A stretch of 64,000 bases of DNA from an uncultured Chloroflexia bacterium. Lineage in GTDB: Bacteria; Chloroflexota; Limnocylindria; Limnocylindrales; CSP1-4. The notes beneath the pieces are model-generated. The model was not told where the DNA came from. It was given only the letters and a program-made list of their open reading frames with translations, and searched no databases. This document shows positions 1 to 64,000 of this stretch, one piece after another. The first letter of the stretch is position 1; the number at the start of each line of letters is the position of its first letter. The stretch is from the NCBI GenBank assembly GCA_963712745.1, contig CAVQJC010000020.1:1-64000 (forward strand). Direction: 5' to 3'. A program made the position numbers and the translations under genes.

Positions 1-76
1 TGGCGCGCCCGGAGGGATTCGAACCCCCGACCCTCTGATCCGAAGTCAGATGCTCTATCCACTGAGCTACGGGCGC
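1..76 (-). tRNA. tRNA-Arg(UCG)
   Basis: Reverse complement folds as a cloverleaf: GCGCCCG acceptor stem, TCTGA-CTTCGGA-TCAGA anticodon arm, GGTTCGAATCC T-arm, CCA end. Confidence 0.95.
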
Positions 77-264
77 CAGACCTCACGCTCAGATCGAGCG
101 TCTGACTTGGTTTCGGTCCTAGCACGCCGCCATGGGACCAGCGATCGACGGTTGCCCAACTCGATGGCCAAGACTCCGAAGCGGAGGCAAGAGACCTCAC
201 CAGGGACGCAAGTATCGCATCCCTGGACATCAAGCCGACGCTGCGAGCCTCGGTCGCCACCTCC
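39..264. repeat. Left copy of ~225-bp direct repeat (tRNA 5' half plus upstream DNA); att-like island boundary
   Basis: Near-identical to 11189-11412, with 3 substitutions and 2 single-base indels. Confidence 0.9.
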
Positions 265-271
265 CTGAACC

Positions 272-352
272 TGCCAAGCCCGATGAGACACCCAGTCACA
301 GAACCACTGAGGTGGCACCTCCTTCGGTGGATTGATCCAGACGACGCTCGGC
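272..352 (-). mobile_element. IS3-family end remnant
   Basis: TGCCAAGCCCGATGAGACAC resembles the IS3 end at 48729 (CGTCAAGTCCAGTGAGACAC); encodes LPSVVWINPPKEV, like the OrfB C-terminus LPGPAWINKPKEV. Confidence 0.7.
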
Positions 353-1713
353 AGTGTCGCACCGCGATGAGCGAGGCCAGCGTCTCGGCATCGAAGGTGC
401 GGCCCTGGACATCGACGACGGCGCGGTCGCGGACGAGCCGCTCGACCTCGGCATCGGTGACGACCACGACCGAGAGGCGGTAGTCCACGAGCCGACCCAG
501 TTCGACGGCTCGACGGAACCAGAGCCGGTGGGCCTCGACGCCGAAGTGCTCGACATCGTCCATCGAGGCGAACTCGACATCCTCGCAGTCCCTCGAGCCA
601 CGTCCGGCTGGACTTCGTGTAGACGCGAGGCGTGGCAGTCGCGAAGAGCCGTCGCTTGGCCCGGATGCGATCGCCGTCGAGGACGACCTTCGTGTCGCGC
701 TTCTTGGCGTTGCCACGGCTGGTGATGCCGGCGACCCGGTGTGCTTCATCGGCCACGACGAGGTCGAAGGCCGGCACCGACGGGTCCTCCTGGGCCTCGG
801 CGATGCGGGCCGAGGAGGCGTAGGTGCCGAAGACGACGCGACGACCCTTGCCCTTGAGGAAGACCGCGATGTCGGCGGGGTCGGTCGTGACCCGGACACC
901 CAGCTCGTCGGGGTGGACGGTCCACTCGTCCTGGACCCATCGTGTCGGCATCGGAGCAGACGCCGAGGTCGATGAAGTCGTAGCTCGGCCTGCTCGCGCC
1001 ACTGGGTGCGGAACTGCTTCAGCAGCAGCAGCGTGGGCACGAGCACGAGGACGAGCCGGTCCTTGCGGGCCTCGGTGATCCAGCGGGTGACGAGCGTCTT
1101 GCCGGTGCCGCAGGCCATGATGAGCTGGACCCGCTCGTGCTCCTCGAGGGCCTTGAGCGTGTCGGCGATGGCGGCGGTCTGGTCGGGCTCGCGTGGGCTC
1201 CTTGCGCGCGACCGTGGGCCTGGCCCTGCCGCTGACCGCCTCGAGGGCGCCGGTCCAGTCGATGGTGCTGTCGACGAGGGCATCGCGGTGGACCCAGGTC
1301 ACGTCGCCGCGGCCGGCGGTGGCCTTCACGGCGTTGGCCGAGCGCCCGACGGCGTTGCTGACGATGACCCAGCGCTCGAAGAGGTCGCTGCGGAAGCTGA
1401 AGAGCGTGGCCACCTCGCCCTGGGTCACGCTGCGCGCGGGGTCGCTGTGGAACTTCACCTGCACCGCGACCCGCTTGCCCTCGCCGTCGACCGCCACGAT
1501 GTCGACGCCCTGGTCGGACTTCAGGCCGAGGCTGATGCGCTCGGGCCAGTCGTCCCACAGCCAGGCCTGCCTGAAGCCGACGACCGGGTCGTGGCGGAGG
1601 TAGTGGAGGACGGCATGCTCGAAGGCATCGCCCATGGGCGTCTTCTCACCGAGCGCCGCGATCGTCCCCTCGATGGTCTCGAAGGACGCGGGCGCACCGC
1701 TATCCGAGGACAT
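353..1713 (-). pseudogene. Mrr-like nuclease + SF2 helicase (Type ISP/LlaGI-like N-terminal part), frameshifted and truncated
   Basis: FE..DQGVDIVA..AVQVK nuclease motif; MACGTGKT Walker A in a shifted frame; DEAH; ATATP; cut off at the IS3 remnant. Confidence 0.75.
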
Positions 1714-1766
1714 CGTGGGTTAGAGGGTAGCGAGTCGAGGACTGGCCCATGACGCCGACACGGGGA

Positions 1767-1794
1767 GAGGCCCGCCACTCGCGGGACGGGCCTC
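1767..1794 (-). terminator. Conserved hairpin repeat, copy 1
   Basis: GAGGCCCGTCCC-GCGA-G(T)GGCGGGCCTC on the minus strand, just after a cargo gene stop. Confidence 0.7.
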
Positions 1795-1817
1795 GTCCCA
1801 TTGAGTTGCGGGTGGGC

Positions 1818-2343
1818 TCAGTACTCGTGGGTGCAGGTGACGCTCCACACGGGCTCTACCTCCATGTTGCCCAAGGCGAACCATGTCAACTCATGGACCC
1901 CAGTCGGGGCTGAGGTAGAGACCATCGCCGAGTCATAGAACAAGCAGTTCCAGATGCCAGACGAGCCCCAGCCGTCAGTGAAGGAATAGCCCGCACCGAT
2001 GCCCCCGTCGGGCCCCAGGCAGTAGGCCGAGTAGTCGCCGTAGAACGTGACCTTCTCGTCCCCGCTGAACCACAGCTTGACTACCTTCTCGGCATAGACG
2101 CCGTCGTACCTCGGCTTGTTGAGCTCGGTGCAGGCATCCGGGGCCGGCGTGCCACCCTTCGCGGCGAATGACACGCACTGGCCCTGGCTCAGTGAAGGCG
2201 GTGCCCTTGGCGTCGACGAGGTCCTTCCAGCCACCACTCTTGCAGGCGGCCTTGTCTGGGTCTTGCTTCGCCACCGCGATGCCCGATGTCATCATGGCCA
2301 TCAGGCCACCGACGAGCATGGCGACCACCAGTCGCTTCTTCAT
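1818..2343 (-). CDS. Secreted Cys-rich protein (CKxGGW...QGQCV motif), frameshift near 2190
   Basis: Signal peptide MKKRLVVAMLVGG..; RBS; two ORF-track frames join; paralog of 8699-9421. Confidence 0.65.
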
Positions 2344-2423
2344 GGGACTCCCCCTCTTGCCGGGCCGCACCGGAGGTGGCCACTCAGCACGCACGGCGCG
2401 ACCACGTACTGAGATTCTCCCAT

Positions 2424-2457
2424 CGCTGGCAATCAGGGCAGGCCTGATACGAGTGGA
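2424..2457. promoter_or_regulatory. 34-bp conserved divergent promoter/operator block with ATCAGG-N5-CCTGAT palindrome
   Basis: Identical to 10949-10982; lies between a cargo gene start and a mini-ORF start. Confidence 0.55.
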
Positions 2458-2475
2458 GCCGGCGACCCTCCACCC

Positions 2476-2689
2476 ATGACCGAGCATCCCGGCGAGCACA
2501 TCGACGAGACCGACGCCATCGCTGGCCGGGCTCGAGCGCGCTGGCCTCATCACCGTCACGCAGCGCGAGGACGGCGAGCCGGTCCACACGCTCACGCCGC
2601 AGGGCGAGCAGGTGTCGCGACAGATGGCGCTGTCGAGCGAGGACGACGCGGCGGTGTTGCTGGATGCGCTGGTAGAGGCGCGGGAATAA
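2476..2689 (+). pseudogene. Mini-ORF family A (possible winged-helix), frameshifted
   Basis: MTEH..IDETDAI / LERAGLITVTQREDGEPVHTLTPQGEQVSRQMA; homologous to 8439-8642. Confidence 0.65.
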
Positions 2690-2692
2690 GAT

Positions 2693-2720
2693 GAGGCCCG
2701 CCCCTCGTGGGACGGGCCTC
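2693..2720 (-). terminator. Conserved hairpin repeat, copy 2
   Basis: GAGGCCCGCCCCTCGTGGGACGGGCCTC. Confidence 0.7.
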
Positions 2721-2757
2721 TTAGTCTTCGCATCGCCGGCGAGGTGCGGTCCATTGG

Positions 2758-4083
2758 TCAGGACTGGGGTGGGCTGAGGAGAGCGACAGAGACGAGGTCG
2801 TCGCCATCGTCAGTACCTGAGACGGTCACGACCAGGCGGTCGCCGGCGACGGCCATGTCCACGTCGTAGATCCACATGCCAGCCACAGGCAGTATCGGCT
2901 GTGCCTCCTCCAGTGCCCAGTTGGTGCCGTCACTGGATGCCCAGAGCGCCAGCAGGTCGCCGTCCTGGCCCCCTTGCGCGCTCGGGCCCACGAGCAGGGC
3001 GAAGAAGTGGCCGCCCTGGACGGTGAGGGCCTTCAACTGGCCGTCCACGGGACTGCCGTAGGCGACATGCCACTCGGTGCCGTCAGGGGTGAGCAGCATG
3101 GCCGAGCCGCACGGGTCCAAGCAGATCGGGGCATCGACCACCAGCCGCTCCGCCACTGCGGCGACCGAGGTGATCGCGCCATGGGGACGGGGCATCGCGC
3201 TCGCCTCCTTCTTCCACGAGAGCCCGTCCGGCGAGCGCCAGAGCTGCCCCCAGCAGGTGCCGTTCCAGGCCCAGGGGTCCTTGTCGAAGGCTGGCATGCA
3301 GGCCTGTCCCACGGCGACGACGCCGTTTGCCAGCAGTCCGGCCCCGCTTTCCGTGCCCGGGTACAGGGCGAAGGCGTCGACGCCCCCAGCCGATGGATCC
3401 TCCATCGTGTCGATGTAGCCACCGATCTCGAAGACCTCCTTGGCCCTGGCCTGGGTCCAGGTCTTGCCGTCCGGACTGGACCAGATGGCGGCGCGAGGTG
3501 CCTTCTCGAGGTAGATGACGCCGCCCAGCAGGTAGCCGTCGTCGGCACCGAGCATCGTGCGCAGCCGGGTGCCCGTCGGGAAGGCGTCCATGGCGGTGGC
3601 CCGCTCCCATGATGTCCCATCGTCCGAGCGCCAGACCGCCGATCGCTGACCACCCTGCTCGGCCACGCGCCCGAAGACGAGGAAGCCCGCAGGGCCGTAC
3701 GCGACCCCTTGCAGGCCGATCTCCGGGCCGCTGGTGGTGGGCCGCATGATTCCGAGGTCGAGGCCAGACGAGCGAGGGTCCACGGCCTCCCAGGTGATGC
3801 CATCGGGGCTGGTCCAGGCCGGCCCCCAGCAGCGCGACGTCTCTCGTCGCCCCTGGATGCAGGCCCGCTGCCCGACCGCGACCATCGATGATGGCCCGAC
3901 CGCGATGCCGACAGCCATGGTCGTGCCGATGGTCTGGGGCAGCACGGTGGCTGTCCAGCCGTTCGCGCTTGCCGTGGTCTCGCCCCGGTCGTCTTGTGCT
4001 TGAGCCACCGGAGCCAGCGCCGGCACCCCACCGATCACGAGGAACGTCAACATAGCCGCAGCAGCGGCCCACGGACTGCGCAT
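2758..4083 (-). CDS. Secreted beta-propeller-like protein with Asp-box-like WxSxDGxxW repeats
   Basis: Signal peptide, several W-x-S-x-DG-x-x-W repeats, AAGGAG RBS before ATG 4083. Confidence 0.8.
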   Translation of the reverse strand: MRSPWAAAAAMLTFLVIGGVPALAPVAQAQDDRGETTASANGWTATVLPQTIGTTMAVGIAVGPSSMVAVGQRACIQGRRETSRCWGPAWTSPDGITWEAVDPRSSGLDLGIMRPTTSGPEIGLQGVAYGPAGFLVFGRVAEQGGQRSAVWRSDDGTSWERATAMDAFPTGTRLRTMLGADDGYLLGGVIYLEKAPRAAIWSSPDGKTWTQARAKEVFEIGGYIDTMEDPSAGGVDAFALYPGTESGAGLLANGVVAVGQACMPAFDKDPWAWNGTCWGQLWRSPDGLSWKKEASAMPRPHGAITSVAAVAERLVVDAPICLDPCGSAMLLTPDGTEWHVAYGSPVDGQLKALTVQGGHFFALLVGPSAQGGQDGDLLALWASSDGTNWALEEAQPILPVAGMWIYDVDMAVAGDRLVVTVSGTDDGDDLVSVALLSPPQS

Positions 4084-4108
4084 GACAAGCCTCCTTCGGC
4101 TCATGCGC

Positions 4109-4180
4109 GGGTCGGGTCCGCCAGTGGCTCGGCGCGGCCCCGGCGGCCAGGGTGTGGGCCGCGCCTCATCGCCTCCCGCT
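4109..4180 (-). ncRNA. c-di-GMP-II-like riboswitch variant
   Basis: AGCGGGAGGC-GAUGA..GGCCGCC..CGAGCCACUGGCG-GACCCGACC; kink-turn and pseudoknot pattern; in the 5' leader. Confidence 0.7.
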
Positions 4181-4243
4181 CTGCTGGGTATGACGCCACA
4201 GCAGTAGCAGGTCGTTCAAGAGGCGGAGGTCACGAAGGTGTGG

Positions 4244-5260
4244 TCAGGCCATCGCGGCGGCCGGCTCGGAGGCTCGCTGCTCCTGTCGGATGCTGGGGTG
4301 CCGAGCGACGAAGTCGAACACGTCCTGCGGGAGCCGCTCGTCCATGACCGCCGCGAGATGGTCCTTGCACTCGTAGATCCGGAGGGTGCAGTCGGGGATG
4401 AGCCCGGCGGTCTCCTCGATGACCTCCCGGGTGAAGAACTGGTCCGCTCCGCCACCGACGAGGAGCACCGGGATGGGGATGTCGGGCAGGATCGCCTTGG
4501 CGTCGAAGGCCATCTCCGCTTCCGCCTCGATGAGCACGTCGTCGCGGAAGGATGCATGGGCGCCCCGGAGGACGAGGGGTGCCAGCAGGGCGCCGACGAA
4601 CCGGGCGGCGCCCGGGACCCGCACGTTCGGATAGACGTCCGTGAGCATCGAGGCGAGCGCCTCGCCCAGCCGCCCGTCGTGCAGCAGCCGCGCGTAGGTG
4701 AGGTCCCCGTCATGGCGCGGCCCATCCGCCACATACCCGGCGGCGACGATGGCGATCCTGCCGAGGCGCTCGGGATGGCGGGCGGCAAGCTGGAGACCGA
4801 TCATGCCACCGGTCGAGAGGCCGAGCGCCGCCTCGATCCTCCCGCCGAACTCGTCGGCGATGAGTTGCCCGTAGTCGTCGGCCATGTCGGCGATGGAGTA
4901 GCCCTGCGGCAGTCGCTGCTTGCGGGTGACGACCCAAGCCGTCCAGCCGTCCTCCACCAGGGGACGCGCCACGCGTAGGTGCCTCGAGAGGAACGAGCCC
5001 TTCGGGGCTGTGTTGTCCGGGCCACCCGGGATGACCAGCAGGTCCTTCGGGCCGGTGCCCCACCGGGCGTAGGCCATCCCGTTGTGGGAGATGCCGCTGA
5101 CCGGCTTCGGGATGGCCGGTCCGCGCCCTCGGAGCCGGGACCGGGCGAGTGCACCCGCGACCGTGACCACTGACGCCACGACGACCTGGGATGCTCCGGC
5201 CTTTGCCGTCCTTGCAGTGTGCTCGCGTCGGGTGCTAGTGTCAACCGTGATGGTAGGCAT
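4244..5260 (-). CDS. Alpha/beta hydrolase
   Basis: GLSTGG nucleophile elbow, IPGG oxyanion region, C-terminal Asp and His. Confidence 0.85.
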   Translation of the reverse strand: MPTITVDTSTRREHTARTAKAGASQVVVASVVTVAGALARSRLRGRGPAIPKPVSGISHNGMAYARWGTGPKDLLVIPGGPDNTAPKGSFLSRHLRVARPLVEDGWTAWVVTRKQRLPQGYSIADMADDYGQLIADEFGGRIEAALGLSTGGMIGLQLAARHPERLGRIAIVAAGYVADGPRHDGDLTYARLLHDGRLGEALASMLTDVYPNVRVPGAARFVGALLAPLVLRGAHASFRDDVLIEAEAEMAFDAKAILPDIPIPVLLVGGGADQFFTREVIEETAGLIPDCTLRIYECKDHLAAVMDERLPQDVFDFVARHPSIRQEQRASEPAAAMA

Positions 5261-5286
5261 GCACTACTGTGGCAGAGGAGGCACCG

Positions 5287-5640
5287 ATGGCCCGAACGTT
5301 GGGAGCGGTCCTGCGACAGGCACGCGAGGTGCGCGGGCTCTCGGGCAACGAGAGCGCTCGCGTCGCTGGGATCTCCCAGGCCTACATGCACAAGCTCGAG
5401 CAGGACGCGGTCAAGAGCCCCTCGCCCACGGTGCTCCAGCGACTGGGCGAGGTCCTCGGCTTGCCCTACGCGGAACTCATGGTGCTCGCCGGCTACCCGA
5501 TGCCGGGCGTGGAGGAGCCCGGTGGCGCCAGGCTGGCCACGGCCCTCTTCGGCGACCTCAGCGACGACGAGCGCGACGAGCTGCTCGAGTACCTCGCCTG
5601 GTACCGGGCGCGCAAGCGGTCCAAGGCGGCGCGGCGGTAG
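5287..5640 (+). CDS. XRE-family HTH regulator
   Basis: LRQAREVRGLS..ARVAGISQAYMHKLE; GAGGAGG RBS. Confidence 0.85.
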   Translation: MARTLGAVLRQAREVRGLSGNESARVAGISQAYMHKLEQDAVKSPSPTVLQRLGEVLGLPYAELMVLAGYPMPGVEEPGGARLATALFGDLSDDERDELLEYLAWYRARKRSKAARR

Positions 5641-5658
5641 GTCGCCAGCCGACGAGCG

Positions 5659-5752
5659 CTGACCGGCCACGACGCCGAGTCGGACGCCCTCCTCGACCGG
5701 CCCCGTGCTCGCAGCGGGAATGAGAAGAGGCCCGCCCCTCGCGGGACGGGCC
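5659..5752 (+). repeat. Internally deleted mini-ORF A remnant plus hairpin copy 3 (5727-5752)
   Basis: TGHDAESDALLDR resembles MTDHDAEMDALLDQ at 9721; followed by GAGGCCCGCCCCTCGCGGGACGGGCC. Confidence 0.6.
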
Positions 5753-5788
5753 AGTTACAGCCGAGGCGGCGCGATGGGGGATGACGTC

Positions 5789-6412
5789 CTAGTCCTTGTA
5801 GCCGGTCGTCAGGTACATCAACATGACGTGCCGACCGGACACGCGGCTGAAGCCTGCCGCCTCCAGCATCTCGCGACGGTCCTCGCCGACGACGGCTCGT
5901 CCACCGGGCTTCAGGACCCGATGCATCTCCCTAAGGGCGGCTTGGGCCTTGGACTCGTAGCAGTTCACGTCGTTGCTGGTCACGACGGTGAACGTGTCGT
6001 CCTCCCAGGGCAACATGGCGACATCCCCGACAACGAACTCCGCGGAACCGTCGGCGATGCGTTCGGCATTCTCCGTGCGAGCCTGGTCAATCATCGCCTG
6101 GGACTGGTCAAGACCGGCGATGCGACGTACCTGGGGAGCGTGCTTGGCGAGGAACACCCCCGAGCCACAGGCCACGTCGAGGACCTCGTCCTCGGGCCGC
6201 AGGTCGAGGCCTTTCGCGTACGCGGCGTAGAGCCATGCGCCCAACGGCGCGTAGTAGGGGGCGATGATACGCCCGACGGCCCCTTCGAAGAACCAATGCT
6301 GGTGCGCTTCCTCCCACCGGTCGAAGCGCTCCCCGTAGCGGAGCCGCGCGGCGACCCCCGCCAGGCCGACGATGGTGATGGTCGCGAGGCCTGCTCGCAC
6401 GACACCGCTCAT
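5789..6412 (-). CDS. Class I SAM-dependent methyltransferase
   Basis: VLDVACGSG motif I, GDVAMLPWED, EMHRVLKPGG. Confidence 0.9.
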   Translation of the reverse strand: MSGVVRAGLATITIVGLAGVAARLRYGERFDRWEEAHQHWFFEGAVGRIIAPYYAPLGAWLYAAYAKGLDLRPEDEVLDVACGSGVFLAKHAPQVRRIAGLDQSQAMIDQARTENAERIADGSAEFVVGDVAMLPWEDDTFTVVTSNDVNCYESKAQAALREMHRVLKPGGRAVVGEDRREMLEAAGFSRVSGRHVMLMYLTTGYKD

Positions 6413-6431
6413 GGCAGTTCCCCCTGTCCGC

Positions 6432-6505
6432 GGGCCGGGTCCGCCAGTGGCTCGGAGCGACTCAGGCGGCCAACGTACGCGAGTCGGACTTCACGGCCTC
6501 CCGCT
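6432..6505 (-). ncRNA. c-di-GMP-II-like riboswitch variant
   Basis: AGCGGGAGGCCGUGAAG..UUGGCCGCCUGAG..CGAGCCACUGGCGGACCCGGCC upstream of the methyltransferase. Confidence 0.72.
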
Positions 6506-6580
6506 GCCTACGATTCTCCGCTCGGTGGCAAGCCAATGTGTCGATGGAGGTGACACCCGAGCGCCGATACGCTGCGCCTT

Positions 6581-6823
6581 GTGAAGGCCCCAGAGCCCCT
6601 CGTCATCCCGTGGCAAGGCCGCTCGCTTCGCGTGCGCCACGACGACGCCCGCATCACGCCCTACAGCCCACAGGGTGCGCGCATCCGCTCGGCGGTCGAG
6701 CTGGCGAGCGATGTGGAAGGGCTCAGGCTCGTCCTCGGGTCGGTACTCGGCGAGCGATACCGGGTCAGGGTCAGCGATGACGGGAGCGTGGTGGGGCTGT
6801 GGCGGCGGGTCAGCCCGGGCTAG
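6581..6823 (+). CDS. Mini-ORF family B, unknown function
   Basis: Homologous pieces at 10440-10539 (LGERYRVRVSEDGSAVGLWRR) and ~43880-43998 (KAPGPLVIPWQGR). Confidence 0.55.
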   Translation: MKAPEPLVIPWQGRSLRVRHDDARITPYSPQGARIRSAVELASDVEGLRLVLGSVLGERYRVRVSDDGSVVGLWRRVSPG

Positions 6824-6859
6824 ACTCGCGGTGATCACCGCGCAGGGATGAGGGAAGCG

Positions 6860-7507
6860 ATGGCACGGCTCGTTCACGTCGCGGCACTGGGCGTCCTGCT
6901 CATGGTGACGGTCAGCGCCCCCGTCACGGCACAGGAGGCGAGTGATGTGGACACGCTCGTGGCGCTGTGCGAAGCGAACGCGCCCGACGACGCGACCCGC
7001 GACAATTGCGTGCACGTGGCGGTGACGGTCCTCTCCACGGCCACGGTGCCCACCCCGTGGGAGGACTTCGAGGCCGGGACCGCCGAGGTCATCGAGTCGT
7101 ACACCGCGCCCCTGGTCTTCCGGCTCGAGGGCGAAGTGCTGGATACCACCCCTCCTGTCGAAGCGCTCCGGTCGTCGGGGAGTTGGACGCCCAAGGACCC
7201 GGCCAATGGCCGGACGCTCGACCCCAGCAAGAAGAAACAAGCCAAGCGCGCTCGCGTCGTGGCCGGGATGGCGGCATCGGACATGCGTGAGTTCCTGCTG
7301 TCGGTGACGCCAGGCGACTGCTATCGCGACATGTACGGCGCGCTCTGGGGCCTGGCCTCAGCGTGGCAGTACTACTCCGATGGGCTCGGCAACCCCAAGC
7401 GCCTGCTCGACCCCGCGGTCGCGGAGTTCGTTCGAGCGTGGTCGGTCACCCACTGCGGGCCGCCACGATGGACCATCGAGGTGGCGCCTCTCCCGATCAC
7501 GGAGTAG
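6860..7507 (+). CDS. Secreted hypothetical protein
   Basis: Signal peptide ending in VTA-Q; paired cysteines. Confidence 0.7.
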   Translation: MARLVHVAALGVLLMVTVSAPVTAQEASDVDTLVALCEANAPDDATRDNCVHVAVTVLSTATVPTPWEDFEAGTAEVIESYTAPLVFRLEGEVLDTTPPVEALRSSGSWTPKDPANGRTLDPSKKKQAKRARVVAGMAASDMREFLLSVTPGDCYRDMYGALWGLASAWQYYSDGLGNPKRLLDPAVAEFVRAWSVTHCGPPRWTIEVAPLPITE

Positions 7508-7529
7508 GCGCGGCCCGACATCTCGCTCC

Positions 7530-7773
7530 TTGACCGACCAGCCCACCCGTGACCAGCGATGCAAGACCCTCGCCACCCAACTCGAGGATGCTGGCCTCGC
7601 CGAGCGGTACACCGACGCCGAAGGTGCCGAGCACATCCGCCTGACGCCGGCGGGCGAACAAGGCGCGGTAGATGGCGCATGAACGACGACGCGGGCCTGG
7701 ATGCCCTGGTGACCGAGGCACTGCTGGAGGAAGCCAGGACACATGAAGAGGCCCGCCCCTCGCGGGACGGGCC
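7530..7773 (+). repeat. Degenerate mini-ORF A plus hairpin copy 4 (7748-7773)
   Basis: QLEDAGLAERYTDAEGAEHIRLTPAGEQ..MNDDAG; conserved hairpin follows the stop. Confidence 0.65.
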
Positions 7774-7799
7774 GGATCCGCTCGAGCCTCGTCAGGAGG

Positions 7800-8246
7800 C
7801 TACCCGCAGGTGTGCGTAGCGGACACTGGGTCCGACTCGTTCAACGGGACGTCGTATCGATCGGTGAGAACGATGTAGAAGGTCGTCGTGGCCGGAGGAA
7901 CGACGATCTTGGACCCGTAGATCGCGGTGGGGTTCTTGGCATCCATCCGCACGTATATCCACCCGCTCCGATAGGTCTCCGTCGAGTCGGTCGTCTCGGT
8001 CATGTATCCGAGGTGCCACCAGCGGCCGTGGGCGGTGGTCACGAGGTTGGCGCCCGCGGCACCGGTGGCTACGCCGGCAAAGGTGGCGCACTCGAAGGAA
8101 TCGAACTCCACCACAGCGGATGGCTGTCTCGCCAGGGCGCCAGCGGCACCCGCGAGGGTGGTGGTCGCCGCGAGGGCGAGCGCGACCGTCATTACGGACA
8201 GTCGTCGGGTGAACCGTGAGCGAGTCGAGTCGGTCAGCAAGGTCAT
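7800..8246 (-). CDS. Secreted hypothetical protein
   Basis: AAGGAG RBS, signal-like N-terminus, stop just before the hairpin. Confidence 0.65.
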   Translation of the reverse strand: MTLLTDSTRSRFTRRLSVMTVALALAATTTLAGAAGALARQPSAVVEFDSFECATFAGVATGAAGANLVTTAHGRWWHLGYMTETTDSTETYRSGWIYVRMDAKNPTAIYGSKIVVPPATTTFYIVLTDRYDVPLNESDPVSATHTCG

Positions 8247-8438
8247 GCTCCTTCGCCAGATACTTCCCATCGCTCGGAACCTGATGATGGACTCTGGTAC
8301 ATGAGGATGACCCCCAACCCTTGGACTATCCCCTTCGCCCTTTCGGACCAGGCGAGAGGACTTGGCACCGACCGGAACGCCGGACCGATACGACCGGGCT
8401 CGGACACAGGAAGATGCCCGCCCCGCCACCCTCGTCAC

Positions 8439-8642
8439 GTGACCGACCACATCGCCGAGACCGACGCCATCGTGGCCGAGCTCGAGCGTGCCGGCCTCAT
8501 CACGGTCACGCAGCGCGAGGACGGCGAGCCGATCTACACCCTCACGCCCGAAGGCGGGCAGGTGTCACGGCAGCTGGCGATGACCGACGATGCCGGCCAG
8601 GGCGCGCTGATGGCGGGGCTGCTGGAGGATGTCGAGACATAA
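8439..8642 (+). CDS. Mini-ORF family A, intact 67 aa (possible winged-helix)
   Basis: LERAGLI..YTLTPEG pattern typical of winged-helix wings; GTG start 6 nt after a CACCCT box. Confidence 0.7.
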   Translation: MTDHIAETDAIVAELERAGLITVTQREDGEPIYTLTPEGGQVSRQLAMTDDAGQGALMAGLLEDVET

Positions 8643-8643
8643 G

Positions 8644-8675
8644 AAGGGGCCCGCCCTTCGCGGGACGGGCCCCTT
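8644..8675 (-). terminator. Conserved hairpin repeat, copy 5
   Basis: AAGGGGCCCGCCCTTCGCGGGACGGGCCCCTT. Confidence 0.7.
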
Positions 8676-8698
8676 TCCGTACGAGCTACTGGTGATGC

Positions 8699-9421
8699 CT
8701 AGTAGGGGTATGTGAGCTGGCACCTGAGGATGTCGTCGACGGCGTTGATGAACGCCGCGACTCCACCCTCGGCATAACAGATGGGCGCCAGGACATCGCT
8801 GAAGCTGATGAGCTCCGCGTCGGTGTATCCAGTCGCAGTACACCACCACTCATCGACCTGCCCGTAGCTGAGGTAGATCGTCTCTTCCGAGAACGTACCT
8901 CCGCCCGCGTCACACGCTGTCTCCCAGGGCCCCATCGGTGGCATCGGTACGCCGCCATGGACAGCGAACTTGACGCACTGGCCCTGGTTCTTGAAGGAGT
9001 CGCCCTCAGCCGTAGCCAGTCCCTCCCAACCGCCGTCCTTGCACAGCGCCTTGGCCTCCGCCGTGGCTTGCTTCGCCTCGACCTTGGCCGCCTGCTTCGC
9101 GGCCTTCGCCTCGACCTTGGCCGCCTGCTTCGCGGCCTTCGCCTCGACCTTGGCTGCCTGCTTCACGGCCTTCGCCTCGACCTTGGCCGCCTGCTTCGCG
9201 GCCTTCGCCTCGACCTTGGCCGCCTGCTTCGCGGCCTTCGCCTCGGCTCTCGCCGCGGCCCGAGCCTGCTGCTCGGACTGCCGCTCCGCCTTGGCCTCGA
9301 CCTTCGCCGCGGCCTTGGCTTCCTTGTCGGGCTTGGCCAGCGCGGGCCCGGCCAGCGCGCTCACCAGCAGTGCCGCGGACGCGACCACGGCCACGCTCCG
9401 CATGAACGGATGACCAGACAT
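8699..9421 (-). CDS. Secreted protein with AAKQAAKVEAK repeats and CKDGGW..FKNQGQCV domain
   Basis: AGGAGG RBS, signal peptide, coding tandem repeat. Confidence 0.8.
   Translation of the reverse strand: MSGHPFMRSVAVVASAALLVSALAGPALAKPDKEAKAAAKVEAKAERQSEQQARAAARAEAKAAKQAAKVEAKAAKQAAKVEAKAVKQAAKVEAKAAKQAAKVEAKAAKQAAKVEAKQATAEAKALCKDGGWEGLATAEGDSFKNQGQCVKFAVHGGVPMPPMGPWETACDAGGGTFSEETIYLSYGQVDEWWCTATGYTDAELISFSDVLAPICYAEGGVAAFINAVDDILRCQLTYPY
9071..9245. repeat. 33-bp tandem repeat, about 5.3 copies (coding)
   Basis: CTTCGCCTCGACCTTGGCCGCCTGCTTCGCGGC units with no spacers. Confidence 0.9.
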
Positions 9422-9720
9422 TCGATACCTCCTACCGCATCGGGTCGGAGCCGGCAGGCGAGGCTCCATGGACGACGCACCGATGCTGCTCCCGCGACCG
9501 ATGTAGCGCATCCGTCCGTTCGTACCGGCACCGGAATGCGGTGCGCGGCCGAGCGGTGGGGAGGAGTAGGCTCGGCCACATGACCGAGACCCCGACACCG
9601 GCCTCGACGCCACGAGTGTCTGCTTCCTTGTTCAGCGAGATCACCTCGGAGTAGCCCTCCGCCACAGCTCCACGACCGCCACTCGTCACACCCGGACCTA
9701 GCGCCCGCTACCCTCGCGCC

Positions 9721-9952
9721 ATGACCGACCACGACGCCGAGATGGACGCCCTGCTCGACCAGTTGGAAGCCGCCGGGCTCGTGGAGGTCTACGTCAACGA
9801 GGACGGCCGGAACGCGATGCGCCTGACGCCCGCAGGCGAACAGGTGTCACGGCAGCTGGCGATGACCGACGATGCCGGCCAGGGCGACCTCATGGCGGCG
9901 TTGCTGGAGGCCGCGGAGGCACAAGAAGAGGCCCGCCCCTCGCGGGACGGGC
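9721..9952 (+). CDS. Mini-ORF family A (reads through hairpin copy 6 at 9928-9952; ORF continues to 10029)
   Basis: MTDHDAEMDALLDQLEAAGLV..RLTPAGEQVSRQLAMTDDAGQG; TACCCT-N6-ATG. Confidence 0.65.
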
Positions 9953-10103
9953 TACTTGTGAGGGCGGCAGGTGCCAGGACGCACCGCCGAGAGGGCCGCG
10001 CCGTTGTGGTACTTCCGAGCCATCGATAGCATGGGACCCCCGGGCGGCCACCCTCGCCGCATCCGAGCCCGGGTCCATCCTCGGTAGGACGGAGGCTGCG
10101 CGG

Positions 10104-10409
10104 ATGGACCAGACGGTACATGGCCGGAGCGAGCCGACATACGAGGCCCGATTCATCGAGGGACCGCGCGCCGGCACGCGTGCGACGGTGGCGAGCCTCC
10201 CAGAGGGGGGTCCGGTCGAGGTGCTGCGCGTCCAAGGGGATGACCTCGGCGTCTACCTACTCGCTGGCTACCCGGACCTCGGAGGGAGCCTGCCGTATCG
10301 GTGGATCACATGGGCTGAAGCGGCAGGACTGCGGACGTGGCTCCGCTTCGGCCGGGCGGCCCGACGAACTCCCCGGGCCGATCCGCACCAGGGCCGTCCT
10401 CTCGGCTAG
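10104..10409 (+). CDS. Hypothetical protein, TYxxRFxxGPxxG...LAGxPxxxGSLPY family
   Basis: GGAGG RBS; paralog of 11972-12280 and 12747-13187. Confidence 0.65.
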   Translation: MDQTVHGRSEPTYEARFIEGPRAGTRATVASLPEGGPVEVLRVQGDDLGVYLLAGYPDLGGSLPYRWITWAEAAGLRTWLRFGRAARRTPRADPHQGRPLG

Positions 10410-10439
10410 TCCGTCGAGCGCGCCCCGTCCAGGCCAGCG

Positions 10440-10571
10440 GGCTATCACGAGGCTCATCCTGGCGTCGGCACTCGGCGAGCGGTATCGCGTCAGGGTCAGC
10501 GAGGACGGGAGCGCCGTGGGGCTGTGGCGGCGGGCATGAGAAGAGGCCCGCCCTTCGCGGGACGGGCCTCT
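10440..10571 (+). repeat. Mini-ORF B 3' remnant plus hairpin copy 7 (10542-10571)
   Basis: Homology to the C-terminal half of 6581-6823; conserved hairpin. Confidence 0.6.
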
Positions 10572-10591
10572 GTGTCAAGGAGTCGGCTTGC

Positions 10592-10867
10592 CTACGGGAT
10601 TCGACTGCGGGAGACGACCACCGGTCGGTCCAGACACGACACGGCCAGCTCCTTCCGCAGTCGAGCGACCTCGGACTGCACGACTCCCGCCGGGCCTGTC
10701 GTGATGGCCACGAGTTCAGAGTTGGGGACACCGAAGTGCTGACACGTTGTCACCCACTCGAAGGTCGGCCTCTTCTTGTCAGGGTCCGGCACAGCCTGGG
10801 CCACGCCGGGCAGCATCGCTGCGACCAACGCTGCCGCGGCGATACCGATTATCAGTCGCCTCTTCAT
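10592..10867 (-). CDS. Small secreted protein
   Basis: MKRRLIIGIAAAALVAAMLPGVAQA signal peptide, GGGGAG RBS. Confidence 0.7.
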   Translation of the reverse strand: MKRRLIIGIAAAALVAAMLPGVAQAVPDPDKKRPTFEWVTTCQHFGVPNSELVAITTGPAGVVQSEVARLRKELAVSCLDRPVVVSRSRIP

Positions 10868-10948
10868 GGAAGCTCCCCCATTACGGGTTTGCGCTGTCGG
10901 CGGCCCATCTGGCCGCGCGGCGCGGTCCCCGACTACCGATTCTCATAC

Positions 10949-11081
10949 CGCTGGCAATCAGGGCAGGCCTGATACGAGTGGACCCCGATACCCTCTCGCC
11001 ATGACCGACGAGCACATCGCCGAGACCGACGCCATCGTGGCCGAGCTCGAGCGCGCCGGCCCGCTCACGGTGACGCAGCGC
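10949..11081 (+). repeat. Conserved promoter block plus truncated mini-ORF A (11001-11081)
   Basis: 34-bp identity with 2424-2457; TACCCT-N6-ATG; MTDEHIAETDAIVAELERAG. Confidence 0.7.
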
Positions 11082-11188
11082 TGCTTGCCCTTCCCCCGTG
11101 GCTTCGGCATCCGTCTGATGAAGCATCTAACTGGCACGGTTTCGTTAGATGCTCCACGCTCGGTAGCACGCCGCATAGACGCTGCTAG

Positions 11189-11412
11189 TCCGAAGTCAGA
11201 TGCTCTATCCACTGAGCTACGGGCGCCAGACCTACGCTCAGATCGAGCGTCTGACTTGGTTTCGGTCCTGGCACGCCGCTATGGAACCAGCGATCGACGG
11301 TTGCCCACTCGATGGCCAAGACTCCGAAGCGGAGGCAAGAGACCTCACCAGGGACGCAAGTATCGCATCCCTGGACATCAAGCCGACGCTGCGAGCCTCG
11401 GTCGCCACCTCC
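11189..11412. repeat. Right copy of the direct repeat, containing the 5' half of tRNA-Arg (11189-11226)
   Basis: Identity with 39-264 stops at the 3' edge of the anticodon loop. Confidence 0.9.
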
Positions 11413-11539
11413 TCACTAGCGACTCTGTGGACAACCCCTACCTCCGCGCTGTACATTCCGCCCTCACGGTCGCGCCGAGCGGTATGTGCCGCAGCCTGCG
11501 GGCGAGGACGACCCTGAAGCGAGAGAAGGAGGCTTGTAG

Positions 11540-11731
11540 ATGCGCGGATTCGACTGTGTCGCCCCCGACGGCAGCCACGAGGAGCCTACCCACTTCGAAG
11601 CCGAGACCGACGACGCGATCGTGGAGCAGGCGAAGACGCACATCGCCGAGTACCACGCTTCTCTGGGCCTCACCGAGGAGCAAGCGCGGGAGATGGTCGT
11701 CCAGGGTGCCTACGACATCGGCGACAGATGA
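11540..11731 (+). CDS. DUF1059-like small metal-binding protein
   Basis: FDC..FEAETDDAIVEQAKTHIAEYH; AAGGAGG RBS. Confidence 0.7.
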   Translation: MRGFDCVAPDGSHEEPTHFEAETDDAIVEQAKTHIAEYHASLGLTEEQAREMVVQGAYDIGDR

Positions 11732-11758
11732 GGCTTGCGCCCTGCGCGCTACCTGTGG

Positions 11759-11784
11759 AGGCCCGTCCCGCGAGGGGCGGGCCT
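11759..11784 (+). terminator. Conserved hairpin repeat, copy 8 (inverted)
   Basis: AGGCCCGTCCCGCGAGGGGCGGGCCT after a plus-strand gene. Confidence 0.7.
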
Positions 11785-11971
11785 ATTCCTGTGTCTCGTT
11801 GGTCATCGCCAAGGCTGACGGACGAGGTGGCACGACCAGCTCGCTAGCATCGTCGGGTGGCACGCGCCGCGGCTAGTCGATGGTCGATGGGACCTCGCCC
11901 GCGAAGAGGAACTGGCCCGGCATCAGGCCACCGAACAGCTCGCGGCTTGACGGGCTACGGACCTGGGGTGT

Positions 11972-12280
11972 CTAGCTCTGGCCTCGGCGGCGCGAGGCGC
12001 TGATCTGGCGACCGCGCGCACGCACGCGCGCAGCCCTCCGCTGCGGCATGTGCAGATAGGGCAGGCTGCCGTCCCCCCGCGGACCGCCGGCCAAGACATA
12101 GGTCCAGTCGGGCTGTCCAGGGGTGAGCAGGATGTCCGGTGGCTCACCGGACTCGAGCCCCAGAACGGCGGTCACGGTGCCGTCTCGGGGCCCCGCCTCG
12201 AAACGAACGACGTAGGTTGGTCGCTCCGGTTGCCCCTGAGCGTGGCCGCCCATCCGCGACCGGCTCCAGTGCTCCGTCAT
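11972..12280 (-). CDS. Hypothetical protein, GSLPY family
   Basis: PTYVVRFEAGPRDG..YVLAGGPRGDGSLPY. Confidence 0.6.
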   Translation of the reverse strand: MTEHWSRSRMGGHAQGQPERPTYVVRFEAGPRDGTVTAVLGLESGEPPDILLTPGQPDWTYVLAGGPRGDGSLPYLHMPQRRAARVRARGRQISASRRRGQS

Positions 12281-12468
12281 CGCCCACCGCCTGACGCGGC
12301 CGGGAGCAAGCCGGGGACGACTACAGCTGCGGTCGCTGGCGCACCCACCGCCACGACTCCGGACGACAGGTATCGCAGGGCCACGACGTCCCCGGGCAGA
12401 CCGGGGAGCGGCAGAGCACTGAGGGGGTATTGATGCGTGATCGGCTTGAGCGAGACGGCGGTTGGCAC
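12277..12468 (-). CDS. Small hypothetical protein
   Basis: AGGAG RBS and ATGA overlap with the next ORF. Confidence 0.35.
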   Translation of the reverse strand: MPTAVSLKPITHQYPLSALPLPGLPGDVVALRYLSSGVVAVGAPATAAVVVPGLLPAASGGGR

Positions 12469-12746
12469 ACTGTGCTCCTATCGGGGGACGCCGGACCAAA
12501 GTCATCCGACGTGGCTCCGAAAGTACCAAGCGGCTAGTACACCCCTCCGCACCGGACCGCCATGGTGGTGTGGGCACGCACCGTGAGGTGGGCTGAATCC
12601 GAGGTGGCCGGTCGTAGAGGAGGACCGCTGCATCGGCAACGACACGGCGATCTCGACGGGTCGATGGATGTTTATGGGTGCCCCGGTGCACCACCTAGCC
12701 GGCGGCTTCGTTGACAGGACCATCGGGCTATCCGCACGATAGCCCG

Positions 12747-13187
12747 ATGGAGAGCGAGAGCATCTCGACGAGGCCGCAGACCTACCGCGCACGGCTTCGA
12801 GGTGGTCCCGACGATGGCGCTGTGGTCAGGGTCCCGCCGCTGCCTGGTGGCGGCCCACCCGACTTCTTCCATGCTGGACCCGACGACCCAGGGATGTACG
12901 TGCTCGCCGGCGCGCCGAACGAGGATGGCAGCCTACCTTACTGGTTCATCTCGTCGATGCCGGCCTTGGCGGAGCGCACGGCACCCGAGCAATCGACCTG
13001 GACGCTCGTTTCGGTAGGCTGCGGGAACGCCGCCCCGAAGGTCTGGCACCAGCATTGCGAGGGGACCAGGCCGGTGCTCCTCCGGCCTGAGCCTGTCGCG
13101 TCATCCCGGGCATCGTCGATCGTCGGCCGAGCGTATGTCTGCCCCGAGTGCGAGCAGACGACGGTCATCAGCCTGCCCGAGGAGTAG
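12747..13187 (+). CDS. Hypothetical protein, GSLPY family with C-terminal Zn-ribbon-like motif
   Basis: TYRARLRGGPDDG..YVLAGAPNEDGSLPY; HQHC..CPEC. Confidence 0.65.
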   Translation: MESESISTRPQTYRARLRGGPDDGAVVRVPPLPGGGPPDFFHAGPDDPGMYVLAGAPNEDGSLPYWFISSMPALAERTAPEQSTWTLVSVGCGNAAPKVWHQHCEGTRPVLLRPEPVASSRASSIVGRAYVCPECEQTTVISLPEE

Positions 13188-13337
13188 CGAAACCGCCTCT
13201 CGTCACTGCCGACGCGACCTGACCATGGCGTCTGGATCGTCGAGTCCCACGCCCACCAGGACCGCGCGGCACAGCTGGAGCATGTCAGGTGGGTCGCTCG
13301 CCCCGACCTCTCCCCAGGTCCAAGTCGAGTGCCAGTC

Positions 13338-14597
13338 CTACCGCAGCTTGAACGCCACCAGGGCCATGGTGGTCGGACGTTGCCGTCCGTCGGAAGGCAC
13401 GTTGTCGACCGCGAACTTGCCGGTGTCCAGCATCCGTCGCGCGAACACGGTCGATCCGCCACCATCGAGGTTGAACGCGTGCTTGGCGCCGAGCGACCTG
13501 AACAGCTGGCCCATCTCCTTGAGGTTCACGCCGACGCTGGCGCGGCGCCGTCCGTCGACGGTGACCATGAGCACGGTTCCGTCCGCCTTGATGCCGACGC
13601 CTGTCCGCGGATGTCGCTCAGCGCCTTCCTGGTACTCGCTGGCCGAGGGCGCGGCGACCTTGCCGTTGCGGGTGGTGAAGTGGTTACCACCCAACGCCTC
13701 GGAGATGTTCTCCCAGTTGTCAGCCGGCGCGAGGGTGCCGCCGCAGTCGTTGTCCACCCTCTTCACCACCTGCGTCGTCAGCGGGAAGCGCTGTCCCACC
13801 TTGAGCTTGTAGACCCACTTGTGTCGAGGGTTCTTCACGGACAGCACGGCCTGGCCGCCGCGCAGCCTGGTATTGCCGCCACCCTTACGCACCTTCAGCA
13901 CCTTGACCATCTGTGTTCCGTTCGGACGCAGCTTCTCCTGGAGCTCGAGCACGACCTCGACGCCCCCGGATGTCGTGAGCGTGCTGGAGGCGAAGCGCTT
14001 GGTGTAGAGGGCGATCTGGGGAGTGTCGCGAGGAGTGTTCACCCGATGGATCTGCTTCTCGTGCTTGTAGCCGGTCGGATGAGCGGTGACATGGATGCGA
14101 ACGTCGGCGATGCGAGCACTGCCGTCGGGATCGATGCCGAGCGTGGGCCGAGTGCAGGGTACGGCCACCATCACCTCGCGGTTGGAGACGGCCATCGAGT
14201 GTGGGGCGGCGTACGGGCCGTAGGCGTCCCGCTTGGGGCGGTCACCATTGGTCGCGGCCATCGCGCGCAGCGTCTTGGTGCTCTTGCGCTTGGCCATGGC
14301 CGTGACCACCTCGCGACCCACGACGCGATCGTTGGAGAGGACCGACTTGAGGCGCACGCTCGGGTGCGTCGTCTCGATCTGCGCGATCCGCACGGACTGG
14401 CGGCGGCCGCCGGTCGTCTTCATCTTGCCCAACGAGTACGTGATACCCGGGGAGAGGGCGACGGTCTTCCTCGGTTGGTATGGCTGTGTGATGGAGGCCT
14501 CGGCTCCCGAAGCGAACGGGGTGGCTACCAGGGCCAGTGCGACCGTCGCCAGGATGACGTGACGGGCGGAGCGGCGGGGATTCGCGTTCGTAGACAT
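13338..14597 (-). CDS. Phosphodiester glycosidase (NAGPA) family secreted protein
   Basis: RHPRTGVG, VTVDGR, AFNLDGGGST. Confidence 0.85.
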   Translation of the reverse strand: MSTNANPRRSARHVILATVALALVATPFASGAEASITQPYQPRKTVALSPGITYSLGKMKTTGGRRQSVRIAQIETTHPSVRLKSVLSNDRVVGREVVTAMAKRKSTKTLRAMAATNGDRPKRDAYGPYAAPHSMAVSNREVMVAVPCTRPTLGIDPDGSARIADVRIHVTAHPTGYKHEKQIHRVNTPRDTPQIALYTKRFASSTLTTSGGVEVVLELQEKLRPNGTQMVKVLKVRKGGGNTRLRGGQAVLSVKNPRHKWVYKLKVGQRFPLTTQVVKRVDNDCGGTLAPADNWENISEALGGNHFTTRNGKVAAPSASEYQEGAERHPRTGVGIKADGTVLMVTVDGRRRASVGVNLKEMGQLFRSLGAKHAFNLDGGGSTVFARRMLDTGKFAVDNVPSDGRQRPTTMALVAFKLR

Positions 14598-14747
14598 GGA
14601 CACAGCCTGACTGTCCCCGGTCCTCCGCCCAATGGCCCGGAAGTACATGCAGCTCCAGCGGCGAACGGCCCGCAGCGCCACAGTCCGGTGTGGCCCGGTG
14701 TCGTTGCGTCCAGCGTGGGGCGGCACTTCCAGCCCGGAACGACCGGG

Positions 14748-15023
14748 TCAGCGCAGCTGTCCGGGCGGCGGGACGGCGCCCGGCTGCGCCCGCTGTCGCT
14801 CCCTGGCCTCGCTCGCGACCACGATGGCCTCCGCCACGGCGCGGTCGACCACCTGGACCTTCGCCGCGTCGAAGACGCGGATGGCGCCATCGGTCGTCAC
14901 ACACACCACCTCGGTGACGGTGCCGGTCGTCTCCGACCAGCTGTTGACGAAGTCCACGACGCTGACCGGGTAGCCGTTGGGGTCCGGTGCCCCCGGATGG
15001 TAGATCGCGGCCAGTGGGCTCAT
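14748..15023 (-). CDS. Hypothetical protein
   Basis: GAGGAG RBS, coding-like composition. Confidence 0.55.
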   Translation of the reverse strand: MSPLAAIYHPGAPDPNGYPVSVVDFVNSWSETTGTVTEVVCVTTDGAIRVFDAAKVQVVDRAVAEAIVVASEARERQRAQPGAVPPPGQLR

Positions 15024-15183
15024 GCGCGCGCTCCTCATGTCAGGTTCGGTCAGGGCACAGGCTAGCGCCTCCGGGCGCTGATCAGGGCACGGATAAGGGG
15101 GTGGATAAGGGCGCACCCGATGGCGTTCTCGAGCCTTAGCCCGACGGTGGGACCTGACCACGACCGCAGCGAGGGAGTCAGGC

Positions 15184-15429
15184 ATGGCCGGCCAGAGCGA
15201 CATCTTGCGAGGCTTCCGTCAACACGAGGACCTGTTCGCCGTCACGCGACGGGGGGTCTTCGAACGGCTGACCGACCCCTACCTGACCGAGCATGATCGC
15301 TGGGTCCTGGGCCAGTTCGCGCAGTTCCTGAGCGGGGTCGCACCCGGGCCGGACCACCGGGCCCGGCAGAACCAGCCCTCCCAGCTGGCCTCGGCGCGGT
15401 ACGCTCGCGTCCGACGCGCCGCCGCATAG
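15184..15429 (+). CDS. Hypothetical protein
   Basis: GGGAG RBS, co-oriented with the MFS gene. Confidence 0.5.
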   Translation: MAGQSDILRGFRQHEDLFAVTRRGVFERLTDPYLTEHDRWVLGQFAQFLSGVAPGPDHRARQNQPSQLASARYARVRRAAA

Positions 15430-15450
15430 CGATCCGGAGGGAGGCAGTCG

Positions 15451-16815
15451 ATGGCTGCGAGCGACCCGGCGATCCTGGTCCGGCCCAAGACCCTCCTGCC
15501 CCTTCGCCAACTCACGCTCATCTCGGTCTACTGGTTCGGTATCAACGCCGTCTGGGGTGGCTACGAATGGTTCGGCCAGACCCAGGTGGAGCTCATCGTG
15601 GGCCGGGCGGACCGTGGTCTGGCCATGGGCGTCATCGAGTTCATCGGGGCCCTCATTCCCATCCTCGTCGTGCCCACCGTGGGCGCCATCAGCGACTACA
15701 CCTCGTCGCGTTTCGGCAAGCGCAAGGGCTACATCATCAGCGGTGCGTTCTTCGACCTGCTCTTCCTGACCGGGCTGTCACTGCTGGCCTTCGCCGAGCC
15801 GGCCGAATGGGACGGACAGGCGCTCGGGACCCCGGCGTTGATGGTGGTCTACACGCTCCTCTTCCTCGGCCTGCAGCTCAGCTCGAACACGGCCCAGGGC
15901 CCTTACCAGGGCTTCGTGCCCGACCTGGTGGCCGAGCCACAGGTGGGCCTGGCCAGCGGCGCGGTGGGCGTGATGCGGACCGGTGGCAACATCGGGGGGG
16001 CGCTCATCATGATGATCGGTGCCCAGTACAACCTGTGGGGCCTGGCGCTGTTCCTCATCGCGGTCCTCGAGTTCACGCTGGCGTCGCTCACCTTCGCCTT
16101 CGTCGGCAATGGACCGCCGGCCAAGCCGCGCGAAGGCCGGTCCTGGACGACCATCGCGCGAGAGGCGTGGGGGCTGGACGTCCTGCGTGAGCGGTCGTTC
16201 ATCCGCATGACCATCGTGCGCTTCCTGTTCCTCATGGGCACAGGCATCTTCATCAACTTCAGCGCCTGGTACCTGCGTGATTCACTGGGCCAGACGGGTT
16301 CCGACCGCACGTTCTGGGGCATCGTGGCCCTGGGTGCGGCAGGCATCGCCACGTTCGTGTCGGCCGTGCCCGCGGCACGGATCTCGAACCGTGTCGGCCG
16401 CAAGCCGGTCATCTGGGTCGCCTGCCTCGTAGCCGGTATCGGGATCACCGTCATCGCCATCGCCCCCAGCCCTCCGATCGCGGTCATCGGCCTCGCCTTC
16501 CTGGGATCCGGTGCCGGCTCCTATCTGGCGGTCGACTGGGCCCTCATGACCGAGACCATCCCGCTCATCACCAGTGGCCGCTACATGGGCCTGGCCAACA
16601 TCGCCAACTCCATCTCCGGGCCCATCGGCGTGTTCATCGCGGGCGCACTGGTGATCGACCGCCTCACCAAGGCGGGCCTGGTCGAACTGGGTCCACGCGT
16701 GGCAGTGGCCCTGGGCATCCCCATGCTGGCCCTCGCCGCCTTGGTGCTCATCGGTGTCCACCCGCGACGCGACCCACGCCGGCCCGATCCGGTGGCCCCC
16801 ACGCCGGGATCGTAG
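15451..16815 (+). CDS. MFS transporter
   Basis: ~12 TM helices, GAISDYTSSRFGKRK and ISNRVGRK motif A. Confidence 0.9.
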   Translation: MAASDPAILVRPKTLLPLRQLTLISVYWFGINAVWGGYEWFGQTQVELIVGRADRGLAMGVIEFIGALIPILVVPTVGAISDYTSSRFGKRKGYIISGAFFDLLFLTGLSLLAFAEPAEWDGQALGTPALMVVYTLLFLGLQLSSNTAQGPYQGFVPDLVAEPQVGLASGAVGVMRTGGNIGGALIMMIGAQYNLWGLALFLIAVLEFTLASLTFAFVGNGPPAKPREGRSWTTIAREAWGLDVLRERSFIRMTIVRFLFLMGTGIFINFSAWYLRDSLGQTGSDRTFWGIVALGAAGIATFVSAVPAARISNRVGRKPVIWVACLVAGIGITVIAIAPSPPIAVIGLAFLGSGAGSYLAVDWALMTETIPLITSGRYMGLANIANSISGPIGVFIAGALVIDRLTKAGLVELGPRVAVALGIPMLALAALVLIGVHPRRDPRRPDPVAPTPGS

Positions 16816-16824
16816 CGCTGATCC

Positions 16825-17178
16825 TCAGCCGCCTACCTGCTTCTCCGCGCCGGCCATGATCACGCCCCAGAACACGCCACCCTGCGCGGCCATGCCCATC
16901 TGCACCAGCAGGCTGGCCTCTGTCAGCGAGCCGATCTCGCGCCAGACCGCGGGGAACACGACCAGGGCCACGATGCAGGCCACCAGCAGCCAGCGCCGGT
17001 CGAGGTCGACGGTGATGGGACCACCGTTGCGGGCCATCGCCACGGCCTCGGAGAAGACCACGCCCACCACGACCACGAGGTAGAGCACGACCTGCTGGAC
17101 CAGGGGCATCTCGGCGCCACCCGCCGGTGCGATGGGTGCGCTCCCGGCGCTGAGGTCGAACCAGGCAAGTACGTCCAT
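16825..17178 (-). CDS. Small membrane protein
   Basis: Three hydrophobic segments, GAGGAGG RBS. Confidence 0.6.
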   Translation of the reverse strand: MDVLAWFDLSAGSAPIAPAGGAEMPLVQQVVLYLVVVVGVVFSEAVAMARNGGPITVDLDRRWLLVACIVALVVFPAVWREIGSLTEASLLVQMGMAAQGGVFWGVIMAGAEKQVGG

Positions 17179-17321
17179 CCGTCCCTCCTCCTCCCCTGTC
17201 CGACCATGACGCCGCCTGCTGGTGCGTACGGTCAACACGCAGGACTACGTAGTCGGCCCGGGCTCAGGCGCACCCGCGAACCGGGCTTGCGGACGGCCAT
17301 GGCGCCCGTCACTATCAGCCC

Positions 17322-20300
17322 ATGCTGCCGGCTCCGAGAGGTAGTGCGACCAGTCCGCTCGTATACGGACGCGACGCGGAGTCGTCGCGGCTCGATGCCG
17401 CGCTCGAGGCGATGACGCGGGGCGAACCTCGTCCGGTCGTCATCGGTGGCGAGGCCGGCATCGGCAAGACGCGTCTGATCGACGAAGCCCTCGAACGTGC
17501 CGGACCCGACTTGCGCGTGCTGCACGGGGCGTGCCTCGCGCTGGGCTCGACTATCCCCTACCTGCCGTTCGCAGAGATCGTCCGCGACCTCGTCCGGCAG
17601 GTGTCGTCCGCGACGCTGAACCAAGTGGTGGGGCCGGCGCGGGCCGAGCTGGCGCGTTTCCTGCCTGAGGTCACTGCCGTGGTGCGCGCCGACGGGCAGG
17701 CGTCCCCGGCCCCGGAGCGAAGCGACGAACTCGAGCGACTGCGGCTCTACGAAGCCTTCCTGCGGGTGGCCGAACGCATCGCCGCGGACACGCCTACCGT
17801 CTTCGTGATCGAGGACGTGCAGTGGATCGACCGCGCCAGCCTGGAGCTATTGGCCTTCCTGGCACACGGGCTGCAGCAGAGCCACCGGGCTGCACTCATC
17901 GTGTCGGTGCGACCGGAGGAGGTCGAGGACAAGGAGCCGGTGCTGACTCTGCTCGCCGACCTTGGACGAGGCAGCCGCGCGGAGCGAATCGAGCTCGGGC
18001 CGCTGGACGAGACCGCCACCAGGCGGCTGGCCGCAGCCGTGCTTGGCACGCAGCCGCCGAGCGAGCTGATGGCTCGTGTCACACAACTGAGCGACGGGAA
18101 CCCGCTGTTCGCCGAGGAGCTGCTCGGGGCCTGGCGCTCGGGCCAGGCCGGCGATACCCTGCCCCCCAAGCTGCGCGACCTGCTGGCCGCGCGCCTGGCC
18201 CACGTGCCCGACGACGTGCTCGAGGTGTTGCGGGTGGCCGCAGCGTCCGGGCGCTCGGTGGATGACCGCCTGCTTACCACCGTGGCCGACCTCGACGAGG
18301 AGCAGGTCCAGCGCGCCGTCCACCTGGCCGTGGACGACCACATCCTCATCCGCACCGAGGGTCCCGCGAGACCCGGCTACCGCTTCCGCCACGAGATCCT
18401 GCGAGCGCTGGTGGCGTCCCAGTTGCTCCCGGCCCAATCACGACGGATCCACGCGGCCTACGCGGAGGCCCTCTCCCAGGAGCCGTCGGAACGCCGCAGC
18501 GCTACCGAGATCGCCGACCACTGGGATGCTGCCGGCGACTCGCTCAAGGCACTCGGCGCGCACATCGAGGCCGGGCGCACCGCGGTGTCCCGTTTCGCGT
18601 TCAGCCAGGCCAGCGACCACTTCGAACGCGCGCTCGTGCTCCTCGATGAAACCGGTCGGCAGGCACAGGCGGACATGTCCCGGAGCGAGTTGCTCGGTGA
18701 CGCCGCCTCCGCCGCGGCTCGGGCCGGGGAATTCGACCGCGCCATCGAGCTGACACGCCAGCTGATCAGCGCGCGGGATGAGCTGGAGCCCGAGACATGG
18801 GAGCTGGCCCGCTCCAGCCTGCGCTGGTACCTGTGGGAATCGGGCGACCTCGAGGCGGCCCTGGACGAGACCCAGGCTGTGCTTGCCGACCCGGCACCGA
18901 TGCCGGCACGCTGGCGAGCCAACGCGCTGGGCCACATGGCCGGCCTGCTGCTCTTCCTTCAGCGTACAGAGGAGGCCGGCGTGCGCGCACGCGAGGCTCT
19001 CGAGGTGGCCCAGGCTGCCGGTGCCTCCGAGGCGCAGGCGCTCGCCGAGGGCGTCCTCGGCTGGTGCCTCCTGCTTGAGGGCGACGTGGAGGGTGGGCTC
19101 GAGGTCATCCGTCGTGTCCTCGTTGCTGCCCGACTCGCCGACGAAGGGGTCCTCGAGGGCCGCTACCCGGTGGGTGCCGCGCTGGCCCACTCACAGCTGG
19201 CCGTGGCGCTCGAGCTCGTGGGCCGCCTCGAGGAGGCACACCACGTGGCCGAGGCCGGCGTCCTCATCGCACGCGAACAGGGCGTCGGTCGCACGTTCGG
19301 GGCCTCGCTCGAGGCCAGCTCTGCGCGCGCGCTCTTCCAGCTTGGTCGCTGGTCCGAGGCCGACGAGGCCATCGCCTCGGCCCTGCGATATGGCGCCGTC
19401 GGCTCAGGACGCATCGCTCTGCTGGCCGTGCGCGCCCTGCTGGCGAACGGGCGCGGCCGGGCCGACGATGCCGCGGCGACCCTGGCTGAAGCCGAAAGCC
19501 TGGTCAACGACACCACCCCGCTCGACGTGCGCCGCTGGCTCACCGCGGCCGGGGTCGAGCATTCGATCTGGCAGGGCGATCCGGTGGCAGCGCTGGCCCG
19601 CATGGCCTTCCTGGCCGAGGATCCCGATCGGCGGTCGGTGGCCGTGGCCGGAGGCCAGCCCGCGATGCTCGACGCCAGCGTGCCCCACCTGCTGGCGCTG
19701 GGCGCACGTGCCTGCGCCGACGCGGCCATGGTGGAGCGAGCCTCGAGCTCGGAGGCGGGCCTGTCGGCCATGGCCGAGGCCCAGCTGCAGGACGCCCTCC
19801 GACGGGCCCGCAAGCGTCGAGCCCTGGCCGAGGTGTGGGCCGCCGACCTGGCCATCGCGCGGGCCGAGCTGGAGCGAGCGGCCGGCAGTGATCCCGCTAC
19901 CCGCGTGCGTCAGTGGAAAGCCGCAGCCGGCCACGTGAGCGCACGGCCATACGCCTCCTGCTACGTGCGTTGGCGCCTGGCTGAGGCACATCTCAGTCGG
20001 CGCGACGGCCGGGATGACGCCGCGCCACTCATCGAATCGGCATTGTCTGACGCTCGCGCCCTGGGGGCACAGGTCATCGCCGACGAGCTGATCGCCCTCG
20101 CTCGCAGGGCACGGCTGGCACTCGGGACCGGCGATGGCCAGCCGGGCGTTGGCGCCAGTGACGCAGAGCGGCCCTATGGCCTGACCGCGCGCGAGGCGGA
20201 AGTGCTGGCCCTGCTGGCCGGGGGCCTCAGCAATCAGGAGATCGCGGAGCGGCTCTTCATCAGCCCCAAGACCGCCAGCGTCCACGTCTCCAACATCTAC

Positions 20301-20390
20301 GGCAAGCTGGCAGTCGAATCGCGGGTCGCGGCAGCGACACTCGCGCACGAGATGGGCCTCGACGAGGTCCTGCCGGAGGACGGCGCCTAG
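17322..20390 (+). CDS. Large ATP-binding LuxR-family (LAL) regulator
   Basis: GEAGIGKT, IEDVQWID, GNPLFAEE, C-terminal LTAREAEVL..SNQEIAERLFISPKTASVHV. Confidence 0.92.
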   Translation: MLPAPRGSATSPLVYGRDAESSRLDAALEAMTRGEPRPVVIGGEAGIGKTRLIDEALERAGPDLRVLHGACLALGSTIPYLPFAEIVRDLVRQVSSATLNQVVGPARAELARFLPEVTAVVRADGQASPAPERSDELERLRLYEAFLRVAERIAADTPTVFVIEDVQWIDRASLELLAFLAHGLQQSHRAALIVSVRPEEVEDKEPVLTLLADLGRGSRAERIELGPLDETATRRLAAAVLGTQPPSELMARVTQLSDGNPLFAEELLGAWRSGQAGDTLPPKLRDLLAARLAHVPDDVLEVLRVAAASGRSVDDRLLTTVADLDEEQVQRAVHLAVDDHILIRTEGPARPGYRFRHEILRALVASQLLPAQSRRIHAAYAEALSQEPSERRSATEIADHWDAAGDSLKALGAHIEAGRTAVSRFAFSQASDHFERALVLLDETGRQAQADMSRSELLGDAASAAARAGEFDRAIELTRQLISARDELEPETWELARSSLRWYLWESGDLEAALDETQAVLADPAPMPARWRANALGHMAGLLLFLQRTEEAGVRAREALEVAQAAGASEAQALAEGVLGWCLLLEGDVEGGLEVIRRVLVAARLADEGVLEGRYPVGAALAHSQLAVALELVGRLEEAHHVAEAGVLIAREQGVGRTFGASLEASSARALFQLGRWSEADEAIASALRYGAVGSGRIALLAVRALLANGRGRADDAAATLAEAESLVNDTTPLDVRRWLTAAGVEHSIWQGDPVAALARMAFLAEDPDRRSVAVAGGQPAMLDASVPHLLALGARACADAAMVERASSSEAGLSAMAEAQLQDALRRARKRRALAEVWAADLAIARAELERAAGSDPATRVRQWKAAAGHVSARPYASCYVRWRLAEAHLSRRDGRDDAAPLIESALSDARALGAQVIADELIALARRARLALGTGDGQPGVGASDAERPYGLTAREAEVLALLAGGLSNQEIAERLFISPKTASVHVSNIYGKLAVESRVAAATLAHEMGLDEVLPEDGA

Positions 20391-20421
20391 ATCCCCCAGG
20401 CCCGCCCGCCGCGCCGGGCGG

Positions 20422-20994
20422 TCACTCGCGCAGCGGCTCCAGATCCGAGCAGACCGCGTAGACCTCGAACCCGACGGGCTCGACCGAGCCGTCGCTCGAG
20501 ACCATCGAGACGGCCCAGGCGCGGGCACCGGAGGGGTAGTCCTCGAGGACGGTGGCCGCCGGACCGGAGGTTCTCCGGTAGCCGCCACCGGTCACGAGGT
20601 CGCCCTCGTCGCATTTCGCGGTTCCACTGACGAGCACGAGATCCTCGAATGCCTGGCGCACGATGTAGGTAGCGCTCGTGCCGGGCTTGCCCTTGGGGCC
20701 GGGCTCACCCTGCTCGCCCCTGGGACCTTCTTCGCCCTGCGGCCCAGGGTCACCCGTGGGCCCCTGCTCACCCGGCGCTCCCTGTGGACCATCCATGTTC
20801 CACTGCGCCAGCTGCGACGACTTGTCGCAGGGGCCGAGCGGTTCGTTGCCCACCGCGACGCTGGACAGATTCCCCTCGGGGTCCAGGCAGCCCGAGTAGG
20901 TCACGGTCTCGTCCGCAGCCGCAGCTGCGGCCCCCAGCGTCATAACCGCTCCGACCGCGAGCGTGAGCGCGCGGCCCCCTGTTCCCGTCACCAT
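20422..20994 (-). CDS. Secreted collagen-like protein
   Basis: Signal peptide and about 12 G-X-Y triplets. Confidence 0.8.
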
Positions 20995-21011
20995 GGCTAG
21001 CTCCTTGCGGT

Positions 21012-21437
21012 CTACCCGCGTCCTCGGCGGGGTACGAAAGCGCCGATGACCATGAGCACGCCCAGGGCCACGGCCGCGATAGGCCAGATCTCACCGATGT
21101 CGAGGGCCAGTTCATCGCCGAAGAGGATCCAGATCCCCACGGCCACGAGCAACAAGCCCACGACAGCCGCGCCGGCGCCGCCGCGACTTCGGCGCTCCGC
21201 TGATGGAGCATCCATGCCGGACGGAGGCGCCGACGGCGCATAGTAGGTCGCCTGCCCGACTTCGGCCGGTGGTCGCTGGCCGTAGTACGGGTCTTGGGGT
21301 GGCGCATACGGGTCGCCGGGCGGTTGGCCGAAGTACGGGTCGGACGGTGGCTGCGGGGGTGGCACTGCATAGGGATCGGCCGGCGGCTGGCCATAGTAGG
21401 AATCCTGCGGCGGCCGTCCGCCGGGATACTGGCTCAT
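21012..21437 (-). CDS. Proline-rich membrane protein
   Basis: PPxDPY repeats and 2 C-terminal TM helices. Confidence 0.7.
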   Translation of the reverse strand: MSQYPGGRPPQDSYYGQPPADPYAVPPPQPPSDPYFGQPPGDPYAPPQDPYYGQRPPAEVGQATYYAPSAPPSGMDAPSAERRSRGGAGAAVVGLLLVAVGIWILFGDELALDIGEIWPIAAVALGVLMVIGAFVPRRGRG

Positions 21438-22471
21438 GAGCAGGCCTCCGGACGCTCGATGGAGAATGACGATGCGGTGCTGGTGACCGACAGTGAGACC
21501 CGGTCCGCGGTGGTGGTGAGGCCCTCACTGATCCATTGGCCGGGACTCTCCTCGGACAGGTCGCTCGAGGCGAGGTCGTCGCCCGAGAGGACGGACGAGT
21601 AGTCCACGCGCAAGCCCGCGCCCGTCGGTACGCAGACGACCAGGGACGAAGCATTGAGCGTGATGTCGGCCGCGATATCGCCTTCCGGCAGCAGCAGCCG
21701 ACCATCGGATGCATTGAGGGTCAGGTCGACGCTGGCCTCCTGCGGTGTCGTGGCCTCGACCAGGTCGATGGTCACCTCGGTGGCGTTGAGCGTGCCGGCG
21801 ATACGCTCGAGTGGGCCGGCCCCGGCGTCGATGGCGCCCTGGACGGCGTTGAGCGTGGTCTGCATCCGCAGCGCGGCGCGGGCGGGTACCTCGACAGCCC
21901 AGATGCTCTGCACCCGTCGGCCGAAGAAGGCCAGGTCCTCGGTGGAATCCTGGCTCACCCGCAGGTAGGCCGTCGCGCCCTCGCGCTCCGCCTCGGCGAT
22001 CTGCGGTGGGTCATCGGGAGCGTGACGGGCTTGCAGGCTCCAGTTCGCGACGGTCGCGCGGGATACGTCGAGCTCGCCGCACGAGAGCGAGACGTCCAGT
22101 TCGAACTCGTTGGGGGAGGCCACGCTGCCCTCACTGGTGCTGGCCGTGCCTACCTCACCGTTGACACAGGCACCGCTGGCGATGGCGGGGATGATGCCCT
22201 GCAGATTGTCGAAACCGTCGTCCCGTACGGTCACGATGGCCGCGCCGAAGATGAGGCCGAACGTGGCTGCCACGAGTGCCCCGCCGAACCACGACAACGG
22301 TGTCCAGCGAAGGACCAGCCCGAGGCCGATGCCGACGAGGATGAGGGGCCACAGCCGCCCGAGGTCCGACGCGATGTCGGTTTCGAGCCAGCCCTGGTCG
22401 ACGGCAAGCGGGATGCCGCCGAGGGCGATCAGGAATACGCCCCAGTTGAGCAGACTTCGATCGATGCGCAT
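21434..22471 (-). CDS. LiaF/DUF5668-like membrane protein
   Basis: WGVFLIALG..LWPLILVGIGL N-terminus and beta-rich C-terminal region. Confidence 0.7.
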   Translation of the reverse strand: MRIDRSLLNWGVFLIALGGIPLAVDQGWLETDIASDLGRLWPLILVGIGLGLVLRWTPLSWFGGALVAATFGLIFGAAIVTVRDDGFDNLQGIIPAIASGACVNGEVGTASTSEGSVASPNEFELDVSLSCGELDVSRATVANWSLQARHAPDDPPQIAEAEREGATAYLRVSQDSTEDLAFFGRRVQSIWAVEVPARAALRMQTTLNAVQGAIDAGAGPLERIAGTLNATEVTIDLVEATTPQEASVDLTLNASDGRLLLPEGDIAADITLNASSLVVCVPTGAGLRVDYSSVLSGDDLASSDLSEESPGQWISEGLTTTADRVSLSVTSTASSFSIERPEACS

Positions 22472-22560
22472 GATGCCGCACAGTCTAGCCAGCCTTGGCC
22501 AGCGCGGAGCGGCGGATCTCCGGGGGGATCCGTGTGGTTGCGCTGGTCGGCCGGCGCCGT

Positions 22561-23367
22561 CTAGCTCGGCGCCGGCAGGTCTCGCCTGGGAAAGCGGTAG
22601 AAGGCGATGGCGACGAAGACGGCGATGAAGGCCACCAGCACCGCCACATCGGTGAGGGCCGCGCCGTGCGCGAGGACCTGCCGTGCCTTGAGCAGGTTGA
22701 ACATCGACCAGTCCTCGAGGAAGCCGACGTCGGGCCAGATCGAGCCGATGGCGTAGGCGAGGTAGTTGAGCAGGACGAAGACGGTCGGGATGCCGATGGC
22801 CGGGCCCGCGCGGTCAGACTCGACCGAGGCCACAAAGGCCAGGGCCATGAAGCCGATGAACAGGAGCGAGCCCACGACCCACAACTGGGCCAGGTTGCCG
22901 AAGTCGACCTCCTCCCCGAAACCGACGGCGAAGGCCGTGATACCGGTCGTCCCTACGAGCACGCCGATGAGCGCCGCCACGAACACGACCCCCGCGGTCA
23001 GCAAGGTGGTCAGCAGGCCGCGCCGGGAGACAGGGCGCGAGAGGGTCACCTCCAGCGTGCCCTTGTCGCGCTCGCCGGCGATGGCCAGGGCCGGGAAGGC
23101 GATGGCCATGATGCCCACCAGCAGTAGCGTGAACGGATGAGAGAAGCCCATGGCCATCGACCCGTTGAGCGACATCAGGTCCCCGCCTCCGAAGTTCGAG
23201 GCGATCTGATTGAAGAACGGCACCGAGTCGATGAACTCGCTCATCTCCTGGCCGAACGCCGCGTACATCACGGGCATGATCACGCCCATCAACACGAGCC
23301 CGGCCGCGATGACCACCAGACGCAGGGCGTTGGACCCGAAGGTGTAGCGCAGCAGCGGTGGGTTCAC
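22561..23367 (-). CDS. ABC-2 type permease
   Basis: IAGERDKGTLEVTLSRPVSR, 6 TM helices. Confidence 0.85.
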   Translation of the reverse strand: MNPPLLRYTFGSNALRLVVIAAGLVLMGVIMPVMYAAFGQEMSEFIDSVPFFNQIASNFGGGDLMSLNGSMAMGFSHPFTLLLVGIMAIAFPALAIAGERDKGTLEVTLSRPVSRRGLLTTLLTAGVVFVAALIGVLVGTTGITAFAVGFGEEVDFGNLAQLWVVGSLLFIGFMALAFVASVESDRAGPAIGIPTVFVLLNYLAYAIGSIWPDVGFLEDWSMFNLLKARQVLAHGAALTDVAVLVAFIAVFVAIAFYRFPRRDLPAPS

Positions 23368-23419
23368 GCGTCGCCGGTGTCATGCGTCGTCACAGCCTCA
23401 GCGTACGACAGACCCGTAT

Positions 23420-23670
23420 GCGCGGCGGAATCGGCCAGCCGGGGCCGAGTCAGCCAGTCCGGCAAAGCCGTTGAACTTGGCGGGGTCGCGGAGGCGTCGC
23501 AGGTGGCGCCAGATGTCGATGAACGCCAGGCGGGTGGCGTCCTCGGCCAGGTGCGCGTCACGGAGGATGCCGTGCGCTACGCGGAACAGCCGGGGATGGT
23601 GCGCTTCGGTCAATGACTCGAAGGCGCGCTGGTCGCCGTTCTGTGCTCGTGTCACGAGGTCTTGACCCAT
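23420..23670 (-). pseudogene. Truncated ECF sigma factor (region 2 only)
   Basis: LVTRAQNGDQRAFESL..AHGILRDAHLAEDA..WRHLRRLRDPAKF, then homology is lost. Confidence 0.7.
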
Positions 23671-23806
23671 GTCCTCGTCTCGCCAGCTCCGCAAGGGTGG
23701 GGTCCCTCCCTCCTTGGGCAGGAACTCGAGCGTCGGAGACGGAGAGCCAGTCGTTCGGGACCTCCGTCACTTGACCCCGTCGACGGAGGGAAGTCTCATG
23801 GAGCGT

Positions 23807-23880
23807 AGCGGGAGGCCGTGAAGTCCGACTCGCCGACGTTGGCCGCCTGAGTCGTTCCGAGCCACTGGCGAACCCCACCC
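23807..23880 (+). ncRNA. c-di-GMP-II-like riboswitch variant
   Basis: Close to the reverse complement of 6432-6505; 20 nt before the start codon. Confidence 0.7.
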
Positions 23881-23900
23881 GTGCCAGAGAAGGTGATGTG

Positions 23901-24434
23901 ATGCGGACGTTGCGACAAGCCGTGGCGGGGACGGTCACCTTGGCACTGCTCGGCGGACTGGCTGGTGCGGTCGCGGCGCGATCCGAGGACGCTGATGTCA
24001 TCGTCGGGCAATCGGCCACGTGGGTCACCTTCACGGAGCAGGAGTGCTCCGTGGATGAAGTAGTGCCATTGCAGGACGGGGCCATCCAGCGGATCCGGGG
24101 CGTGGTCGCCACCTGTGAGGTCACGTTCAGTGACCCACGCGTGAGCGGCACGGCGACGGTCTCGAGCAACTACGACTGCCACGCGGAAGCGGGCTGCGTA
24201 GTCTGGGGCACCCAAGAGCTCGTCGGGCCGGATGGCTCGTGGACTGGCTCGTTCACCGGGACCATCGACGCTGCATTTACGGAGCGTGGCTTCACGCTCT
24301 TGAACGGTACAGCGGGCTACGAGGGCCTCACGTTCATCGTCCAACCGGCTGCGCAACTTGGGGAGGCACCTTCCGCCGTCGGCATCATCTACGAGGGCGG
24401 CGCACCTCCCCCGGTGGAGCTACCCGCCGACTAG
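23901..24434 (+). CDS. Secreted protein (SDPRxxG...GxxxYEGL domain)
   Basis: Signal peptide; domain shared with 32452-33003 and the C-terminus of 39933-41408. Confidence 0.75.
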   Translation: MRTLRQAVAGTVTLALLGGLAGAVAARSEDADVIVGQSATWVTFTEQECSVDEVVPLQDGAIQRIRGVVATCEVTFSDPRVSGTATVSSNYDCHAEAGCVVWGTQELVGPDGSWTGSFTGTIDAAFTERGFTLLNGTAGYEGLTFIVQPAAQLGEAPSAVGIIYEGGAPPPVELPAD

Positions 24435-25364
24435 CTCTGGTTCTGTCGCGGAGTCCTCCGCGTAGTACTCCATGAAGGCCTCTTCAAGACGAGCCGGCTC
24501 GATGAGCAGATCGTGGATGCCGACTCCCTGGAGTGCCGCCACGAGCGGCCCCGGGTCGCCCTCGAGCTGGCAGGTAAGCACGCCCTCGCGCACGTGGACC
24601 TCACTCACGCCCGGCACGCCGTCCAGTTCCGGGGCGTCGCCTTCGAGTCGTATCTCCACTCGTCGGCGACGGCGCGCCAGCAGCTGGCCGATGTCGGTCA
24701 GGGCCACGAGCTCGCCCTTGCGCACGATGGCCACGCGATCACACACCCGTTCGACCTCGCTGAGTATGTGCGAGGAGAAGAACACCGTACGGCCGGCGCG
24801 CTGGCGGTCGTCGAGGATCTCGTAGAAGGCTCGCTGCATCAGCGGGTCCAGCCCCTCGGTCGGCTCATCGAGGATGGCCAGCTCGGGATCGCTCTGGAGA
24901 GCCTGGATGATGCCCACCTTCTGGCGCATGCCCCGGGAATAATCACGGATCTGGCGGCGCAGGTCAGCCTGGCTCAGCTCCAGGCGTTCGGTCAGCTCAT
25001 CCCGCAATGGCGAGCGCCGGCCGTCGAGCGCCGAGAGGTAGGAGAGCTGCTCGGCTCCTGTCATCGAGTCGTAGAAGGCGATGCCGCCAGGAAGGTAGCC
25101 GGTGCGGCGACGGATCTCCTCGGAATCGCTGACGATGTCGCGCCCCAGCACCTCTGCCCGACCGACCGTCGGGTGCAGGTAGCCCAGCAGCAGGCGGATC
25201 GTCGTCGACTTGCCGGCTCCATTGGGCCCAAGGAAGCCGAAGATCTCGCCCTCGTTGACCTCGATCGAGAGGTCGTGCAACGCCCGCACCGACGCGCTCC
25301 TGTGGAGTGGCATGCCATGACCGCGGTATGCCTTGCCCAGCGACTCGGTGACGATGGCGGGCAT
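24420..25364 (-). CDS. ABC transporter ATP-binding protein
   Basis: GPNGAGKST, YSRGMRQK, ILDEPT, SSH. Confidence 0.93.
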   Translation of the reverse strand: MPAIVTESLGKAYRGHGMPLHRSASVRALHDLSIEVNEGEIFGFLGPNGAGKSTTIRLLLGYLHPTVGRAEVLGRDIVSDSEEIRRRTGYLPGGIAFYDSMTGAEQLSYLSALDGRRSPLRDELTERLELSQADLRRQIRDYSRGMRQKVGIIQALQSDPELAILDEPTEGLDPLMQRAFYEILDDRQRAGRTVFFSSHILSEVERVCDRVAIVRKGELVALTDIGQLLARRRRRVEIRLEGDAPELDGVPGVSEVHVREGVLTCQLEGDPGPLVAALQGVGIHDLLIEPARLEEAFMEYYAEDSATEPELVGG

Positions 25365-26086
25365 CAGCGTGGGTCGGGCGCCCCTCCGTCATGGGCAGAC
25401 GCGCGACGCCCGGCCAGGCGCCAGCCCAGCGGCAGCGCCCCGGCCGCCAGCAGGAGCTTGGCGACGTCGCCGGGCACGAAGGGGTAGAGCCCCAAGGGCA
25501 GGACGTCAGTCACGCTGGCGCTCAGCGCCAGTGCCAGCCAGGTGAGCCCGAGCGCGTAGATGATAAGCGTGCCCAGGGCCATAGCCCCGAGCGAGCCGCC
25601 GAAGCGGCGATCCCAGCCGCGCTCCGCAAGCGCGCCCACCACCACCGAGGCCAGCAGGAACCCGACGAGGTAGCCGCCGGTGGCTCCAAGCACGAGCCCA
25701 CCCTGCCTGACAGCGACGAAGGTCTCGAGTCCGGACCCTCCAGAAGCGAAGACGGGCAGGCCGATGGCACCGATGAGCAGGTAGATGCCGGTCGCAGAGA
25801 TGCCTCGTCGCGCACCCAGCGCCGCGCTCGTGAAGAGCACGCCGAACGTTTGCAGCGTGATCGGCACGTAGGGATTGTCGGGCACGTAGAAGCGGCCCAG
25901 GCTCACGGCCGGCAACTCGAAGGCGATGCGGGCGCCGATGATGAGCAGGATCACGCCGCCGGCGATGAGCGTGACATCACGGGCCCAGGCCGGGGCCCGC
26001 TGGGCGAGGCTCGAGGGGATGAGGTAGTCGCCGAGAGTGAGACCTCGTCGGGTCGCGAGGTCACCGGCGTAAGGGGCGGTGGTCAT
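25364..26086 (-). CDS. bioY: Biotin transporter BioY
   Basis: VPITLQTFGV, YLLIGAIGLPVFA, TGGYLVGF, PFVPGD. Confidence 0.88.
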   Translation of the reverse strand: MTTAPYAGDLATRRGLTLGDYLIPSSLAQRAPAWARDVTLIAGGVILLIIGARIAFELPAVSLGRFYVPDNPYVPITLQTFGVLFTSAALGARRGISATGIYLLIGAIGLPVFASGGSGLETFVAVRQGGLVLGATGGYLVGFLLASVVVGALAERGWDRRFGGSLGAMALGTLIIYALGLTWLALALSASVTDVLPLGLYPFVPGDVAKLLLAAGALPLGWRLAGRRASAHDGGAPDPR

Positions 26087-26158
26087 CGGGCGGATGGTAT
26101 CAGGGCGCGGGCACCACGATCCTTCGAATGCCGCCTAGATACCCCAGGCCCGTAGCTG

Positions 26159-27386
26159 TCAAGCAGCAAGCTGCTCGAGGGGTCGACCCCAGGCCGTCTC
26201 CTCGTCGTAGCGGGTCCGATGCGTGAGGCAGCCGTGGAGGATGCCCACGAGCCTGTTGGCGAGCTTGCGACGGGCGGTCCTGGACGTGTGTGGTCCCGGG
26301 TCGTGGGCGTCGTAGTAGGCGCGGGCACCGGGTGACGCGCTCAGGGCACAGAGGGCCCACTGGTACGTGGCATCGGCGAGCCGGCGGTTGCGCACGAGAC
26401 GAGCCACGACGACGTGGCTCGTGCCCGATGCCCGCGTGATCGGGCTGGTGCCCGCGTAGTTGCGCCGGGCCCTAGCATCGGCATAGCGGTCGGGGGCATC
26501 CCCGAACTCCGCGAGCACCCGGGCGCCGAGGACAGCACCGAGTCCAGGCAGACTTCGCAGGATCTCGGCGTCCGGGTGACGATCGAAGGCATCGACGAGC
26601 TCGGCCTCGAGCCGGGCGATCTGCTCGCTCAAGGTCCTGATGACCGCCACGAGCGCGGTGGTGTTCGCCGCCTGGGCCTCGGCCACGAGCGCTGGAGCCG
26701 CCAGTTGTGGCGCCCGCAGGGCCGAGCGGATCTCGCTCGCCCGCTGCTCGAGGTTCCGCTGTCGGCCGCCCTTGCGCAGGAGCGAGACGGTCTTCGCCTG
26801 GCTGAGCTTGCGTCCGCGCACAGGATCGGGTGCCGCCATGAGCACCGCGGTCGCATCGGGGTGCGCGAGGTCCTCGAAGGCGACCATGGCCCCCGGGTAG
26901 TACTCGCGCAGGGCGCTGCGCAGCGCGTTGGTCTGGCGCCCCCGCGTCCAGATGAGGTTCTGGTGGGCCCGGGCGAGGACCTTGATGGCTGCCTGGAGCT
27001 CGCTGTCGGGGGCCACCCGACGATGATGCTGGCGGTCGGTGCGGACGAAGATCGGCGAGGACCCGTGCGTCGCCCCGGTCGGACTTGGCCCGGCTCGTCG
27101 TATGGCGCTCGCGATATCTCGAGGCCGCGAGCGGGTTGACCGCATACACCCCGTACCCCGCCGCAAGCAGGGCGGTCACGAGCAGGCCCCGGTCGGTCTC
27201 GATGCCGACGATCACATCGGCCGGCTCGTCGGCATGCTCACCGAGCAGCGCGTGCAGGCGGGCCACGCCCTCGAGGCCCTCGGGGATGCGCCTGGTCGCG
27301 AGCACCTCCCCCTCGCTGTCGAGCACGCAGACGTCGTGGTGCGTCTCGGCCCAGTCGATGCCGATGAAGACGATCGCTCCCTCCAT
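26159..27386 (-). CDS. IS110 recombinase (frameshift near 27050)
   Basis: IGIDWA..HDV, GIET, KSDRGDA, SLPGLG, YAGTSPITRASG. Confidence 0.85.
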
Positions 27387-27419
27387 CTCCGCTTCGGAGC
27401 CGCAGGAGGCGGTCATGGC

Positions 27420-27590
27420 GCCCTAATGGACCAGTGCTCATCGGCACGTCACCCCAGCAGCCATCTCGACCGTCCTCGCCGACCGCCGGGGGCACGATCT
27501 AGCCGTGGGACTCAGACGTCCTGACTCGGCCAGTGCTCACCCGGTGGTCCGGCTCGGCGACCAGTCTGAACCCTCAGTCCGGTCTGGCCC
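27420..27590 (-). ncRNA. Putative IS110 bridge RNA
   Basis: Contains segments matching both target flanks and both halves of the circle junction. Confidence 0.75.
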
Positions 27591-27605
27591 ATTAGACTCG
27601 GTGAC

Positions 27606-28346
27606 ATGCGTCGCCACTGGAAGCTCGCCGCTCTCATCCTCGTCATCGTCCTGGTGGTCGCGGGGGCGTTGGCCTACCTCTGGCTGAACAACCTGGTCGA
27701 CCCCATGCCGGAGACCGAGCCGGCCATGATCTCCGACGAGGTCGTGACCGTGGACGACGAGCACTGGCTCACGTTCACTCCCACCGATCCCTCCACTACC
27801 GGCTTCATCTTCTACCCCGGCGGCCGAGTCCCCGCCCAGGCCTATGCCCCGCCGGTTCGGGCCATCGCCGAAGCCGGTCACACCAGCATCGTCGTGCCCA
27901 TGCCGTTCGGACTCGCGGTCCTCTCCCCCGACGCCGCCGACGATGTCATCGAAGCGCATCCTGACATCGAACGCTGGGTCATCGGAGGTCACTCGCTGGG
28001 CGGCGCCATGGCCGCCCAGTACGCCCGGGGCCACGACACCATCGATGGCCTCGCCCTGTGGGCGGCCTACCCGCCCGACGGCACGGACCTGAGCGACAGC
28101 GACCTGGCGGTGAGCTCGATCTACGCCACCGAGGACGGACTGGCCACGGCCGACGAGATCGCCGCCTCCCGGGCTCAGCTGCCGGCCGAGGCGACGTTCG
28201 TGGAGATCGACGGCGGCAACCACGCCCAGTTCGGCTGGTACGGAGAGCAGGACGGCGACGGCGCGGCCACCATCACGCGCGAGGAACAGCAGACCCAGGT
28301 GGTGGCGGCCACGCTCGAACTCATCGAGGCGGTCGCTGCCCGGTAG
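27606..28346 (+). CDS. Alpha/beta hydrolase with N-terminal membrane anchor
   Basis: FYPGG, GGHSLGG, GGNHAQFGWYG. Confidence 0.88.
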   Translation: MRRHWKLAALILVIVLVVAGALAYLWLNNLVDPMPETEPAMISDEVVTVDDEHWLTFTPTDPSTTGFIFYPGGRVPAQAYAPPVRAIAEAGHTSIVVPMPFGLAVLSPDAADDVIEAHPDIERWVIGGHSLGGAMAAQYARGHDTIDGLALWAAYPPDGTDLSDSDLAVSSIYATEDGLATADEIAASRAQLPAEATFVEIDGGNHAQFGWYGEQDGDGAATITREEQQTQVVAATLELIEAVAAR

Positions 28347-28351
28347 CTGTC

Positions 28352-28732
28352 CTAGCCGGCAGCCGCCCGGACGGTGTCCTTGAGCGAGAGCTGGAGCGAA
28401 CCCAGGTTCAGCTCGTAGATCTCCACCTCGAACCGGTGCTCGCCCGGACGCAGGCGGTAGCCGGTGATATGGAAGGTGACCACGTCGCCGCGACTGAAGG
28501 CGACAGGCGCTTTGCGGGACACGTCAGCCGCACGGTGGACAGTGTCTTCACCCACCCGCGAGGCCGTTATGGCCGCCGGGTCGATGACCGTGCCGTCCAC
28601 GGAGACCGTGCCGATGCCCACGAGGGTGCCGTCGCCCATGCCGTTGCGGGCCTGAAGCGAGAAACCGTCGCCCTCGTGCCGAAGGCTGCCCGAGACATAG
28701 AACTGGCGGACGAGGAAGTCGGGGACGCGCAT
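28352..28732 (-). CDS. Hypothetical protein
   Basis: Coding-like ORF; TAGGCT-N6-ATG leaderless start. Confidence 0.7.
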   Translation of the reverse strand: MRVPDFLVRQFYVSGSLRHEGDGFSLQARNGMGDGTLVGIGTVSVDGTVIDPAAITASRVGEDTVHRAADVSRKAPVAFSRGDVVTFHITGYRLRPGEHRFEVEIYELNLGSLQLSLKDTVRAAAG

Positions 28733-28770
28733 CGACCGAGCCTAGCGGACCGGAGCGGACCCGGTCGACT

Positions 28771-29150
28771 TCAGGCCGCCCACGGTGGTAGCTCATCGAA
28801 GCGGAGGTGGAAGCAGCAAGTCTCTGCGACCACGCGTCGTACCTGCTCGTCGGAGGCGCGACGAGGATCCCAGCCGTAGAAGAACCCGGCAGCACCGGCG
28901 TCGCACATGACCGCCCGGGTCGCGCGCAGCACCTGCAACGGGTCGCTGACCTCGACCGCGGTGGCCGCGTAGCGAGTGTCGCCCACGAGCACCTCGGCGC
29001 GCGGTCGGGCGCGCAGGTTGTGGGCCCACCCCGTACTGCGGCCGAACCCGGCCAGGACCGCCACTCCTGCGCGCAGCAGCCAGTGAAGGAGGCGCATGCC
29101 CGGGCCCATATCGGAAACGATGCGGAGACCGGCCCACTGCTCCCAGTGCC
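28771..29150 (-). pseudogene. Deazaflavin (F420)-dependent nitroreductase-family fragment
   Basis: GFGRSTGWAHNLRARPRAEV motif; N-terminal half appears deleted. Confidence 0.5.
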
Positions 29151-29197
29151 GAACGACCCTACCGCACACCGCTCCAAGACCTCAGGGTCGGCGTCAC

Positions 29198-30427
29198 ATG
29201 CGTGAGCCCATCGTCGCCGCCATCGAGCGACACCTTGATGCCCTCGTCCTGGGGCACCCGGACCGACACGTCGGACGAGTCGGCAACACCGCAGCGGTCG
29301 ACCATGCAGAGGCCACCTTCCGCGTGCACGGCTGGGAGGTGGAGTCGGTCGACTTCGAGGCCCTCGACTGCGATACCGGTGAGGCACACCTGCGGGTCGG
29401 TGGGCGCGACTTCGAGGTCCTGCCGGGGCCGTACACCACGCCGGTCGACACCACCGCCCCGCTCCTGCCCGCGGAATCGCTGAGCGACCTCGAAACGGCC
29501 CACCTCGCGGGCGCGATCGTGCTGCTTCACGGCGAGATCGCGGCCGACCAGCTCTTCCCCAAGTCGTTCGACTTCGTCGAGGCACCCGCGCATCGGCGCA
29601 TCTACGAGCTCCTGGAACAAGGTGCGCCGGCGGCTGTCATCGGGGCCACCGGTCGCGGCGGGGGCATGGGCGGAGGTCTCTACCCATATCCGCTGATCGA
29701 GGACGGCGACTTCGACATCCCCAACGCCTACACCACCGAAGAGGTCGGCAGCGAGCTCGTGTGGCTGGCCGGCCGTGAGGCAGCACTGCGCATCGAGGCC
29801 GAGCGGCGCACGGTCCTGGCGCGGCAGATCACCGCTGCCCGCGGTCCGCGCGGCGCGCCACGAGCGCTGGTCATCGCCCACATCGACACAAAGGGCGGCT
29901 CCCCCGGCGCCATCGACAACGGTACCGGCGTGGCTGCCCTCCTGGCCGTCGGACGGCTGCTCGACGATTACGAAGGTCCGTTCCGAGTCGAACTCATCCC
30001 CATGAACGGCGAGGACTACTACGCCAGCAGCGGCGAGCACATCTTCGTGGCCGCCAACGACGGCCGCTGGGAAGAGCTCCTGGGAACGGTCAACATGGAC
30101 GCCATCGGGGCTCGCGACGCGGGGACCGCTCTCTCGATGTACCAGGTCAGCGAGCGCGGCAACGAGCTCATCCATCGCGTCCTGCGCCGGCATCCGACCA
30201 TCAGCATCGGCGAGGAGTGGTACGAGAGCGATCACAGCATCGTGGCCGGGCACGGCCGTCCGACGATCGCGCTCACCTCCGCCTCCTTCCGGGAACTGTG
30301 TGCCACTGTCACCCACACCGAGCGCGACACGCTCGACCTGGTCGACCCCGCAGAGGTCGTCCGCGTAGCCGAGTTCGTGGCCGACCTCATCCGCGCCCTG
30401 CCAGCGGTGGGCGGCCCCGAGGCCTGA
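29198..30427 (+). CDS. M28-family peptidase with PA-like domain
   Basis: AHIDT, GAIDNGTG, GED, NMD, SDH, HTERDT. Confidence 0.85.
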   Translation: MREPIVAAIERHLDALVLGHPDRHVGRVGNTAAVDHAEATFRVHGWEVESVDFEALDCDTGEAHLRVGGRDFEVLPGPYTTPVDTTAPLLPAESLSDLETAHLAGAIVLLHGEIAADQLFPKSFDFVEAPAHRRIYELLEQGAPAAVIGATGRGGGMGGGLYPYPLIEDGDFDIPNAYTTEEVGSELVWLAGREAALRIEAERRTVLARQITAARGPRGAPRALVIAHIDTKGGSPGAIDNGTGVAALLAVGRLLDDYEGPFRVELIPMNGEDYYASSGEHIFVAANDGRWEELLGTVNMDAIGARDAGTALSMYQVSERGNELIHRVLRRHPTISIGEEWYESDHSIVAGHGRPTIALTSASFRELCATVTHTERDTLDLVDPAEVVRVAEFVADLIRALPAVGGPEA

Positions 30428-30890
30428 CGGTCCCGAGTCAAGCGGTGGAAACCTCCCTTGCACCTACGTCGTCACGTCTGAAGGCAGCTCGCGCGACGAC
30501 GCCGAGTTCCAGGCTGAGCTCGACGAGCGGGCTCACAGGCTGCAGGGCTACGTTCCGCCGCATCGGGTGTGGGGTCCACTGGGGCTGGACCCTGGAGACC
30601 CTCTGGCGTCGTATCTTCGGTTCGGGCGAACGGGGGCCATGCACGTCGTCTTCGGATGGCCGAAGGTCTTGGCGGTGACCTGCTCGCGCGAGGACGAGAC
30701 CCAGGACGTGTCGTCGCCCGGCCCTGTCGCAGCGAGGTTCCGTCTTGGGCAACCTCGTCGGAAACCAAGGCAACCGTCGCGCTGGCGGGACAATCCAACT
30801 AGATACTTGCCCAGGAACTGGCCGCACATCTCCGCCAGGCGGTCTCTCCGGTGGGGTTGCGCACCGCGTCGTGCTCACGGCGGAGGCGGC

Positions 30891-31090
30891 GTGACGCCTC
30901 GGCCTCCCCTCCCCGGCAGCGGCCGACCCGGCGCCAGCTCGAGGTCCTGCGGGCGTACATCCGGGCGGGCTCCGTCGCGGCCGCGGCCTACGAGCTCGGC
31001 ATCGGCGAGACGACGGTGCGGCAGCATCTCTCGGGGCTGTACCGGCGGACGGGCTGCGTCAACGCGGCGCAGGCGGCGTACTGGCTGGGC
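30891..31090 (+). pseudogene. Stand-alone LuxR-type HTH mini-gene or fragment
   Basis: PTRRQLEVL..AAYELGIGETTVRQHLSGLYRRTG; second copy at ~32300-32429. Confidence 0.6.
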
Positions 31091-31195
31091 ACGAGATGTC
31101 TCGATAGCGACGTGACGCCGCGTGCGGCCTCCCAGCCGCGGAGGTCGCCCTCAGGAAGTCGACGCTGACCCGTCCTCTGCTACCACGAACCTCGT

Positions 31196-31231
31196 CGGGG
31201 TGTAGCGCAGCGGTAGCGCACATGCTTGGGA
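31196..31231 (+). pseudogene. tRNA-Pro 5'-half fragment (att-like)
   Basis: CGGGGTGTAGCGCAGCGGTAGCGCACATGCTTGGGA: acceptor strand, D-arm and anticodon loop; no T-arm follows. Confidence 0.65.
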
Positions 31232-31344
31232 AGCCTTTCAGGCTCGAGGCCGCGAGCGTGACGAGTTGAGCGGCGAAGGCGCCGATCATCGTGCGGTTCG
31301 TTAGCGCGAACCGAGCATCTTCCGCCTTCCTGCCGCGACCGTTC

Positions 31345-31968
31345 CTACCTGCTGGCCCCGCTCGCGTCCTCGGCCGTGAGTTCGTCGCCGCAGACCTCGA
31401 AGGCGGCCTGGAACTCAGGTGACTTCTTGTCGATCTCGACATCGCTGCCCGCGAACCTCGATCCATCGGAAGCCGGGTCAGGCCAGTCGAGCCCCTGGTC
31501 ACGCATGCACGCGGCCAAACGAAGTGCCGCCTCCGTTTGCTCGGCCTGTAGCGCTGGGTCGAGCGCGGGCTTCATGGCGACGAGATAGTCGCCGCAGTCC
31601 GCCTGAGCGGCTGCGAAGGTCTCGTCGCCTTCGCCCGACTTGAGGGCAGCCTTGAAGGCCGGCTTGGACACGAGATTCCCGTCGACATCGAACTGGGGGT
31701 CGTCCGTTTCGATGCCGTGTTCCCGCATGCACGCGGCGTACGCAATCAGTGAATCCTCGGCGCTCAACTCCGGAGTCGGCGTGGTACTGGCCTGGGGGCT
31801 GGGAGGCGGTGTGCCCAGGGTCGCTACCTGTGCCTGCGCGGTCGGTGTCGTCTCGGCAACGGCCGCGAGCCCGATGCTGGCGAGCGCGAGGCCTCCGGCG
31901 ATCAGCGTGAAGGCGACGAGGCGCGGGACAGGGTGTCTGTGGTTGCGGATCGGTCGGATGAGGGACAT
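31345..31968 (-). CDS. Secreted protein with duplicated AACMRxxG..DP motif
   Basis: Signal peptide; YAACMREHG and LAACMRDQG repeats. Confidence 0.8.
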   Translation of the reverse strand: MSLIRPIRNHRHPVPRLVAFTLIAGGLALASIGLAAVAETTPTAQAQVATLGTPPPSPQASTTPTPELSAEDSLIAYAACMREHGIETDDPQFDVDGNLVSKPAFKAALKSGEGDETFAAAQADCGDYLVAMKPALDPALQAEQTEAALRLAACMRDQGLDWPDPASDGSRFAGSDVEIDKKSPEFQAAFEVCGDELTAEDASGASR

Positions 31969-32156
31969 GTGTCGGAGATCTCCCTGCCGTTGGGCCCTCG
32001 GCTTGATCGACGTGCCCTACGTGATGAAGACTAACCGTACTGGCGCCGCCACCCGTCAACTGGTCGGGATGGCGCGTCAGGCATCCGAGAGGAAGGTGGA
32101 CTCGCGTAGGGAGAACCAGCCACCCGCTGTGTACCCTACCCACGCACGACCTCCGT

Positions 32157-32193
32157 CGGGGTGTAGCACAGCGGTAGCGCACATGGCTTGGGA
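32157..32193 (+). pseudogene. tRNA-Pro 5'-half fragment, second copy
   Basis: CGGGGTGTAGCACAGCGGTAGCGCACATGGCTTGGGA; shares flanks with the 31196 copy. Confidence 0.65.
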
Positions 32194-32299
32194 GCCTTTC
32201 ATGCCGCGACCGTACACCCTCGAGTCACTCGAAGGTCAAGAGGTCACCGAGCCCAGAGCGAGGCCGAGTGCCGGCGAGTGTCCATCGCGCCGGCTCGGT

Positions 32300-32429
32300 C
32301 GCGGCTGCGCCCACGAGCTCGGCATCAGCGAGACGACGGTCCGCCAGCATCTGTCTGGTCTGTACCGGCGGACCGGGTGTGTGAACGCGGCGCAGGCGGC
32401 GTACTGGTTGGGGACGGGGCAGCTCGTGA
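32300..32429 (+). pseudogene. LuxR-type HTH fragment, second copy
   Basis: AHELGISETTVRQHLSGLYRRTGCVNAAQAAYWLG. Confidence 0.6.
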
Positions 32430-32451
32430 GCACGCGAGCCGGGGGTCGCAG

Positions 32452-33003
32452 CTACCCCTCGGGGGAGGACTCGGGCACCGGCGGTGGCCCCTCCGGGGTG
32501 ATGTGGCCGCTCAACTTGCAGCAGGGGCTGTTGTAGTCGATGACGACGTAGGCCATCAGGCCCTCGTAAACACCCTCACCGACGAGCCAGCCCGATACTT
32601 GGTCGGTCCCCTCGTCTTCAATCGTGATGGAGTCCAAGGTGCCCTCCCACGCACCGTCGTCGTTGACGACCCGGACGAGGGAGGAACCGATGACCCCGGT
32701 CACACCTGTCGCCGAGTCGCTGAGGGCTCCCTGCCGATAGTCCAGGGTGGTGCCGGAGTTCGTCATCAGCCCATCGATCCGTGAGTCGTTCGAGGCCCAC
32801 CGGGCGCTGAGCACGAAGGTTTCGGCGACGACGCCATCCGGACGTGTCTCGCTCGTCTCGACGGTGTAGCTGGGGTCGAGCCCGCCATCGCCGCTGAAGA
32901 ACGACGGGGCCATGGGGTCTTCGGACTGCGCGACGACCCCGATGGTCGAGGCCACGAGCAGGCCGATGGCGATGGCGGCGATGCGGGATGTGAGCTTCTT
33001 CAC
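32452..33003 (-). CDS. Secreted protein (SDPR...GEGxYEGL domain)
   Basis: AAGGAG RBS, signal peptide. Confidence 0.8.
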   Translation of the reverse strand: MKKLTSRIAAIAIGLLVASTIGVVAQSEDPMAPSFFSGDGGLDPSYTVETSETRPDGVVAETFVLSARWASNDSRIDGLMTNSGTTLDYRQGALSDSATGVTGVIGSSLVRVVNDDGAWEGTLDSITIEDEGTDQVSGWLVGEGVYEGLMAYVVIDYNSPCCKLSGHITPEGPPPVPESSPEG

Positions 33004-33080
33004 GTCGTTCTCCTTGTTCAGACCCGTTTCGCGGGATGGGTGGCTAGTCGTGGATAAGCCGCCACCTGTGGCAGACCGGC

Positions 33081-34511
33081 CTAGTCGGTGGCCGCCACGG
33101 CCTCGGGGGTGATGACGTAGAGACCTCGACGGTGCTCGAGGAATCTGGCGGCGCTGACCGTCACCCAGGCGGTGGCGTCTGGACCGAGCTCGATGTCATA
33201 GGTACCGAACGACGACTCCTTCTTGTCGCTGACAACGAACCCGTTGAGCGGGTCGCTGGCCCAGTCGGCCAGGACTTCCGGGTAGCGTCTCCACCGCACG
33301 CCGTCGAACGAGACCGGCAACGTGAGCCCTCTGACGTCGCTCAGGTCCAGGTCGATGTTGGCGCGGCCACGGTCCTGCGCCGAGTAGGCGTCGGTGAGCC
33401 AGACCGTGCCATCGGGGCCGACGGCCTCGATCGTCGAGCCGAATGTGTCAGCGGCGAGCACATATGGGAATGCCTTCCAGGCCCCGCCATCGAAGCGTGC
33501 GAGGTGGCGTTCTTCCTCGCCGAGCTCATCGTCTGACCGGATCTCGGCCCAGAGGATGCCGTCCCGATTGCTCGCGAGGCCGATGACACCGTGGTCCTCT
33601 TCGCCGCCAAGGGGTCGCACGACCTCCCAGGTCGCACCGTCGAACCGGAGCAGGCCGCCCTCGGGGATGCCCAGCCAGACCGTGCCGTCGGGCGTGATCT
33701 CGATGCTCCATGTTTCGCCGCAATCCGGTCCGCATGGCCAGGCAGGGAGGCCATCGCCGATGGAGTACATGGACCATCCCGCTGGACCGAGCCGCAGGAG
33801 GGACACGTGAGCGATATCGCCGCAGCTCGCACCGACCGCCCAGGCGACACCGTCGGGGCCGACGGCCAGGCTGGGGAGATAGTCCGGTGGCCATCGTGGG
33901 TCGGGACCCGACACGGGGGCCTCCAGGCCCTCGCTCCGTAGCGTCCATGACTGGCCGTCGAAGGAAGAGATGGGTGGAAGCACGTCCGCGCAGCTGTCCT
34001 TGCCCGTGGCCCACAGGGTCCCGTCAGGTCCGAGGGCCAGGTCCCCCGCGATGGACCCGCGATGGCCCTGCCGGCCGAGCTCGCGGACGCTGCCGGCTGT
34101 CCACGTCCAGACCGTTCCGTCATCGCTGACGATGATCCCTTCGATGCTCGCCATCTCCTGGCCCGTTCCGTCAGCCGCGATCTTCAGCACACCAGGTGCC
34201 ACCTCTTCCGTCTCCAAGCGGGCCAACAGCTCATCGGTCGCTCGTAGCGAGGCGTCGGGCGACGCGACCGCCGGCACGGGCTGGTCGCTCGACTGCGACC
34301 ACACCCCAGCGAGGAGGAAGCCGCCGAACAGCGCCACGATGACGCCGGCGACGACGAATCTGGTGGCGCTGAACATGGCGACGAGCCGCGTCTTCGGGAC
34401 CGTGGTCGTGGCCGCGAGGACCGATGCCGTCACGTCGACGAAGGGTTCAGGGCCGGCCATATGCCGGAGCCTCGCGGCGAGTTGCCGTTCGAAGGCGCTC
34501 ATGTCGTCCAT
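33081..34511 (-). CDS. Anti-sigma-like membrane protein with extracytoplasmic beta-propeller
   Basis: Coupled to the sigma gene; FERQLAARL N-terminus, one TM helix, GPDGTxW and FDGxxW repeats. Confidence 0.75.
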   Translation of the reverse strand: MDDMSAFERQLAARLRHMAGPEPFVDVTASVLAATTTVPKTRLVAMFSATRFVVAGVIVALFGGFLLAGVWSQSSDQPVPAVASPDASLRATDELLARLETEEVAPGVLKIAADGTGQEMASIEGIIVSDDGTVWTWTAGSVRELGRQGHRGSIAGDLALGPDGTLWATGKDSCADVLPPISSFDGQSWTLRSEGLEAPVSGPDPRWPPDYLPSLAVGPDGVAWAVGASCGDIAHVSLLRLGPAGWSMYSIGDGLPAWPCGPDCGETWSIEITPDGTVWLGIPEGGLLRFDGATWEVVRPLGGEEDHGVIGLASNRDGILWAEIRSDDELGEEERHLARFDGGAWKAFPYVLAADTFGSTIEAVGPDGTVWLTDAYSAQDRGRANIDLDLSDVRGLTLPVSFDGVRWRRYPEVLADWASDPLNGFVVSDKKESSFGTYDIELGPDATAWVTVSAARFLEHRRGLYVITPEAVAATD

Positions 34512-35053
34512 CAGGCGAGTTCCCCCCTGAGTCGTGCGAGAAGGCGTTCGAGGCGCGTGCGCGTGCCCGACGGGCTGAGACCGATGGCGATCGAGAGCTC
34601 GGTCGCATCGAAGCCCGCGACGTAGCGCATCGCGAGCAGGGCCCGGTCATCAGGGTCGAGCCGCATGAGCGCGGCGTCGAGGTCCATCGAGTCGATGCCG
34701 GTGGCCGGGTCGACCCCACCCGCCGGTTCTGACGGCACGGAGAGGGCCTCGACCTGGGAGCGTCGGTGCCGCTTGCGCATGAGCTGCTTCGTCTCGTTGA
34801 CCGCGATCGAGACGAGCCAGGGCCGGAGTCGCTCGGGCTCTCGGACCGAGCCGAGCTTGCGCCAGGCGATGGCCCAGGCCGCCTGGACGGCGTCGGCCGC
34901 GATGGCGTGGTCATGGCCGACGGCGACGCAGACGCGGTGCATCTCCGCCTCGTAGGCCGCGACGATGCGACCGAAGGCGATCTCGTCCCCGGCGACCGCT
35001 GACGCCATGACCTTGACGAGGTCGACGTCAGCGGTCGTGATCATGGCCTCCAT
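34511..35053 (-). CDS. ECF RNA polymerase sigma factor
   Basis: GDEIAF..ADAVQAAW..AWRKL..RPWL; region 4 LDPDDRALLAMRY. Confidence 0.85.
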   Translation of the reverse strand: MEAMITTADVDLVKVMASAVAGDEIAFGRIVAAYEAEMHRVCVAVGHDHAIAADAVQAAWAIAWRKLGSVREPERLRPWLVSIAVNETKQLMRKRHRRSQVEALSVPSEPAGGVDPATGIDSMDLDAALMRLDPDDRALLAMRYVAGFDATELSIAIGLSPSGTRTRLERLLARLRGELA

Positions 35054-35354
35054 AGCAGGTAGATGCTTGGCGGGTGGCCAAGTGTCTCAGGTGACCCGCA
35101 GATAGCAAGCGCCACCTGCATGCGGTCCGCGACGACGCGACCTTGAAGGAGCCGGATGGACGTCGCCGCTTCTTGCATCGTCACTTGGCCGGGACCATCC
35201 CACATCCGTACGACATCCCGAACACCTGTACGACGCCTCGCTTGACGCCACCCTGACCGCCCCGTATCCCTGAGGACGTGCACCGACGTCCTCCCCTCCT
35301 CCATCCGCGTCGGGCCGGGCGAACTCCCCCCACCCGGCCGACGCGTTCCGTTCG

Positions 35355-35486
35355 ATGAGTCCCCTCGAGCTCGTCCTCTTCGGCGCCGCCTGCTACCTGT
35401 TCGGGCTCGTCTCCGGCGCTGTCGTCATCCCCTGGCTCGTGGACCGGGGCCTCTTCCCCGTCCGCCGGCATGGTCCGTGTGAATGA
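35355..35486 (+). CDS. Small single-TM phage-like protein
   Basis: MSPLELVLFGAACYLFGLVSGAVVIPW; overlaps the next ORF. Confidence 0.4.
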   Translation: MSPLELVLFGAACYLFGLVSGAVVIPWLVDRGLFPVRRHGPCE

Positions 35487-35679
35487 CGAAGGTCGTGCGC
35501 CCAACGACTATCGGTGGGCGAGGCAGGTGTCCGCGCTCCTGCTCATCGGGCTCGTCGTCGTCATCGTCGTCCTCGACGTCATCGTCGAAGGCTATGACGT
35601 GAGCCCGCCGGTGCTGATCCCGTTGCTCCTGACCGCGGCCGGGCTGCTCTCGGTCGACCTGCCGCGGGTGCGTCCCTGA
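35470..35679 (+). CDS. Two-TM holin-like protein
   Basis: Two TM helices; stop overlaps the peptidase start. Confidence 0.5.
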   Translation: MVRVNDEGRAPNDYRWARQVSALLLIGLVVVIVVLDVIVEGYDVSPPVLIPLLLTAAGLLSVDLPRVRP

Positions 35680-36827
35680 TGGCGGCGTACGAACGCACGG
35701 GACCCCTGAAGCTCGAGCGCCAGCTGGATGGCTCGGCTTCCGAAGCGTTCGACTGCGGCGTCGCGGCCTGCGTCATGGCCCTCGATGACGCGAGCTACGG
35801 CCTGGTCCGCCCCTCCACGGAAGCCGTCCGCAAGCGCATGGGCAACGACCGCGACGCTACGAACCCCGACCAGTGGAAGGCCGCCATCGACTCCTTCGCC
35901 GACCGTTTCGCGACAGTCGGCCTCCAGCCACCCAAGACCAGCGTCGTCCGGGGCAAGGGCCACGACGAGCTCTGGCGCCTCCTCCACGACCGCCGCCGCC
36001 GTGTCATCGCCGCCCTCCACTACGGCACCGTGGCCTCGGAGAAACGCTCGCTGTGGGCGAGCCGGAGTTTCCGGGGCAACCATGCCGTCTACCTGCGCGC
36101 GGCCACGCTCGTCGACGAGGCCCGCAAGGTGCCGGCGTACGACCCGCTCGCCGATGGGAGGTTCAAGGGCTGCCCGAACGGTCGGCGCCTCTGGCCGTTC
36201 TGGCTCGTGCGCGCCGCGACCGGCAACGTCCGGAACGACAAGGGGCGGCGCCTCTATCCCGGCGAGGACCGCTGGATCGGCCTCGTCGTCTCGAAGGCAA
36301 GGCCGATCGGCGAGCCCGACGATGGCGTCGATCCCGGTGACCCTGACGCCGGCGACCCGGACCTGCCCGACGCCACCGAGCTGCTCGAGGTCATCGCCGA
36401 CACCGCGGGCATGCTCGAGGACCACATCGCCAGGCTTGAGCGCGAACCTCAGCGCGTTGCAGCCGTACCTGCCGGCAGCGAAGGCGTCGGAGGCAGAGCC
36501 GACGGACGGCGTCGCAGCGTGAGCGCGATCAGCGACCTCCTCGCGTGGGTCCAGGGTGGGCTGCAAGGGCTTGGCCAAGCCGTGTCGGTGCGTGTCCGCG
36601 AGGAGCCGGTCCTGACCGTCGGGCTCTTCCGTGCCGCGGTCACGATGCTCGTCGGCTTCGGGCTCGGATGGAGCGGGGAGCAGGTGGCCCTGATGGTCGC
36701 CTTCGTGGAGGCCGTCACCGCCTGGGTCGCCCGTCGGCAGGTCACGCCGACCGAGAGCCCATCGTTGTCGGAAGGCCAGACCGTCCGCCTACCCGACGGG
36801 ACCGCGGCAGCGGTAGTCAAGGCCTGA
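35679..36827 (+). CDS. Papain-fold (C39-like) phage endolysin candidate, apparently fused to a holin-like ORF from ~36519
   Basis: DCGVAAC, GNHAV, YDPL triad; C-terminal EPVL..GEQVA..ARRQVTP holin-like segment. Confidence 0.55.
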   Translation: MAAYERTGPLKLERQLDGSASEAFDCGVAACVMALDDASYGLVRPSTEAVRKRMGNDRDATNPDQWKAAIDSFADRFATVGLQPPKTSVVRGKGHDELWRLLHDRRRRVIAALHYGTVASEKRSLWASRSFRGNHAVYLRAATLVDEARKVPAYDPLADGRFKGCPNGRRLWPFWLVRAATGNVRNDKGRRLYPGEDRWIGLVVSKARPIGEPDDGVDPGDPDAGDPDLPDATELLEVIADTAGMLEDHIARLEREPQRVAAVPAGSEGVGGRADGRRRSVSAISDLLAWVQGGLQGLGQAVSVRVREEPVLTVGLFRAAVTMLVGFGLGWSGEQVALMVAFVEAVTAWVARRQVTPTESPSLSEGQTVRLPDGTAAAVVKA

Positions 36828-36836
36828 CGGTCGTGG

Positions 36837-37217
36837 ATGGCTCGCTCCCGTGTCTGCGCCTGTCGGGGCTGCGAGCACCACGCCGGCGCCTGCGGCTGGC
36901 CCACGACGAACGAGCGTCGCTGCGACCGCTGCGGTCGGCCGGGCTTCGCCAACCGCTTCCGGCGCACGCCCGATCATCCCATCCGGCGGACGTCGGCGTG
37001 GCGACGGCTGGCGAAGCGGACGGTCGAGACGCACGTCGCGGTCCACGGCTGGACCTGTCCCGGCTGGCATCGCGAGCCGCATCCGGTGCGACCCGGCGGA
37101 CTCGCGGCCGACCATCCGATGCCGCTCGTCCTCGGGGGCGAGCCACTGCCGGCGCGGCCCGGTGTGCTCTGCGCGAGCTGCAACGCGCGGAAGGGGTTGA
37201 GCCAGCGGCGGCGATGA
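36837..37217 (+). CDS. HNH endonuclease (phage type)
   Basis: WRRL..CPG..ADHPMPLVLGG..LCASCNARKG. Confidence 0.75.
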   Translation: MARSRVCACRGCEHHAGACGWPTTNERRCDRCGRPGFANRFRRTPDHPIRRTSAWRRLAKRTVETHVAVHGWTCPGWHREPHPVRPGGLAADHPMPLVLGGEPLPARPGVLCASCNARKGLSQRRR

Positions 37218-37322
37218 GCGAGAGGATGACCCATCAGAAACTGGGATAGGTATGGGCGTCCGCTGCTCCTTAGAGTGTGAGAGCGCGAGGACGTGCTTCG
37301 CGCCGAAGCGGTGACACGCCAC

Positions 37323-37890
37323 ATGCAACGAGCGCTCGTCGAGCGGGCCCAGGCCGGCGATCTCGATGCCTTCACGGAGCTGGTGAAGGTCATACGCGCC
37401 GAGGCTCCATGGCGTCGCCAATCTCATCCTGCGCGACATCGAGCGTGCCCAGGATGCGGTCCAGGACGCACTGCTGATGGGCTGGCGTGACATCCGGGCG
37501 CTCCGCGAACCGGATGCGTTCGAAGCGTGGCTGCGCCGGCTCACCGTCCGTGCCTGCTATGGGGTCGCCCGAGAAGGAACGGCGCCGCGAGCAGGGTCGA
37601 GCTGCACGTGGTGCCCGACCCGGTCTTCAGCAGCACACCTGACGCGTCGGCCGAGCTCGCCGAGCGCGACTGGCTGTACGACATGCTCGGTCGACTCGCG
37701 ATCGACCAGCGTGTCGTCGTCGTCCTGCACTACTACCTCGACCTCCCCGTGACCGAGGTGGCCGAGATCCTCGACATCCCCTACGGGACCGCAGCGTCCC
37801 GTCTCCATCGTGGTCTCGACTCGATGCGCCGATCGATGCGCGTCGAGCCCGGGACGGCGCGCAGCCAGTCGGCCGAGGTGTCGTCGATGA
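37323..37890 (+). pseudogene. ECF sigma factor, frameshifted
   Basis: LVERAQAGDLDAF / AQDAVQDAL..WRDIRALREPDAFEAWL / LHYYLDLPVTEVAEIL..SRLHRG in three frames. Confidence 0.75.
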
Positions 37891-39285
37891 ACGACGAACG
37901 ATCCTTCGAGCGCCTCTTCGCCGACCGGATGGCTGCCGAGCGCGGGAGCGCCCAGCTCCCCGACTGCGTTCTACGACGACTTCCGACAGCGAGCCAGCCA
38001 CGCGCGACAGCGTCCGCGGTGGCTCGCGCTCATCAAGGAGCCCCCCATGCGTATCTCATCTCGTCTCGCGGTCGGATCACCGACCGCGCGCGTCGCGGCC
38101 ATCGTGATCGCGACGCTGCTCCTCGCGGTCACCCTCGCCGGCGCCGGCATCGCCGGCTCACGCCTGCTCGCCGCAGACGGCCCACTCGTGGTCGATCCGG
38201 CTGACCCTGGTGCCTATCAGACCATCTCCGACGCGGTCGCTGCCGCGGTGGACGGCGACACCGTCCTCGTGAAGCCTGGGACCTACCCCGAAAGCGTCGC
38301 CATCAGCGCAGACATCACGCTCCAGGGTGATGGAGAGCGGGGCAGCGTGCTGATCGAGTTCGCCGCCCCCGCGGATGGACCGTCCTATCTCGAGGGAGGG
38401 CCGGGCGGCGAGCCATTCGGGTACGGGATCCTGCTCGATGGCAGCGATGCCCAGGTCTCGAACCTCACCCTCCAGGGACCAGCCGACGACGGGACCGACC
38501 CAGCGGTGAGCGCGGTCTATGTCGTCGGTGGCGCGCCGGTCGTGGACGGCATCGACGTGGTCCTCTCCGGTGATCGCTGGGACTACGGCGGTGGCTGGTA
38601 CTACCGGCGCAGCGCCGTGCGCGTCACAGGTGGTTCGACGGTCACGGTGCGAAACAGCGCCTGGGATGGCTACGTGAGGATGTTCGGTGAGCCCAATGCC
38701 CCGACCTTCGAGGGCAACACCATCACGGCTCATGAGATCTCGATCGCTGACGGTAGCCAGGAGCCCGTGATCCGTGGCAACACGCTCCTCGAGGGTGCTG
38801 CGCTGCTCTGGGATGATCCCGGTTCCGGCGGCATCGCGGAGGACAACGACATCACGGGCTACATCGGGATCAGCGAGGACAACGACCCGGTCGTGCGCGG
38901 CAATCGCATCCGGCAAGGTGCTTCGGCCGACGCCGGACGGTTCTTCGGCGCTGGCATCGGCATCGCTGGTGGCGCGGCCCCGATCGTCGAGGGCAACGAC
39001 ATCGTCGACAGCAGCATCGGCGTCTTCGTCATCGGCGCCGACGCCGCACCGGAGATTCGCGGCAACTCGATCCGAGGCAGCTCGAACTCAGCCATCATCG
39101 TGGCCTCGGGAGCGGCCGCGTCGATCGACGACAACGCCATCGAGGACAACGCGACCGGCGTCGCCGTGAGAGAGCCGTCTACCGTGACCTTGAGCGGGAA
39201 CACATTCTGTGGAAACGAGCAGGACCTGGAGGTTCCGGAGGGGTCGGAGTTGACGTTGGAGGGCAATACCGTCTGCGATACATAG
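37887..39285 (+). CDS. Anti-sigma-like protein with right-handed beta-helix (NosD/pectin-lyase-like); frameshift near 37970
   Basis: MNDERSFERL start, TM helix, YQTISDAV..GDTVLVKPGTY, repeated PxxxGNxI. Confidence 0.75.
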
Positions 39286-39510
39286 ACGGACACCCGCCTC
39301 GCAAGGGCCCGCTGGTCGCGGCAGACGCCGCGGCCAGCAACGGCGATCCGGCTCGACACCTCGGTCAGCCCGGTGAAGACCACCGGTACCCACATCTATG
39401 GCACGCCAGCGCCCGGGGGACCCCGCAGCGTGTTGCACGCGCGGCCGAGTTTCGCCGTTTTGGGCCGTATTGATGCGGAAACCCGGTCGCACGATGGGAT
39501 GATGTTCGCG

Positions 39511-39793
39511 ATGGATGACCTCGAGGCCGTGGCGCGGATGGGCACGGCGCAGCTGCGGGCGCTGGTCACCCCACCCCGCCGTTGCCGCGGGTGCGACGTC
39601 GAGCTCGAGGCCCGACCCGGGCGTGGCCGCCCCCCGGTCTGGTGCCAGGCCCACCGCAGCGCCGTCAGCCGCCGGCCCGCCGGACGCGTCTGCCGCGGGC
39701 TGCGGCGTCTCGCTCGATGGTCGGCGCCGTCAGACCATCGTCTGCGGCGAGCGATGCCGCTCCCGTGTCAGGCGCCAGACGCACCGGGCGTGA
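39511..39793 (+). pseudogene. Phage-like Cys-rich (Zn-finger) ORF, frameshifted
   Basis: CRGC..GRGRPPVWC..H; CAGC..CGERCR. Confidence 0.45.
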
Positions 39794-39932
39794 ACGGATG
39801 GGCACCGCGTTCGCCCAGGGCGCGACAGGGCCCCCACGTGCCGCGATGGATGTCGGATGTCGGCGCGGCCGGTCTTCGCTACCGTTCTCGGCCGGATGAG
39901 CGCGTTCGCAGCCATCGTCCCCGGCCGAACCG

Positions 39933-41408
39933 CTACGCCTCTGACGGCGCCTCCGGCATCGGGCCGGGGAAGATCGCGCCCTGGAGGGTCGACCCCATCC
40001 AATCGAGGACGACATACGCCGTCAGACCGCTGTACGCACCCTCGCCGGCAAGCACGGCCGTGAAGGGGGCTGCATGCTCGCCGTCCATCTGCAGACCCGT
40101 GCCAGTGCCCACCCAGCGTCCACCATCATTGGTGACCACGATGGTCGCGGCATCTAGCGTCAGGTAGGCACGTGGGAACATGTGCCAAGTCCCGGCATAC
40201 GTCACGTCGCCCGTGATGCGTGGGTCGCTCGCATCCCAGGTCATACGCAACGTGACGTCTTCCTGGAGCTGCATCGGGTCCCCGTAGGTCACGGTGGGGG
40301 CGCCGTACCAGTCGGTATCGTCGAGGGTGCCCGTCAAGGGAGCGGGGTCCATCGCGCCGAGCGGAGCCGGTGACGGCGCGTTCGCACAATCGGGCGGCCA
40401 CGTCGCCTGCGGTGCGGCACCCAGGGATGGGTCGTTCACGAACACGACGATCTCGCCGTAGCTGCCGAGCGCCGACGACTCGATGGTCCCGTCCGGTGGG
40501 ACGAGCAGCACCTCGGCCGGCTTGGACGGATGCATCAGCCGGTACGAGACACGGTACCCGGCGTCGAGGATCCGCTGGTGCGCGGTCGCGGGGTCGAGCT
40601 GGAGGATGCCACTGCAGTGGAGCGGCTGCTCGGGCTCGAATGGGTCGGTCTCTGCCACCATCCCGCCATCGGGCGGCGCTGCATACAACCTCTCGAGCGA
40701 CCGAGGGCTGACCGCCAGCGTCATGCCGCTGATGGCCAAGACGCCCGGCACCCGGTTGCGGTCGTCGCCCGGTCGACCTTCTCCCACGAGGTCGATCTCC
40801 ACGTCGCCCTCGTAGGTCTCGCCGAGCGGCGTCTTGAAGAACGGCCCGTAGGCGTAAATCCACTCCGCCGGATCGTATCCGTCCCGAGTCCGGATCTCGT
40901 CGACCCACCAGTCGGTGCCATCGGAGCCGAAGTACAGGTAGAGCCGCTGCTCGAGGTCCTGCTCGGTCCACTCCACCTCGAGCGTCCAGTAGTCGGGGCC
41001 GCCCGGATCGGAGTGCACTTGCGGCTCGATGCCCTCGGTCGTGAAGACGAGGTCATTGGCCTCGATGGAGAAGGCGTCCGCTGACAGATCCACCATCGGC
41101 GCGGTCCAGTGGATGACCGGAGCAGGCGACGATGATGGTGCGGCGCCCGGGACCGAGGGCGCGGGCGAGGTCACCGTGCTCGCGAGGTAGACGGTACCGA
41201 TGAGCGCCGCGATGACACCACCGACGACGAACTTGGTGGCACTGGACATTTCGAGGAACCTCCAAGTGATGTGAGGCAAGAAGCCGCCGTGGCGGGACGC
41301 TCCGGACGACACGGCGTGGACGTGCACGCGGAGGCTGGGCGGGACCGACACCTGGGTCCGACGGCCGCCGATGGTGCGGAGGGCGAGGTCGAGGTCGTGA
41401 TCGTTCAT
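39933..41408 (-). CDS. Anti-sigma-like membrane protein with two extracytoplasmic domains
   Basis: ATGA-coupled to the sigma gene; MSSATKFVVGGVI TM motif; C-terminal SDPRITG domain. Confidence 0.75.
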   Translation of the reverse strand: MNDHDLDLALRTIGGRRTQVSVPPSLRVHVHAVSSGASRHGGFLPHITWRFLEMSSATKFVVGGVIAALIGTVYLASTVTSPAPSVPGAAPSSSPAPVIHWTAPMVDLSADAFSIEANDLVFTTEGIEPQVHSDPGGPDYWTLEVEWTEQDLEQRLYLYFGSDGTDWWVDEIRTRDGYDPAEWIYAYGPFFKTPLGETYEGDVEIDLVGEGRPGDDRNRVPGVLAISGMTLAVSPRSLERLYAAPPDGGMVAETDPFEPEQPLHCSGILQLDPATAHQRILDAGYRVSYRLMHPSKPAEVLLVPPDGTIESSALGSYGEIVVFVNDPSLGAAPQATWPPDCANAPSPAPLGAMDPAPLTGTLDDTDWYGAPTVTYGDPMQLQEDVTLRMTWDASDPRITGDVTYAGTWHMFPRAYLTLDAATIVVTNDGGRWVGTGTGLQMDGEHAAPFTAVLAGEGAYSGLTAYVVLDWMGSTLQGAIFPGPMPEAPSEA

Positions 41409-41959
41409 CGGGACACCTGATCGGAGGAGGCGTGGTCGAGGCTGTCGCGCAGGCGGGCTCGCGCCGAGCGGAGGCGGGTGTTGACGGTCTGGAGCGGGAT
41501 GTCGAGGAGGACGGCGATGTCGGCGAGCTCGAGATCGAGGAAGTGACGCAGCGCCAGCACCACGACGTCATCGGGCTTGAGCCGGGCGAGGGCCTGTTCG
41601 ACAAGCATCCGCCGATGGACCTCGGCCGTGGCATCGGGGGTGCTCAGGGTCATCTCGGCGATGTCCGAGGCCCGGCGTCGTGATGCCTGTCGCAGGCGAT
41701 CGCGACAGACGTTGAGGACGATGCGGTCGAACCAGGCGTCGAACCTCGACCGGTCGCGCAGCGAGGACCAGCGCCGCCAGGCGAGGACGATGGCGTCATG
41801 GACCGCATCCTCGGCCTCGTGCTCGTTCCCGAGGATGGCGTTGGCCAGGCGGTAGCTCGCCTCGAGGCGCTGATCGGCCAGCTGCTGGAACGCCGCGGCC
41901 CTTCCCGCGTCGGGCTCATCGGCACGCCTTCCCGCCGACATCGTGCCCGCTCCCGACAT
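41405..41959 (-). CDS. ECF RNA polymerase sigma factor
   Basis: AEDAVHDA..AWRRW..FDAWF; LADIAVLLDIPLQTVNTRL. Confidence 0.88.
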   Translation of the reverse strand: MSGAGTMSAGRRADEPDAGRAAAFQQLADQRLEASYRLANAILGNEHEAEDAVHDAIVLAWRRWSSLRDRSRFDAWFDRIVLNVCRDRLRQASRRRASDIAEMTLSTPDATAEVHRRMLVEQALARLKPDDVVVLALRHFLDLELADIAVLLDIPLQTVNTRLRSARARLRDSLDHASSDQVSR

Positions 41960-42181
41960 GGGACCCCGCTCTGCCTCCATATCCAATAGACGATGGGGGA
42001 TGACGGGATTATTGGGCCTGCGAATGCGGGAGGTCCAACCAGCGTCCGTGGTACACGTCTGGCCCACGGGCGCGACGGGGCGCCCACGTGGCGGACTGAC
42101 CATCGTGCTGGCGTCCAGCCGAAGGCACGAGGAAAGGCCCCGGACGTTCGCCCGGGGCCCCGTTGGTGAGCGGCGCGGGAC

Positions 42182-42409
42182 CTACGCGGCGTCAACCTCC
42201 GGTCCATCGGTCGACTCGGCAGCCCTCCGTGCCTCGCGCAGACCCTTGACGTACGCGCGCCAGTGCTCGGTGCACATCGTGCCCAGCCCATCCTTGCGGC
42301 TGGGCTGCTTGGGGAACTCGCTGATCGGTGCCTCGTGGGGCTCGATGCCGAAGCGGGCGCTGCCCGCGCAGCGACGGAGCTCGGTGGTGGTGGTCTTCCT
42401 CGTCGTCAT
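42182..42409 (-). CDS. Phage-like small protein (C..H..CxxH)
   Basis: AAGGAG RBS; SEFPKQPSRKDGLGTMCTEH. Confidence 0.55.
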   Translation of the reverse strand: MTTRKTTTTELRRCAGSARFGIEPHEAPISEFPKQPSRKDGLGTMCTEHWRAYVKGLREARRAAESTDGPEVDAA

Positions 42410-42720
42410 CTTGGGTCTCCTTCGGTCAGTGCGTCCTCGATCTCGTCGAGCCAGCCCTCGAGCGACTGGCCGCCGCCCTCGTCGTAGCCGGTGCCCTCGC
42501 GGTAGGCGTCGATGCGGTCGGTGCTCATGCCGGCGGAACGCATGGCCTGCTGGACGCCCGCCCAGGCATCCTGCCAGTCGCGCCAGGCCCGGCGGGCCTC
42601 CTCGAGCGCGTCGGCGACCCCGTCGCGGGTGGCCGTGTCGGGGATGTTCCCGTAGCGGCGGTCGGCGCCGGGTCCACGGGGGTCGTACCCGTGGGTGCGG
42701 ATCATGTCGGTCCGGCTCAT
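42406..42720 (-). CDS. Hypothetical phage-like protein
   Basis: ATGA-coupled small-gene operon. Confidence 0.5.
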   Translation of the reverse strand: MSRTDMIRTHGYDPRGPGADRRYGNIPDTATRDGVADALEEARRAWRDWQDAWAGVQQAMRSAGMSTDRIDAYREGTGYDEGGGQSLEGWLDEIEDALTEGDPR

Positions 42721-42899
42721 GCCGCGTACTCGCCTTCGTTGAACAGCCAGTCGCTCAAGGCCTGGAGGTCGTGTCGGGTCTTCTCCATCGAGCCGACGGT
42801 GGCCCAGCTGATGGCGTCGGGGTCGGGAGCCGTGTCGTGGTTGGCGACGGCCACCTGGATGCGGCTGATCAGTGCCAGTGCTGTGGCGTGGTGCTCCAT
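42717..42899 (-). CDS. Hypothetical phage-like protein
   Basis: PDAISWATVGSM..FNEGEYAA; ATGA overlap. Confidence 0.5.
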   Translation of the reverse strand: MEHHATALALISRIQVAVANHDTAPDPDAISWATVGSMEKTRHDLQALSDWLFNEGEYAA

Positions 42900-43022
42900 G
42901 CCTTGACAGCCCGCACGGGCAGCCTCCCTTGCCCCCCGTGCGGCGACCTCAGCGGTTGACCCGAGGTCAGCCATCGGTACGGACGCCGGCGCCAACCCTA
43001 GCAGGCGCAGTCAGCGGCGAGA

Positions 43023-43211
43023 TACGTTCAGCTCATGACCGACCATGAGGCCTAGACGCGCGCGGGCCGGCAGGTTGTACGCAACCAGGCGGCAAACCCA
43101 GCCCAAGATGGCGCTGAACACCCTCCAGTCACGGCAGGCCGTGTCCGAGCGAGACCCAGTCGGGTCGCTGCGCGCGGCACGCACAAGGCCCGCCCCTCGC
43201 GGGACGGGCCT
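43023..43211 (+). repeat. Degenerate mini-ORF A plus hairpin copy 9 (43186-43211)
   Basis: TACGTT-N6-ATGACCGACCATGAGGCC (MTDHEA*), later AGATGGCGCTG, then AGGCCCGCCCCTCGCGGGACGGGCCT. Confidence 0.55.
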
Positions 43212-43228
43212 GTCGATGTGCGTGTGGC

Positions 43229-43675
43229 CTACGCGTGGGCTGGGACCGTGGCTTCGGTGAAGGCCTTGATATCGAGGAGCATCTTGCGCACGCTCCCTTC
43301 CATCCAGCCCTTGGTCATGAGGTTCTTGAGGGCCCCCGGCAGCGGGCCGGGGATCTCGAAGTCGGACTCGATGGCCAGGCGCGTGGCGTCGCCGTCGGGT
43401 TCGAGCCGCCAGACCATGTCCCACGGACCAGGCTCGGCCTTGACGTGGCAGAGCCGCAGCGGCTCGACCTCGGTGACCGTGAGGTCGTACTTCGTCTCGA
43501 AGCCCAACATCCGAGAGGTCTGGACGAAGGTGGTCCCGACCTGATCGAGCGGTCCGCTGAAGTCGGTGTGCTTGGCCCGAGGCTGGATCTCATCCCAGTG
43601 CGAACTGTCGGTCACGTAGGACCAGACATGCTCGGCGGGCGCCTCGATGCGAATCTCGTCACGGATGTGCTGCAC
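43229..43675 (-). CDS. SRPBCC/START-family protein
   Basis: IRIEAPAEHVWSYVTD..W..P pattern. Confidence 0.85.
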   Translation of the reverse strand: MQHIRDEIRIEAPAEHVWSYVTDSSHWDEIQPRAKHTDFSGPLDQVGTTFVQTSRMLGFETKYDLTVTEVEPLRLCHVKAEPGPWDMVWRLEPDGDATRLAIESDFEIPGPLPGALKNLMTKGWMEGSVRKMLLDIKAFTEATVPAHA

Positions 43676-43698
43676 CGCCTATCCCCCCTTTGCTCGGC

Positions 43699-43773
43699 GG
43701 GCCGGGTTCGCCAGTGGCTCGGCGCGGTCCAAGGCGGCCATGGTCATCGGGCCGCACGTCGTCGCCTCCCGCT
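43699..43773 (-). ncRNA. c-di-GMP-II-like riboswitch variant
   Basis: AGCGGGAGGCGACGA..GGCCGCCUUGGA..CGAGCCACUGGCGAACCCGGCC. Confidence 0.72.
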
Positions 43774-43879
43774 GGGTTGATTCTCCACCTGACAGCAAGT
43801 CTCAGCATGCCCACGGCCTCACGACGCCGCCACCCTGACTCCATACCTGACCGGGACGCCGACCCTCGCCGCGGCCGAC

Positions 43880-43998
43880 CGGCTATACGCAAGCGGATGC
43901 GCGCGCCCTGCGGGCTGGAGGGCGTGGTCCGGCGTCGTCGTAGCGGACGCGCAGCTGGCGGCCCTGCCAGGGGATGACGAGGGGCCCGGGGCCTTCAT
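43880..43998 (-). pseudogene. Mini-ORF B 5' remnant
   Basis: MKAPGPLVIPWQGRQLRVRYDDA vs KAPEPLVIPWQGRSLRVRHDDA at 6581. Confidence 0.6.
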
Positions 43999-44229
43999 GC
44001 ACCTAGGCTGTGGTGTGCGCGTGATGACCGCCAGTCACGCCTTTCGGTTGGCCACGCGTTGACACGATCGGGCCATGGTGACGGTCCAAACACCGCAGGC
44101 CGCCGTGGCAGTGCGCCGACACGCCATCGACACACCGACCTGCCACTTTGCCTGCGAGTAGGCCTGTCCGGGATACCGCGGACGGACCCGCGCTAGCTTC
44201 GCCGCAAGACATAGATGGGGTTCGAAGTC

Positions 44230-45319
44230 ATGAGAGATCGACTGATGGCAATGCTGATGCTGCTGGCGCTCGGGATGGTGCTGGGAGGCATCGGTGCAGT
44301 GACGACCGCGTCGGACGAGCCAGAGGGGATGATTCCCGACGATGCGGCGAGGGCGACGTTTGCCGGGGGCTGCTTCTGGTGCATGGAGGCTGCCTTCGAG
44401 CAGCTGGACGGGGTCTACGAGGTCATCTCCGGTTACACCGGCGGCTCGGAGAAGGACCCGACGTACGAGCAGGTGTCCTCGGGCATGACCGGTCACGCGG
44501 AAGCGGTCCAGGTCAGCTACGACCCGATGCGGATCGGCTACGACGAGCTCCTGGATCTCTTCTGGCGACTGATCGATCCGACTGACGCCGGCGGGCAGTT
44601 CGTCGATCGGGGCTCGCAGTACCGCACGGCGATCTTCTACCACGACGACGAGCAGCGGGCCCTGGCCGAGGCGTCGCGGGACGCGCTGGCCGCAGAGCGG
44701 CCGCTTCGACGGGCCGATCGTGACCGAGATCGTCGAGGCCGGGCCGTTCTACCGCGCCGAGGAGTACCACCAGGACTTCTACAAGAAGGCGCCCGAGCGC
44801 TACGAGTCCTACCGCGCGGGCTCGGGACACGATCCGTTCCTGGAGTCCATCTGGGGTGACGAGACGGGCGAGACGCGAGGCCGGCGAGCGCGACGAGACG
44901 ACGACGACCTGCGAGCAAGCCTGACGCCGCTCCAGTACCACGTGACCCAGGAGGACGGGACGGAGCCGCCGTTCGACAACGCCTACTGGGACAACAAGCG
45001 GGCCGGGATCTACGTCGACGTGGTCAGCGGAGAGCCCCTGTTCAGCTCGACCGACAAGTACGAGAGCGGCACGGGCTGGCCCAGCTTCACCCGCCCCATG
45101 GAGCCGGACAACATCGTCGAGAACGAGGACCTCAGGCTGTCCAGGCCACGGACCGAGGTGCGAAGCGCGGAAGGCGACAGCCACCTCGGACACGTGTTCC
45201 CCGACGGTCCCGAGCCCACGGGTCAGCGCTACTGCATCAACAGCGCTGCCCTGCGTTTCATCCCCCTCGAAGACCTCGAGAAGGAAGGTTACGGGCAGTA
45301 TCTCTCCCTGTTCGAGTGA
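44230..45319 (+). CDS. msrAB: Secreted MsrA/MsrB fusion (frameshift near 44700)
   Basis: [39 protein letters not shown]. Confidence 0.9.
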
Positions 45320-45442
45320 GCGATACGGTCGCCGCGTCCAAGTCAGAGGCGCGACCCATGTGACCCCGTTGCCCTCTGCTGGTCACGAGGCAGCAATGGT
45401 GCAGCGGAATGCACCCGACCGGTCACCGCGCCAGGCGGCCGA

Positions 45443-46384
45443 TCAGCCCCGCTCGACGAGTGGCTTCACCTCGCCGACCAGGCGCTCCAGCGTCTCCTCG
45501 TCGAACGGCGCCATCTCCTCGATCGTGAAGCCTTGGAATCCGGCGGCGACGAAGGCAGCCATGCGCTCGCCGATCGCCTCGACCGAGCCGGCCCAGAAAC
45601 TCGCGTCGGCGCTGCCGGGCTCCATGCTGTTGGCCGCCAGCTGGCGGTCGAGGACGGCGCGGGCGTCGGCCTCGCTATCGCGGATCACGATCTTGCAGTT
45701 GTAGGTCAACTCGATCTCACTGGGGTCGCGCCCGACATCTGCGCAGTGCGCCCTTAGCACCTCGATCTTGTGTGGTGCCTCAGTGAGCTCGAGTTGGGCG
45801 TTCCAGATGTCGGCATGGCGGGCGACGCTCCGGAGCGTCTTCTTCTCGCCGACGCCGCCGACCATGATGGGCACCCGTGCCTGGATCGGAGGCGGAGCCA
45901 GGCGCAGCCGCTCGGTCCGGTAGCGCGGGCCATCGTGCGTCACCTCCTCTCCGGCCATCAGGGGGCGCACGACCTGGAGGGCCTCCTCGAGCCAGTCCAG
46001 GCGGTCGCCGAAGCCTCGCCCGAACTCGACCCCGAACGCAGCGTGCTCGCGCTCGTGCCAGGCGCCACCGAGCCCGAGGATGGCGCGACCGCCACTGATG
46101 TGATCGATGGTCGCGACGGTCTTGGCCACCACCGCGGGGTTGCGGAACGTGTTGGCGCCGACGAGGAGCCCGAGGCGAGCGCGCCTGGTCACCGCAGCCC
46201 AGGCAGCCAGGCTCGCGTAGCCCTCGAAGACGGGCCGGTCCGGGTCACCCACGGCCGAGACCAGGTGGTCCCATGTCCAGAGGTGGTCGTAGCCGAGCTC
46301 GTCGACGCGGCGGGCGGCCGCTAGGAAAGACGGCCAGTCCGTGTTCTGGGCCCACAGCTGGATCCCGAGTCCGATGGTCGACAT
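45443..46384 (-). CDS. LLM-class (F420/flavin-dependent) oxidoreductase
   Basis: WTWDH, RNPAVVAK..DHISGGR..LGLGGAW..EH. Confidence 0.88.
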   Translation of the reverse strand: MSTIGLGIQLWAQNTDWPSFLAAARRVDELGYDHLWTWDHLVSAVGDPDRPVFEGYASLAAWAAVTRRARLGLLVGANTFRNPAVVAKTVATIDHISGGRAILGLGGAWHEREHAAFGVEFGRGFGDRLDWLEEALQVVRPLMAGEEVTHDGPRYRTERLRLAPPPIQARVPIMVGGVGEKKTLRSVARHADIWNAQLELTEAPHKIEVLRAHCADVGRDPSEIELTYNCKIVIRDSEADARAVLDRQLAANSMEPGSADASFWAGSVEAIGERMAAFVAAGFQGFTIEEMAPFDEETLERLVGEVKPLVERG

Positions 46385-46558
46385 CTATCCACATCCTCCC
46401 GATGACATGCGCCGCTCGTGTCAGCCCAAAGCCTACCGGCGAACCGCCGATGCGCGCCTGATTCTGCGTCTAGACGACCAACCAGGCTGCCACTATCCGA
46501 TGATGGTGTCGGTACCTGGGGGTGGCCGGGGTAGCCACCGGGTCGAAGACACTGGAGC

Positions 46559-46855
46559 GGACTGTGGGGCCGGGATCGATACCTGAGTCACCCCAAGGTG
46601 AGGCAGGCAGACATGTCGACCCGTCAGAGGTCGTCGGCATGAGCGGTCAGCTTCCGGCGACGCAGCGGATGATGTTGTCCCACATGGGCGCGTACCCGTC
46701 CCAAGCCATTCGACGGCGGAGAGAGTCGAGAGCCTGGTGCGGCCTGGCGGTGCTGCAGCATGCCTCCAAGCCGCGTAGTGCGGCCCGCAGGGTCCCGAAC
46801 TCGGATCTGCATCGATGACCGGCCACGACCTGCCCATCGTGTGGGGTATGAGTCC
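46559..46855 (+). ncRNA. Possible raiA-motif-like structured RNA
   Basis: Ordered blocks UGUGG, UCGAU.CC, GCAGGCA, GAGC.UGGUGCGGC, GUAGUG, GUGUGGGGU; terminal GGACU/AGUCC pairing; compared with the consensus from memory. Confidence 0.45.
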
Positions 46856-46989
46856 GGGGCGACGCCGGCCAGGCCCGGTCCCGATGCTGCACATCCGCCC
46901 TACCTACCCCACACTCAACGGCATGAAGAATGGCTGGCGCCGAATGATCAGCTCACCGCTCGGCACCGCGATCGCGCGAACGTAGCTCG

Positions 46990-47448
46990 GTGCGGGCCAT
47001 CACAGCGGCAGGAAACGACTTGGCTGCCACGACCGGCACCTACGTCCTGGTGCTGAGCAGTCCCCGGACCGCTCGCATCGCAGTCGGCAGGCGGCTGTGG
47101 GTGACGCTGGACGAAGGCTGCTATCTCTACGTCGGCAGCGCCTTCGGCCCGGGTGGGCTCGACGCGCGACTGCGACGCCACCAGCGTGGCGACGGCCGGC
47201 GTCACTGGCACGTCGACTACTTGCGTGCGGCAACGACCGTTGTCGGAGCGATCGTCGATCGCGGCAGCGAGCGGCGTGAGCACCAGTGGGCCGCCGAGCT
47301 GGAAGCCTGCGGGGAATACGCGACCATCGCCGGGTTTGGCTGCAGCGACTGTCGCTGTACGACTCACCTGTTCCACGCGGCCAGCGCACCGGCGTCGCTG
47401 GCGAACCGGCTGAGTGGCGCACCGCGATGGTGGCGTCCGCCGCGATAG
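46990..47448 (+). CDS. DUF123 / GIY-YIG-like nuclease family protein
   Basis: GTYVL, YLYVGSAFGPGG, HWHVDY, GFGCSDCRC.THL. Confidence 0.8.
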   Translation: MRAITAAGNDLAATTGTYVLVLSSPRTARIAVGRRLWVTLDEGCYLYVGSAFGPGGLDARLRRHQRGDGRRHWHVDYLRAATTVVGAIVDRGSERREHQWAAELEACGEYATIAGFGCSDCRCTTHLFHAASAPASLANRLSGAPRWWRPPR

Positions 47449-47455
47449 TCGGGCA

Positions 47456-47705
47456 TCAGGCGGAGACCGAGAGCACCACGCGCGTGCCGCCAGACGGATC
47501 GTGCTCGATCCGCACGTTGCCGCCGTGACGGCGGGCGATGCTTCGCAAGTGCGGCAGGCCGGCGCCGAAGGGCTCAGTGGTGTAGAGCGGCTCGAACACC
47601 TGCTCCCGTGCGTCCTGGTGCAAGCCGGGGTCGTGCGCCCCGCGTGCGCACACCGTGACGACCGACTCCTCCCGCTCGACCGCCGCCAGCGCCTGGCAGA
47701 CGTTC
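47456..47705 (-). pseudogene. Histidine-kinase ATPase (HATPase_c) remnant
   Basis: VANVCQA..PG..EQVFEPLYTT..GAGL..IARRHGG.V...GGT. Confidence 0.55.
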
Positions 47706-47717
47706 GCGACGGAAGTC

Positions 47718-47784
47718 TTCGCCAGTGGCTCGGAGCGACTCAAGGCGGCCAACGTAGGCGCGTCGGACTTCACGGCCTCCCGCT
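47718..47784 (-). ncRNA. c-di-GMP-II-like riboswitch variant, 3'-truncated
   Basis: Highly similar to 6441-6505, including some upstream flank. Confidence 0.6.
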
Positions 47785-47947
47785 GCTTCCGGTTTCTCCG
47801 CTCGGTGTCCACTCACCCGCTACGCGCAATGTGCCGGTGCGCTTCGCGTAGCGTCAGAGCCCGATAGGCGCGAGCTACGAGGCGCCCGCCAGGGTGCTCG
47901 CAGCGGCCCGGGTCACCGGGTAGAGCAGGGGCCGTTACCCTCCCTCT

Positions 47948-48355
47948 GTGATGGTCGACCTCTTCCGTATCCTCGTCGTAATCATCCTCGTGATGCATGG
48001 CCTGGCACACCTCATCTGGTTCCTGGCAGCCTGGACGCCTGTCCGCACCGGTGTGAAGGACGGTCCCTGGTTGTTGCCCGGGAACGTCACCATCCGTAGT
48101 CCGCTCGGCAAGATCCTCGGCCTGGTGGCCCTATTGGCGACGGTCGTCTTCGTCCTCGCCGGCCTGGGCTTGCTGCTTCAGCAGCCCTGGTGGGCGGAGC
48201 GGACCTACCTCGGCATCTTCCTCTCCTTCGTCGCGGTCGTGCCCTGGTTCCGCCAGTCCCCCGGCTCGACGGCGGTGAACGCGCTCCTCGCCGATCTGGT
48301 CCTGCTCTTCGTCATCACCATCTTCAGCGCCGACCTCGTCGTAGCCTCGACCTGA
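47948..48355 (+). CDS. Four-TM membrane protein
   Basis: MHGLAH motif, hydrophobic; TACCCT-N6-GTG. Confidence 0.7.
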   Translation: MMVDLFRILVVIILVMHGLAHLIWFLAAWTPVRTGVKDGPWLLPGNVTIRSPLGKILGLVALLATVVFVLAGLGLLLQQPWWAERTYLGIFLSFVAVVPWFRQSPGSTAVNALLADLVLLFVITIFSADLVVAST

Positions 48356-48448
48356 GTCGAGTCCCGTTGACTTCGCACTATCGCCCGAACGGGTACACTC
48401 CGACTCGCTCGGTCCACCCGCCTTCGTGCGGTCGGACGTCGTGCGCAT

Positions 48449-48525
48449 GGTGGCTATAGCTCAATAGGCAGAGCATCGGATTGTGGCTCCGAAGGTTACG
48501 GGTTCAAGCCCCGTTAGCCACCCCA
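48449..48525 (+). tRNA. tRNA-His(GUG)
   Basis: G-1, GTGGCTA/TAGCCAC acceptor stem, TCGGA-TTGTGGC-TCCGA anticodon arm, GGTTCAAGCC, C-CCA. Confidence 0.95.
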
Positions 48526-48550
48526 CCTCCCCTCGTGGATGACCGGCGTC

Positions 48551-48605
48551 GAGCGGCACCGAGAGGCACCCAGCGGCACCAAGATTGCTGCACAGATTGC
48601 TGCAC
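48551..48605. repeat. Short tandem repeats (10 bp x3, 12 bp x2) next to tRNA-His; integrase-arm-like
   Basis: GAGCGGCACC GAGAGGCACC CAGCGGCACC; AGATTGCTGCAC x2. Confidence 0.55.
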
Positions 48606-48752
48606 GGATGACCACTGCCTGAGCCGAAGCATTGGCTGCGCTGCCGCGACATCAAGTCAGGCCGAGTCCCATCTCTCGGACCGAGCACCCCACTGCGGAA
48701 CCTTCCCTGTCGGTCCCATCGCGGAACCCGTCAAGTCCAGTGAGACACGTCG

Positions 48753-49763
48753 TCAGGTGATGCTCTGTCCCTCCACCTCCTTGGGCTTGTTGATCCAGGC
48801 TGGGCCGGGCAGCCTCGGCGGGTTCGGTGGTCCGTTGACGAAGCGCTCGGGATGGACGGCATAGGCAGCGTCGAGCACCCGGCCGCGTCCCTCGCGGACC
48901 GCCGCGGCGGTACCGAAGTGGACCGACGCGGGGGTGTGGTAGCCGATGCCCGAGTGGCGGTGGTGATGGTTGTAGGTGTCGAAGAAGCCGTCGGCGAAGG
49001 CACGGGCGTGCTGCAGCGAGCCGAACCGCTCCGGGAAGGCCGGGCTGTACTTGAGCGTCTTGAAGCCGGCCTCGCTGTAGGCGTTGTCGTTCGACACGTG
49101 GGGCCGGGAGTGGGTGCGTCCGATGCGCAGGTCCGCGAGGAGCTGCGAGACGGGCTTCGAGGTCATGGCCGAGCCCCGGTCGGCATGGATGGTGAGCGTG
49201 CCCGCAGGGATGGCCTGGGCGGTCACCACGGCCTCGATCCAGTCGCGCACGACGTGGCTCTCCTGGCCCTCGACGACGAGCCAGCCGGGCACGTAGCGGC
49301 TGAAGATGTCGAGCATCACGAAGAGGTCATACCAGCAGCCCCGGCGTGGCCCCCGCAGCGCGGTGGCGTCATACGACCACACCCGCTCCGGCCCATCAGC
49401 CACGAGCTCGGGCACGGTACGCGGTGGATGGCTCGCCACTCGTCGTCGCTCGCGCACCTCGCCGTCCGCGCGCAGCAGCCGATACATCGTGGACTCCGAG
49501 GCGAGCCAGGTACCCTCGTCGAGCAGGGTGGCCCAGACCTGTACCGGCGCGTGGTCCACGAAGCGCTCCGAGTGCAGGACGTCGAGCACCGACCGGCGCT
49601 CGACGGACGTAAGGGCGTTGGGCGGGCTCGGCCGTGGCTTGGGTGGACCGAGCCGGGGGCCTTGAGCGTGGCGGTAGTGGCTGGCGCGGGCACGACCGAC
49701 CGCCTGACAGGCACCCTTCGTGCCGACCAGCGGCTCCAGCTCACCGAAGGCGGCCTCGATCAC
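48753..49763 (-). CDS. IS3 transposase OrfB (DDE)
   Basis: WSYD, LDIFSR, HADRGS, DNAYSEAGFKTLK, YNHHHRHSGI. Confidence 0.9.
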   Translation of the reverse strand: MIEAAFGELEPLVGTKGACQAVGRARASHYRHAQGPRLGPPKPRPSPPNALTSVERRSVLDVLHSERFVDHAPVQVWATLLDEGTWLASESTMYRLLRADGEVRERRRVASHPPRTVPELVADGPERVWSYDATALRGPRRGCWYDLFVMLDIFSRYVPGWLVVEGQESHVVRDWIEAVVTAQAIPAGTLTIHADRGSAMTSKPVSQLLADLRIGRTHSRPHVSNDNAYSEAGFKTLKYSPAFPERFGSLQHARAFADGFFDTYNHHHRHSGIGYHTPASVHFGTAAAVREGRGRVLDAAYAVHPERFVNGPPNPPRLPGPAWINKPKEVEGQSIT

Positions 49764-50170
49764 CGCGGCTGCTTCGGGTCCTCGTCGCTCTCGGCCAGCA
49801 GCCGTCCCAAGAGCTCGGACGCTTCTCCCTGGATGTCGATGACCAGGCGGGCCTTGGCCAGCTCCGCCTCGGCCGTCTCGGCGCGGCGACGCAGCCGGGC
49901 CAGCTCGCGCTGCTCCGGCGAGACGGCCGGTGGTCTCGGCCTGGGGGCGAGTCCGGCGAGGGCGCCCGCGTCGCGGGACCGGCGCCACTCGCTGATGTGC
50001 GAGGTATAGAGGCCCTCGCGTCGAAGGATGGCGCCCTTCGAGCCGCCACCGGCTGCGGCCTCGTACTCCGCGAGGATCTCGCGCTTGTACTCGGCGCTGA
50101 ACGTCCGGCGCACAGGGCGTGCGGGCAGGGTCGGGTCTCGGTCCATGGCCGCATCATGCGCGCGCTCCAT
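49760..50170 (-). CDS. IS3 OrfA
   Basis: RRTFSAEYKREIL..LRREGLYTSHISEWR plus coiled coil. Confidence 0.88.
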   Translation of the reverse strand: MERAHDAAMDRDPTLPARPVRRTFSAEYKREILAEYEAAAGGGSKGAILRREGLYTSHISEWRRSRDAGALAGLAPRPRPPAVSPEQRELARLRRRAETAEAELAKARLVIDIQGEASELLGRLLAESDEDPKQPR

Positions 50171-50308
50171 GGTCAGTGGTCAGGGTCATGATCGTCAGGC
50201 TGTTCCTTCTCGCCCCGGGAGTGGTGATGGGCTACTGCCCGTGTCTCACCTCAGCCTGACAGGTAGGGTCGTTCGAGCGCCGCAGGCAGCCGAGGCGGCG
50301 CGATGCGG

Positions 50309-50824
50309 CTACCGCTCCTCGGCAGGCTCCGTGGCTGGGTCGCCCTCATCGAAAAGGAGTGACACCTTGCCATCGGGCTGGACTCGGTAGAACCACGAAT
50401 GTCGCCACTCGCAGGGGTCAGGCAACGGTGGGGTCTCGCTGGACGGACCGTCGCCGTCATAGAGCGTGGAGCAGTCCCGCACGAGCGTGGTCTCGATGAG
50501 CCAGTTGCCGGGGTAGTGGAAGTCGATGAAGCCCAACCCTGAGAACTCGGTGGGCAGGGTGGGCAGCACCCGGTAGTAGTCGGAGCCGAGGATGATGCCC
50601 ATGTCGAAGTGGGCACTCCGCTCGATGTCGAGTCGGCGGAAGTCGGGCAGGTCCACGTAGCGCGGGTCGGTGGCGAGGACAAGCGCGACCGCCTCATCTC
50701 GGGTGAGCCCCATCTGCTCGGTCGGAGCATCACTCGCCGACGACGAAGGCTGTGCCACGGTCGCTGTGCCAGCGAGGAGCAAGCAGGCGAGCGTCGCTGC
50801 AATCGCCATGCGGAGGCTTCTCAT
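50309..50824 (-). CDS. Secreted hypothetical protein
   Basis: Signal peptide; AAGGGG RBS. Confidence 0.7.
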   Translation of the reverse strand: MRSLRMAIAATLACLLLAGTATVAQPSSSASDAPTEQMGLTRDEAVALVLATDPRYVDLPDFRRLDIERSAHFDMGIILGSDYYRVLPTLPTEFSGLGFIDFHYPGNWLIETTLVRDCSTLYDGDGPSSETPPLPDPCEWRHSWFYRVQPDGKVSLLFDEGDPATEPAEER

Positions 50825-50842
50825 GGAGTTCCCCTTCTTCAC

Positions 50843-50885
50843 GGGTCGGGTTCGCCAGTGGCTCGGCGCGACATCGCCTCCCGCT
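50843..50885 (-). ncRNA. c-di-GMP-II-like riboswitch variant, internally deleted
   Basis: AGCGGGAGGCGAUG-[deleted]-CGCGCCGAGCCACUGGCGAACCCGACCC. Confidence 0.55.
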
Positions 50886-51038
50886 TGGGCGTATGACACT
50901 CCTGCGTGGGGGTGAGGTCAAGTGACCGACGGCCTAGGGCCGCTACTCCGGCCACCGCCCAGCCTTCAACTCACCGAGACACCGCGCCATCTCCTGCGCG
51001 CACTCCTACTCGGTCCTGCCGACAGCCGTCCACTGGTG

Positions 51039-52037
51039 CTAGCGCCCAATTTCGGCCACCGCCCGAGCGTGTGCGGCCAGACCGGCGAACGCTTCTTCCA
51101 GGAACTGGTGCACCTGCTCGGCCTGTCCGACCGACCTCGTAGCGATGTCGTCAGAGCGGAGCAGCTCTAGCTGACGTCGATTGTCGAAGCGCGCGACCGG
51201 CAGTTGGAATGTCGCCTGATGTGCGTGTAGCGTGATGGTCCCGGGTCGTTCACTGTGGTCGATGAGCCAGCCCATGTCGTCCATCCCGTAGCAGGTCCTC
51301 ATCGTCGCTTCGGGCACGGCATGATGAAGGGTCGAGCCCTGCGCACCCGGCTGGGCCCGCTGCACATTGCGACGGCGGCTCTCTTCGGGTGTCACCCACA
51401 CGTAGAGGATCACGGCACGGCGGAGTATCTCGGCAGACAGCAGAGACAACGCATACGCGTAGCCGTACGGCGGCGCGAGTGGGAGGGCCGAGCCTTCGGG
51501 CCCGCCCCTGGAGAGCTCGATCACCACGGTCGTGCCGGGCGGTCGGGTCCGAGCTATCCATTCCCCCGCGAAGCGGGCGGCGTCGTCCGCGATGGCCGTC
51601 GACACCGCCAAGCGACCCGGCGGCCCCAGAGACGAGAAGGGCGCTGGCATCCCCGCCAGAACGTGGGCACGCTCCAATCGATCGATGATCCAGTCACCCG
51701 GCGTCAGCGTCGACGGGCCTCGCGGTTCATGCAACGCGGCGTAGTCCTCGTTCAGGAGGTGGACGAGGGCTCCGAATACGCGGGGGTCCTCGAACCGCAC
51801 TCGCGTCGGGTCGAAGAAGACGGGGCCATAGCCCAGGTCTTCGAAGACCTCGGAGATCCGCCACATGAAGCTGACGTACGGGAAATCGTCGAGCTGGATG
51901 GTCGGCCCGATACGGGACCGCAAATCGGCAGCATGCGGCGGTACGGTGGACAGGAACCGGCGGATCACCGACTTCCCGCAGGCTGGCAGGCCGAGCAGCA
52001 GCAGGGTGTCGATGCGGTGACTCGCCGGCCCATCGTC
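51039..52037 (-). CDS. Hypothetical P-loop protein
   Basis: LLLLGLPACGKS Walker A; start uncertain. Confidence 0.65.
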   Translation of the reverse strand, partial: DDGPASHRIDTLLLLGLPACGKSVIRRFLSTVPPHAADLRSRIGPTIQLDDFPYVSFMWRISEVFEDLGYGPVFFDPTRVRFEDPRVFGALVHLLNEDYAALHEPRGPSTLTPGDWIIDRLERAHVLAGMPAPFSSLGPPGRLAVSTAIADDAARFAGEWIARTRPPGTTVVIELSRGGPEGSALPLAPPYGYAYALSLLSAEILRRAVILYVWVTPEESRRRNVQRAQPGAQGSTLHHAVPEATMRTCYGMDDMGWLIDHSERPGTITLHAHQATFQLPVARFDNRRQLELLRSDDIATRSVGQAEQVHQFLEEAFAGLAAHARAVAEIGR

Positions 52038-52205
52038 CACGGGACACGCCCCCAACGCCGCCGGGCGACCACCGTGCGTAGCGCAGATGCAGCGGCGCCG
52101 CCCGTACGCCGATTATCCGCCAGGCTGCAACCGACATCGGCTCTGGCGGACTCGTCGACTGGAGCGGCCTTGGCATGCCGCAAGCTGCTCCCGGCAGCCT
52201 CGGCA

Positions 52206-52490
52206 TCAACCGGGCCAGCCTTCTCCGACGGCCCGCCTCTTCGCAGGCTTGCGGTGGTAGGCGCTCAAGATGCGATGCGGCGGCACCTCAGGGTCAGTGG
52301 CAACCGCCGGCGCTGCGACGAAGGCGCCGAAGCCGGGCTCGACGTCAAGCCCACGTCGCGCCATCTCGACCTGCAGAGCCAGGCGCAGCATGCGCCAGTA
52401 GGGCGGCCGGACCAGGCTGCGCTCCGCGGCGAACCGCACCAGCTCCTCGTCGCTGAAGGAGCGCAGGAATCGCTCGAAGGTCCTGGTCAT
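52206..52490 (-). CDS. Hypothetical protein
   Basis: GGGAGG RBS before MTRTFERF. Confidence 0.45.
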   Translation of the reverse strand: MTRTFERFLRSFSDEELVRFAAERSLVRPPYWRMLRLALQVEMARRGLDVEPGFGAFVAAPAVATDPEVPPHRILSAYHRKPAKRRAVGEGWPG

Positions 52491-52701
52491 CGTGGCCTCC
52501 CTGGGACGAGCTACGGAACGGCGTGCAACTCGATGCTGGCCGCTGCGGGCCACGAATGCCATGTCACATGCCGGCAGTCGATCGGGACCAGCGCTGCCGC
52601 GACTGTGCAGTGTCGTCCTCAGCACCGTGTGTTGCCGGCGAGGCGCGTACCATCGGGTCACAGCACCAACGACGCCCGACACGGGCGATGGAGAGGGACC
52701 G

Positions 52702-53808
52702 ATGATCGACCGCACATCCCATAACGATGCCGAGCGTGAAGCCCGCGAGAAGCCCGAGATCGCGGCCGAGGACCTGCAGCCCCACTACTGGGCGGACCAG
52801 GACCGGTACGAGCGCATGGAGTTCCGATTCACGGGCAACTCGGGCTTGCCGCTGTCGGCAATCTCGCTTGGTCTGTGGCACAACTTCGGCGACGACACGC
52901 CGTTCGCCCGGCAGCGCGCGATCGTCCGCCGCGCGTTCGACCTGGGCATCACCCAGTTCGACCTGGCCAACAACTACGGGCCGCCCTTCGGCTCGGCCGA
53001 GGAGAACTTCGGCCGCATCTTCGCCAAGGACCTCAAGCCCTACCGCGATGAGCTGGTCATCACCACCAAGGCTGGCTGGCACATGTGGCCTGGTCCCTAC
53101 GGCTGGTCAGGCTCGCGCAAGCACGTGCTGGCCAGCCTCGAGGCCAGCCTCTCGCGGATGGGCCTGGACCATGTCGACATCTTCTACTCCCACCGTATCG
53201 ATCTCGATACCCCGCTGGAGGAGACGATGGGCGCGCTGGCGACAGCGGTGCACGAAGGCAAGGCCCGCTATGTGGGCATCAGCTCGTACTCGCCGGCGCG
53301 AACGCGCAGGGCGGCTGCCATCCTGCGCGACCTGGGCACGCCCCTGCTCATCCACCAGCCCAACTACTCCATGTTCAACCGCTGGATCGAATCCGAGTTG
53401 CTCGATGCCCTCCAAGCGGAAGGGGCAGGCTGCATCCCCTTCTCGCCCCTGGCCCAGGGCCTGCTGACGAGCAAGTACCTCGACGGCGTGCCCGCGGGCA
53501 GTCGCGCCACCCAGGGCAAGACTCTCAGCGATGACATGCTCAGCGAGGAGAACCTGGCCCGCATCCGGGCGCTCAACGACATCGCCCAGCGGCGCGGACA
53601 GTCGCTCGCGCAGATGGCCATCCTGTGGACACTGCGCGATGTGCGAGTGACCTCGGCGCTCATCGGCGCCAGCTCGCCCGAGCAGCTCGAAGACAGCGTG
53701 GGCGCACTCGACGGTGCCCCGTTCAGTGACGATGAGCTGGCCGAGATCGACCGCTATGCCCAGCCAGGGTCGGGCGTCGACCTCTGGAACGTTTCGGCCG
53801 GCCTGTAG
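52702..53808 (+). CDS. Aldo-keto reductase (L-glyceraldehyde-3-phosphate reductase YghZ/MgrA type)
   Basis: SLGLWHNFG, FDLANNYGPP, DIFYSHR, FSPLAQGLLT. Confidence 0.92.
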   Translation: MIDRTSHNDAEREAREKPEIAAEDLQPHYWADQDRYERMEFRFTGNSGLPLSAISLGLWHNFGDDTPFARQRAIVRRAFDLGITQFDLANNYGPPFGSAEENFGRIFAKDLKPYRDELVITTKAGWHMWPGPYGWSGSRKHVLASLEASLSRMGLDHVDIFYSHRIDLDTPLEETMGALATAVHEGKARYVGISSYSPARTRRAAAILRDLGTPLLIHQPNYSMFNRWIESELLDALQAEGAGCIPFSPLAQGLLTSKYLDGVPAGSRATQGKTLSDDMLSEENLARIRALNDIAQRRGQSLAQMAILWTLRDVRVTSALIGASSPEQLEDSVGALDGAPFSDDELAEIDRYAQPGSGVDLWNVSAGL

Positions 53809-53835
53809 CCCGACCGGCGGCGGCCGGGATCCTCG

Positions 53836-54870
53836 CTAGTTGGTGAGGGTGACCTTGCTGATCGAGCGCGGCTGCTCGGGATCTCCGCCCTTGGCCATGG
53901 TCACGTGCCGGGCATGCAGCTGGCCAGGAACGATCGAGACGATGGGCATGAGCCACTCGGGCACGCCGCTCGGCAGTGGCAGTGACCAGGTGCCCTTGGC
54001 CCTCAGCGCCTCGTCGTCGGAGACGACGAGCAGGCGCGCCCCGAGCTCGCCACCCAGTCGGGCGATGACCTCGGCCATGTCACGCTCGGTCGCGCCGCGC
54101 GGGGCCACGCAGAACGTGGGAAAGCCGGCCTCGATGAGCGCCAAGGGACCGTGGATGAAGTCGGCCGAGGAATACGGGTCGGCGAGGGTGTAACTCAGTT
54201 CCTTGAGCTTGAGGGCCCACTCGCGCGCGGTCGCGTAGTGATAGCCGCGTCCGAGGATGACGCAGCGCTTGAGCTGCGTCATGTCGGCCGCGATGCGCGC
54301 GGCCTCGTCGTCGACGTCGAGGACGCGTGCCAGCGCCTGCGGCAGCAGGGCCAGTTCGGCCGCGGCAGCCGAGTCGGAGAGCCCGGCCGCCAGCATGGCC
54401 AGGACCAGGAGCGTGGCGGTGTAGGTCTTGGTGGCCGCCACCGCGCGCTCCGGGCCGGCGCGAAGGGCGATGTGATGGGCGGCTGCCTCGGCCATGTCCG
54501 AGCCGAGCGTGTTGGTGATGGCCAGGGTCAGCGCCCCCTGGGCACGCGCTGCCTGGATGACACCCACCACGTCGGGAGAGGCTCCCGACTGGCTGATGCC
54601 GATGACCAGGGCGCGGCCGTAGTCCGGCGAGGCTCCGTAGAGCGAGTGCACGCTCGGCGTGGCCAGGCCCGCATATGTGCCGGCCAGCACCCCCATCGCG
54701 TATTGCGCGTAGATGGCCGCGTGGTCCGAGGTACCGCGCGCGGCGATGACGATGTGGCTCGGATCAGCCGCCCGGATCGTCTCGCACACCGCAGCGATCT
54801 CGGGTCCCGCCTCCTGCAGCAGACGCGCTGCCACCTCGGGTTGTTCTCGGATCTCGTCGATCAGGGCCAC
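53836..54870 (-). CDS. Double-SIS protein (GlmS C-terminal-like; glucosamine-6-P deaminase/isomerase)
   Basis: ARGTSD, SQSGASPD, AVAATKTY, ALKLKE, HGP, KVTLT. Confidence 0.88.
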   Translation of the reverse strand: MALIDEIREQPEVAARLLQEAGPEIAAVCETIRAADPSHIVIAARGTSDHAAIYAQYAMGVLAGTYAGLATPSVHSLYGASPDYGRALVIGISQSGASPDVVGVIQAARAQGALTLAITNTLGSDMAEAAAHHIALRAGPERAVAATKTYTATLLVLAMLAAGLSDSAAAAELALLPQALARVLDVDDEAARIAADMTQLKRCVILGRGYHYATAREWALKLKELSYTLADPYSSADFIHGPLALIEAGFPTFCVAPRGATERDMAEVIARLGGELGARLLVVSDDEALRAKGTWSLPLPSGVPEWLMPIVSIVPGQLHARHVTMAKGGDPEQPRSISKVTLTN

Positions 54871-56528
54871 TGCGAAACCTCCATGCCGTGTCCGCGAGCA
54901 TAGAGCCCCGGGATGTCCACGGGCAGATGGCCGCCTATCGGAGCCCGGCCGAAGAGCGCATCCGCCACCGCGCCGACGCTGGCAGGCACGATCGAGTACG
55001 AGCACAGGTGGGTCGCCGATCGTGGGTAGTCGGCGAGGTCGTAGGGCGTACGCATGGCCACGGTCACGGTCGGGGTGCCGGTCGCGAGCACCGCTTCCAC
55101 GAGCCGCGCCTGGGCCGGCTGCACAGCGGTGGCCAGCGTGGCCACGATAGTCAAGTCGGCGTCTGCCGCGGCAGACATCGCAGCCGCGATGTCTGCCGAC
55201 CCCGGCTCGGACGGCACCCGAATCTCGACCACGTTCGCATGGTGCCGAGCCACGGCCCCCGCCAGCGCCAGCGGCTCAGTGGCCGACGAATCGGCCGGGG
55301 TCAGCTCGCGTGGCTCGGGCGCGATGACGACGACCCGGTCGTCGTCGCCAGGGCGTAGCGGGAGCAGACCGGCCTCGTCCCGTACGAGCGTGATGGCGGC
55401 GCGCGCGGACCGTCGGGCGAGTTCCCTGTGCCCCTCGCTTCTCACGTAGGCGCGCTCGGGCCAGGCGAAGTGCTTGAGCCAGCGCCGCAGCCGCAGCAGG
55501 CGACGCTGCGAGGCACTGATCCGAGTCAGGGGCACCAGACCTCGCGCGGCCGCCTGTCGCAAGCCCTCCTCCAGGCGGCGTTGGGCAGAGCGGTCGGGTG
55601 TCATCAGCAGCAGGTCTACGCCGGCCCGCAGGGCCACGATGGAGTCCACCACGCCGCCGATCCCCTGGGCCACGGCCTTCATGTCCATGGCGTCGGTGAT
55701 CGATACGCCTTCGAAGCCGAGCCGCTCGCGCAGAAGCTGGTGCATCACCCGGCCTGAGACGGTGGCCGGTAGCGAGCGGTCACCCGTCACCGCCGGCAGG
55801 GCCACGTGGCCCGACATGACCATGCCGGCGCCGGCTTCGAAGGCCCGGCGGAAGGGGATCAGTTCGCGAGCTTCCAGTTCCTCGAGTCCGCGCTCGATGG
55901 CCGCCAGGTCGAAATGGGGGTCAGTGTCCACCGCCCCGAAGCCCGGGAAGTGCTTGGGCGTGGCCACCACACCGCCTTCCTGCAAGCCCCGCGTGAGCGC
56001 TGCTGCATGCCGTCCGACCGCGGCCGGATCGGAGCCGAAGGAGCGCGTTCCCAGGGAGACGTTGCCGGGCTCCACGGCCACGTCGCAGACTGGCGCGTAG
56101 TCCACGGTCACGCCCAGCGCCCGAAGCTCACGGCCCGTGGCCCGGCCGACTGCCTCGGTCAGTGACTCGTCATCGGCGGCTCCAAGGGCCATGGCGCCGG
56201 GGAACCGGGTCGTCCCGTGGCCAAGGCCTACCAGCTGCCCGCCTTCCTGGTCTGCGCCGATGAGCAGCGGCAAGCGCCCCGCGGCGGCCGCGTGGAGCTC
56301 GTCGGTGAGCGCGGCGATGCCATCGGCGTCAGCCGCATTGGCCCGCAGGAAGACCGTCACGCCGTGGGTGTTTCCGGCGGCGATGCGCCGTAGCAGCCAT
56401 GGCGGCGGCTGCGCACCTTCGAAGGCCGGCAACAGCTGGCCGATGACCGCATCCGCCGGCGCCGTCGGCCGACTCGGGAAGCTGGTGCCACTCACTCGGC
56501 GGTTGCGTGCGCCCGCTGTCTTGGTCAC
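54861..56528 (-). CDS. GH3 beta-N-acetylhexosaminidase
   Basis: DQEGG, KHFPGFG..DPH, ITDAMDM, C-terminal GH3 domain. Confidence 0.88.
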   Translation of the reverse strand: MTKTAGARNRRVSGTSFPSRPTAPADAVIGQLLPAFEGAQPPPWLLRRIAAGNTHGVTVFLRANAADADGIAALTDELHAAAAGRLPLLIGADQEGGQLVGLGHGTTRFPGAMALGAADDESLTEAVGRATGRELRALGVTVDYAPVCDVAVEPGNVSLGTRSFGSDPAAVGRHAAALTRGLQEGGVVATPKHFPGFGAVDTDPHFDLAAIERGLEELEARELIPFRRAFEAGAGMVMSGHVALPAVTGDRSLPATVSGRVMHQLLRERLGFEGVSITDAMDMKAVAQGIGGVVDSIVALRAGVDLLLMTPDRSAQRRLEEGLRQAAARGLVPLTRISASQRRLLRLRRWLKHFAWPERAYVRSEGHRELARRSARAAITLVRDEAGLLPLRPGDDDRVVVIAPEPRELTPADSSATEPLALAGAVARHHANVVEIRVPSEPGSADIAAAMSAAADADLTIVATLATAVQPAQARLVEAVLATGTPTVTVAMRTPYDLADYPRSATHLCSYSIVPASVGAVADALFGRAPIGGHLPVDIPGLYARGHGMEVSQWP

Positions 56529-56537
56529 CGATCTGGC

Positions 56538-57416
56538 TCAGCCCTTGACCGAACCGGAGAGGATGCCGCGAACGAAGTAGCGCTGAAGCAGAAGGAACAC
56601 CGCCAACGGCAGCAACATCGTGATGAACGCCCCAGCGGTGAGCAAGTTCCAAGCCTGGCCGCGGCTGCCGATCAGTTTCAACAGCTCGAGCGTCATGACT
56701 GACTGGTCCGGCAGTCCCCCGAGATAGACGAGCGCGATCAGCAGGTCATTCCAGACCCACAGGAACTGGAAGATCGCGAAAGCCGCGAGGGCGGGCACCG
56801 AGAGCGGCAGCACGATGCGCGTGAACATCTGGAAGTGGCTGGCGCCGTCGATGCTCGCCGTCTCGAACAGATCTCCCGGCAGCTGACTGATGAAGTTGTA
56901 GAGCAGGAAGGTGGCCAGCGGAAGACCGAAGGCGGTGTGTGCCAGCCATACGCTGATGAAGGTGTTGTTCAGGTTCATCGCGGCGTAGAACTGCTGGACC
57001 GGGATCAGCGCCATCTGCAGCGGCACCACCATGAGCGCCACCACCACCAGGAACAGCGTGCCCTTCAGCGGGAAACGCATCCAGGCGAAGGCATAGGCCG
57101 CGAAAGCCGCCACCGTGACGGGGATGATCGTCGAAGGGATGGTCACGATGAGGCTGTTGATGAAGGCGTTGGCCATGTTGGCCGTGCCGAGGACTGCCTC
57201 ATAGTTGAGCAGTGTCCACTTCTCCTCGAACGGGCTGAGCAACGTGGTCCACCACCCGCTCGTGGTGACCGCCTCGGCACCTCGGAACGAGCTGACCAGG
57301 ATCCCCAAGGTCGGGATGAACCAGACCGCGCAGAGCACGATGACCGCGACCCGCAACAGCCAGCGGTTGACCCGGGGCCGTCGTGGTGCGGGCAGGGACC
57401 GAGATCCTGCCGTCAT
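56538..57416 (-). CDS. Carbohydrate ABC permease
   Basis: ETASIDGAS EAA loop; FLWVWND. Confidence 0.9.
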   Translation of the reverse strand: MTAGSRSLPAPRRPRVNRWLLRVAVIVLCAVWFIPTLGILVSSFRGAEAVTTSGWWTTLLSPFEEKWTLLNYEAVLGTANMANAFINSLIVTIPSTIIPVTVAAFAAYAFAWMRFPLKGTLFLVVVALMVVPLQMALIPVQQFYAAMNLNNTFISVWLAHTAFGLPLATFLLYNFISQLPGDLFETASIDGASHFQMFTRIVLPLSVPALAAFAIFQFLWVWNDLLIALVYLGGLPDQSVMTLELLKLIGSRGQAWNLLTAGAFITMLLPLAVFLLLQRYFVRGILSGSVKG

Positions 57417-58591
57417 GCCGACATCCCCTGCTTGCGGACGTTGCGGATGTTGAGCAGGGCCAACGGCAGGACGGCCAGGAAGAGCACGACCGCCAGGACC
57501 GACGCGCGCCCGACGTTGAAGAACTGGAACGCCTGCTGGTACACCTGGTTCGCGACCACGTCAGTGTCGAAGCGGCCCCCGGTCATCGTGTACACGATGT
57601 CGAAGACCTTGAGTACGACGATGGACACGGTGATCGTGACCATGATCAGCGAGCCTCGGATCAGGGGCACGGTGATCTTGAAGAACTTCTGACGTTCAGT
57701 GGCACCGTCAAGGCTGGCAGCCTCCAGCAACTCGTTGGGCACGCCCTTGATGGCCGCCGACAGCACGACCATGGCGAAGCCGGTCTGTAGCCAGATGAGG
57801 ATCGCGATGAGAGCGAACGTGTTGAGATGGAAGTCGGAGGTCTGGATCCACGGGACCGGCTCCCCGCCGAGCCCCGTGACGATCGCGTTGAGGACGCCGT
57901 ACTGCTCCTTATCAGGCGCCCGCCAGACGTAGATGAAACGCCAGATGACCGAAGCACCGATGAGCGAGATGGCCAACGGCAGGAAGATGATGGTCTTCGC
58001 CGTCGACTCGTACTTCACTCGGTCCACCAGGGCAGCGATGAGCAGGCCGAAACCCACTGCTCCTGCCACCCCCACGACCAGCCAGAGGATGTTGTTGAAA
58101 TACATCTGGTGGTTGGCCGGATCGGTGAGCGCCCAGCTCCAGTTGGCCAAGCTGTCACCCTCGGTCACCGACAGCATGATCGTCCGGGCCACTGGCCAGA
58201 CCAGCCAGACTGTCAGGAGCAGCAGCGCCGGCCCCACGAAGACCCACGGCAGAAGGCTGGAGCGCCAGCGTGGAGACAGATGCATGACGACCGCGTTGAG
58301 GCCCCAGTAGAAGAGCCAGATGCCGCCGACACCGACGGCCAGGGCGATGCCCGCGAGGAGCAGCTTGGGTACGACGGTGTTGCCGCTGCCCGCTCGCAGA
58401 GCCGCGGCCTCTTCCGCGTTGCCCAGCAGGTCGAACAGCACCGCGAGCGTGTTGGCGGCAGCCGTCTGATCGACCGCCAGGTAGTAGACGCCGATGGCCA
58501 CCCCCACAACGGCCAGGATCGCACCGACCGGGATGAGGAAGGCACGCAGCGAGGCATCTCGCTGGTCGTCCAACGTCGTCCCGCTCGTCAC
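57413..58591 (-). CDS. Carbohydrate ABC permease
   Basis: EAASLDGAT; WLQTGFAMVVLSAAIK (AglF-like). Confidence 0.9.
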   Translation of the reverse strand: MTSGTTLDDQRDASLRAFLIPVGAILAVVGVAIGVYYLAVDQTAAANTLAVLFDLLGNAEEAAALRAGSGNTVVPKLLLAGIALAVGVGGIWLFYWGLNAVVMHLSPRWRSSLLPWVFVGPALLLLTVWLVWPVARTIMLSVTEGDSLANWSWALTDPANHQMYFNNILWLVVGVAGAVGFGLLIAALVDRVKYESTAKTIIFLPLAISLIGASVIWRFIYVWRAPDKEQYGVLNAIVTGLGGEPVPWIQTSDFHLNTFALIAILIWLQTGFAMVVLSAAIKGVPNELLEAASLDGATERQKFFKITVPLIRGSLIMVTITVSIVVLKVFDIVYTMTGGRFDTDVVANQVYQQAFQFFNVGRASVLAVVLFLAVLPLALLNIRNVRKQGMSA

Positions 58592-58630
58592 TCGTTCATC
58601 CTCCGATGGCCGTCGTGTGATGGGCTCGTT

Positions 58631-58666
58631 CGGAGGGGCGGGCAGCTAGAGCCGCCCGCCCCTCCG
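58631..58666 (-). terminator. Intergenic hairpin after the solute-binding protein gene
   Basis: CGGAGGGGCGGGC..GCCCGCCCCTCCG. Confidence 0.55.
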
Positions 58667-58683
58667 AGTACGTTCGCCTGGGG

Positions 58684-60084
58684 CTACTCAGTCGGCCACG
58701 TGGCGTCGATGGACTGCAACACCTCGTCGGTGTTCTCACCGCCAGCGCTGATCCAGTCCACCATGCCCGACAGGAACGAGCCGCCGCCCACGGACGGTGG
58801 CATCGAGTCCGAGGCGTCGTTGGCTACGGACGTTGCCTGGGCCACGATGTCCGCGGCAACCTGCAGCTTGTAGTTGCCCTCGAACCACTCGGGCGGGGTC
58901 GTCGAGTTGGCCGAGAGGATGCCCTCGCTCTTGATCCAGGCCTCAGCCGCCTCCGGCGTCGCCAGGAACTGGGCCATGGCCCGAACCTCGGGACGGTCTG
59001 TCGTGACCATGAAGGCATCAGAGGAACCGAGCAGTGGGTTGCCGTACTCCTCCTTGATGCCGGGGAGGTAGAACAGGCCGATGTCTTCGCCGATGACGTA
59101 CTTGGAGCTTGGGTTCTCAGCGGCGTCGTCGTAGTCGGGGAAGAACGTCGGGCCGTACCAGTTGGCCTGCTTCTGCATCCAGCAGCTCGGAGCCTGGAGG
59201 TCCTCATCGAACATGGGATCCATGGTCTCGCCGACCCACGTGTTCAGGATGTAGGTGTTGCCACCATAGGCGTAGTCGGGAGTAAAGAAGATCTGGCCGA
59301 CCGTTTCGAAGGCCTCCTTGAGCTCGGGACTGTCGAACGGCAGTTCGCCTGCCAGCCACGCGTTGTAGGCATCGACACCCGCGGTGCGCAGCAAGACGTC
59401 CTCGACCCAGTCGGTGGCGACCCACCCGGTGACGGCGCCGTGCTCGACGCTGATGCACCAGGGGTTGCTGCCACCGGCCACGATCTGGTCGCTGAGCTCG
59501 ATCAGCTCATCCCACGTGGTCGGCACCTCGTAGCCCGCAGCCTCGAACGCCTTGATGGGATACCAGACGTGCGACTTGGTGCCTACCTGGTAGGGAATGG
59601 CCCAGATGTTGCCATCGGCGTCGGTGTACGCACCTAGGACCGGCTGCTCCGCAACCAGCTTGTCGGTGTTACCGACGATGCCGCCGATCTCCTTGATGAG
59701 CCCATCGGCGCCGTATCGATTGATCGTTGCAGGCTGGGCGAGCTGGATGATGTCAGCAGCGCTGCCACCGTTCAACCCCACGTTCACCTGTGTCTCGTGC
59801 AGGCCGCCCGGCACAGCTGCCAATTGGATGTCGATGCCGGTCGCGGCCTCGAACGGAGCCAGGGACTTGGCAAAGACTTCGCCGCCACCTTCGATGTACT
59901 GCGTCTGGACGATGACCTTGGTGCCGGCGAGGTCACCTGCGAGCGCCTGGTCGAGCTCGGGGTAGCCGGTGGGAGCATCGGGGATGCCTTCGACTTCGCC
60001 AGCGGCGACGCCGAGACTGCTGAAGGTGAGCGCGACGGCCGCTAGCGTGGTGCCGGCGATCGCAGTCTTTCGTGTGTGGTGCAT
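58684..60084 (-). CDS. Sugar ABC solute-binding protein (AglE-like)
   Basis: Signal peptide, KSHVWY, PTTWDEL, WCISVE..TGWVATDWVED. Confidence 0.9.
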   Translation of the reverse strand: MHHTRKTAIAGTTLAAVALTFSSLGVAAGEVEGIPDAPTGYPELDQALAGDLAGTKVIVQTQYIEGGGEVFAKSLAPFEAATGIDIQLAAVPGGLHETQVNVGLNGGSAADIIQLAQPATINRYGADGLIKEIGGIVGNTDKLVAEQPVLGAYTDADGNIWAIPYQVGTKSHVWYPIKAFEAAGYEVPTTWDELIELSDQIVAGGSNPWCISVEHGAVTGWVATDWVEDVLLRTAGVDAYNAWLAGELPFDSPELKEAFETVGQIFFTPDYAYGGNTYILNTWVGETMDPMFDEDLQAPSCWMQKQANWYGPTFFPDYDDAAENPSSKYVIGEDIGLFYLPGIKEEYGNPLLGSSDAFMVTTDRPEVRAMAQFLATPEAAEAWIKSEGILSANSTTPPEWFEGNYKLQVAADIVAQATSVANDASDSMPPSVGGGSFLSGMVDWISAGGENTDEVLQSIDATWPTE

Positions 60085-60281
60085 TGCACCTCCTCCTTGA
60101 TCTCGTCCGCTTGTCGAACGAGAAGGGCTACCTAACGGTGAGGACGCCGCAGCGTCCAAGCTCTAGTTGGGGCCTTCGCTGCCCTCCTCCCTTTGCATCC
60201 TCCAACGCGGGAGGGCGCGATGATCCTCGTCACAGCGAATGCCGTTTCCGATGTGCCGCGATGTCCGCTTGTCCGTGTCCG

Positions 60282-61478
60282 TCACTTGGCCAGCGCCAAA
60301 CCGAGCTCGGAGGCCATGAGCATGGCCGCAGCGCCGAGCTCGACAGCTTCGTCCCCGGTCCGGCCCAAGTGGATGGTGCTGCGCTCAGCAAGGAGCGGCA
60401 GCGAAGAGCGGTAAGCCTCAGCCCGCACGCTCTCGAGCCAGGCCTCGCCGTAGTCGGTCATGGGTCCGATGAGCACGATGTCGCGGGCGCCGAGCGTGCC
60501 GATCATCGTCGCCAGCACCCGCCCCAGCGGCGGGCCGGCCTCGAGCACGATCTGGTTGGCCAGCGGATCGCCGGAAGCGAATGCCAGCTGCATCGACTCG
60601 TGCGTGATGGGCTGCTCCGAAAGCGTCGAATCCGTGCGCGACGGGGCGAGATGCCGAGCACGGTCCAGCACCGCTCTTGCGCTTGCCACGGTCTCCAGGC
60701 AGCCACTACTGCCACAACGACAGTGCACCCCGTCATCGGTTACGCGCGTATGGCCGATCTCGCCCGCTCCCGAGTCATCCCCGGTGTAGACGCGCCCACC
60801 AAGAATGATCCCCGCTCCGATGCCCTCCCCGACCTTGACCACCACCATGGCTGAGGACGTGTCGTGACGGCCGAAGGCCCACTCCGCCATGGCGGCGGCC
60901 TGAGAATCGTTCACGACCACGGTGGGCAACCCTGTCAGCGAGGTCAGCCGCTCACCGACCGGCACATCGCGCCACTCGAGCCCGACGGCCCAGCGAACGG
61001 TGCCGGACGCCGTGTCGATGAGACCTGGCGTGCCCACCCCAACGCCTAGCAGCGGGCGCTCTGCTGTCCCCACAAGACCCGTCACCAGTGACTCCAGGTC
61101 AAGCATCGCCTCGACTCCATCGCGGCCCTGCAACTCGCGAGAGTGACGCACCAGCACGTCGCCATGGAGGTTGACCAGGGCCCCTCGCAGACGATGACGA
61201 TCGACATCGATGCCGAGCAAGTGCCGGGCATCTGCGGGGACGCGCAGCAGGATGGGGGCCTTGCCGCCAGTCGAGGGACCGGTGCCGACCTCGATCACAA
61301 GGTCGTCGGCAAGGAGGCGCTCGACCATATCGGAGACGGTCGTGCGAGTCAGTCCGGTGGCTCGCGCGACATCAGCGCGGCTGAGCGGCCCGCCTTCGTA
61401 GACAGTGCGCAGCACGAGCTGCTCGTTGGATCGCCGGGTCTGCCGATGGGTCGCCTTCGCAGGTGGTGCGGTGGGCAC
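60282..61478 (-). CDS. ROK-family repressor (NagC/XylR-like)
   Basis: SRADVARATGLTRTTVS HTH; AGEIGH..CRCGSSGCLE. Confidence 0.92.
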   Translation of the reverse strand: MPTAPPAKATHRQTRRSNEQLVLRTVYEGGPLSRADVARATGLTRTTVSDMVERLLADDLVIEVGTGPSTGGKAPILLRVPADARHLLGIDVDRHRLRGALVNLHGDVLVRHSRELQGRDGVEAMLDLESLVTGLVGTAERPLLGVGVGTPGLIDTASGTVRWAVGLEWRDVPVGERLTSLTGLPTVVVNDSQAAAMAEWAFGRHDTSSAMVVVKVGEGIGAGIILGGRVYTGDDSGAGEIGHTRVTDDGVHCRCGSSGCLETVASARAVLDRARHLAPSRTDSTLSEQPITHESMQLAFASGDPLANQIVLEAGPPLGRVLATMIGTLGARDIVLIGPMTDYGEAWLESVRAEAYRSSLPLLAERSTIHLGRTGDEAVELGAAAMLMASELGLALAK

Positions 61479-61484
61479 GATCTC

Positions 61485-61543
61485 ACTTTGTAAGAGGACT
61501 GGACGAAGTGAGCATACGCTCTTTGTCAATACCCTTTACAAAG
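61485..61543. promoter_or_regulatory. Two ROK-operator-like palindromes
   Basis: ACTTTGT-N11-ACGAAGT (61485-61509) and CTTTGT-N11-ACAAAG (61521-61543); AT-rich, upstream of the ROK gene. Confidence 0.65.
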
Positions 61544-61619
61544 TTTCCCCGAGGCTCTGCGTGCGCACCCGCCAGGTCTCCCACGCCGCGCGTGGGCAAC
61601 TACGAAGCGTCGGGCGTAG

Positions 61620-63593
61620 CTAGGCTGGCACCTGCGGCTCAGGGCCGATGATCATCTTCTCCGGCAGGGTCGCTCCACCCGCTCGACGGGCACCTCGAGC
61701 GGCACCGGAACGCGACCGCTTGTGGCCGTACATGGCCGCATCCGCCGACCGTAGCAGCGCCTTGCCGCTGCGGCCATCACGCGGGTGCAGGGCCAGGCCG
61801 ACCGAGCACGAGATGTGGACCTCGCTGCCATCGGCCATGGGATGACCGAGCTCGACCACGGCGGTCGCTGCGCGCTGCGCGACATGGGCAGCCTCGTCAC
61901 CGTCGGTATCGGGCATCAGCACCACGAACTCGTCGCCGCCGTAGCGAGCCACGACGTCGCTCGTCCGAACGGCTGCGCGCAGGGCCCCGGCGATAGCCCG
62001 CAAGACGCGGTCGCCTGCCTGGTGCCCGTGCTGATCATTGATGCGCTTGAAGTCGTCGAGGTCGACCATGAGCACGCTCATGGGGGAATGGGAACGCGTG
62101 GCGCGGGCCGTCTCCTGGCGGATCCGGTCCTGCAGGTGACGGTGGCTGTACACGCCCGTGACCAGGTCCGTTTCGGCCGCATCGCGCAGCTGCCGGACGA
62201 GGCGGGCGTTCTCGAGCGCCGCTGCGACCTGGTTGGCCATCGTGCGCAGCAGCGAGGTCTCGCCGTCACGGAAGTTGCGCCCGCCACTCGCGGCGATGAA
62301 CTCCACGAGTCCCGTGACGCGGCCGCCCGTGGACAGCGGCAGCAGCAGCACGGCCGCACCGCCGAGCTGATGGAGACGCGAGAGTTCGGCGGGCTCGAGC
62401 TCGTCGACACCCGAATGGAGCCAGACCGGCTCGTCATTGAGCAGCACGTGTCGCAGCGTGCGGTGGGCAGCGAGGTCCCGCTCGGGGCCGATGAGGGGTC
62501 GCCCGTCGGCGCCGATAGGCAGGAGCTTGCCGCTCTCCTCGTCCCAGCGCGAGATGAGGCAGGCATCCATGCGGGCTGCCTTGCGCAGCTTGGCGGCCAG
62601 GACGGTGGCCAGGTCGCGCTCGTCGCTGGCGCCCCCACCTGCCTGGCTGATGTCGAGCAGTGCGGCGAGCTCGCTGACGTGCGTGTCGCGCTCCGCGAGA
62701 AGGCGCGCGTTCTCGATAGCGACCGCGGCCTGGTCGGCGAGCACGCCGAGAAGCCGCAACTCGTCCTCGGAGAAGCGCTTGAGGCCGAGCCGGGAGAGCA
62801 CGACCACGCCGATGACCCGGCTTTCCGAGCGGAGGGGGGCAAGCAACATCGACTCTTCCGTCAGCTGCGCCGAGCCGGGGACCTGGACGGCCCGCGGGTC
62901 CTGGGCTGCGTCATCGATGATCAGTTGTTGGCCTGTGGCAGCGACCCAGCCCGTGATGCCCTCCCCCATGGTCACCCGCAGGCCTGCCGGTGACTCGCCG
63001 AGGTACTCGCGTGCGTGGGGCCGGAAGGCCACCGGATCGAGGGTGCGCCCGTCGTCGCGCAGGACGTAGACGCGGGCGTTGTCGAAGGCCACGACACGCT
63101 GGGTCTGCGAGCAGAGCGCCGCGCTGACCTCTTCGACGCTGGTCAGGCGGGTCAGCTGTGCGGCCACCGACTGCACGGCCTCGAGTTGGGCCGACCAGGC
63201 GATCGGACGCGGCCCCAGGCGGGTGGCGACGCGGCCGACCAGCTGGCGAGCCTGCACCCGAGCCAGGGCCAGGTCCTCGTCGGTGAAGGGCTCATCGCGA
63301 CGGCGTTCCAATACCAGCAGGCCGCCACGCTCCTCGGGCAGCGCCAGGCGCGCAACCGCACCCGGAGACTTCGCATCGCCCCGTGCCGTCGGCAGCCAGC
63401 GTCGCAGCAGCCCTCCTTCTTCCGCCTGGCTCGCGCTGTCGGCCTGTCCCTCCGAGAGGGCCTCGCCGTCGCGCACCGAGGCCACCAGGTCGAGTACGCC
63501 GTCGCCGCGATCGAGATAGAGACTGGCCCCCCGGTCAGCCTCGACCGCGATGGCCAGGTGCTTGAGCGCGGTGGCGACTTCCCGGCTGAGCAT
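61620..63593 (-). CDS. GAF-GAF-GGDEF diguanylate cyclase
   Basis: DLDDFKRINDQHGH..GD, RTSD I-site, RYGGDEF, two QxAxAxENARL GAF ends. Confidence 0.92.
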   Translation of the reverse strand: MLSREVATALKHLAIAVEADRGASLYLDRGDGVLDLVASVRDGEALSEGQADSASQAEEGGLLRRWLPTARGDAKSPGAVARLALPEERGGLLVLERRRDEPFTDEDLALARVQARQLVGRVATRLGPRPIAWSAQLEAVQSVAAQLTRLTSVEEVSAALCSQTQRVVAFDNARVYVLRDDGRTLDPVAFRPHAREYLGESPAGLRVTMGEGITGWVAATGQQLIIDDAAQDPRAVQVPGSAQLTEESMLLAPLRSESRVIGVVVLSRLGLKRFSEDELRLLGVLADQAAVAIENARLLAERDTHVSELAALLDISQAGGGASDERDLATVLAAKLRKAARMDACLISRWDEESGKLLPIGADGRPLIGPERDLAAHRTLRHVLLNDEPVWLHSGVDELEPAELSRLHQLGGAAVLLLPLSTGGRVTGLVEFIAASGGRNFRDGETSLLRTMANQVAAALENARLVRQLRDAAETDLVTGVYSHRHLQDRIRQETARATRSHSPMSVLMVDLDDFKRINDQHGHQAGDRVLRAIAGALRAAVRTSDVVARYGGDEFVVLMPDTDGDEAAHVAQRAATAVVELGHPMADGSEVHISCSVGLALHPRDGRSGKALLRSADAAMYGHKRSRSGAARGARRAGGATLPEKMIIGPEPQVPA

Positions 63594-63598
63594 GACCG

Positions 63599-64000
63599 TC
63601 AGTGCCCGAACGGCTGGGGCGACGTGGCCGCCACGGCCGTGGCGGCGACGTCGGGCCGACGCATGGCGCTAACCAGGAAGACGATGGCACCGAGGGCGAT
63701 GAGCGCGTCGCCTACCGAGAAGGCGGTCGCCATGGGCAGCGGCGGAGGAAAGACGAAGATGTCACCGAGGAAGGGGAAGAGCGTGGCCGGCCCGATGAGG
63801 GCCACGTTGGTGTAGTGGTCGACCGGCAGGGCCGCACTCCCGGTGAGTTGGATCCAGGCTTCGGGGGACGAGGGCATGTAGCCACCGTTGGCCAGCACGG
63901 CCACGAGGTTCAGTCCGGCGCCGAGGCCAAGGATGCCCATGCCCGGCAGGCGCAGATTGCGCAGGAGCGCGGCCAGCACCATCAGCGTCGAGGGCACGTA
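63599..64000 (-). CDS. DUF5317-like membrane protein (partial)
   Basis: G..LN...LANGGYMP..LGDIF..FSVGD. Confidence 0.75.
   Translation of the reverse strand, partial: YVPSTLMVLAALLRNLRLPGMGILGLGAGLNLVAVLANGGYMPSSPEAWIQLTGSAALPVDHYTNVALIGPATLFPFLGDIFVFPPPLPMATAFSVGDALIALGAIVFLVSAMRRPDVAATAVAATSPQPFGH

What the first reader, a model, noticed from the sequence alone, without database searches (positions are those of the whole stretch)
1767..11081. Cassette-like array: repeated 'promoter - mini-ORF - GNRA hairpin' linker between unrelated cargo genes
Seen: a ~250-300 bp linker recurs. Mini-ORF A starts at 2476, 5659, 7530, 8439, 9721 and 11001; the hairpin occurs at 1767, 2693, 5727, 7748, 8644, 9928 and 10542. 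Each hairpin is met within ~0-40 bp by the stop of a minus-strand ORF. These are four secreted proteins, a propeller protein, a methyltransferase and a remnant at 9952. Conservation ends at the cargo-side arm of the hairpin. Inference: the linker gives a terminator to the gene on its right and a divergent promoter to the gene on its left. It could act as a recombination or capture unit that stacks and swaps genes, like an integron, but no attC sites or integrase are visible. I do not recognise this as a described system.
Basis: partly seen in the sequence, partly recalled or inferred. Interest (0 to 1): 0.88.

Follow-up and report, generated by a model that had tools for sequence, protein, structure and literature searches.

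The report
Repeated terminator hairpin in tRNA island
The repeated hairpin is most likely a genus-specific, sequence-conserved transcription terminator behind small secreted-protein genes in a decayed island at a tRNA-Arg gene, and the repeated mini-ORF is a small uncharacterised protein family, so an integron-like gene-capture machine is not supported.

Summary
The 24-28 nt GNRA hairpin stands at all seven stated places (plus 11758, inverted, and 43185). Six copies of mini-ORF "A" are there, but only two are intact.

The hairpin reads as an intrinsic terminator of the minus-strand cargo genes. It has a G.U pair on that strand only and a conserved UCUUCU tail, and in 26 of 30 genome copies a co-oriented ORF ends 6-86 nt upstream.

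It is a roughly 45-nt element confined to this genus among the genomes searched, with 0-36 copies per genome. The genus belongs to uncultured Chloroflexota. Copies cluster in same-strand arrays in variable regions, several of them beside tRNA genes.

A is a real small protein family (438 cluster representatives) resembling the wing half of a MarR-type winged helix. A and the hairpin also occur apart: A lies beside 13 of 84 hairpins.

The array lies between 226-bp direct repeats made of the tRNA-Arg(TCG) 5' half plus an integrase remnant. Two related species hold the same kind of island with an intact Xer-like integrase.

Islands of four species share this framework but no cargo. I found no integron integrase or attC-like site, and no RAYT gene in the five genomes searched. 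Duplication edges do not consistently fall at hairpins.

Verdict: a patchwork of self-contained transcription units, not a shown capture system. Two cargo genes carry c-di-GMP-II-GCG riboswitches, of which the genome has 47.

The parts
1..76 (-). Intact tRNA-Arg(TCG). The contig begins at its 3' end.
   Evidence: ARAGORN; Rfam tRNA, 72.8 bits
39..264 (.). Direct repeat copy 1. It holds the tRNA 5' half up to the anticodon loop, about 190 bp upstream, and the first ~27 codons of an island integrase (184-263).
   Evidence: 98% identical to 11189-11412; tblastn with the integrase of L020
265..1713 (-). Broken Mrr-type nuclease plus helicase gene. It is frameshifted and cut by the repeat.
   Evidence: Pfam Mrr_cat_2 2.3e-14, and ResIII in two frames
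1767..1794 (-). Hairpin 1
1818..2343 (-). Cargo 1, a secreted protein with one frameshift. It is a paralogue of the middle part of cargo 5.
   Evidence: Translations (shared CKxGGW...QGQCV stretch, read directly)
2476..2694 (+). A copy 1, full length but frameshifted
2693..2720 (-). Hairpin 2
2758..4083 (-). Cargo 2, a secreted repeat (propeller-like) protein. 2648-4238 is 98.4% identical to C2:106932-108511.
4101..4185 (-). c-di-GMP-II-GCG riboswitch aptamer in the leader of cargo 2
   Evidence: Rfam RF03170, 59.1 bits against a gathering score of 47.9
4244..5260 (-). alpha/beta hydrolase gene
   Evidence: Pfam Abhydrolase_1 3.7e-09
5269..5640 (+). XRE-type HTH regulator. 5229-5675 is 97.5% identical to C5:7406-6959.
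   Evidence: Pfam HTH_31 1.5e-12
5659..5709 (+). A copy 2, a 17-codon remnant fused to the hairpin. 5642-5752 is 96.4% identical to C4:193956-193846.
   Evidence: (D14)
5727..5754 (-). Hairpin 3
5789..6412 (-). SAM-dependent methyltransferase (cargo)
   Evidence: Pfam Methyltransf_11 1.4e-22
6424..6510 (-). c-di-GMP-II-GCG riboswitch aptamer in the leader of the methyltransferase gene
   Evidence: Rfam RF03170, 49.5 bits against 47.9
6581..6823 (+). Small protein family B (80 aa)
   Evidence: 69-74% identical homologues in C8, L019, L020 and L014
6848..7507 (+). Secreted protein of 219 aa on the plus strand
7530..7747 (+). A copy 3, degenerate
7748..7775 (-). Hairpin 4
7800..8246 (-). Cargo 4, a secreted protein
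8439..8642 (+). A copy 4, intact (67 aa)
8644..8675 (-). Hairpin 5 (13 pairs, 6-nt loop)
8699..9421 (-). Cargo 5, a secreted protein with an 11-residue (33-nt) tandem repeat
   Evidence: (D1)
9721..9930 (+). A copy 5, intact in frame. Its stop is lost, so the ORF runs through the hairpin to 10029.
   Evidence: (P0007)
9928..9955 (-). Hairpin 6. No coding-like ORF was found upstream of it.
10104..10409 (+). Small protein family C. Relatives are encoded in 11972-12694 and 12711-13187.
10450..10539 (+). Remnant of the 3' end of family B, abutting hairpin 7
   Evidence: D12, 88% identical to 6725-6809
10543..10570 (-). Hairpin 7
10592..10867 (-). Cargo 7, a secreted protein of 91 aa
11001..11081 (+). 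A copy 6, cut after 27 codons
11122..11188 (.). Island-end junction conserved in the islands of two relatives
   Evidence: 86.6% identical to L028:9584-9650; 77% to L019:1743-1634
11189..11412 (.). Direct repeat copy 2. It holds the 5' half only of tRNA-Arg(TCG), the upstream region and an integrase remnant (11338-11453).
   Evidence: (tRNA 23.7 bits, below threshold)
11758..11785 (+). Hairpin in the opposite orientation, 28 nt behind the plus-strand ORF 11540-11731

Best explanation
The region 265-11188 is the cargo part of a decayed integrative island, or of two stacked ones, at tRNA-Arg(TCG). It is built from self-contained transcription units.

Each unit is a leader (in two cases a c-di-GMP-II-GCG riboswitch), then a gene that usually encodes an exported protein, then a conserved element of about 45 nt. 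On the cargo strand that element reads GA-GGCCCGUCCC-GCGA-GGGGCGGGCC-UC followed by UCUUCUYRUGUC.

The element works as a Rho-independent terminator and probably as a 3'-end protecting hairpin for the cargo mRNA. It may also stop, more weakly, the small gene that converges on it from the other side.

Mini-ORF A is a true small protein (about 67-75 aa). It is derived from the recognition-helix, wing and C-terminal-helix part of a MarR-type winged helix. It is one of several small gene families (A, B and others) that lie on the tail side of hairpins. It is probably a local regulator, but this step is inferred.

The repeated 'linker' arose by segmental duplication, unequal crossing-over and decay among paralogous A-plus-hairpin segments. 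General recombination at these portable stretches of homology shuffles cargo. A dedicated site-specific recombinase is not required.

Shown: the anatomy, the distribution, the island context and the independence of A and the hairpin. Inferred: termination in vivo, promoter activity, the role of A and the recombination route.
For: Terminator
- The stem is fully paired only on the minus strand, with a U.G pair at stem position 7. On the plus strand that position is a C.A mismatch: -25.1 against -19.9 kcal/mol for 5715-5762.
- A generic terminator scan flags 4 of the 7 hairpins, all on the minus strand.
- In 26 of 30 G000 copies a coding-like ORF on the hairpin's sense strand ends 6-86 nt upstream.
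- 17 of those 26 ORFs look exported, against 254 of 1326 background ORFs by the same crude rule. Paralogues are not independent.
- The tail UCUUCUYRUGUC is conserved in 67 aligned copies whatever lies beyond it.
- The few stem changes keep pairing (U.G to U-A or C-G; 93.2% of cells paired).

A family, not a chance repeat
- 30 copies in G000.
- The covariance model finds it in 39 of 49 genomes of the genus, with 0-36 copies each.
- In a class-wide sample, 15 of 150 genomes outside the genus have one weak match each.

Independence of A and the hairpin
- An A-family ORF lies on the tail side of 13 of 84 hairpins, and family B at 6 of 84.
- Arrays in L011, L012, L014 and L018 have no A.
- The A copies at C4:144652 and C5:6958 have no hairpin.

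A is a real protein
- 438 cluster representatives at E<=1e-3, nearly all 52-140 aa.
- Conserved columns L15, A18, G19, G29, L35, T36 and G39.
- AlphaFold model with pLDDT 81 and the order helix, beta-hairpin, helix, helix.
- The profile hits the wing region of 2obp_A (2.4e-5) and MarR proteins (1.4e-3).

Island
- A 226-bp direct repeat with its edge in the anticodon loop, carrying integrase remnants.
- The same layout, with an intact 313-315 aa tyrosine recombinase, in G024 and G005.
- The tRNA lies beside the NAGPA gene with no hairpin found in the fetched stretch (empty-site-like) in G021 and G010.

Patchwork
- Segments of the array recur elsewhere in the genome at 66-98% identity, with edges mostly not at hairpins.
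Against: - No RNA data, so termination, promoters and expression of A are untested.
- The U-tract is short and interrupted.
- The near-invariance of the 24-mer needs more than 'any stable hairpin will do'. It holds across species whose orthologous genes are only 66-71% identical. Compensatory changes inside the core stem are almost absent. The copies were, however, found by sequence, which biases this.
- Only about 10-36 genes per genome use this element, and they cluster. A pure terminator role does not explain that.
- Islands of G000, G054, G024 and G005 share the tRNA remnant, hairpins and riboswitch. G000, G054 and G024 also share the junction. A or B modules are shared too, but no cargo is.
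- Hairpin polarity relative to the island ends is the same in 4 of 4 islands.
- These last two points are what a cassette system would also give.
Confidence: 0.62

Rival explanations
1. Cassette system. The hairpin element is a recombination site at which self-contained gene units are captured, excised and swapped between island arrays. The enzyme would be the island's Xer-like integrase, the host Xer proteins or an unknown one. This would be an integron analogue without IntI or attC.
For: - Arrays of same-strand units, each ending in the element, occur in several species.
- Framework but no cargo is shared between the islands of four species.
- Polarity relative to the island ends is conserved in 4 of 4 islands.
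- Sequence is conserved rather than only structure.
- Homology between some copies stops at the cargo-side base of the stem, for example 5642-5752 against C4.
- One 354-nt metagenome contig joins 9840 back to 8559. A unit circle or a tandem duplication would give this junction. The contig has depth 3.6, and the two sides share 46 identical letters, more than the assembler's word length (recalled as 31), so it may be an assembly chimera.
Against: - There is no recombinase gene inside or directly beside the arrays in 5 genomes.
- The island integrase is 7-8 kb from the nearest hairpin in G024 and G005 and is missing in G000.
- That integrase is below the cut-off of every named family, integron integrase included (53.6 against 265 bits).
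- No Y1/RAYT gene in 5 of 5 genomes.
- The most recent duplication (98.4%) has its edge 47 nt outside the hairpin. Other edges lie inside A or between genes.
- Units hold their own leaders and riboswitches, divergent genes and up to three genes.
- The 4-nt GNRA loop and the U-rich tail are RNA features.
Confidence: 0.08
2. RNA processing or stability element rather than a terminator. The hairpin marks mature 3' ends by blocking exonucleases or as an RNase III-type substrate, as is now proposed for TRIT of Mycobacterium tuberculosis. It could also bind a specific protein that controls mRNAs of exported proteins.
For: - A very stable stem with a GNRA loop.
- Strict sequence conservation.
- Enrichment behind exported-protein genes, 17 of 26 against 19%.
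- Species-specific conserved 3' elements of this kind are described (PMC13714241, passages read).
Against: - The conserved U-rich tail directly after the stem is the hallmark of intrinsic termination.
- No data distinguish the two roles, and they are not exclusive.
Confidence: 0.2
3. Stacked scars. Each unit is what remains of a separate integration of one whole mobile element, so the linker is a fixed end segment of that element.
For: - The array lies in an island family at a tRNA.
- G000 shows two tRNA-half-plus-integrase remnants, which suggests at least two stacked islands.
- A copies are truncated in different ways.
Against: - No tRNA fragment, junction copy or integrase remnant lies between the units. 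The junction 11082-11188 has no second copy in the genome.
- Hairpins with quite different neighbours occur at many loci.
- Units are only 0.6-3 kb long.
Confidence: 0.04
4. Miniature mobile element. The roughly 45-nt element inserts by itself behind genes, like a REP or MITE.
For: A small palindromic unit that is multi-copy and lineage-restricted.
Against: - No RAYT gene.
- No target-site duplications or terminal repeats seen in 67 aligned copies.
- Low copy number.
- A constant position 15-45 nt after stop codons.
Confidence: 0.04

Closest known systems
Species-specific conserved 3'-end hairpin elements: TRIT of Mycobacterium tuberculosis, DNA-uptake-sequence terminators of Neisseria, REP elements
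   Same: - A near-identical hairpin motif recurs behind many unrelated genes of one lineage.
- It lies shortly after stop codons.
- It is thought to terminate or shape 3' ends (PMC13714241, passages read).
   Different: - Far fewer copies: 0-36 per genome, against the 72 TRIT and 416 DNA-uptake motif sites reported in PMC13714241.
- It is clustered in arrays in variable regions, several of them beside tRNA genes, and is tied to exported-protein genes.
- It has a conserved GNRA loop and a conserved 12-nt tail.
- No sequence comparison with TRIT was made, because none was at hand.
Integron cassette arrays (IntI, attI, attC)
   Same: - Same-strand arrays of units that each end in an imperfect palindrome.
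- Cargo differs between relatives while the repeated element stays.
   Different: - No integron integrase.
- The element is 24-28 nt with a 4-nt loop rather than an attC of 57-141 nt (size recalled).
- Units carry their own leaders and riboswitches, and sometimes several genes on both strands.
Phage and island 'morons' (independent transcription units with their own promoter and terminator; PMC3594210, abstract seen)
   Same: Cargo genes are flanked by their own regulatory leader and a factor-independent terminator, inside an integrated element.
   Different: - Many in a row.
- One shared terminator sequence.
- No phage structural genes seen.
- Promoters not shown.
tRNA-gene integrative islands with tyrosine integrases
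   Same: - Direct repeat of a tRNA fragment with its edge in the anticodon loop.
- Integrase next to the intact tRNA in relatives.
- Variable cargo.
- Empty site in other species.
   Different: - The duplicated part is the 5' half of the tRNA plus upstream DNA. The element therefore supplies the 5' half and the promoter. From recall, the usual case is the 3' part.
- In G000 the integrase is reduced to about 27 codons at both repeat copies.
MarR/PadR winged-helix regulators (for mini-ORF A)
   Same: The profile and the fold match the end of the recognition helix, the beta-wing and the following helix.
   Different: - A lacks the N-terminal helices of the helix-turn-helix.
- No Pfam or NCBIfam model reaches its cut-off.
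- All fold matches have E > 0.3.

Membership tests
Integron | Integron-type tyrosine integrase (IntI) next to the array | tested here: not met
   No PF00589 match on contig C20 or within the arrays of the 5 genomes searched. The island integrase of L020 scores 53.6 bits against a cut-off of 265 for TIGR02249.
Integron | attC sites: long imperfect inverted repeats with conserved outer cores (definition recalled) | tested here: not met
   The element is a 10-12 bp stem with a 4-nt loop, 24-28 nt in all. No attC model was available to run.
Integron | Mostly promoterless single-gene cassettes read from a common promoter | tested here: not met
   Riboswitch leaders lie before two cargo genes. Genes lie on both strands, and units hold one to three genes.
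REP/RAYT system | RAYT (Y1 transposase, PF01797) in the genome | tested here: not met
   0 of 5 hairpin-bearing genomes have a match. The genomes are 70-88% complete.
Intrinsic (Rho-independent) terminator | G+C-rich stem-loop followed by a U-rich tract, downstream of and co-oriented with a gene | tested here: met
   26 of 30; 4 of 7 flagged by a generic scan; z-scores -3.0 to -4.2 on the minus strand; tail TCTTCT.
Intrinsic (Rho-independent) terminator | Transcripts end at the tail | not testable with these tools
   The run search was made for DNA only, and none of the 24 listed runs is on record as RNA.
tRNA-integrating genomic island | Direct repeat of part of the tRNA gene at both ends | tested here: met
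   39-264 against 11189-11412, 98% identical, with its edge in the anticodon loop.
tRNA-integrating genomic island | Integrase gene at one end | tested here: inconclusive
   Only remnants of about 27 codons in G000. Intact in the corresponding islands of G024 and G005.
MarR-type winged helix (mini-ORF A) | Complete helix-turn-helix plus wing | tested here: not met
   The model has one helix before the wing. The profile aligns only to residues 55-91 of the 96-residue 2obp_A. Pfam gives only DUF505 below its cut-off.
c-di-GMP-II-GCG riboswitch (leaders of two cargo genes) | Match to RF03170 above the gathering score | tested here: met
   59.1 and 49.5 bits against 47.9. Ligand binding was not tested.

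The most novel reading that the evidence does not exclude
The 45-nt hairpin element is the boundary and joining site of a gene-cassette platform that is not an integron. Self-contained units (leader or riboswitch, exported-protein gene, hairpin) would be exchanged between arrays in variable regions across a genus of uncultured Chloroflexota. Recombination would be aimed at the hairpin, carried out by a Xer-like island integrase or a still unseen enzyme. The small A and B genes would travel as adaptor modules.
Probability: 0.08. Interest if true: 0.85.

Novelty: new variant of a known kind. Interest (0 to 1): 0.4.

Why it matters
Read as I propose, this is a clear example outside the well-studied phyla of a lineage-specific, sequence-fixed terminator. 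It marks a small, fast-changing set of genes for exported proteins carried on tRNA-linked islands.

It also defines an unannotated small-protein family with 438 cluster representatives.

It shows how short conserved linkers can make island cargo easy to reshuffle by ordinary recombination.

It also points to a genome with 47 c-di-GMP-II-GCG riboswitch matches. That makes this organism group a good place to learn what that riboswitch variant senses and controls.

If the cassette reading were right, it would be a new gene-capture system.

Tried and rejected
- Integron reading: rejected for lack of IntI and attC-like sites, and because units carry their own leaders.
- REP/RAYT reading: no PF01797 match in 5 genomes.
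- Stacked whole-element scars: no att, tRNA or junction copies between units.
- Rfam on 1-13000 at E<=1 gave no family for the hairpin. A lax scan of the leader 2330-2480 gave only chance-level hits.
- The sigma-70 promoter scan was uninformative: 1 found against 0.8 expected.
- Fold search of the A model against the PDB gave no match at E<=0.001. The best hits, at E 0.33 and above, are MarR/PadR proteins.
- The ESM Atlas gave no score of 0.9 or more for A.
- The word-based homologue search found only 7 proteins. The full HMM search showed this was a sensitivity limit.
With the single protein it found nothing. With alignment A5 it found one locus, titled as an uncultured Chloroflexia MAG.
- Literature: a search for 'c-di-GMP-II-GCG' returned 2 papers (listing only). 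I found no paper on this hairpin. My only searches that bear on it were made, so this is not evidence that it is unpublished.
- In PMC3993855 the only hit for 'TRIT' was the word Triton, so that paper is not cited for TRIT.

Reads. The four runs laid hold only short, low-depth contigs (longest listed pieces 570 nt or less, depth 2-6).
- Parts without cover mean nothing.
- All joints but one have a side of 39 letters or less, or involve the multi-copy riboswitch, and were set aside as repeats or other organisms.
- The joint 9840 to 8559 (side 144, 46 shared letters, one contig, depth 3.6) is kept only as a weak hint.

Covariation. Changes on both sides occur only in the two outer pairs. This says little, because the copies were collected by sequence.

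Full report
**What is there**

The window is the first 64 kb of contig C20 of a 4.2-Mb, 20-contig, 68% G+C genome that is 84.5% complete. The only named relative found is a MAG titled 'uncultured Chloroflexia bacterium'.

The hairpin is at 1767, 2693, 5727, 7748, 8646, 9928 and 10543, all in one orientation. It also occurs inverted at 11758 and once more at 43185. No match is expected by chance.

Six copies of mini-ORF A are present, but only two are intact (8439-8642 and 9721-9930). The others are frameshifted (2476), reduced to 17 codons (5659), degenerate (7530) or cut after 27 codons (11001).

A co-oriented coding ORF ends 23-39 nt before 6 of the 7 hairpins.

**The hairpin is an RNA-level element of the cargo strand**

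On the minus strand the stem GGCCCGUCCC/GGGGCGGGCC is fully paired through a U.G pair, and it closes a GCGA loop. On the plus strand the same position is a C.A mismatch, so the fold is weaker (-25.1 against -19.9 kcal/mol for 5715-5762).

Aligning 67 copies from 13 genomes shows that conservation starts abruptly at GA-GGCCC on the gene side. On the other side it continues for about 12 nt (TCTTCTYRTGTC), whatever lies beyond.

A generic scan calls four of the seven hairpins terminator-like, all on the minus strand.

Genome-wide there are 30 copies. In 26 of them a coding-like ORF on the sense strand ends 6-86 nt upstream. By a crude hydrophobic N-terminus rule, 17 of those 26 look exported, against 254 of 1326 ORFs on three other contigs. 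Paralogues inflate this contrast.

I therefore read the element as an intrinsic terminator and 3' protecting hairpin of the cargo genes. It possibly also acts on the small gene that converges on it.

**It is a lineage-specific family**

A covariance model finds the element in 39 of 49 genomes of the genus, with 0 to 36 copies each. G000 has the most.

In a class-wide sample, 15 of 150 genomes outside the genus have a single weak match each, of 42 bits or less. The exact-pattern search gave 12 of 24 genomes of the genus and 0 of 16 of another family of the order.

In relatives the copies again form same-strand clusters behind small, mostly exported-protein genes. Several of these clusters lie next to tRNA genes.

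Stem changes keep pairing, but compensatory double changes are confined to the two outer pairs. Sequence, not only structure, is held constant, although orthologous genes of these species are only 66-71% identical. A plain terminator does not fully explain this, and I count it against my reading.

**Mini-ORF A is a real small protein, but not a fixed partner of the hairpin**

A profile of eight copies finds 438 cluster representatives at E<=1e-3 (144 at 1e-10 or better). Nearly all are stand-alone proteins of 52-140 aa. Several of them read through their stop into the translated hairpin, so the juxtaposition is common in this family (read directly).

The AlphaFold model (pLDDT 81) is helix, beta-hairpin, helix, helix. 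A profile search of PDB sequences aligns it to the wing region of a small winged-helix protein (2obp_A, 2.4e-5) and to MarR proteins (1.4e-3). Fold matches are all weak, with E of 0.33 or more. No Pfam or NCBIfam model reaches its cut-off.

Only 13 of 84 hairpins examined have an A-family ORF on their tail side, and 6 of 84 have a second small family, B. Whole arrays in other species lack A. Two intact A genes of G000 have no hairpin behind them.

A occurs in 25 of 49 genomes of the genus, largely the hairpin-rich ones. These genomes are kin, so this is not independent support.

**Island context**

tRNA-Arg(TCG) is at 1-76. Positions 39-264 recur at 11189-11412 at 98% identity. The edge of the repeat lies in the anticodon loop, so the second copy holds only the 5' half of the tRNA.

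Both copies also hold the first ~27 codons of a tyrosine recombinase. In G024 and G005 that recombinase is intact (313-315 aa, Xer-like, below every curated cut-off). There it sits next to the full tRNA at the far end of an island whose near end is the same tRNA 5' half.

The junction 11122-11188 is conserved in G054 and G024. In G021 and G010 the tRNA lies next to the NAGPA gene, with no hairpin found in the fetched stretch.

The array is therefore the cargo part of a decayed island of one family, probably two stacked islands.

Between the islands of G000, G054, G024 and G005, the only shared parts are the tRNA remnant, the junction, A or B, the riboswitch and the hairpin (69-92% identity), and not every island holds all of them. 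No cargo gene is shared. Hairpin polarity relative to the island ends is the same in 4 of 4 islands.

**How the pattern arose**

Pieces of the array recur elsewhere in G000 at very different ages:
- 2648-4238 matches contig C2 at 98.4%.
- 5229-5675 matches C5 at 97.5%.
- 5642-5752 matches C4 at 96.4%.
- Other pieces match at 66-88%.

The edges of these pieces lie 47 nt outside a hairpin, inside A, between genes, and once exactly at a hairpin. This fits segmental duplication, unequal crossing-over and decay among paralogous linkers better than cutting at one site.

No recombinase lies in or beside the arrays, and no RAYT gene is present in the five genomes searched.

One metagenome contig joins 9840 back to 8559, which makes an A5/A4 hybrid. 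It could be a tandem duplication, a circle or an assembly chimera across 46 shared letters.

**Comparison and verdict**

The closest known things are species-specific conserved 3' hairpins: TRIT, DNA-uptake-sequence terminators and REP (PMC13714241, passages read). Also close are moron-like autonomous transcription units within integrated elements (PMC3594210, abstract only).

It resembles an integron only in outline and fails each defining feature that I could test.

I put the terminator-plus-patchwork reading at about 0.62, an RNA processing or stability role (not exclusive) at 0.2, and a true cassette system at 0.08.

The finding is real and apparently undescribed, but it is a variant of known kinds. 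Interest is 0.4.

Noticed in passing
window 4101-4185 (-) and 6424-6510 (-); also 43691-43778 (-), plus weaker matches below the gathering score at 23802-23888 and 50835-50890: c-di-GMP-II-GCG riboswitch aptamers (RF03170) lead the propeller-like and methyltransferase genes. The whole genome has 47 matches at E<=1e-3, 32 of them above the gathering score. They are often clustered, for example at C7:63-75 kb, C5:77-113 kb and C17:159-174 kb. At least 6 genes have both this riboswitch in front and the conserved hairpin behind (my comparison of coordinates).
   Followed up: partly
window 1-264 and 11189-11453; L019, L020: The island at tRNA-Arg(TCG) duplicates the 5' half of the tRNA, with the integrase lying upstream of the restored gene. 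The element must therefore supply the 5' half and the promoter. From recall, the usual case is the 3' part. In G000 both repeat copies end at the same point inside the integrase remnant. That suggests duplication or gene conversion rather than two independent deletions.
   Followed up: partly
window 6581-6823 and 10450-10539; C8:11606-11839; L019:6961-7194; L020:44-271: A second small protein family (B, about 75-80 aa, no Pfam or NCBIfam match) recurs in the arrays of several species and often abuts the hairpin as A does.
   Followed up: partly
window 10104-10409, 11972-12694 and 12711-13187: A third small family (C) shares a motif of the form Y..RF..GP.DG...V...GG.P......G.Y.LAG.P...GSLPY. 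No family match was found.
   Followed up: no
window 67-1713 (-): Remnant of a large Mrr-nuclease plus helicase (restriction or defence-like) gene. It is frameshifted and cut off by the direct repeat.
   Followed up: partly
window 2432-2448 and 10957-10973: A palindrome, ATCAGG-N5-CCTGAT, lies in the conserved block between the cargo start and the A start. It is a candidate operator and also occurs in the C4 copy of the block.
   Followed up: no
G000 contig ends: C20:1, C8:1-600, C10:176.5-178.2 kb, C17:1-1.5 kb: Several contigs start or end within hairpin arrays or at the tRNA. The 284-aa gene before C8:3079 recurs before C10:177195. The arrays therefore break the assembly and may be longer than seen.
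   Followed up: no
window 1-13500, runs X1-X4: Contigs of runs labelled estuary or sediment metagenome carry pieces of 220-377 nt with 0-2 differences from the window. The organism or a close strain is therefore present there at low depth.
   Followed up: partly
window 8699-9421 (-): The secreted protein has six or so tandem copies of an 11-residue Lys/Ala/Glu-rich unit (33-nt period, 9049-9279). This is followed by a Cys-containing domain shared with the frameshifted gene 1818-2343.
   Followed up: no

Follow-up and report, generated by a model that had tools for sequence, protein, structure and literature searches.

An IS110-group insertion sequence with a predicted IS621-type bridge RNA in an uncultured Chloroflexia bacterium

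The element, its copies and its recombinase

In the window, by which we mean the whole 64,000-nt stretch of DNA analysed here, a recombinase gene divided between two reading frames lies on the minus strand (Table 1). It is preceded by a non-coding left end of about 178 nt (27593-27417) and followed by a right end of only 20 nt past the stop codon (26158-26139), the stop being the TGA at 26161-26159; an alpha/beta-hydrolase gene occupies 27606-28346. A long left end together with a short right end marks the IS110 group (PMC11208160), and this is the arrangement found here. We consider it highly probable (about 0.9) that 26137-27593, read on the minus strand, is an IS110-group insertion sequence whose left end encodes a predicted bridge RNA of the IS621 type. 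Among IS110-family elements it is unremarkable and of a kind already known, and the recombinase gene of the present copy is broken as assembled.

The initial annotation assigned the element to IS110, and the protein searches uphold this. PF01548 (87.7 bits) and PF02371 (55.4 bits) are split between the two frames of the window copy; in a second copy, at G000:C4:200601-202065 (the C4 copy), both fall within a single open reading frame, which scores 158.6 bits against NF033542, 'IS110 family RNA-guided transposase' (cut-off 140). A family profile also matches the structures of IS621 (8wt6, E 1.3e-18) and of the ISCro4 transposase (9t56, E 2.3e-17), with the same two domains recognized in the latter, which is distant in sequence. 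The protein is likewise distant from IS621: a single-sequence search of the PDB with the 388-aa C4 reading frame, the C-terminal part, gave no match at E up to 0.001, and the N-terminal part gave ISCro4 as its best match (E 5.9e-4) and IS621 at E 0.003, so that a profile is needed to reach E 1e-18. It is also longer, at about 405 aa compared with 326 aa in IS621. In the profile alignment, GID, IET, KSDxGDA and ASG align with the parts of IS621 in which D11, E60, D102/D105 and S241 lie, residues whose catalytic roles we take from PMC11208158; HMMER placed the IS621 Glu as an insert beside the family IET, so that equivalence is by motif and not by column. The window copy encodes all four motifs, with KSDRGDA for the third, over its two frames; the DEDD and Ser residues of IS621 are thus represented.

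The N-terminal frame of the window copy is lost after ..RVLADL. The frameshift that had been reported is present in the assembly as one extra T in GATCTTCGTC near 27049, judged against three other sequences, namely the second copy, a 99% deletion derivative in another genome and one metagenome contig. The C4 copy differs from the window copy by two 1-nt indels only, this one and an extra A near 27371 (about codon 16), which leaves no ATG, GTG or TTG from which translation could begin ahead of the first catalytic Asp. By comparison of these copies, the frameshift near 27049 is private to the window copy, and the C4 copy bears a different indel. This means that a full recombinase cannot be made from the window copy as assembled, and neither copy of the assembly holds a single intact open reading frame. 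The description of the element as a fully decodable candidate recombinase was therefore too strong, with a 1-nt indel in both copies.

Considering these defects, there is a serious, somewhat less than even, chance that the element is a dead relic, its guide matches being the remains of an earlier insertion, with no activity left in the genome that could move it. This reading is compatible with the IS110 and bridge RNA identity and disputes present activity only. Besides the private indels near 27049 and 27371, the damage extends to relatives at 83% identity, one of which (L003) is 3'-truncated and another (L095, in genome G005) frameshifted; the 99% derivative (G005:C2) is a 1,086-bp internal-deletion form, a solo left-end fragment stands at G000:C5, and neither an excised (empty-site) joint nor a circle junction was found among the assembled contigs of four runs. 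Against it, apart from their indels the two copies do not differ over about 1,465 bp, which makes their duplication a recent one, and in a contig of run X3 one base is missing at 27048, giving the unshifted version; the gaps in the cover of run X1 at 27052-27115 and 27372-27435 carry no weight. The indels themselves may be assembly errors. The assembly, in 20 contigs, is only 84.6% complete, and both indels adjoin GATC, next to which long-read assemblies are error-prone. Finally, it is conceivable that three further IS110-family genes of this genome act in trans, though they belong to other subgroups.

Table 1. Features of the element and its flanks (window coordinates)
Feature	Position	Strand	Remarks
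IS110-group insertion sequence	26137..27595	-	1,457 bp including one CT core (26137-27593); second core copy 27594-27595
Right target half-site RT (AGGCG), flank	26132..26136	-	
CT core, right junction	26137..26138	-	relatives' right junctions ..TCT, then AG, AC, CC or AA
Right end / left donor half-site LD (GCCTGGGGTAT)	26139..26149	-	
TTGACA, putative -35 box of circle-junction promoter	26157..26162	-	overlaps stop codon
Recombinase C-terminal part, coiled coil and Tnp domain with ASG serine	26159..27046	-	other frame; PF01548 positions 106-155, PF02371
Frameshift site	27042..27056	-	window GCCGATCTTCGTCCG; C4 copy and G005:C2 ..GATCTCGTCC.., one T fewer
Recombinase N-terminal part, RuvC-like DEDD domain (GID, IET, KSDRGDA)	27048..27416	-	PF01548 positions 1-106; IS621 alignment
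Right donor guide RDG (CCAUUAG)	27423..27429	-	complementary to left-end CT-AATGG, 7/7
Donor module inner hairpin (GUGC..GCAC)	27434..27447	-	holds second GAGCAC; 4 pairs invariant in 25/25 sequences
Left donor guide LDG (CUGGGGUGACG)	27447..27457	-	first 7 nt = right-end sequence 26147-26141
Target module outer stem, 3' strand (GUGCCCCCGGCGG)	27483..27495	-	stem alignment
Right target guide RTG (CGGCUAGA)	27498..27505	-	complementary to T-CT-AGCCG
Target module inner hairpin (GGAC..GUCC)	27508..27521	-	96% of cells paired, 1 compensatory pair
Left target guide LTG (GCCGAGUCA)	27522..27530	-	equals top strand of LT+C
Target module outer stem, 5' strand (CCACCGGGUGAGCAC)	27533..27547	-	holds first GAGCAC; pairs with 27495-27483
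5' stem-loop of predicted bridge RNA (GACCGG-A-CUGA..UCAG-A-CUGGUC)	27559..27584	-	MFE fold
CT core, left junction	27594..27595	-	relatives' left junctions share only CT before AATGG
Left target half-site LT (ACCGAGT), flank outside element	27596..27602	-	LTG match 6/7

Architecture of the left end

IS621 of Escherichia coli encodes a bridge recombinase and a 177-nt bridge RNA (PMC11208160, PMC11208158; PDB 8wt6). The left end of the window element, about 180 nt, has the architecture of this RNA: it lies in the long left end upstream of the recombinase, it runs from a 5' stem-loop through a target module to a donor module around a CT core, and the distance from the core to 4 nt past RDG is 177 nt here too. 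As in IS621, the left guides (LTG, LDG) read as the top strand of the left half-sites, and the right guides (RTG, RDG) are complementary to the core plus 5 nt of the right half-sites. The predicted guides are GCCGAGUCA (LTG), CGGCUAG(A) (RTG), CUGGGGU (LDG) and CCAUUAG (RDG), and their order and strand sense agree with the description in Durrant et al. 2024 (PMC11208160). The group IS1111 shares the DEDD recombinase and the RNA-guided mechanism; its long right ends hold the RNA, and it has subterminal inverted repeats of 7-17 bp (PMC11208160), whereas here the left end is the long non-coding one, with about 180 nt against 20 nt.

All of the motifs from which the guides had been read were found where the initial annotation placed them. 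On the donor side, ACCCCAG at 26141-47 recurs at 27451-57, and CTAATGG at 27423-29 is the reverse complement of CCATTAG at 27589-95. On the target side, GACTCGG at 27523-29 recurs at 27595-601, and 27498-505 reads TCTAGCCG, whose reverse complement CGGCTAGA matches 26132-39 (CGCCTAGA) at 7 of 8 positions. The minus strand holds two copies of GAGCACTGG, starting at 27538 and 27439. It had been proposed that this repeat lies in both loops; instead, GAGCAC and GAGCACUG are stem strands, which build the outer stem in the target module and the inner hairpin in the donor one. The use of one and the same GAGCAC:GUGC helix in both modules sets the element apart from IS621. A further difference is that LTG is unpaired with the core T, with A at that place in the window element and C, G or U in relatives.

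The two-module layout after the 5' stem-loop is present, and its parts are conserved to different degrees. The outer stem of the target module, which terminates in GAGCAC:GUGC, has 12 pairs, with 98.7% of cells paired and compensatory changes at four pairs. The outer stem of the donor module and the 5' stem-loop are weaker (about 64-86%): in the MAFFT alignment both are only about 64% paired, and the outer pairs of the 5' stem-loop are paired in 86% over 25 relatives, the inner ones less. Taken as a whole, the hand-drawn structure is 84.5% paired, compared with 39-49% when the partners are slid by 1-3 columns. RNAalifold on the MAFFT alignments recovered the target module outer stem and the donor module inner hairpin but missed both the 5' stem-loop and the inner hairpin on the target side; it also paired LDG with bases on the RDG side, which we regarded as spurious, and the hand-drawn structure was tested instead. 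No Rfam family matches 27417-27595 at E up to 10, and the sole match above gathering score, Ms_AS-4, lies on the opposite strand within the coding region.

The main role of the same region could instead be that of a 5' leader controlling recombinase translation, with the stem GAGGACGGUC:GACCGCCUC over the AUG region and the guide-like matches secondary. As proposed, the donor module's outer stem does include 27414-27406 and overlaps the first ATG at 27416, and small RNAs that modulate IS110-family recombinase expression are among the earlier ideas mentioned in PMC11208160. It is this very stem, however, that is only about 64% paired across relatives, and a leader leaves the covariation with flanking DNA (see below) unexplained; we think it very unlikely that regulation is the main function of the left end, although leader and bridge RNA roles are not mutually exclusive.

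Guides, core and target sites across relatives

The guides can be compared with the DNA in which the element sits only if the core is placed correctly. The first reconstruction of the empty site took TAGA as the core, and this is rejected: left junctions of relatives agree on CT alone ahead of AATGG (for example CAG-CT and TCG-CT), and the right junctions, with a common ..TCT and variable letters after it, contradict it also. The core is the dinucleotide CT, and at the T and A on its two sides donor and target happen to coincide. The sequence common to the relatives runs only from CT-AATGG to GGGT(A/G)T-CT. The reconstruction itself was otherwise sound. The target, which on the plus strand reads GCCGCC-TAGA-CTCGG and precedes the hydrolase start by about 10 nt, is borne out by orthologous empty sites in eight genomes of the same genus, in which the BioY and hydrolase genes are adjacent, each with one TA(G/C)A, and the insertion sequence is absent.

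Had other copies lain at sites unrelated to the guides, the predicted RNA would have been called into question; two further insertions were found, both at near-cognate sites. The three independent insertions are ACCGAGT-CT-AGGCG (window), CCTGAGT-CT-AGCCA (C4) and GCCAAGT-CT-AGTCG (G005:C2), and the target predicted from the guides, GCCGAGT-CT-AGCCG, differs from them outside the core at 2, 3 and 2 of 12 positions, respectively. LTG agrees with LT+C at 7/9 (window), 6/9 (C4) and 7/9 (G005:C2), and RTG with RT5 at 4/5 in each of the three.

Relatives from Actinomycetota, Chloroflexia MAGs and Mycobacterium genomes (loci L014-L093) share 49-83% protein identity. We scanned 85 sequences for the left-end skeleton CTAATGG .. 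GAGCAC-LTG-hairpin-RTG-CGUGC .. LDG-CGUGCC..GAGCACUG-RDG; 41 matched, and the remaining 44 did not and so were unscored. The relatives also share the right end TTGAC..TCT, and a Mycobacterium-like group carries an insert of 20-30 nt in the 5' stem-loop that the window element lacks. What differs is the target guides, with 24 distinct LTG and 14 distinct RTG among those scored. Over 40 loci (24 distinct guides), LT7 agrees with its own LTG7 at a mean of 4.45 of 7 positions and with the guides of other loci at 1.91; over 23 loci (14 distinct guides), RT5 agrees with the reverse complement of its own RTG at 4.30 of 5, compared with 2.03 when the pairs are crossed. Neither the LTG nor the RTG value was reached in any of 10,000 permutations. 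In these alignments, then, the guides covary with the flanks across relatives. The fit is poor on the left side of some (L015 and L024, 3/9 each; L043, 1/9), and L003 and L016 fit only if 1 nt is skipped.

On the donor side, RDG and CTAATGG are both nearly invariant among relatives. At position 8, LDG has G against A here, and this position agrees in all 20 relatives whose right end was located, a figure that is partly circular in that right ends were located by the LDG 7-mer, although position 8 is outside that pattern. A and G covary at this position between L015, L017 and L095 on one side and L014 and L016 on the other.

It might be argued that the matches arise by chance or are subterminal repeats bound by protein, with the target chosen by the protein alone and no RNA guide. 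No RNA was directly observed among the assembled contigs of four runs, and single matches of this length are not rare, being reached in 260 to 3,544 of 5,000 shuffles that preserved the dinucleotides of the left end. All four matches jointly occurred in 2 of the 5,000, and such a model does not predict the covariation of the distinct guides with their flanks, nor the compensatory changes that keep the stem framing the target loop; in addition, the same mechanism has been demonstrated experimentally for IS621 (PMC11208160, PMC11208158). We consider this explanation very improbable, even more so than a leader role. For the bridge RNA reading, the evidence on chance from the window by itself is only moderate, and the other insertion sites and the covariation among relatives are stronger.

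Circle junction, significance and insertion near start codons

In IS621, a -35 box in the right end and a -10 box across the core make up a promoter at the circle junction, and a putative counterpart can be read here. TTGACA (26162-26157) is followed by a 17-nt spacer (26156-26140) and then by T, CT and AAT over the would-be junction. The arrangement TTGACA-N17-TCTAAT noted in the initial annotation is therefore readable from the two ends, while its -10 hexamer is imperfect: TCTAAT has no A at position 2 and would fail the criterion of our sigma-70 scan. Applied to 26050-27750 of the linear form, that scan found no sigma-70-like site. All 23 right ends located in relatives contain TTGAC, with a spacing of 17 nt in 7 and one base off in 16. 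Neither a transcript start nor a circle junction showed among the assembled contigs of four runs. RNA-library contigs, which carry no information on start, strand or level and are no evidence of transcription, extend over 27517-27599 and over portions of the recombinase gene; the former interval is spanned by a contig of run X16 that then diverges from the window sequence.

By analogy with the work on IS621, the element would first be excised as a circle. The junction of right and left ends would set TTGACA 17 nt from TCTAAT and drive the RNA, and a tetramer of the DEDD/Ser recombinase, with the RNA holding target and donor, would exchange strands at CT. In the donor module, LDG (CUGGGGU..C) would recognize the right end of the element itself and RDG its left end, with CT again as the core.

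For the biology of the family this adds very little. The NCBI protein family is already named 'RNA-guided transposase', and Durrant et al. 2024 (PMC11208160) predicts a bridge RNA for 85.7% of ISfinder's IS110-group elements and shows the guide-target concordance of natural elements with 0-2 mismatches. Among the papers listed by our literature search on IS110 in Actinobacteria and Mycobacterium, none contains the term 'bridge RNA'. Unlike IS621, the element belongs to a high-GC host. Its value is practical: it offers a high-GC case that can be decoded cleanly, in which three target sites occupied in nature and an evident empty site are available and about 40 relatives carry guides that differ, and the worked annotation of guide, stem and core bases could be used in a search for bridge recombinases that work in Actinomycetota.

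A more specific suggestion, which we offer tentatively and think rather doubtful, is that the bridge RNA of this subclade may be tuned to a -10 hexamer, TAGACT (of the TANNNT type), just upstream of start codons of genes that are probably leaderless or short-leader. Donor and target agree on T-CT-A, so insertion rebuilds TAGACT at the left junction, and the neighbouring gene may thus keep its -10. If this were true, the element would be placed in a conserved, recurrent sequence, a promoter-proximal 'safe harbour', and the rebuilt -10 would inform how such elements pick harmless sites, which could matter more. Over the family as a whole, adjacency to start codons is not enriched (15 of 38 sites, compared with 289 of 1,025 random places), and only the four sites of the close subclade show the pattern. 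Each of these four insertions (window, C4, G005:C2 and G005:C4) precedes, by 9-13 nt, the start codon of a long open reading frame that faces away from the left end, against a background of 28% at random places. The hexamer is kept as TA(G/C)ACT in the eight orthologous empty sites.

Guides and insertion sites

The initial annotation had read this minus-strand element as an IS110 insertion sequence whose bridge RNA carries readable guides. Insertion sites, empty sites and covariation among relatives support that reading, with corrections, and every motif that had been named is present where it had been placed. The mechanism class is already known, catalogued at scale and used in NCBI protein naming; the element makes a neat and well-controlled case from a lineage of high GC content, with a recombinase gene that is broken as assembled. 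It lies between a BioY gene and an Abhydrolase_5 gene, the ATG of which is 10 nt downstream of the element.

Features of the element, its insertion sites and those of its relatives (window positions unless a locus is named; LTG/RTG and LDG/RDG, left/right target and donor guides of the predicted bridge RNA)
Feature	Sequence	Position	Strand
BioY gene		25364-26086	minus
Abhydrolase_5 gene		27606-28346	plus
Left flank	ACCGAGT	27602-27596	minus
Core, left junction	CT	27595-27594	minus
Left end	begins AATGGGC		minus
Repeated motif	GAGCACUGG	starts at 27538 and at 27439	minus
Left-end motif 1 (LTG)	GCCGAGUCA	27530-27522	minus
Left-end motif 2 (RTG)	CGGCUAGA	27505-27498	minus
Left-end motif 3 (LDG)	CUGGGGUGACG	27457-27447	minus
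Left-end motif 4 (RDG)	CCAUUAG	27429-27423	minus
Recombinase gene		27416 to 26159	minus
Right end	GCCTGGGGTAT	26149-26139, then CT 26138-26137	minus
Right flank	AGGCG	26136-26132	minus
Insertion site, window	ACCGAGT-CT-AGGCG
Insertion site, second copy (C4)	CCTGAGT-CT-AGCCA
Insertion site, G005:C2 derivative	GCCAAGT-CT-AGTCG
Target predicted by guides	GCCGAGT-CT-AGCCG
Start-codon-proximal insertions		window 27593-27608; L002 2958-2974; L106 and L095 left junctions

The rule for guide order and strand, as set out in Durrant et al. 2024 (PMC11208160), has all four pairings include the core, and the four left-end motifs follow its order and strand sense. When the left end was shuffled 5,000 times with dinucleotides preserved, individual matches of equal length turned up 260 to 3,544 times and all four jointly in 2/5,000; judged from the window alone, the guide matches are only moderately unlikely by chance. 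Core excluded, the predicted target mismatches the window site at 2/12 bases, that of the C4 copy at 3/12 and that at G005:C2 at 2/12, with full agreement at all three over AGT-CT-AG, the seven bases that include the core. The empty site proposed in the initial annotation was recovered in eight same-genus genomes, in which the BioY and hydrolase genes are adjacent, with one TA(G/C)ACT and no insertion.

The G005:C2 locus (L106, 31456-32544) is a 1,086-bp internal-deletion derivative with 98-99.6% identity in three blocks and one substitution each in RTG (CGGCUGGA) and RDG (CCAUCAG); that it sits in a different species of the genus points to a recent horizontal transfer, or to a copy that is non-autonomous. 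A full 83% relative (L095, G005:C4:132564-134033) carries the RTG GCUCUAG, which predicts exactly AGAGC, and sits at AGAGC; L004 (G000:C1:178635-178860), a piece of the right end from an 83%-type relative, is also flanked by AGAGC. A solo left-end fragment of a relative (G000:C5:43292-43356; L005 1501-1565; 86% identity) spans CTAATGG and the 5' stem-loop to GAGCAC, with unrelated sequence beyond, and is cut exactly at the start of the target loop.

Covariation, core and RNA structure

The covariation scan covered 85 sequences, comprising 80 related loci and 5 from the element's genus; the left-end skeleton pattern matched 41, and the remaining 44 were unscored. The seven bases left of the core, compared with the seven LTG bases, gave a mean of 4.45 agreeing positions for own pairs and 1.91 for cross pairs (40 loci, 24 distinct guides); the five bases right of the core, compared with the reverse complement of RTG, gave 4.30 and 2.03 (23 loci, 14 distinct guides). 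Neither covariation sum was reached in any permutation (0/10,000). L015, L024, L043 and L091 fit poorly on the left, and L058 fails on the right (0/5). At L003 and L016 the left fit needs one target base skipped (AGTAC[C]AGC vs AGUACAGC and GTTCA[T]GC vs GUUCAGC, respectively), which may reflect mutation after insertion or a bulge that the pairing tolerates. Agreement between the left donor half-site and LDG is partly circular, because right ends were located with the LDG 7-mer; LDG position 8, outside that pattern, covaries (A/A in L015, L017 and L095; G/G in L014 and L016) and is mismatched in the window element.

Left junctions of relatives have only CT in common before AATGG, and right junctions share ..TCT followed by differing bases, which makes CT the core; IS621, the E. 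coli bridge recombinase element, has the same one. TAGA as the core is ruled out by these junctions. In the window element, the T that precedes the core and the A that follows it are simply shared by donor and target. LTG ends in C-A here and in C-A, C-C, C-U or U-G in relatives, thus pairing with the core C and usually not with the core T.

A hand-drawn structure was tested on 25 distinct left ends and had 84.5% of cells paired, versus 39-49% with partners slid 1-3 columns; because the window sequence served as the model for the drawing, the comparison is biased in its favour. The outer stem of the target module (12 pairs) is paired in 98.7% of cells with 4 compensatory pairs, the inner target hairpin (3 pairs) in 96% with 1, and the inner donor hairpin (4 pairs) is invariant with none; the 5' stem-loop and outer donor stem (19 pairs, 3+1+6+9) are more weakly supported, at about 64-86%. 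GAGCAC, earlier placed in the loops, is a stem in this structure: paired with GUGC it makes the outer closure of the target loop, and within the donor loop it forms the hairpin.

The recombinase and its broken gene

Two overlapping minus-strand ORFs of the window match PF01548 (DEDD_Tnp_IS110, positions 1-106 and 106-155) and PF02371, and the 388-aa ORF of the C4 copy (G000:C4:200601-202065) matches NF033542, 'IS110 family RNA-guided transposase', at 158.6 bits (cut-off 140). A profile of 18 family sequences matches the solved recombinases of IS621 (8wt6, E 1.3e-18) and ISCro4 (9t56, E 2.3e-17) over both domains; single sequences reach them barely or not at all, so the relationship is only distant. 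GID, IET, KSDRGDA and ASG are the counterparts of the IS621 stretches with D11, E60, D102/D105 and S241, whose roles are described in PMC11208158, and the window copy encodes all five equivalents. The non-coding ends measure ~178 nt (left) and 20 nt (right); by the criterion of which end is long, taken from PMC11208160, this places the element in the IS110 and not the IS1111 group. An Rfam match to RF02464 (Actinobacteria sRNA Ms_AS-4; 26471-26552, plus strand; 71.2 bits, gathering score 50) runs antisense to the stretch of the gene that encodes Transposase_20; its probable source is coding sequence conserved among IS110-family genes rather than a separate RNA gene.

Inside the element, the window and C4 copies are exactly two 1-nt indels apart. 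The window copy has an additional T in GATCTTCGTC near 27049, so that ..RVLADL and VRTDRQ.. fall in different frames; in the C4 copy GCGATCGATCTTC holds an additional A, close to the counterpart of 27371, and no ATG, GTG or TTG remains ahead of the first catalytic Asp to serve as a start. Each indel is private to one copy, since the 99% identical G005:C2 derivative has neither and a contig from sequencing run X3 has one base fewer at 27048. The indels may be real or may be assembly errors, and the gene is broken as assembled; the assembly has 20 contigs and only 84.6% completeness, and relatives of the element in this genome (G000) and in G005 are likewise damaged. A metagenome contig of run X3 carries 27371 C>T and 27372 G>C (within 27366-27376), giving minus-strand ATG ATC TTC, the MIF.. 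start of most relatives; at this place the window reads ATC GTC TTC and has its ATGs farther upstream, at 27386 and 27416.

Predicted circle junction and target hexamer

Across a circle junction, the putative -35 box TTGACA (26162-26157) would stand 17 nt from T+CT+AAT, a candidate -10 that agrees with TATAAT at 5/6 positions, lacking the A at position 2; a promoter scan of the linear form returned no site of sigma-70 type. The recombinase stop codon is the TGA within TTGACA. TTGAC occurs in 23/23 located right ends of relatives, 7 of which have the spacing seen here and 16 of which have it a base farther away. All 23 also retain, against a high-GC background, the T just before TGA, which is position 3 of the final Ala codon. 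By analogy with IS621, we infer that the element would be expressed and excised; four sequencing runs were compared as contigs only, and for that reason neither a circle nor an empty joint nor the start of a transcript was visible.

Read in the direction of the hydrolase gene, the target is TAGACT, a hexamer of the TANNNT type, which is the actinobacterial -10 consensus. TA(G/C)ACT is conserved 3-9 nt before the hydrolase ATG in the eight empty sites, and insertion restores TAGACT at the left junction. No family-wide start-codon bias of insertions was seen (15/38 versus 289/1,025 random places). In the close subclade, all four insertions (window, L002, L106 and L095) lie 9-13 nt before the start codon of a long ORF facing away from the element's left end. 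It is possible that the close subclade chooses a -10 hexamer as its target, the sole aspect of the element that goes beyond textbook knowledge.
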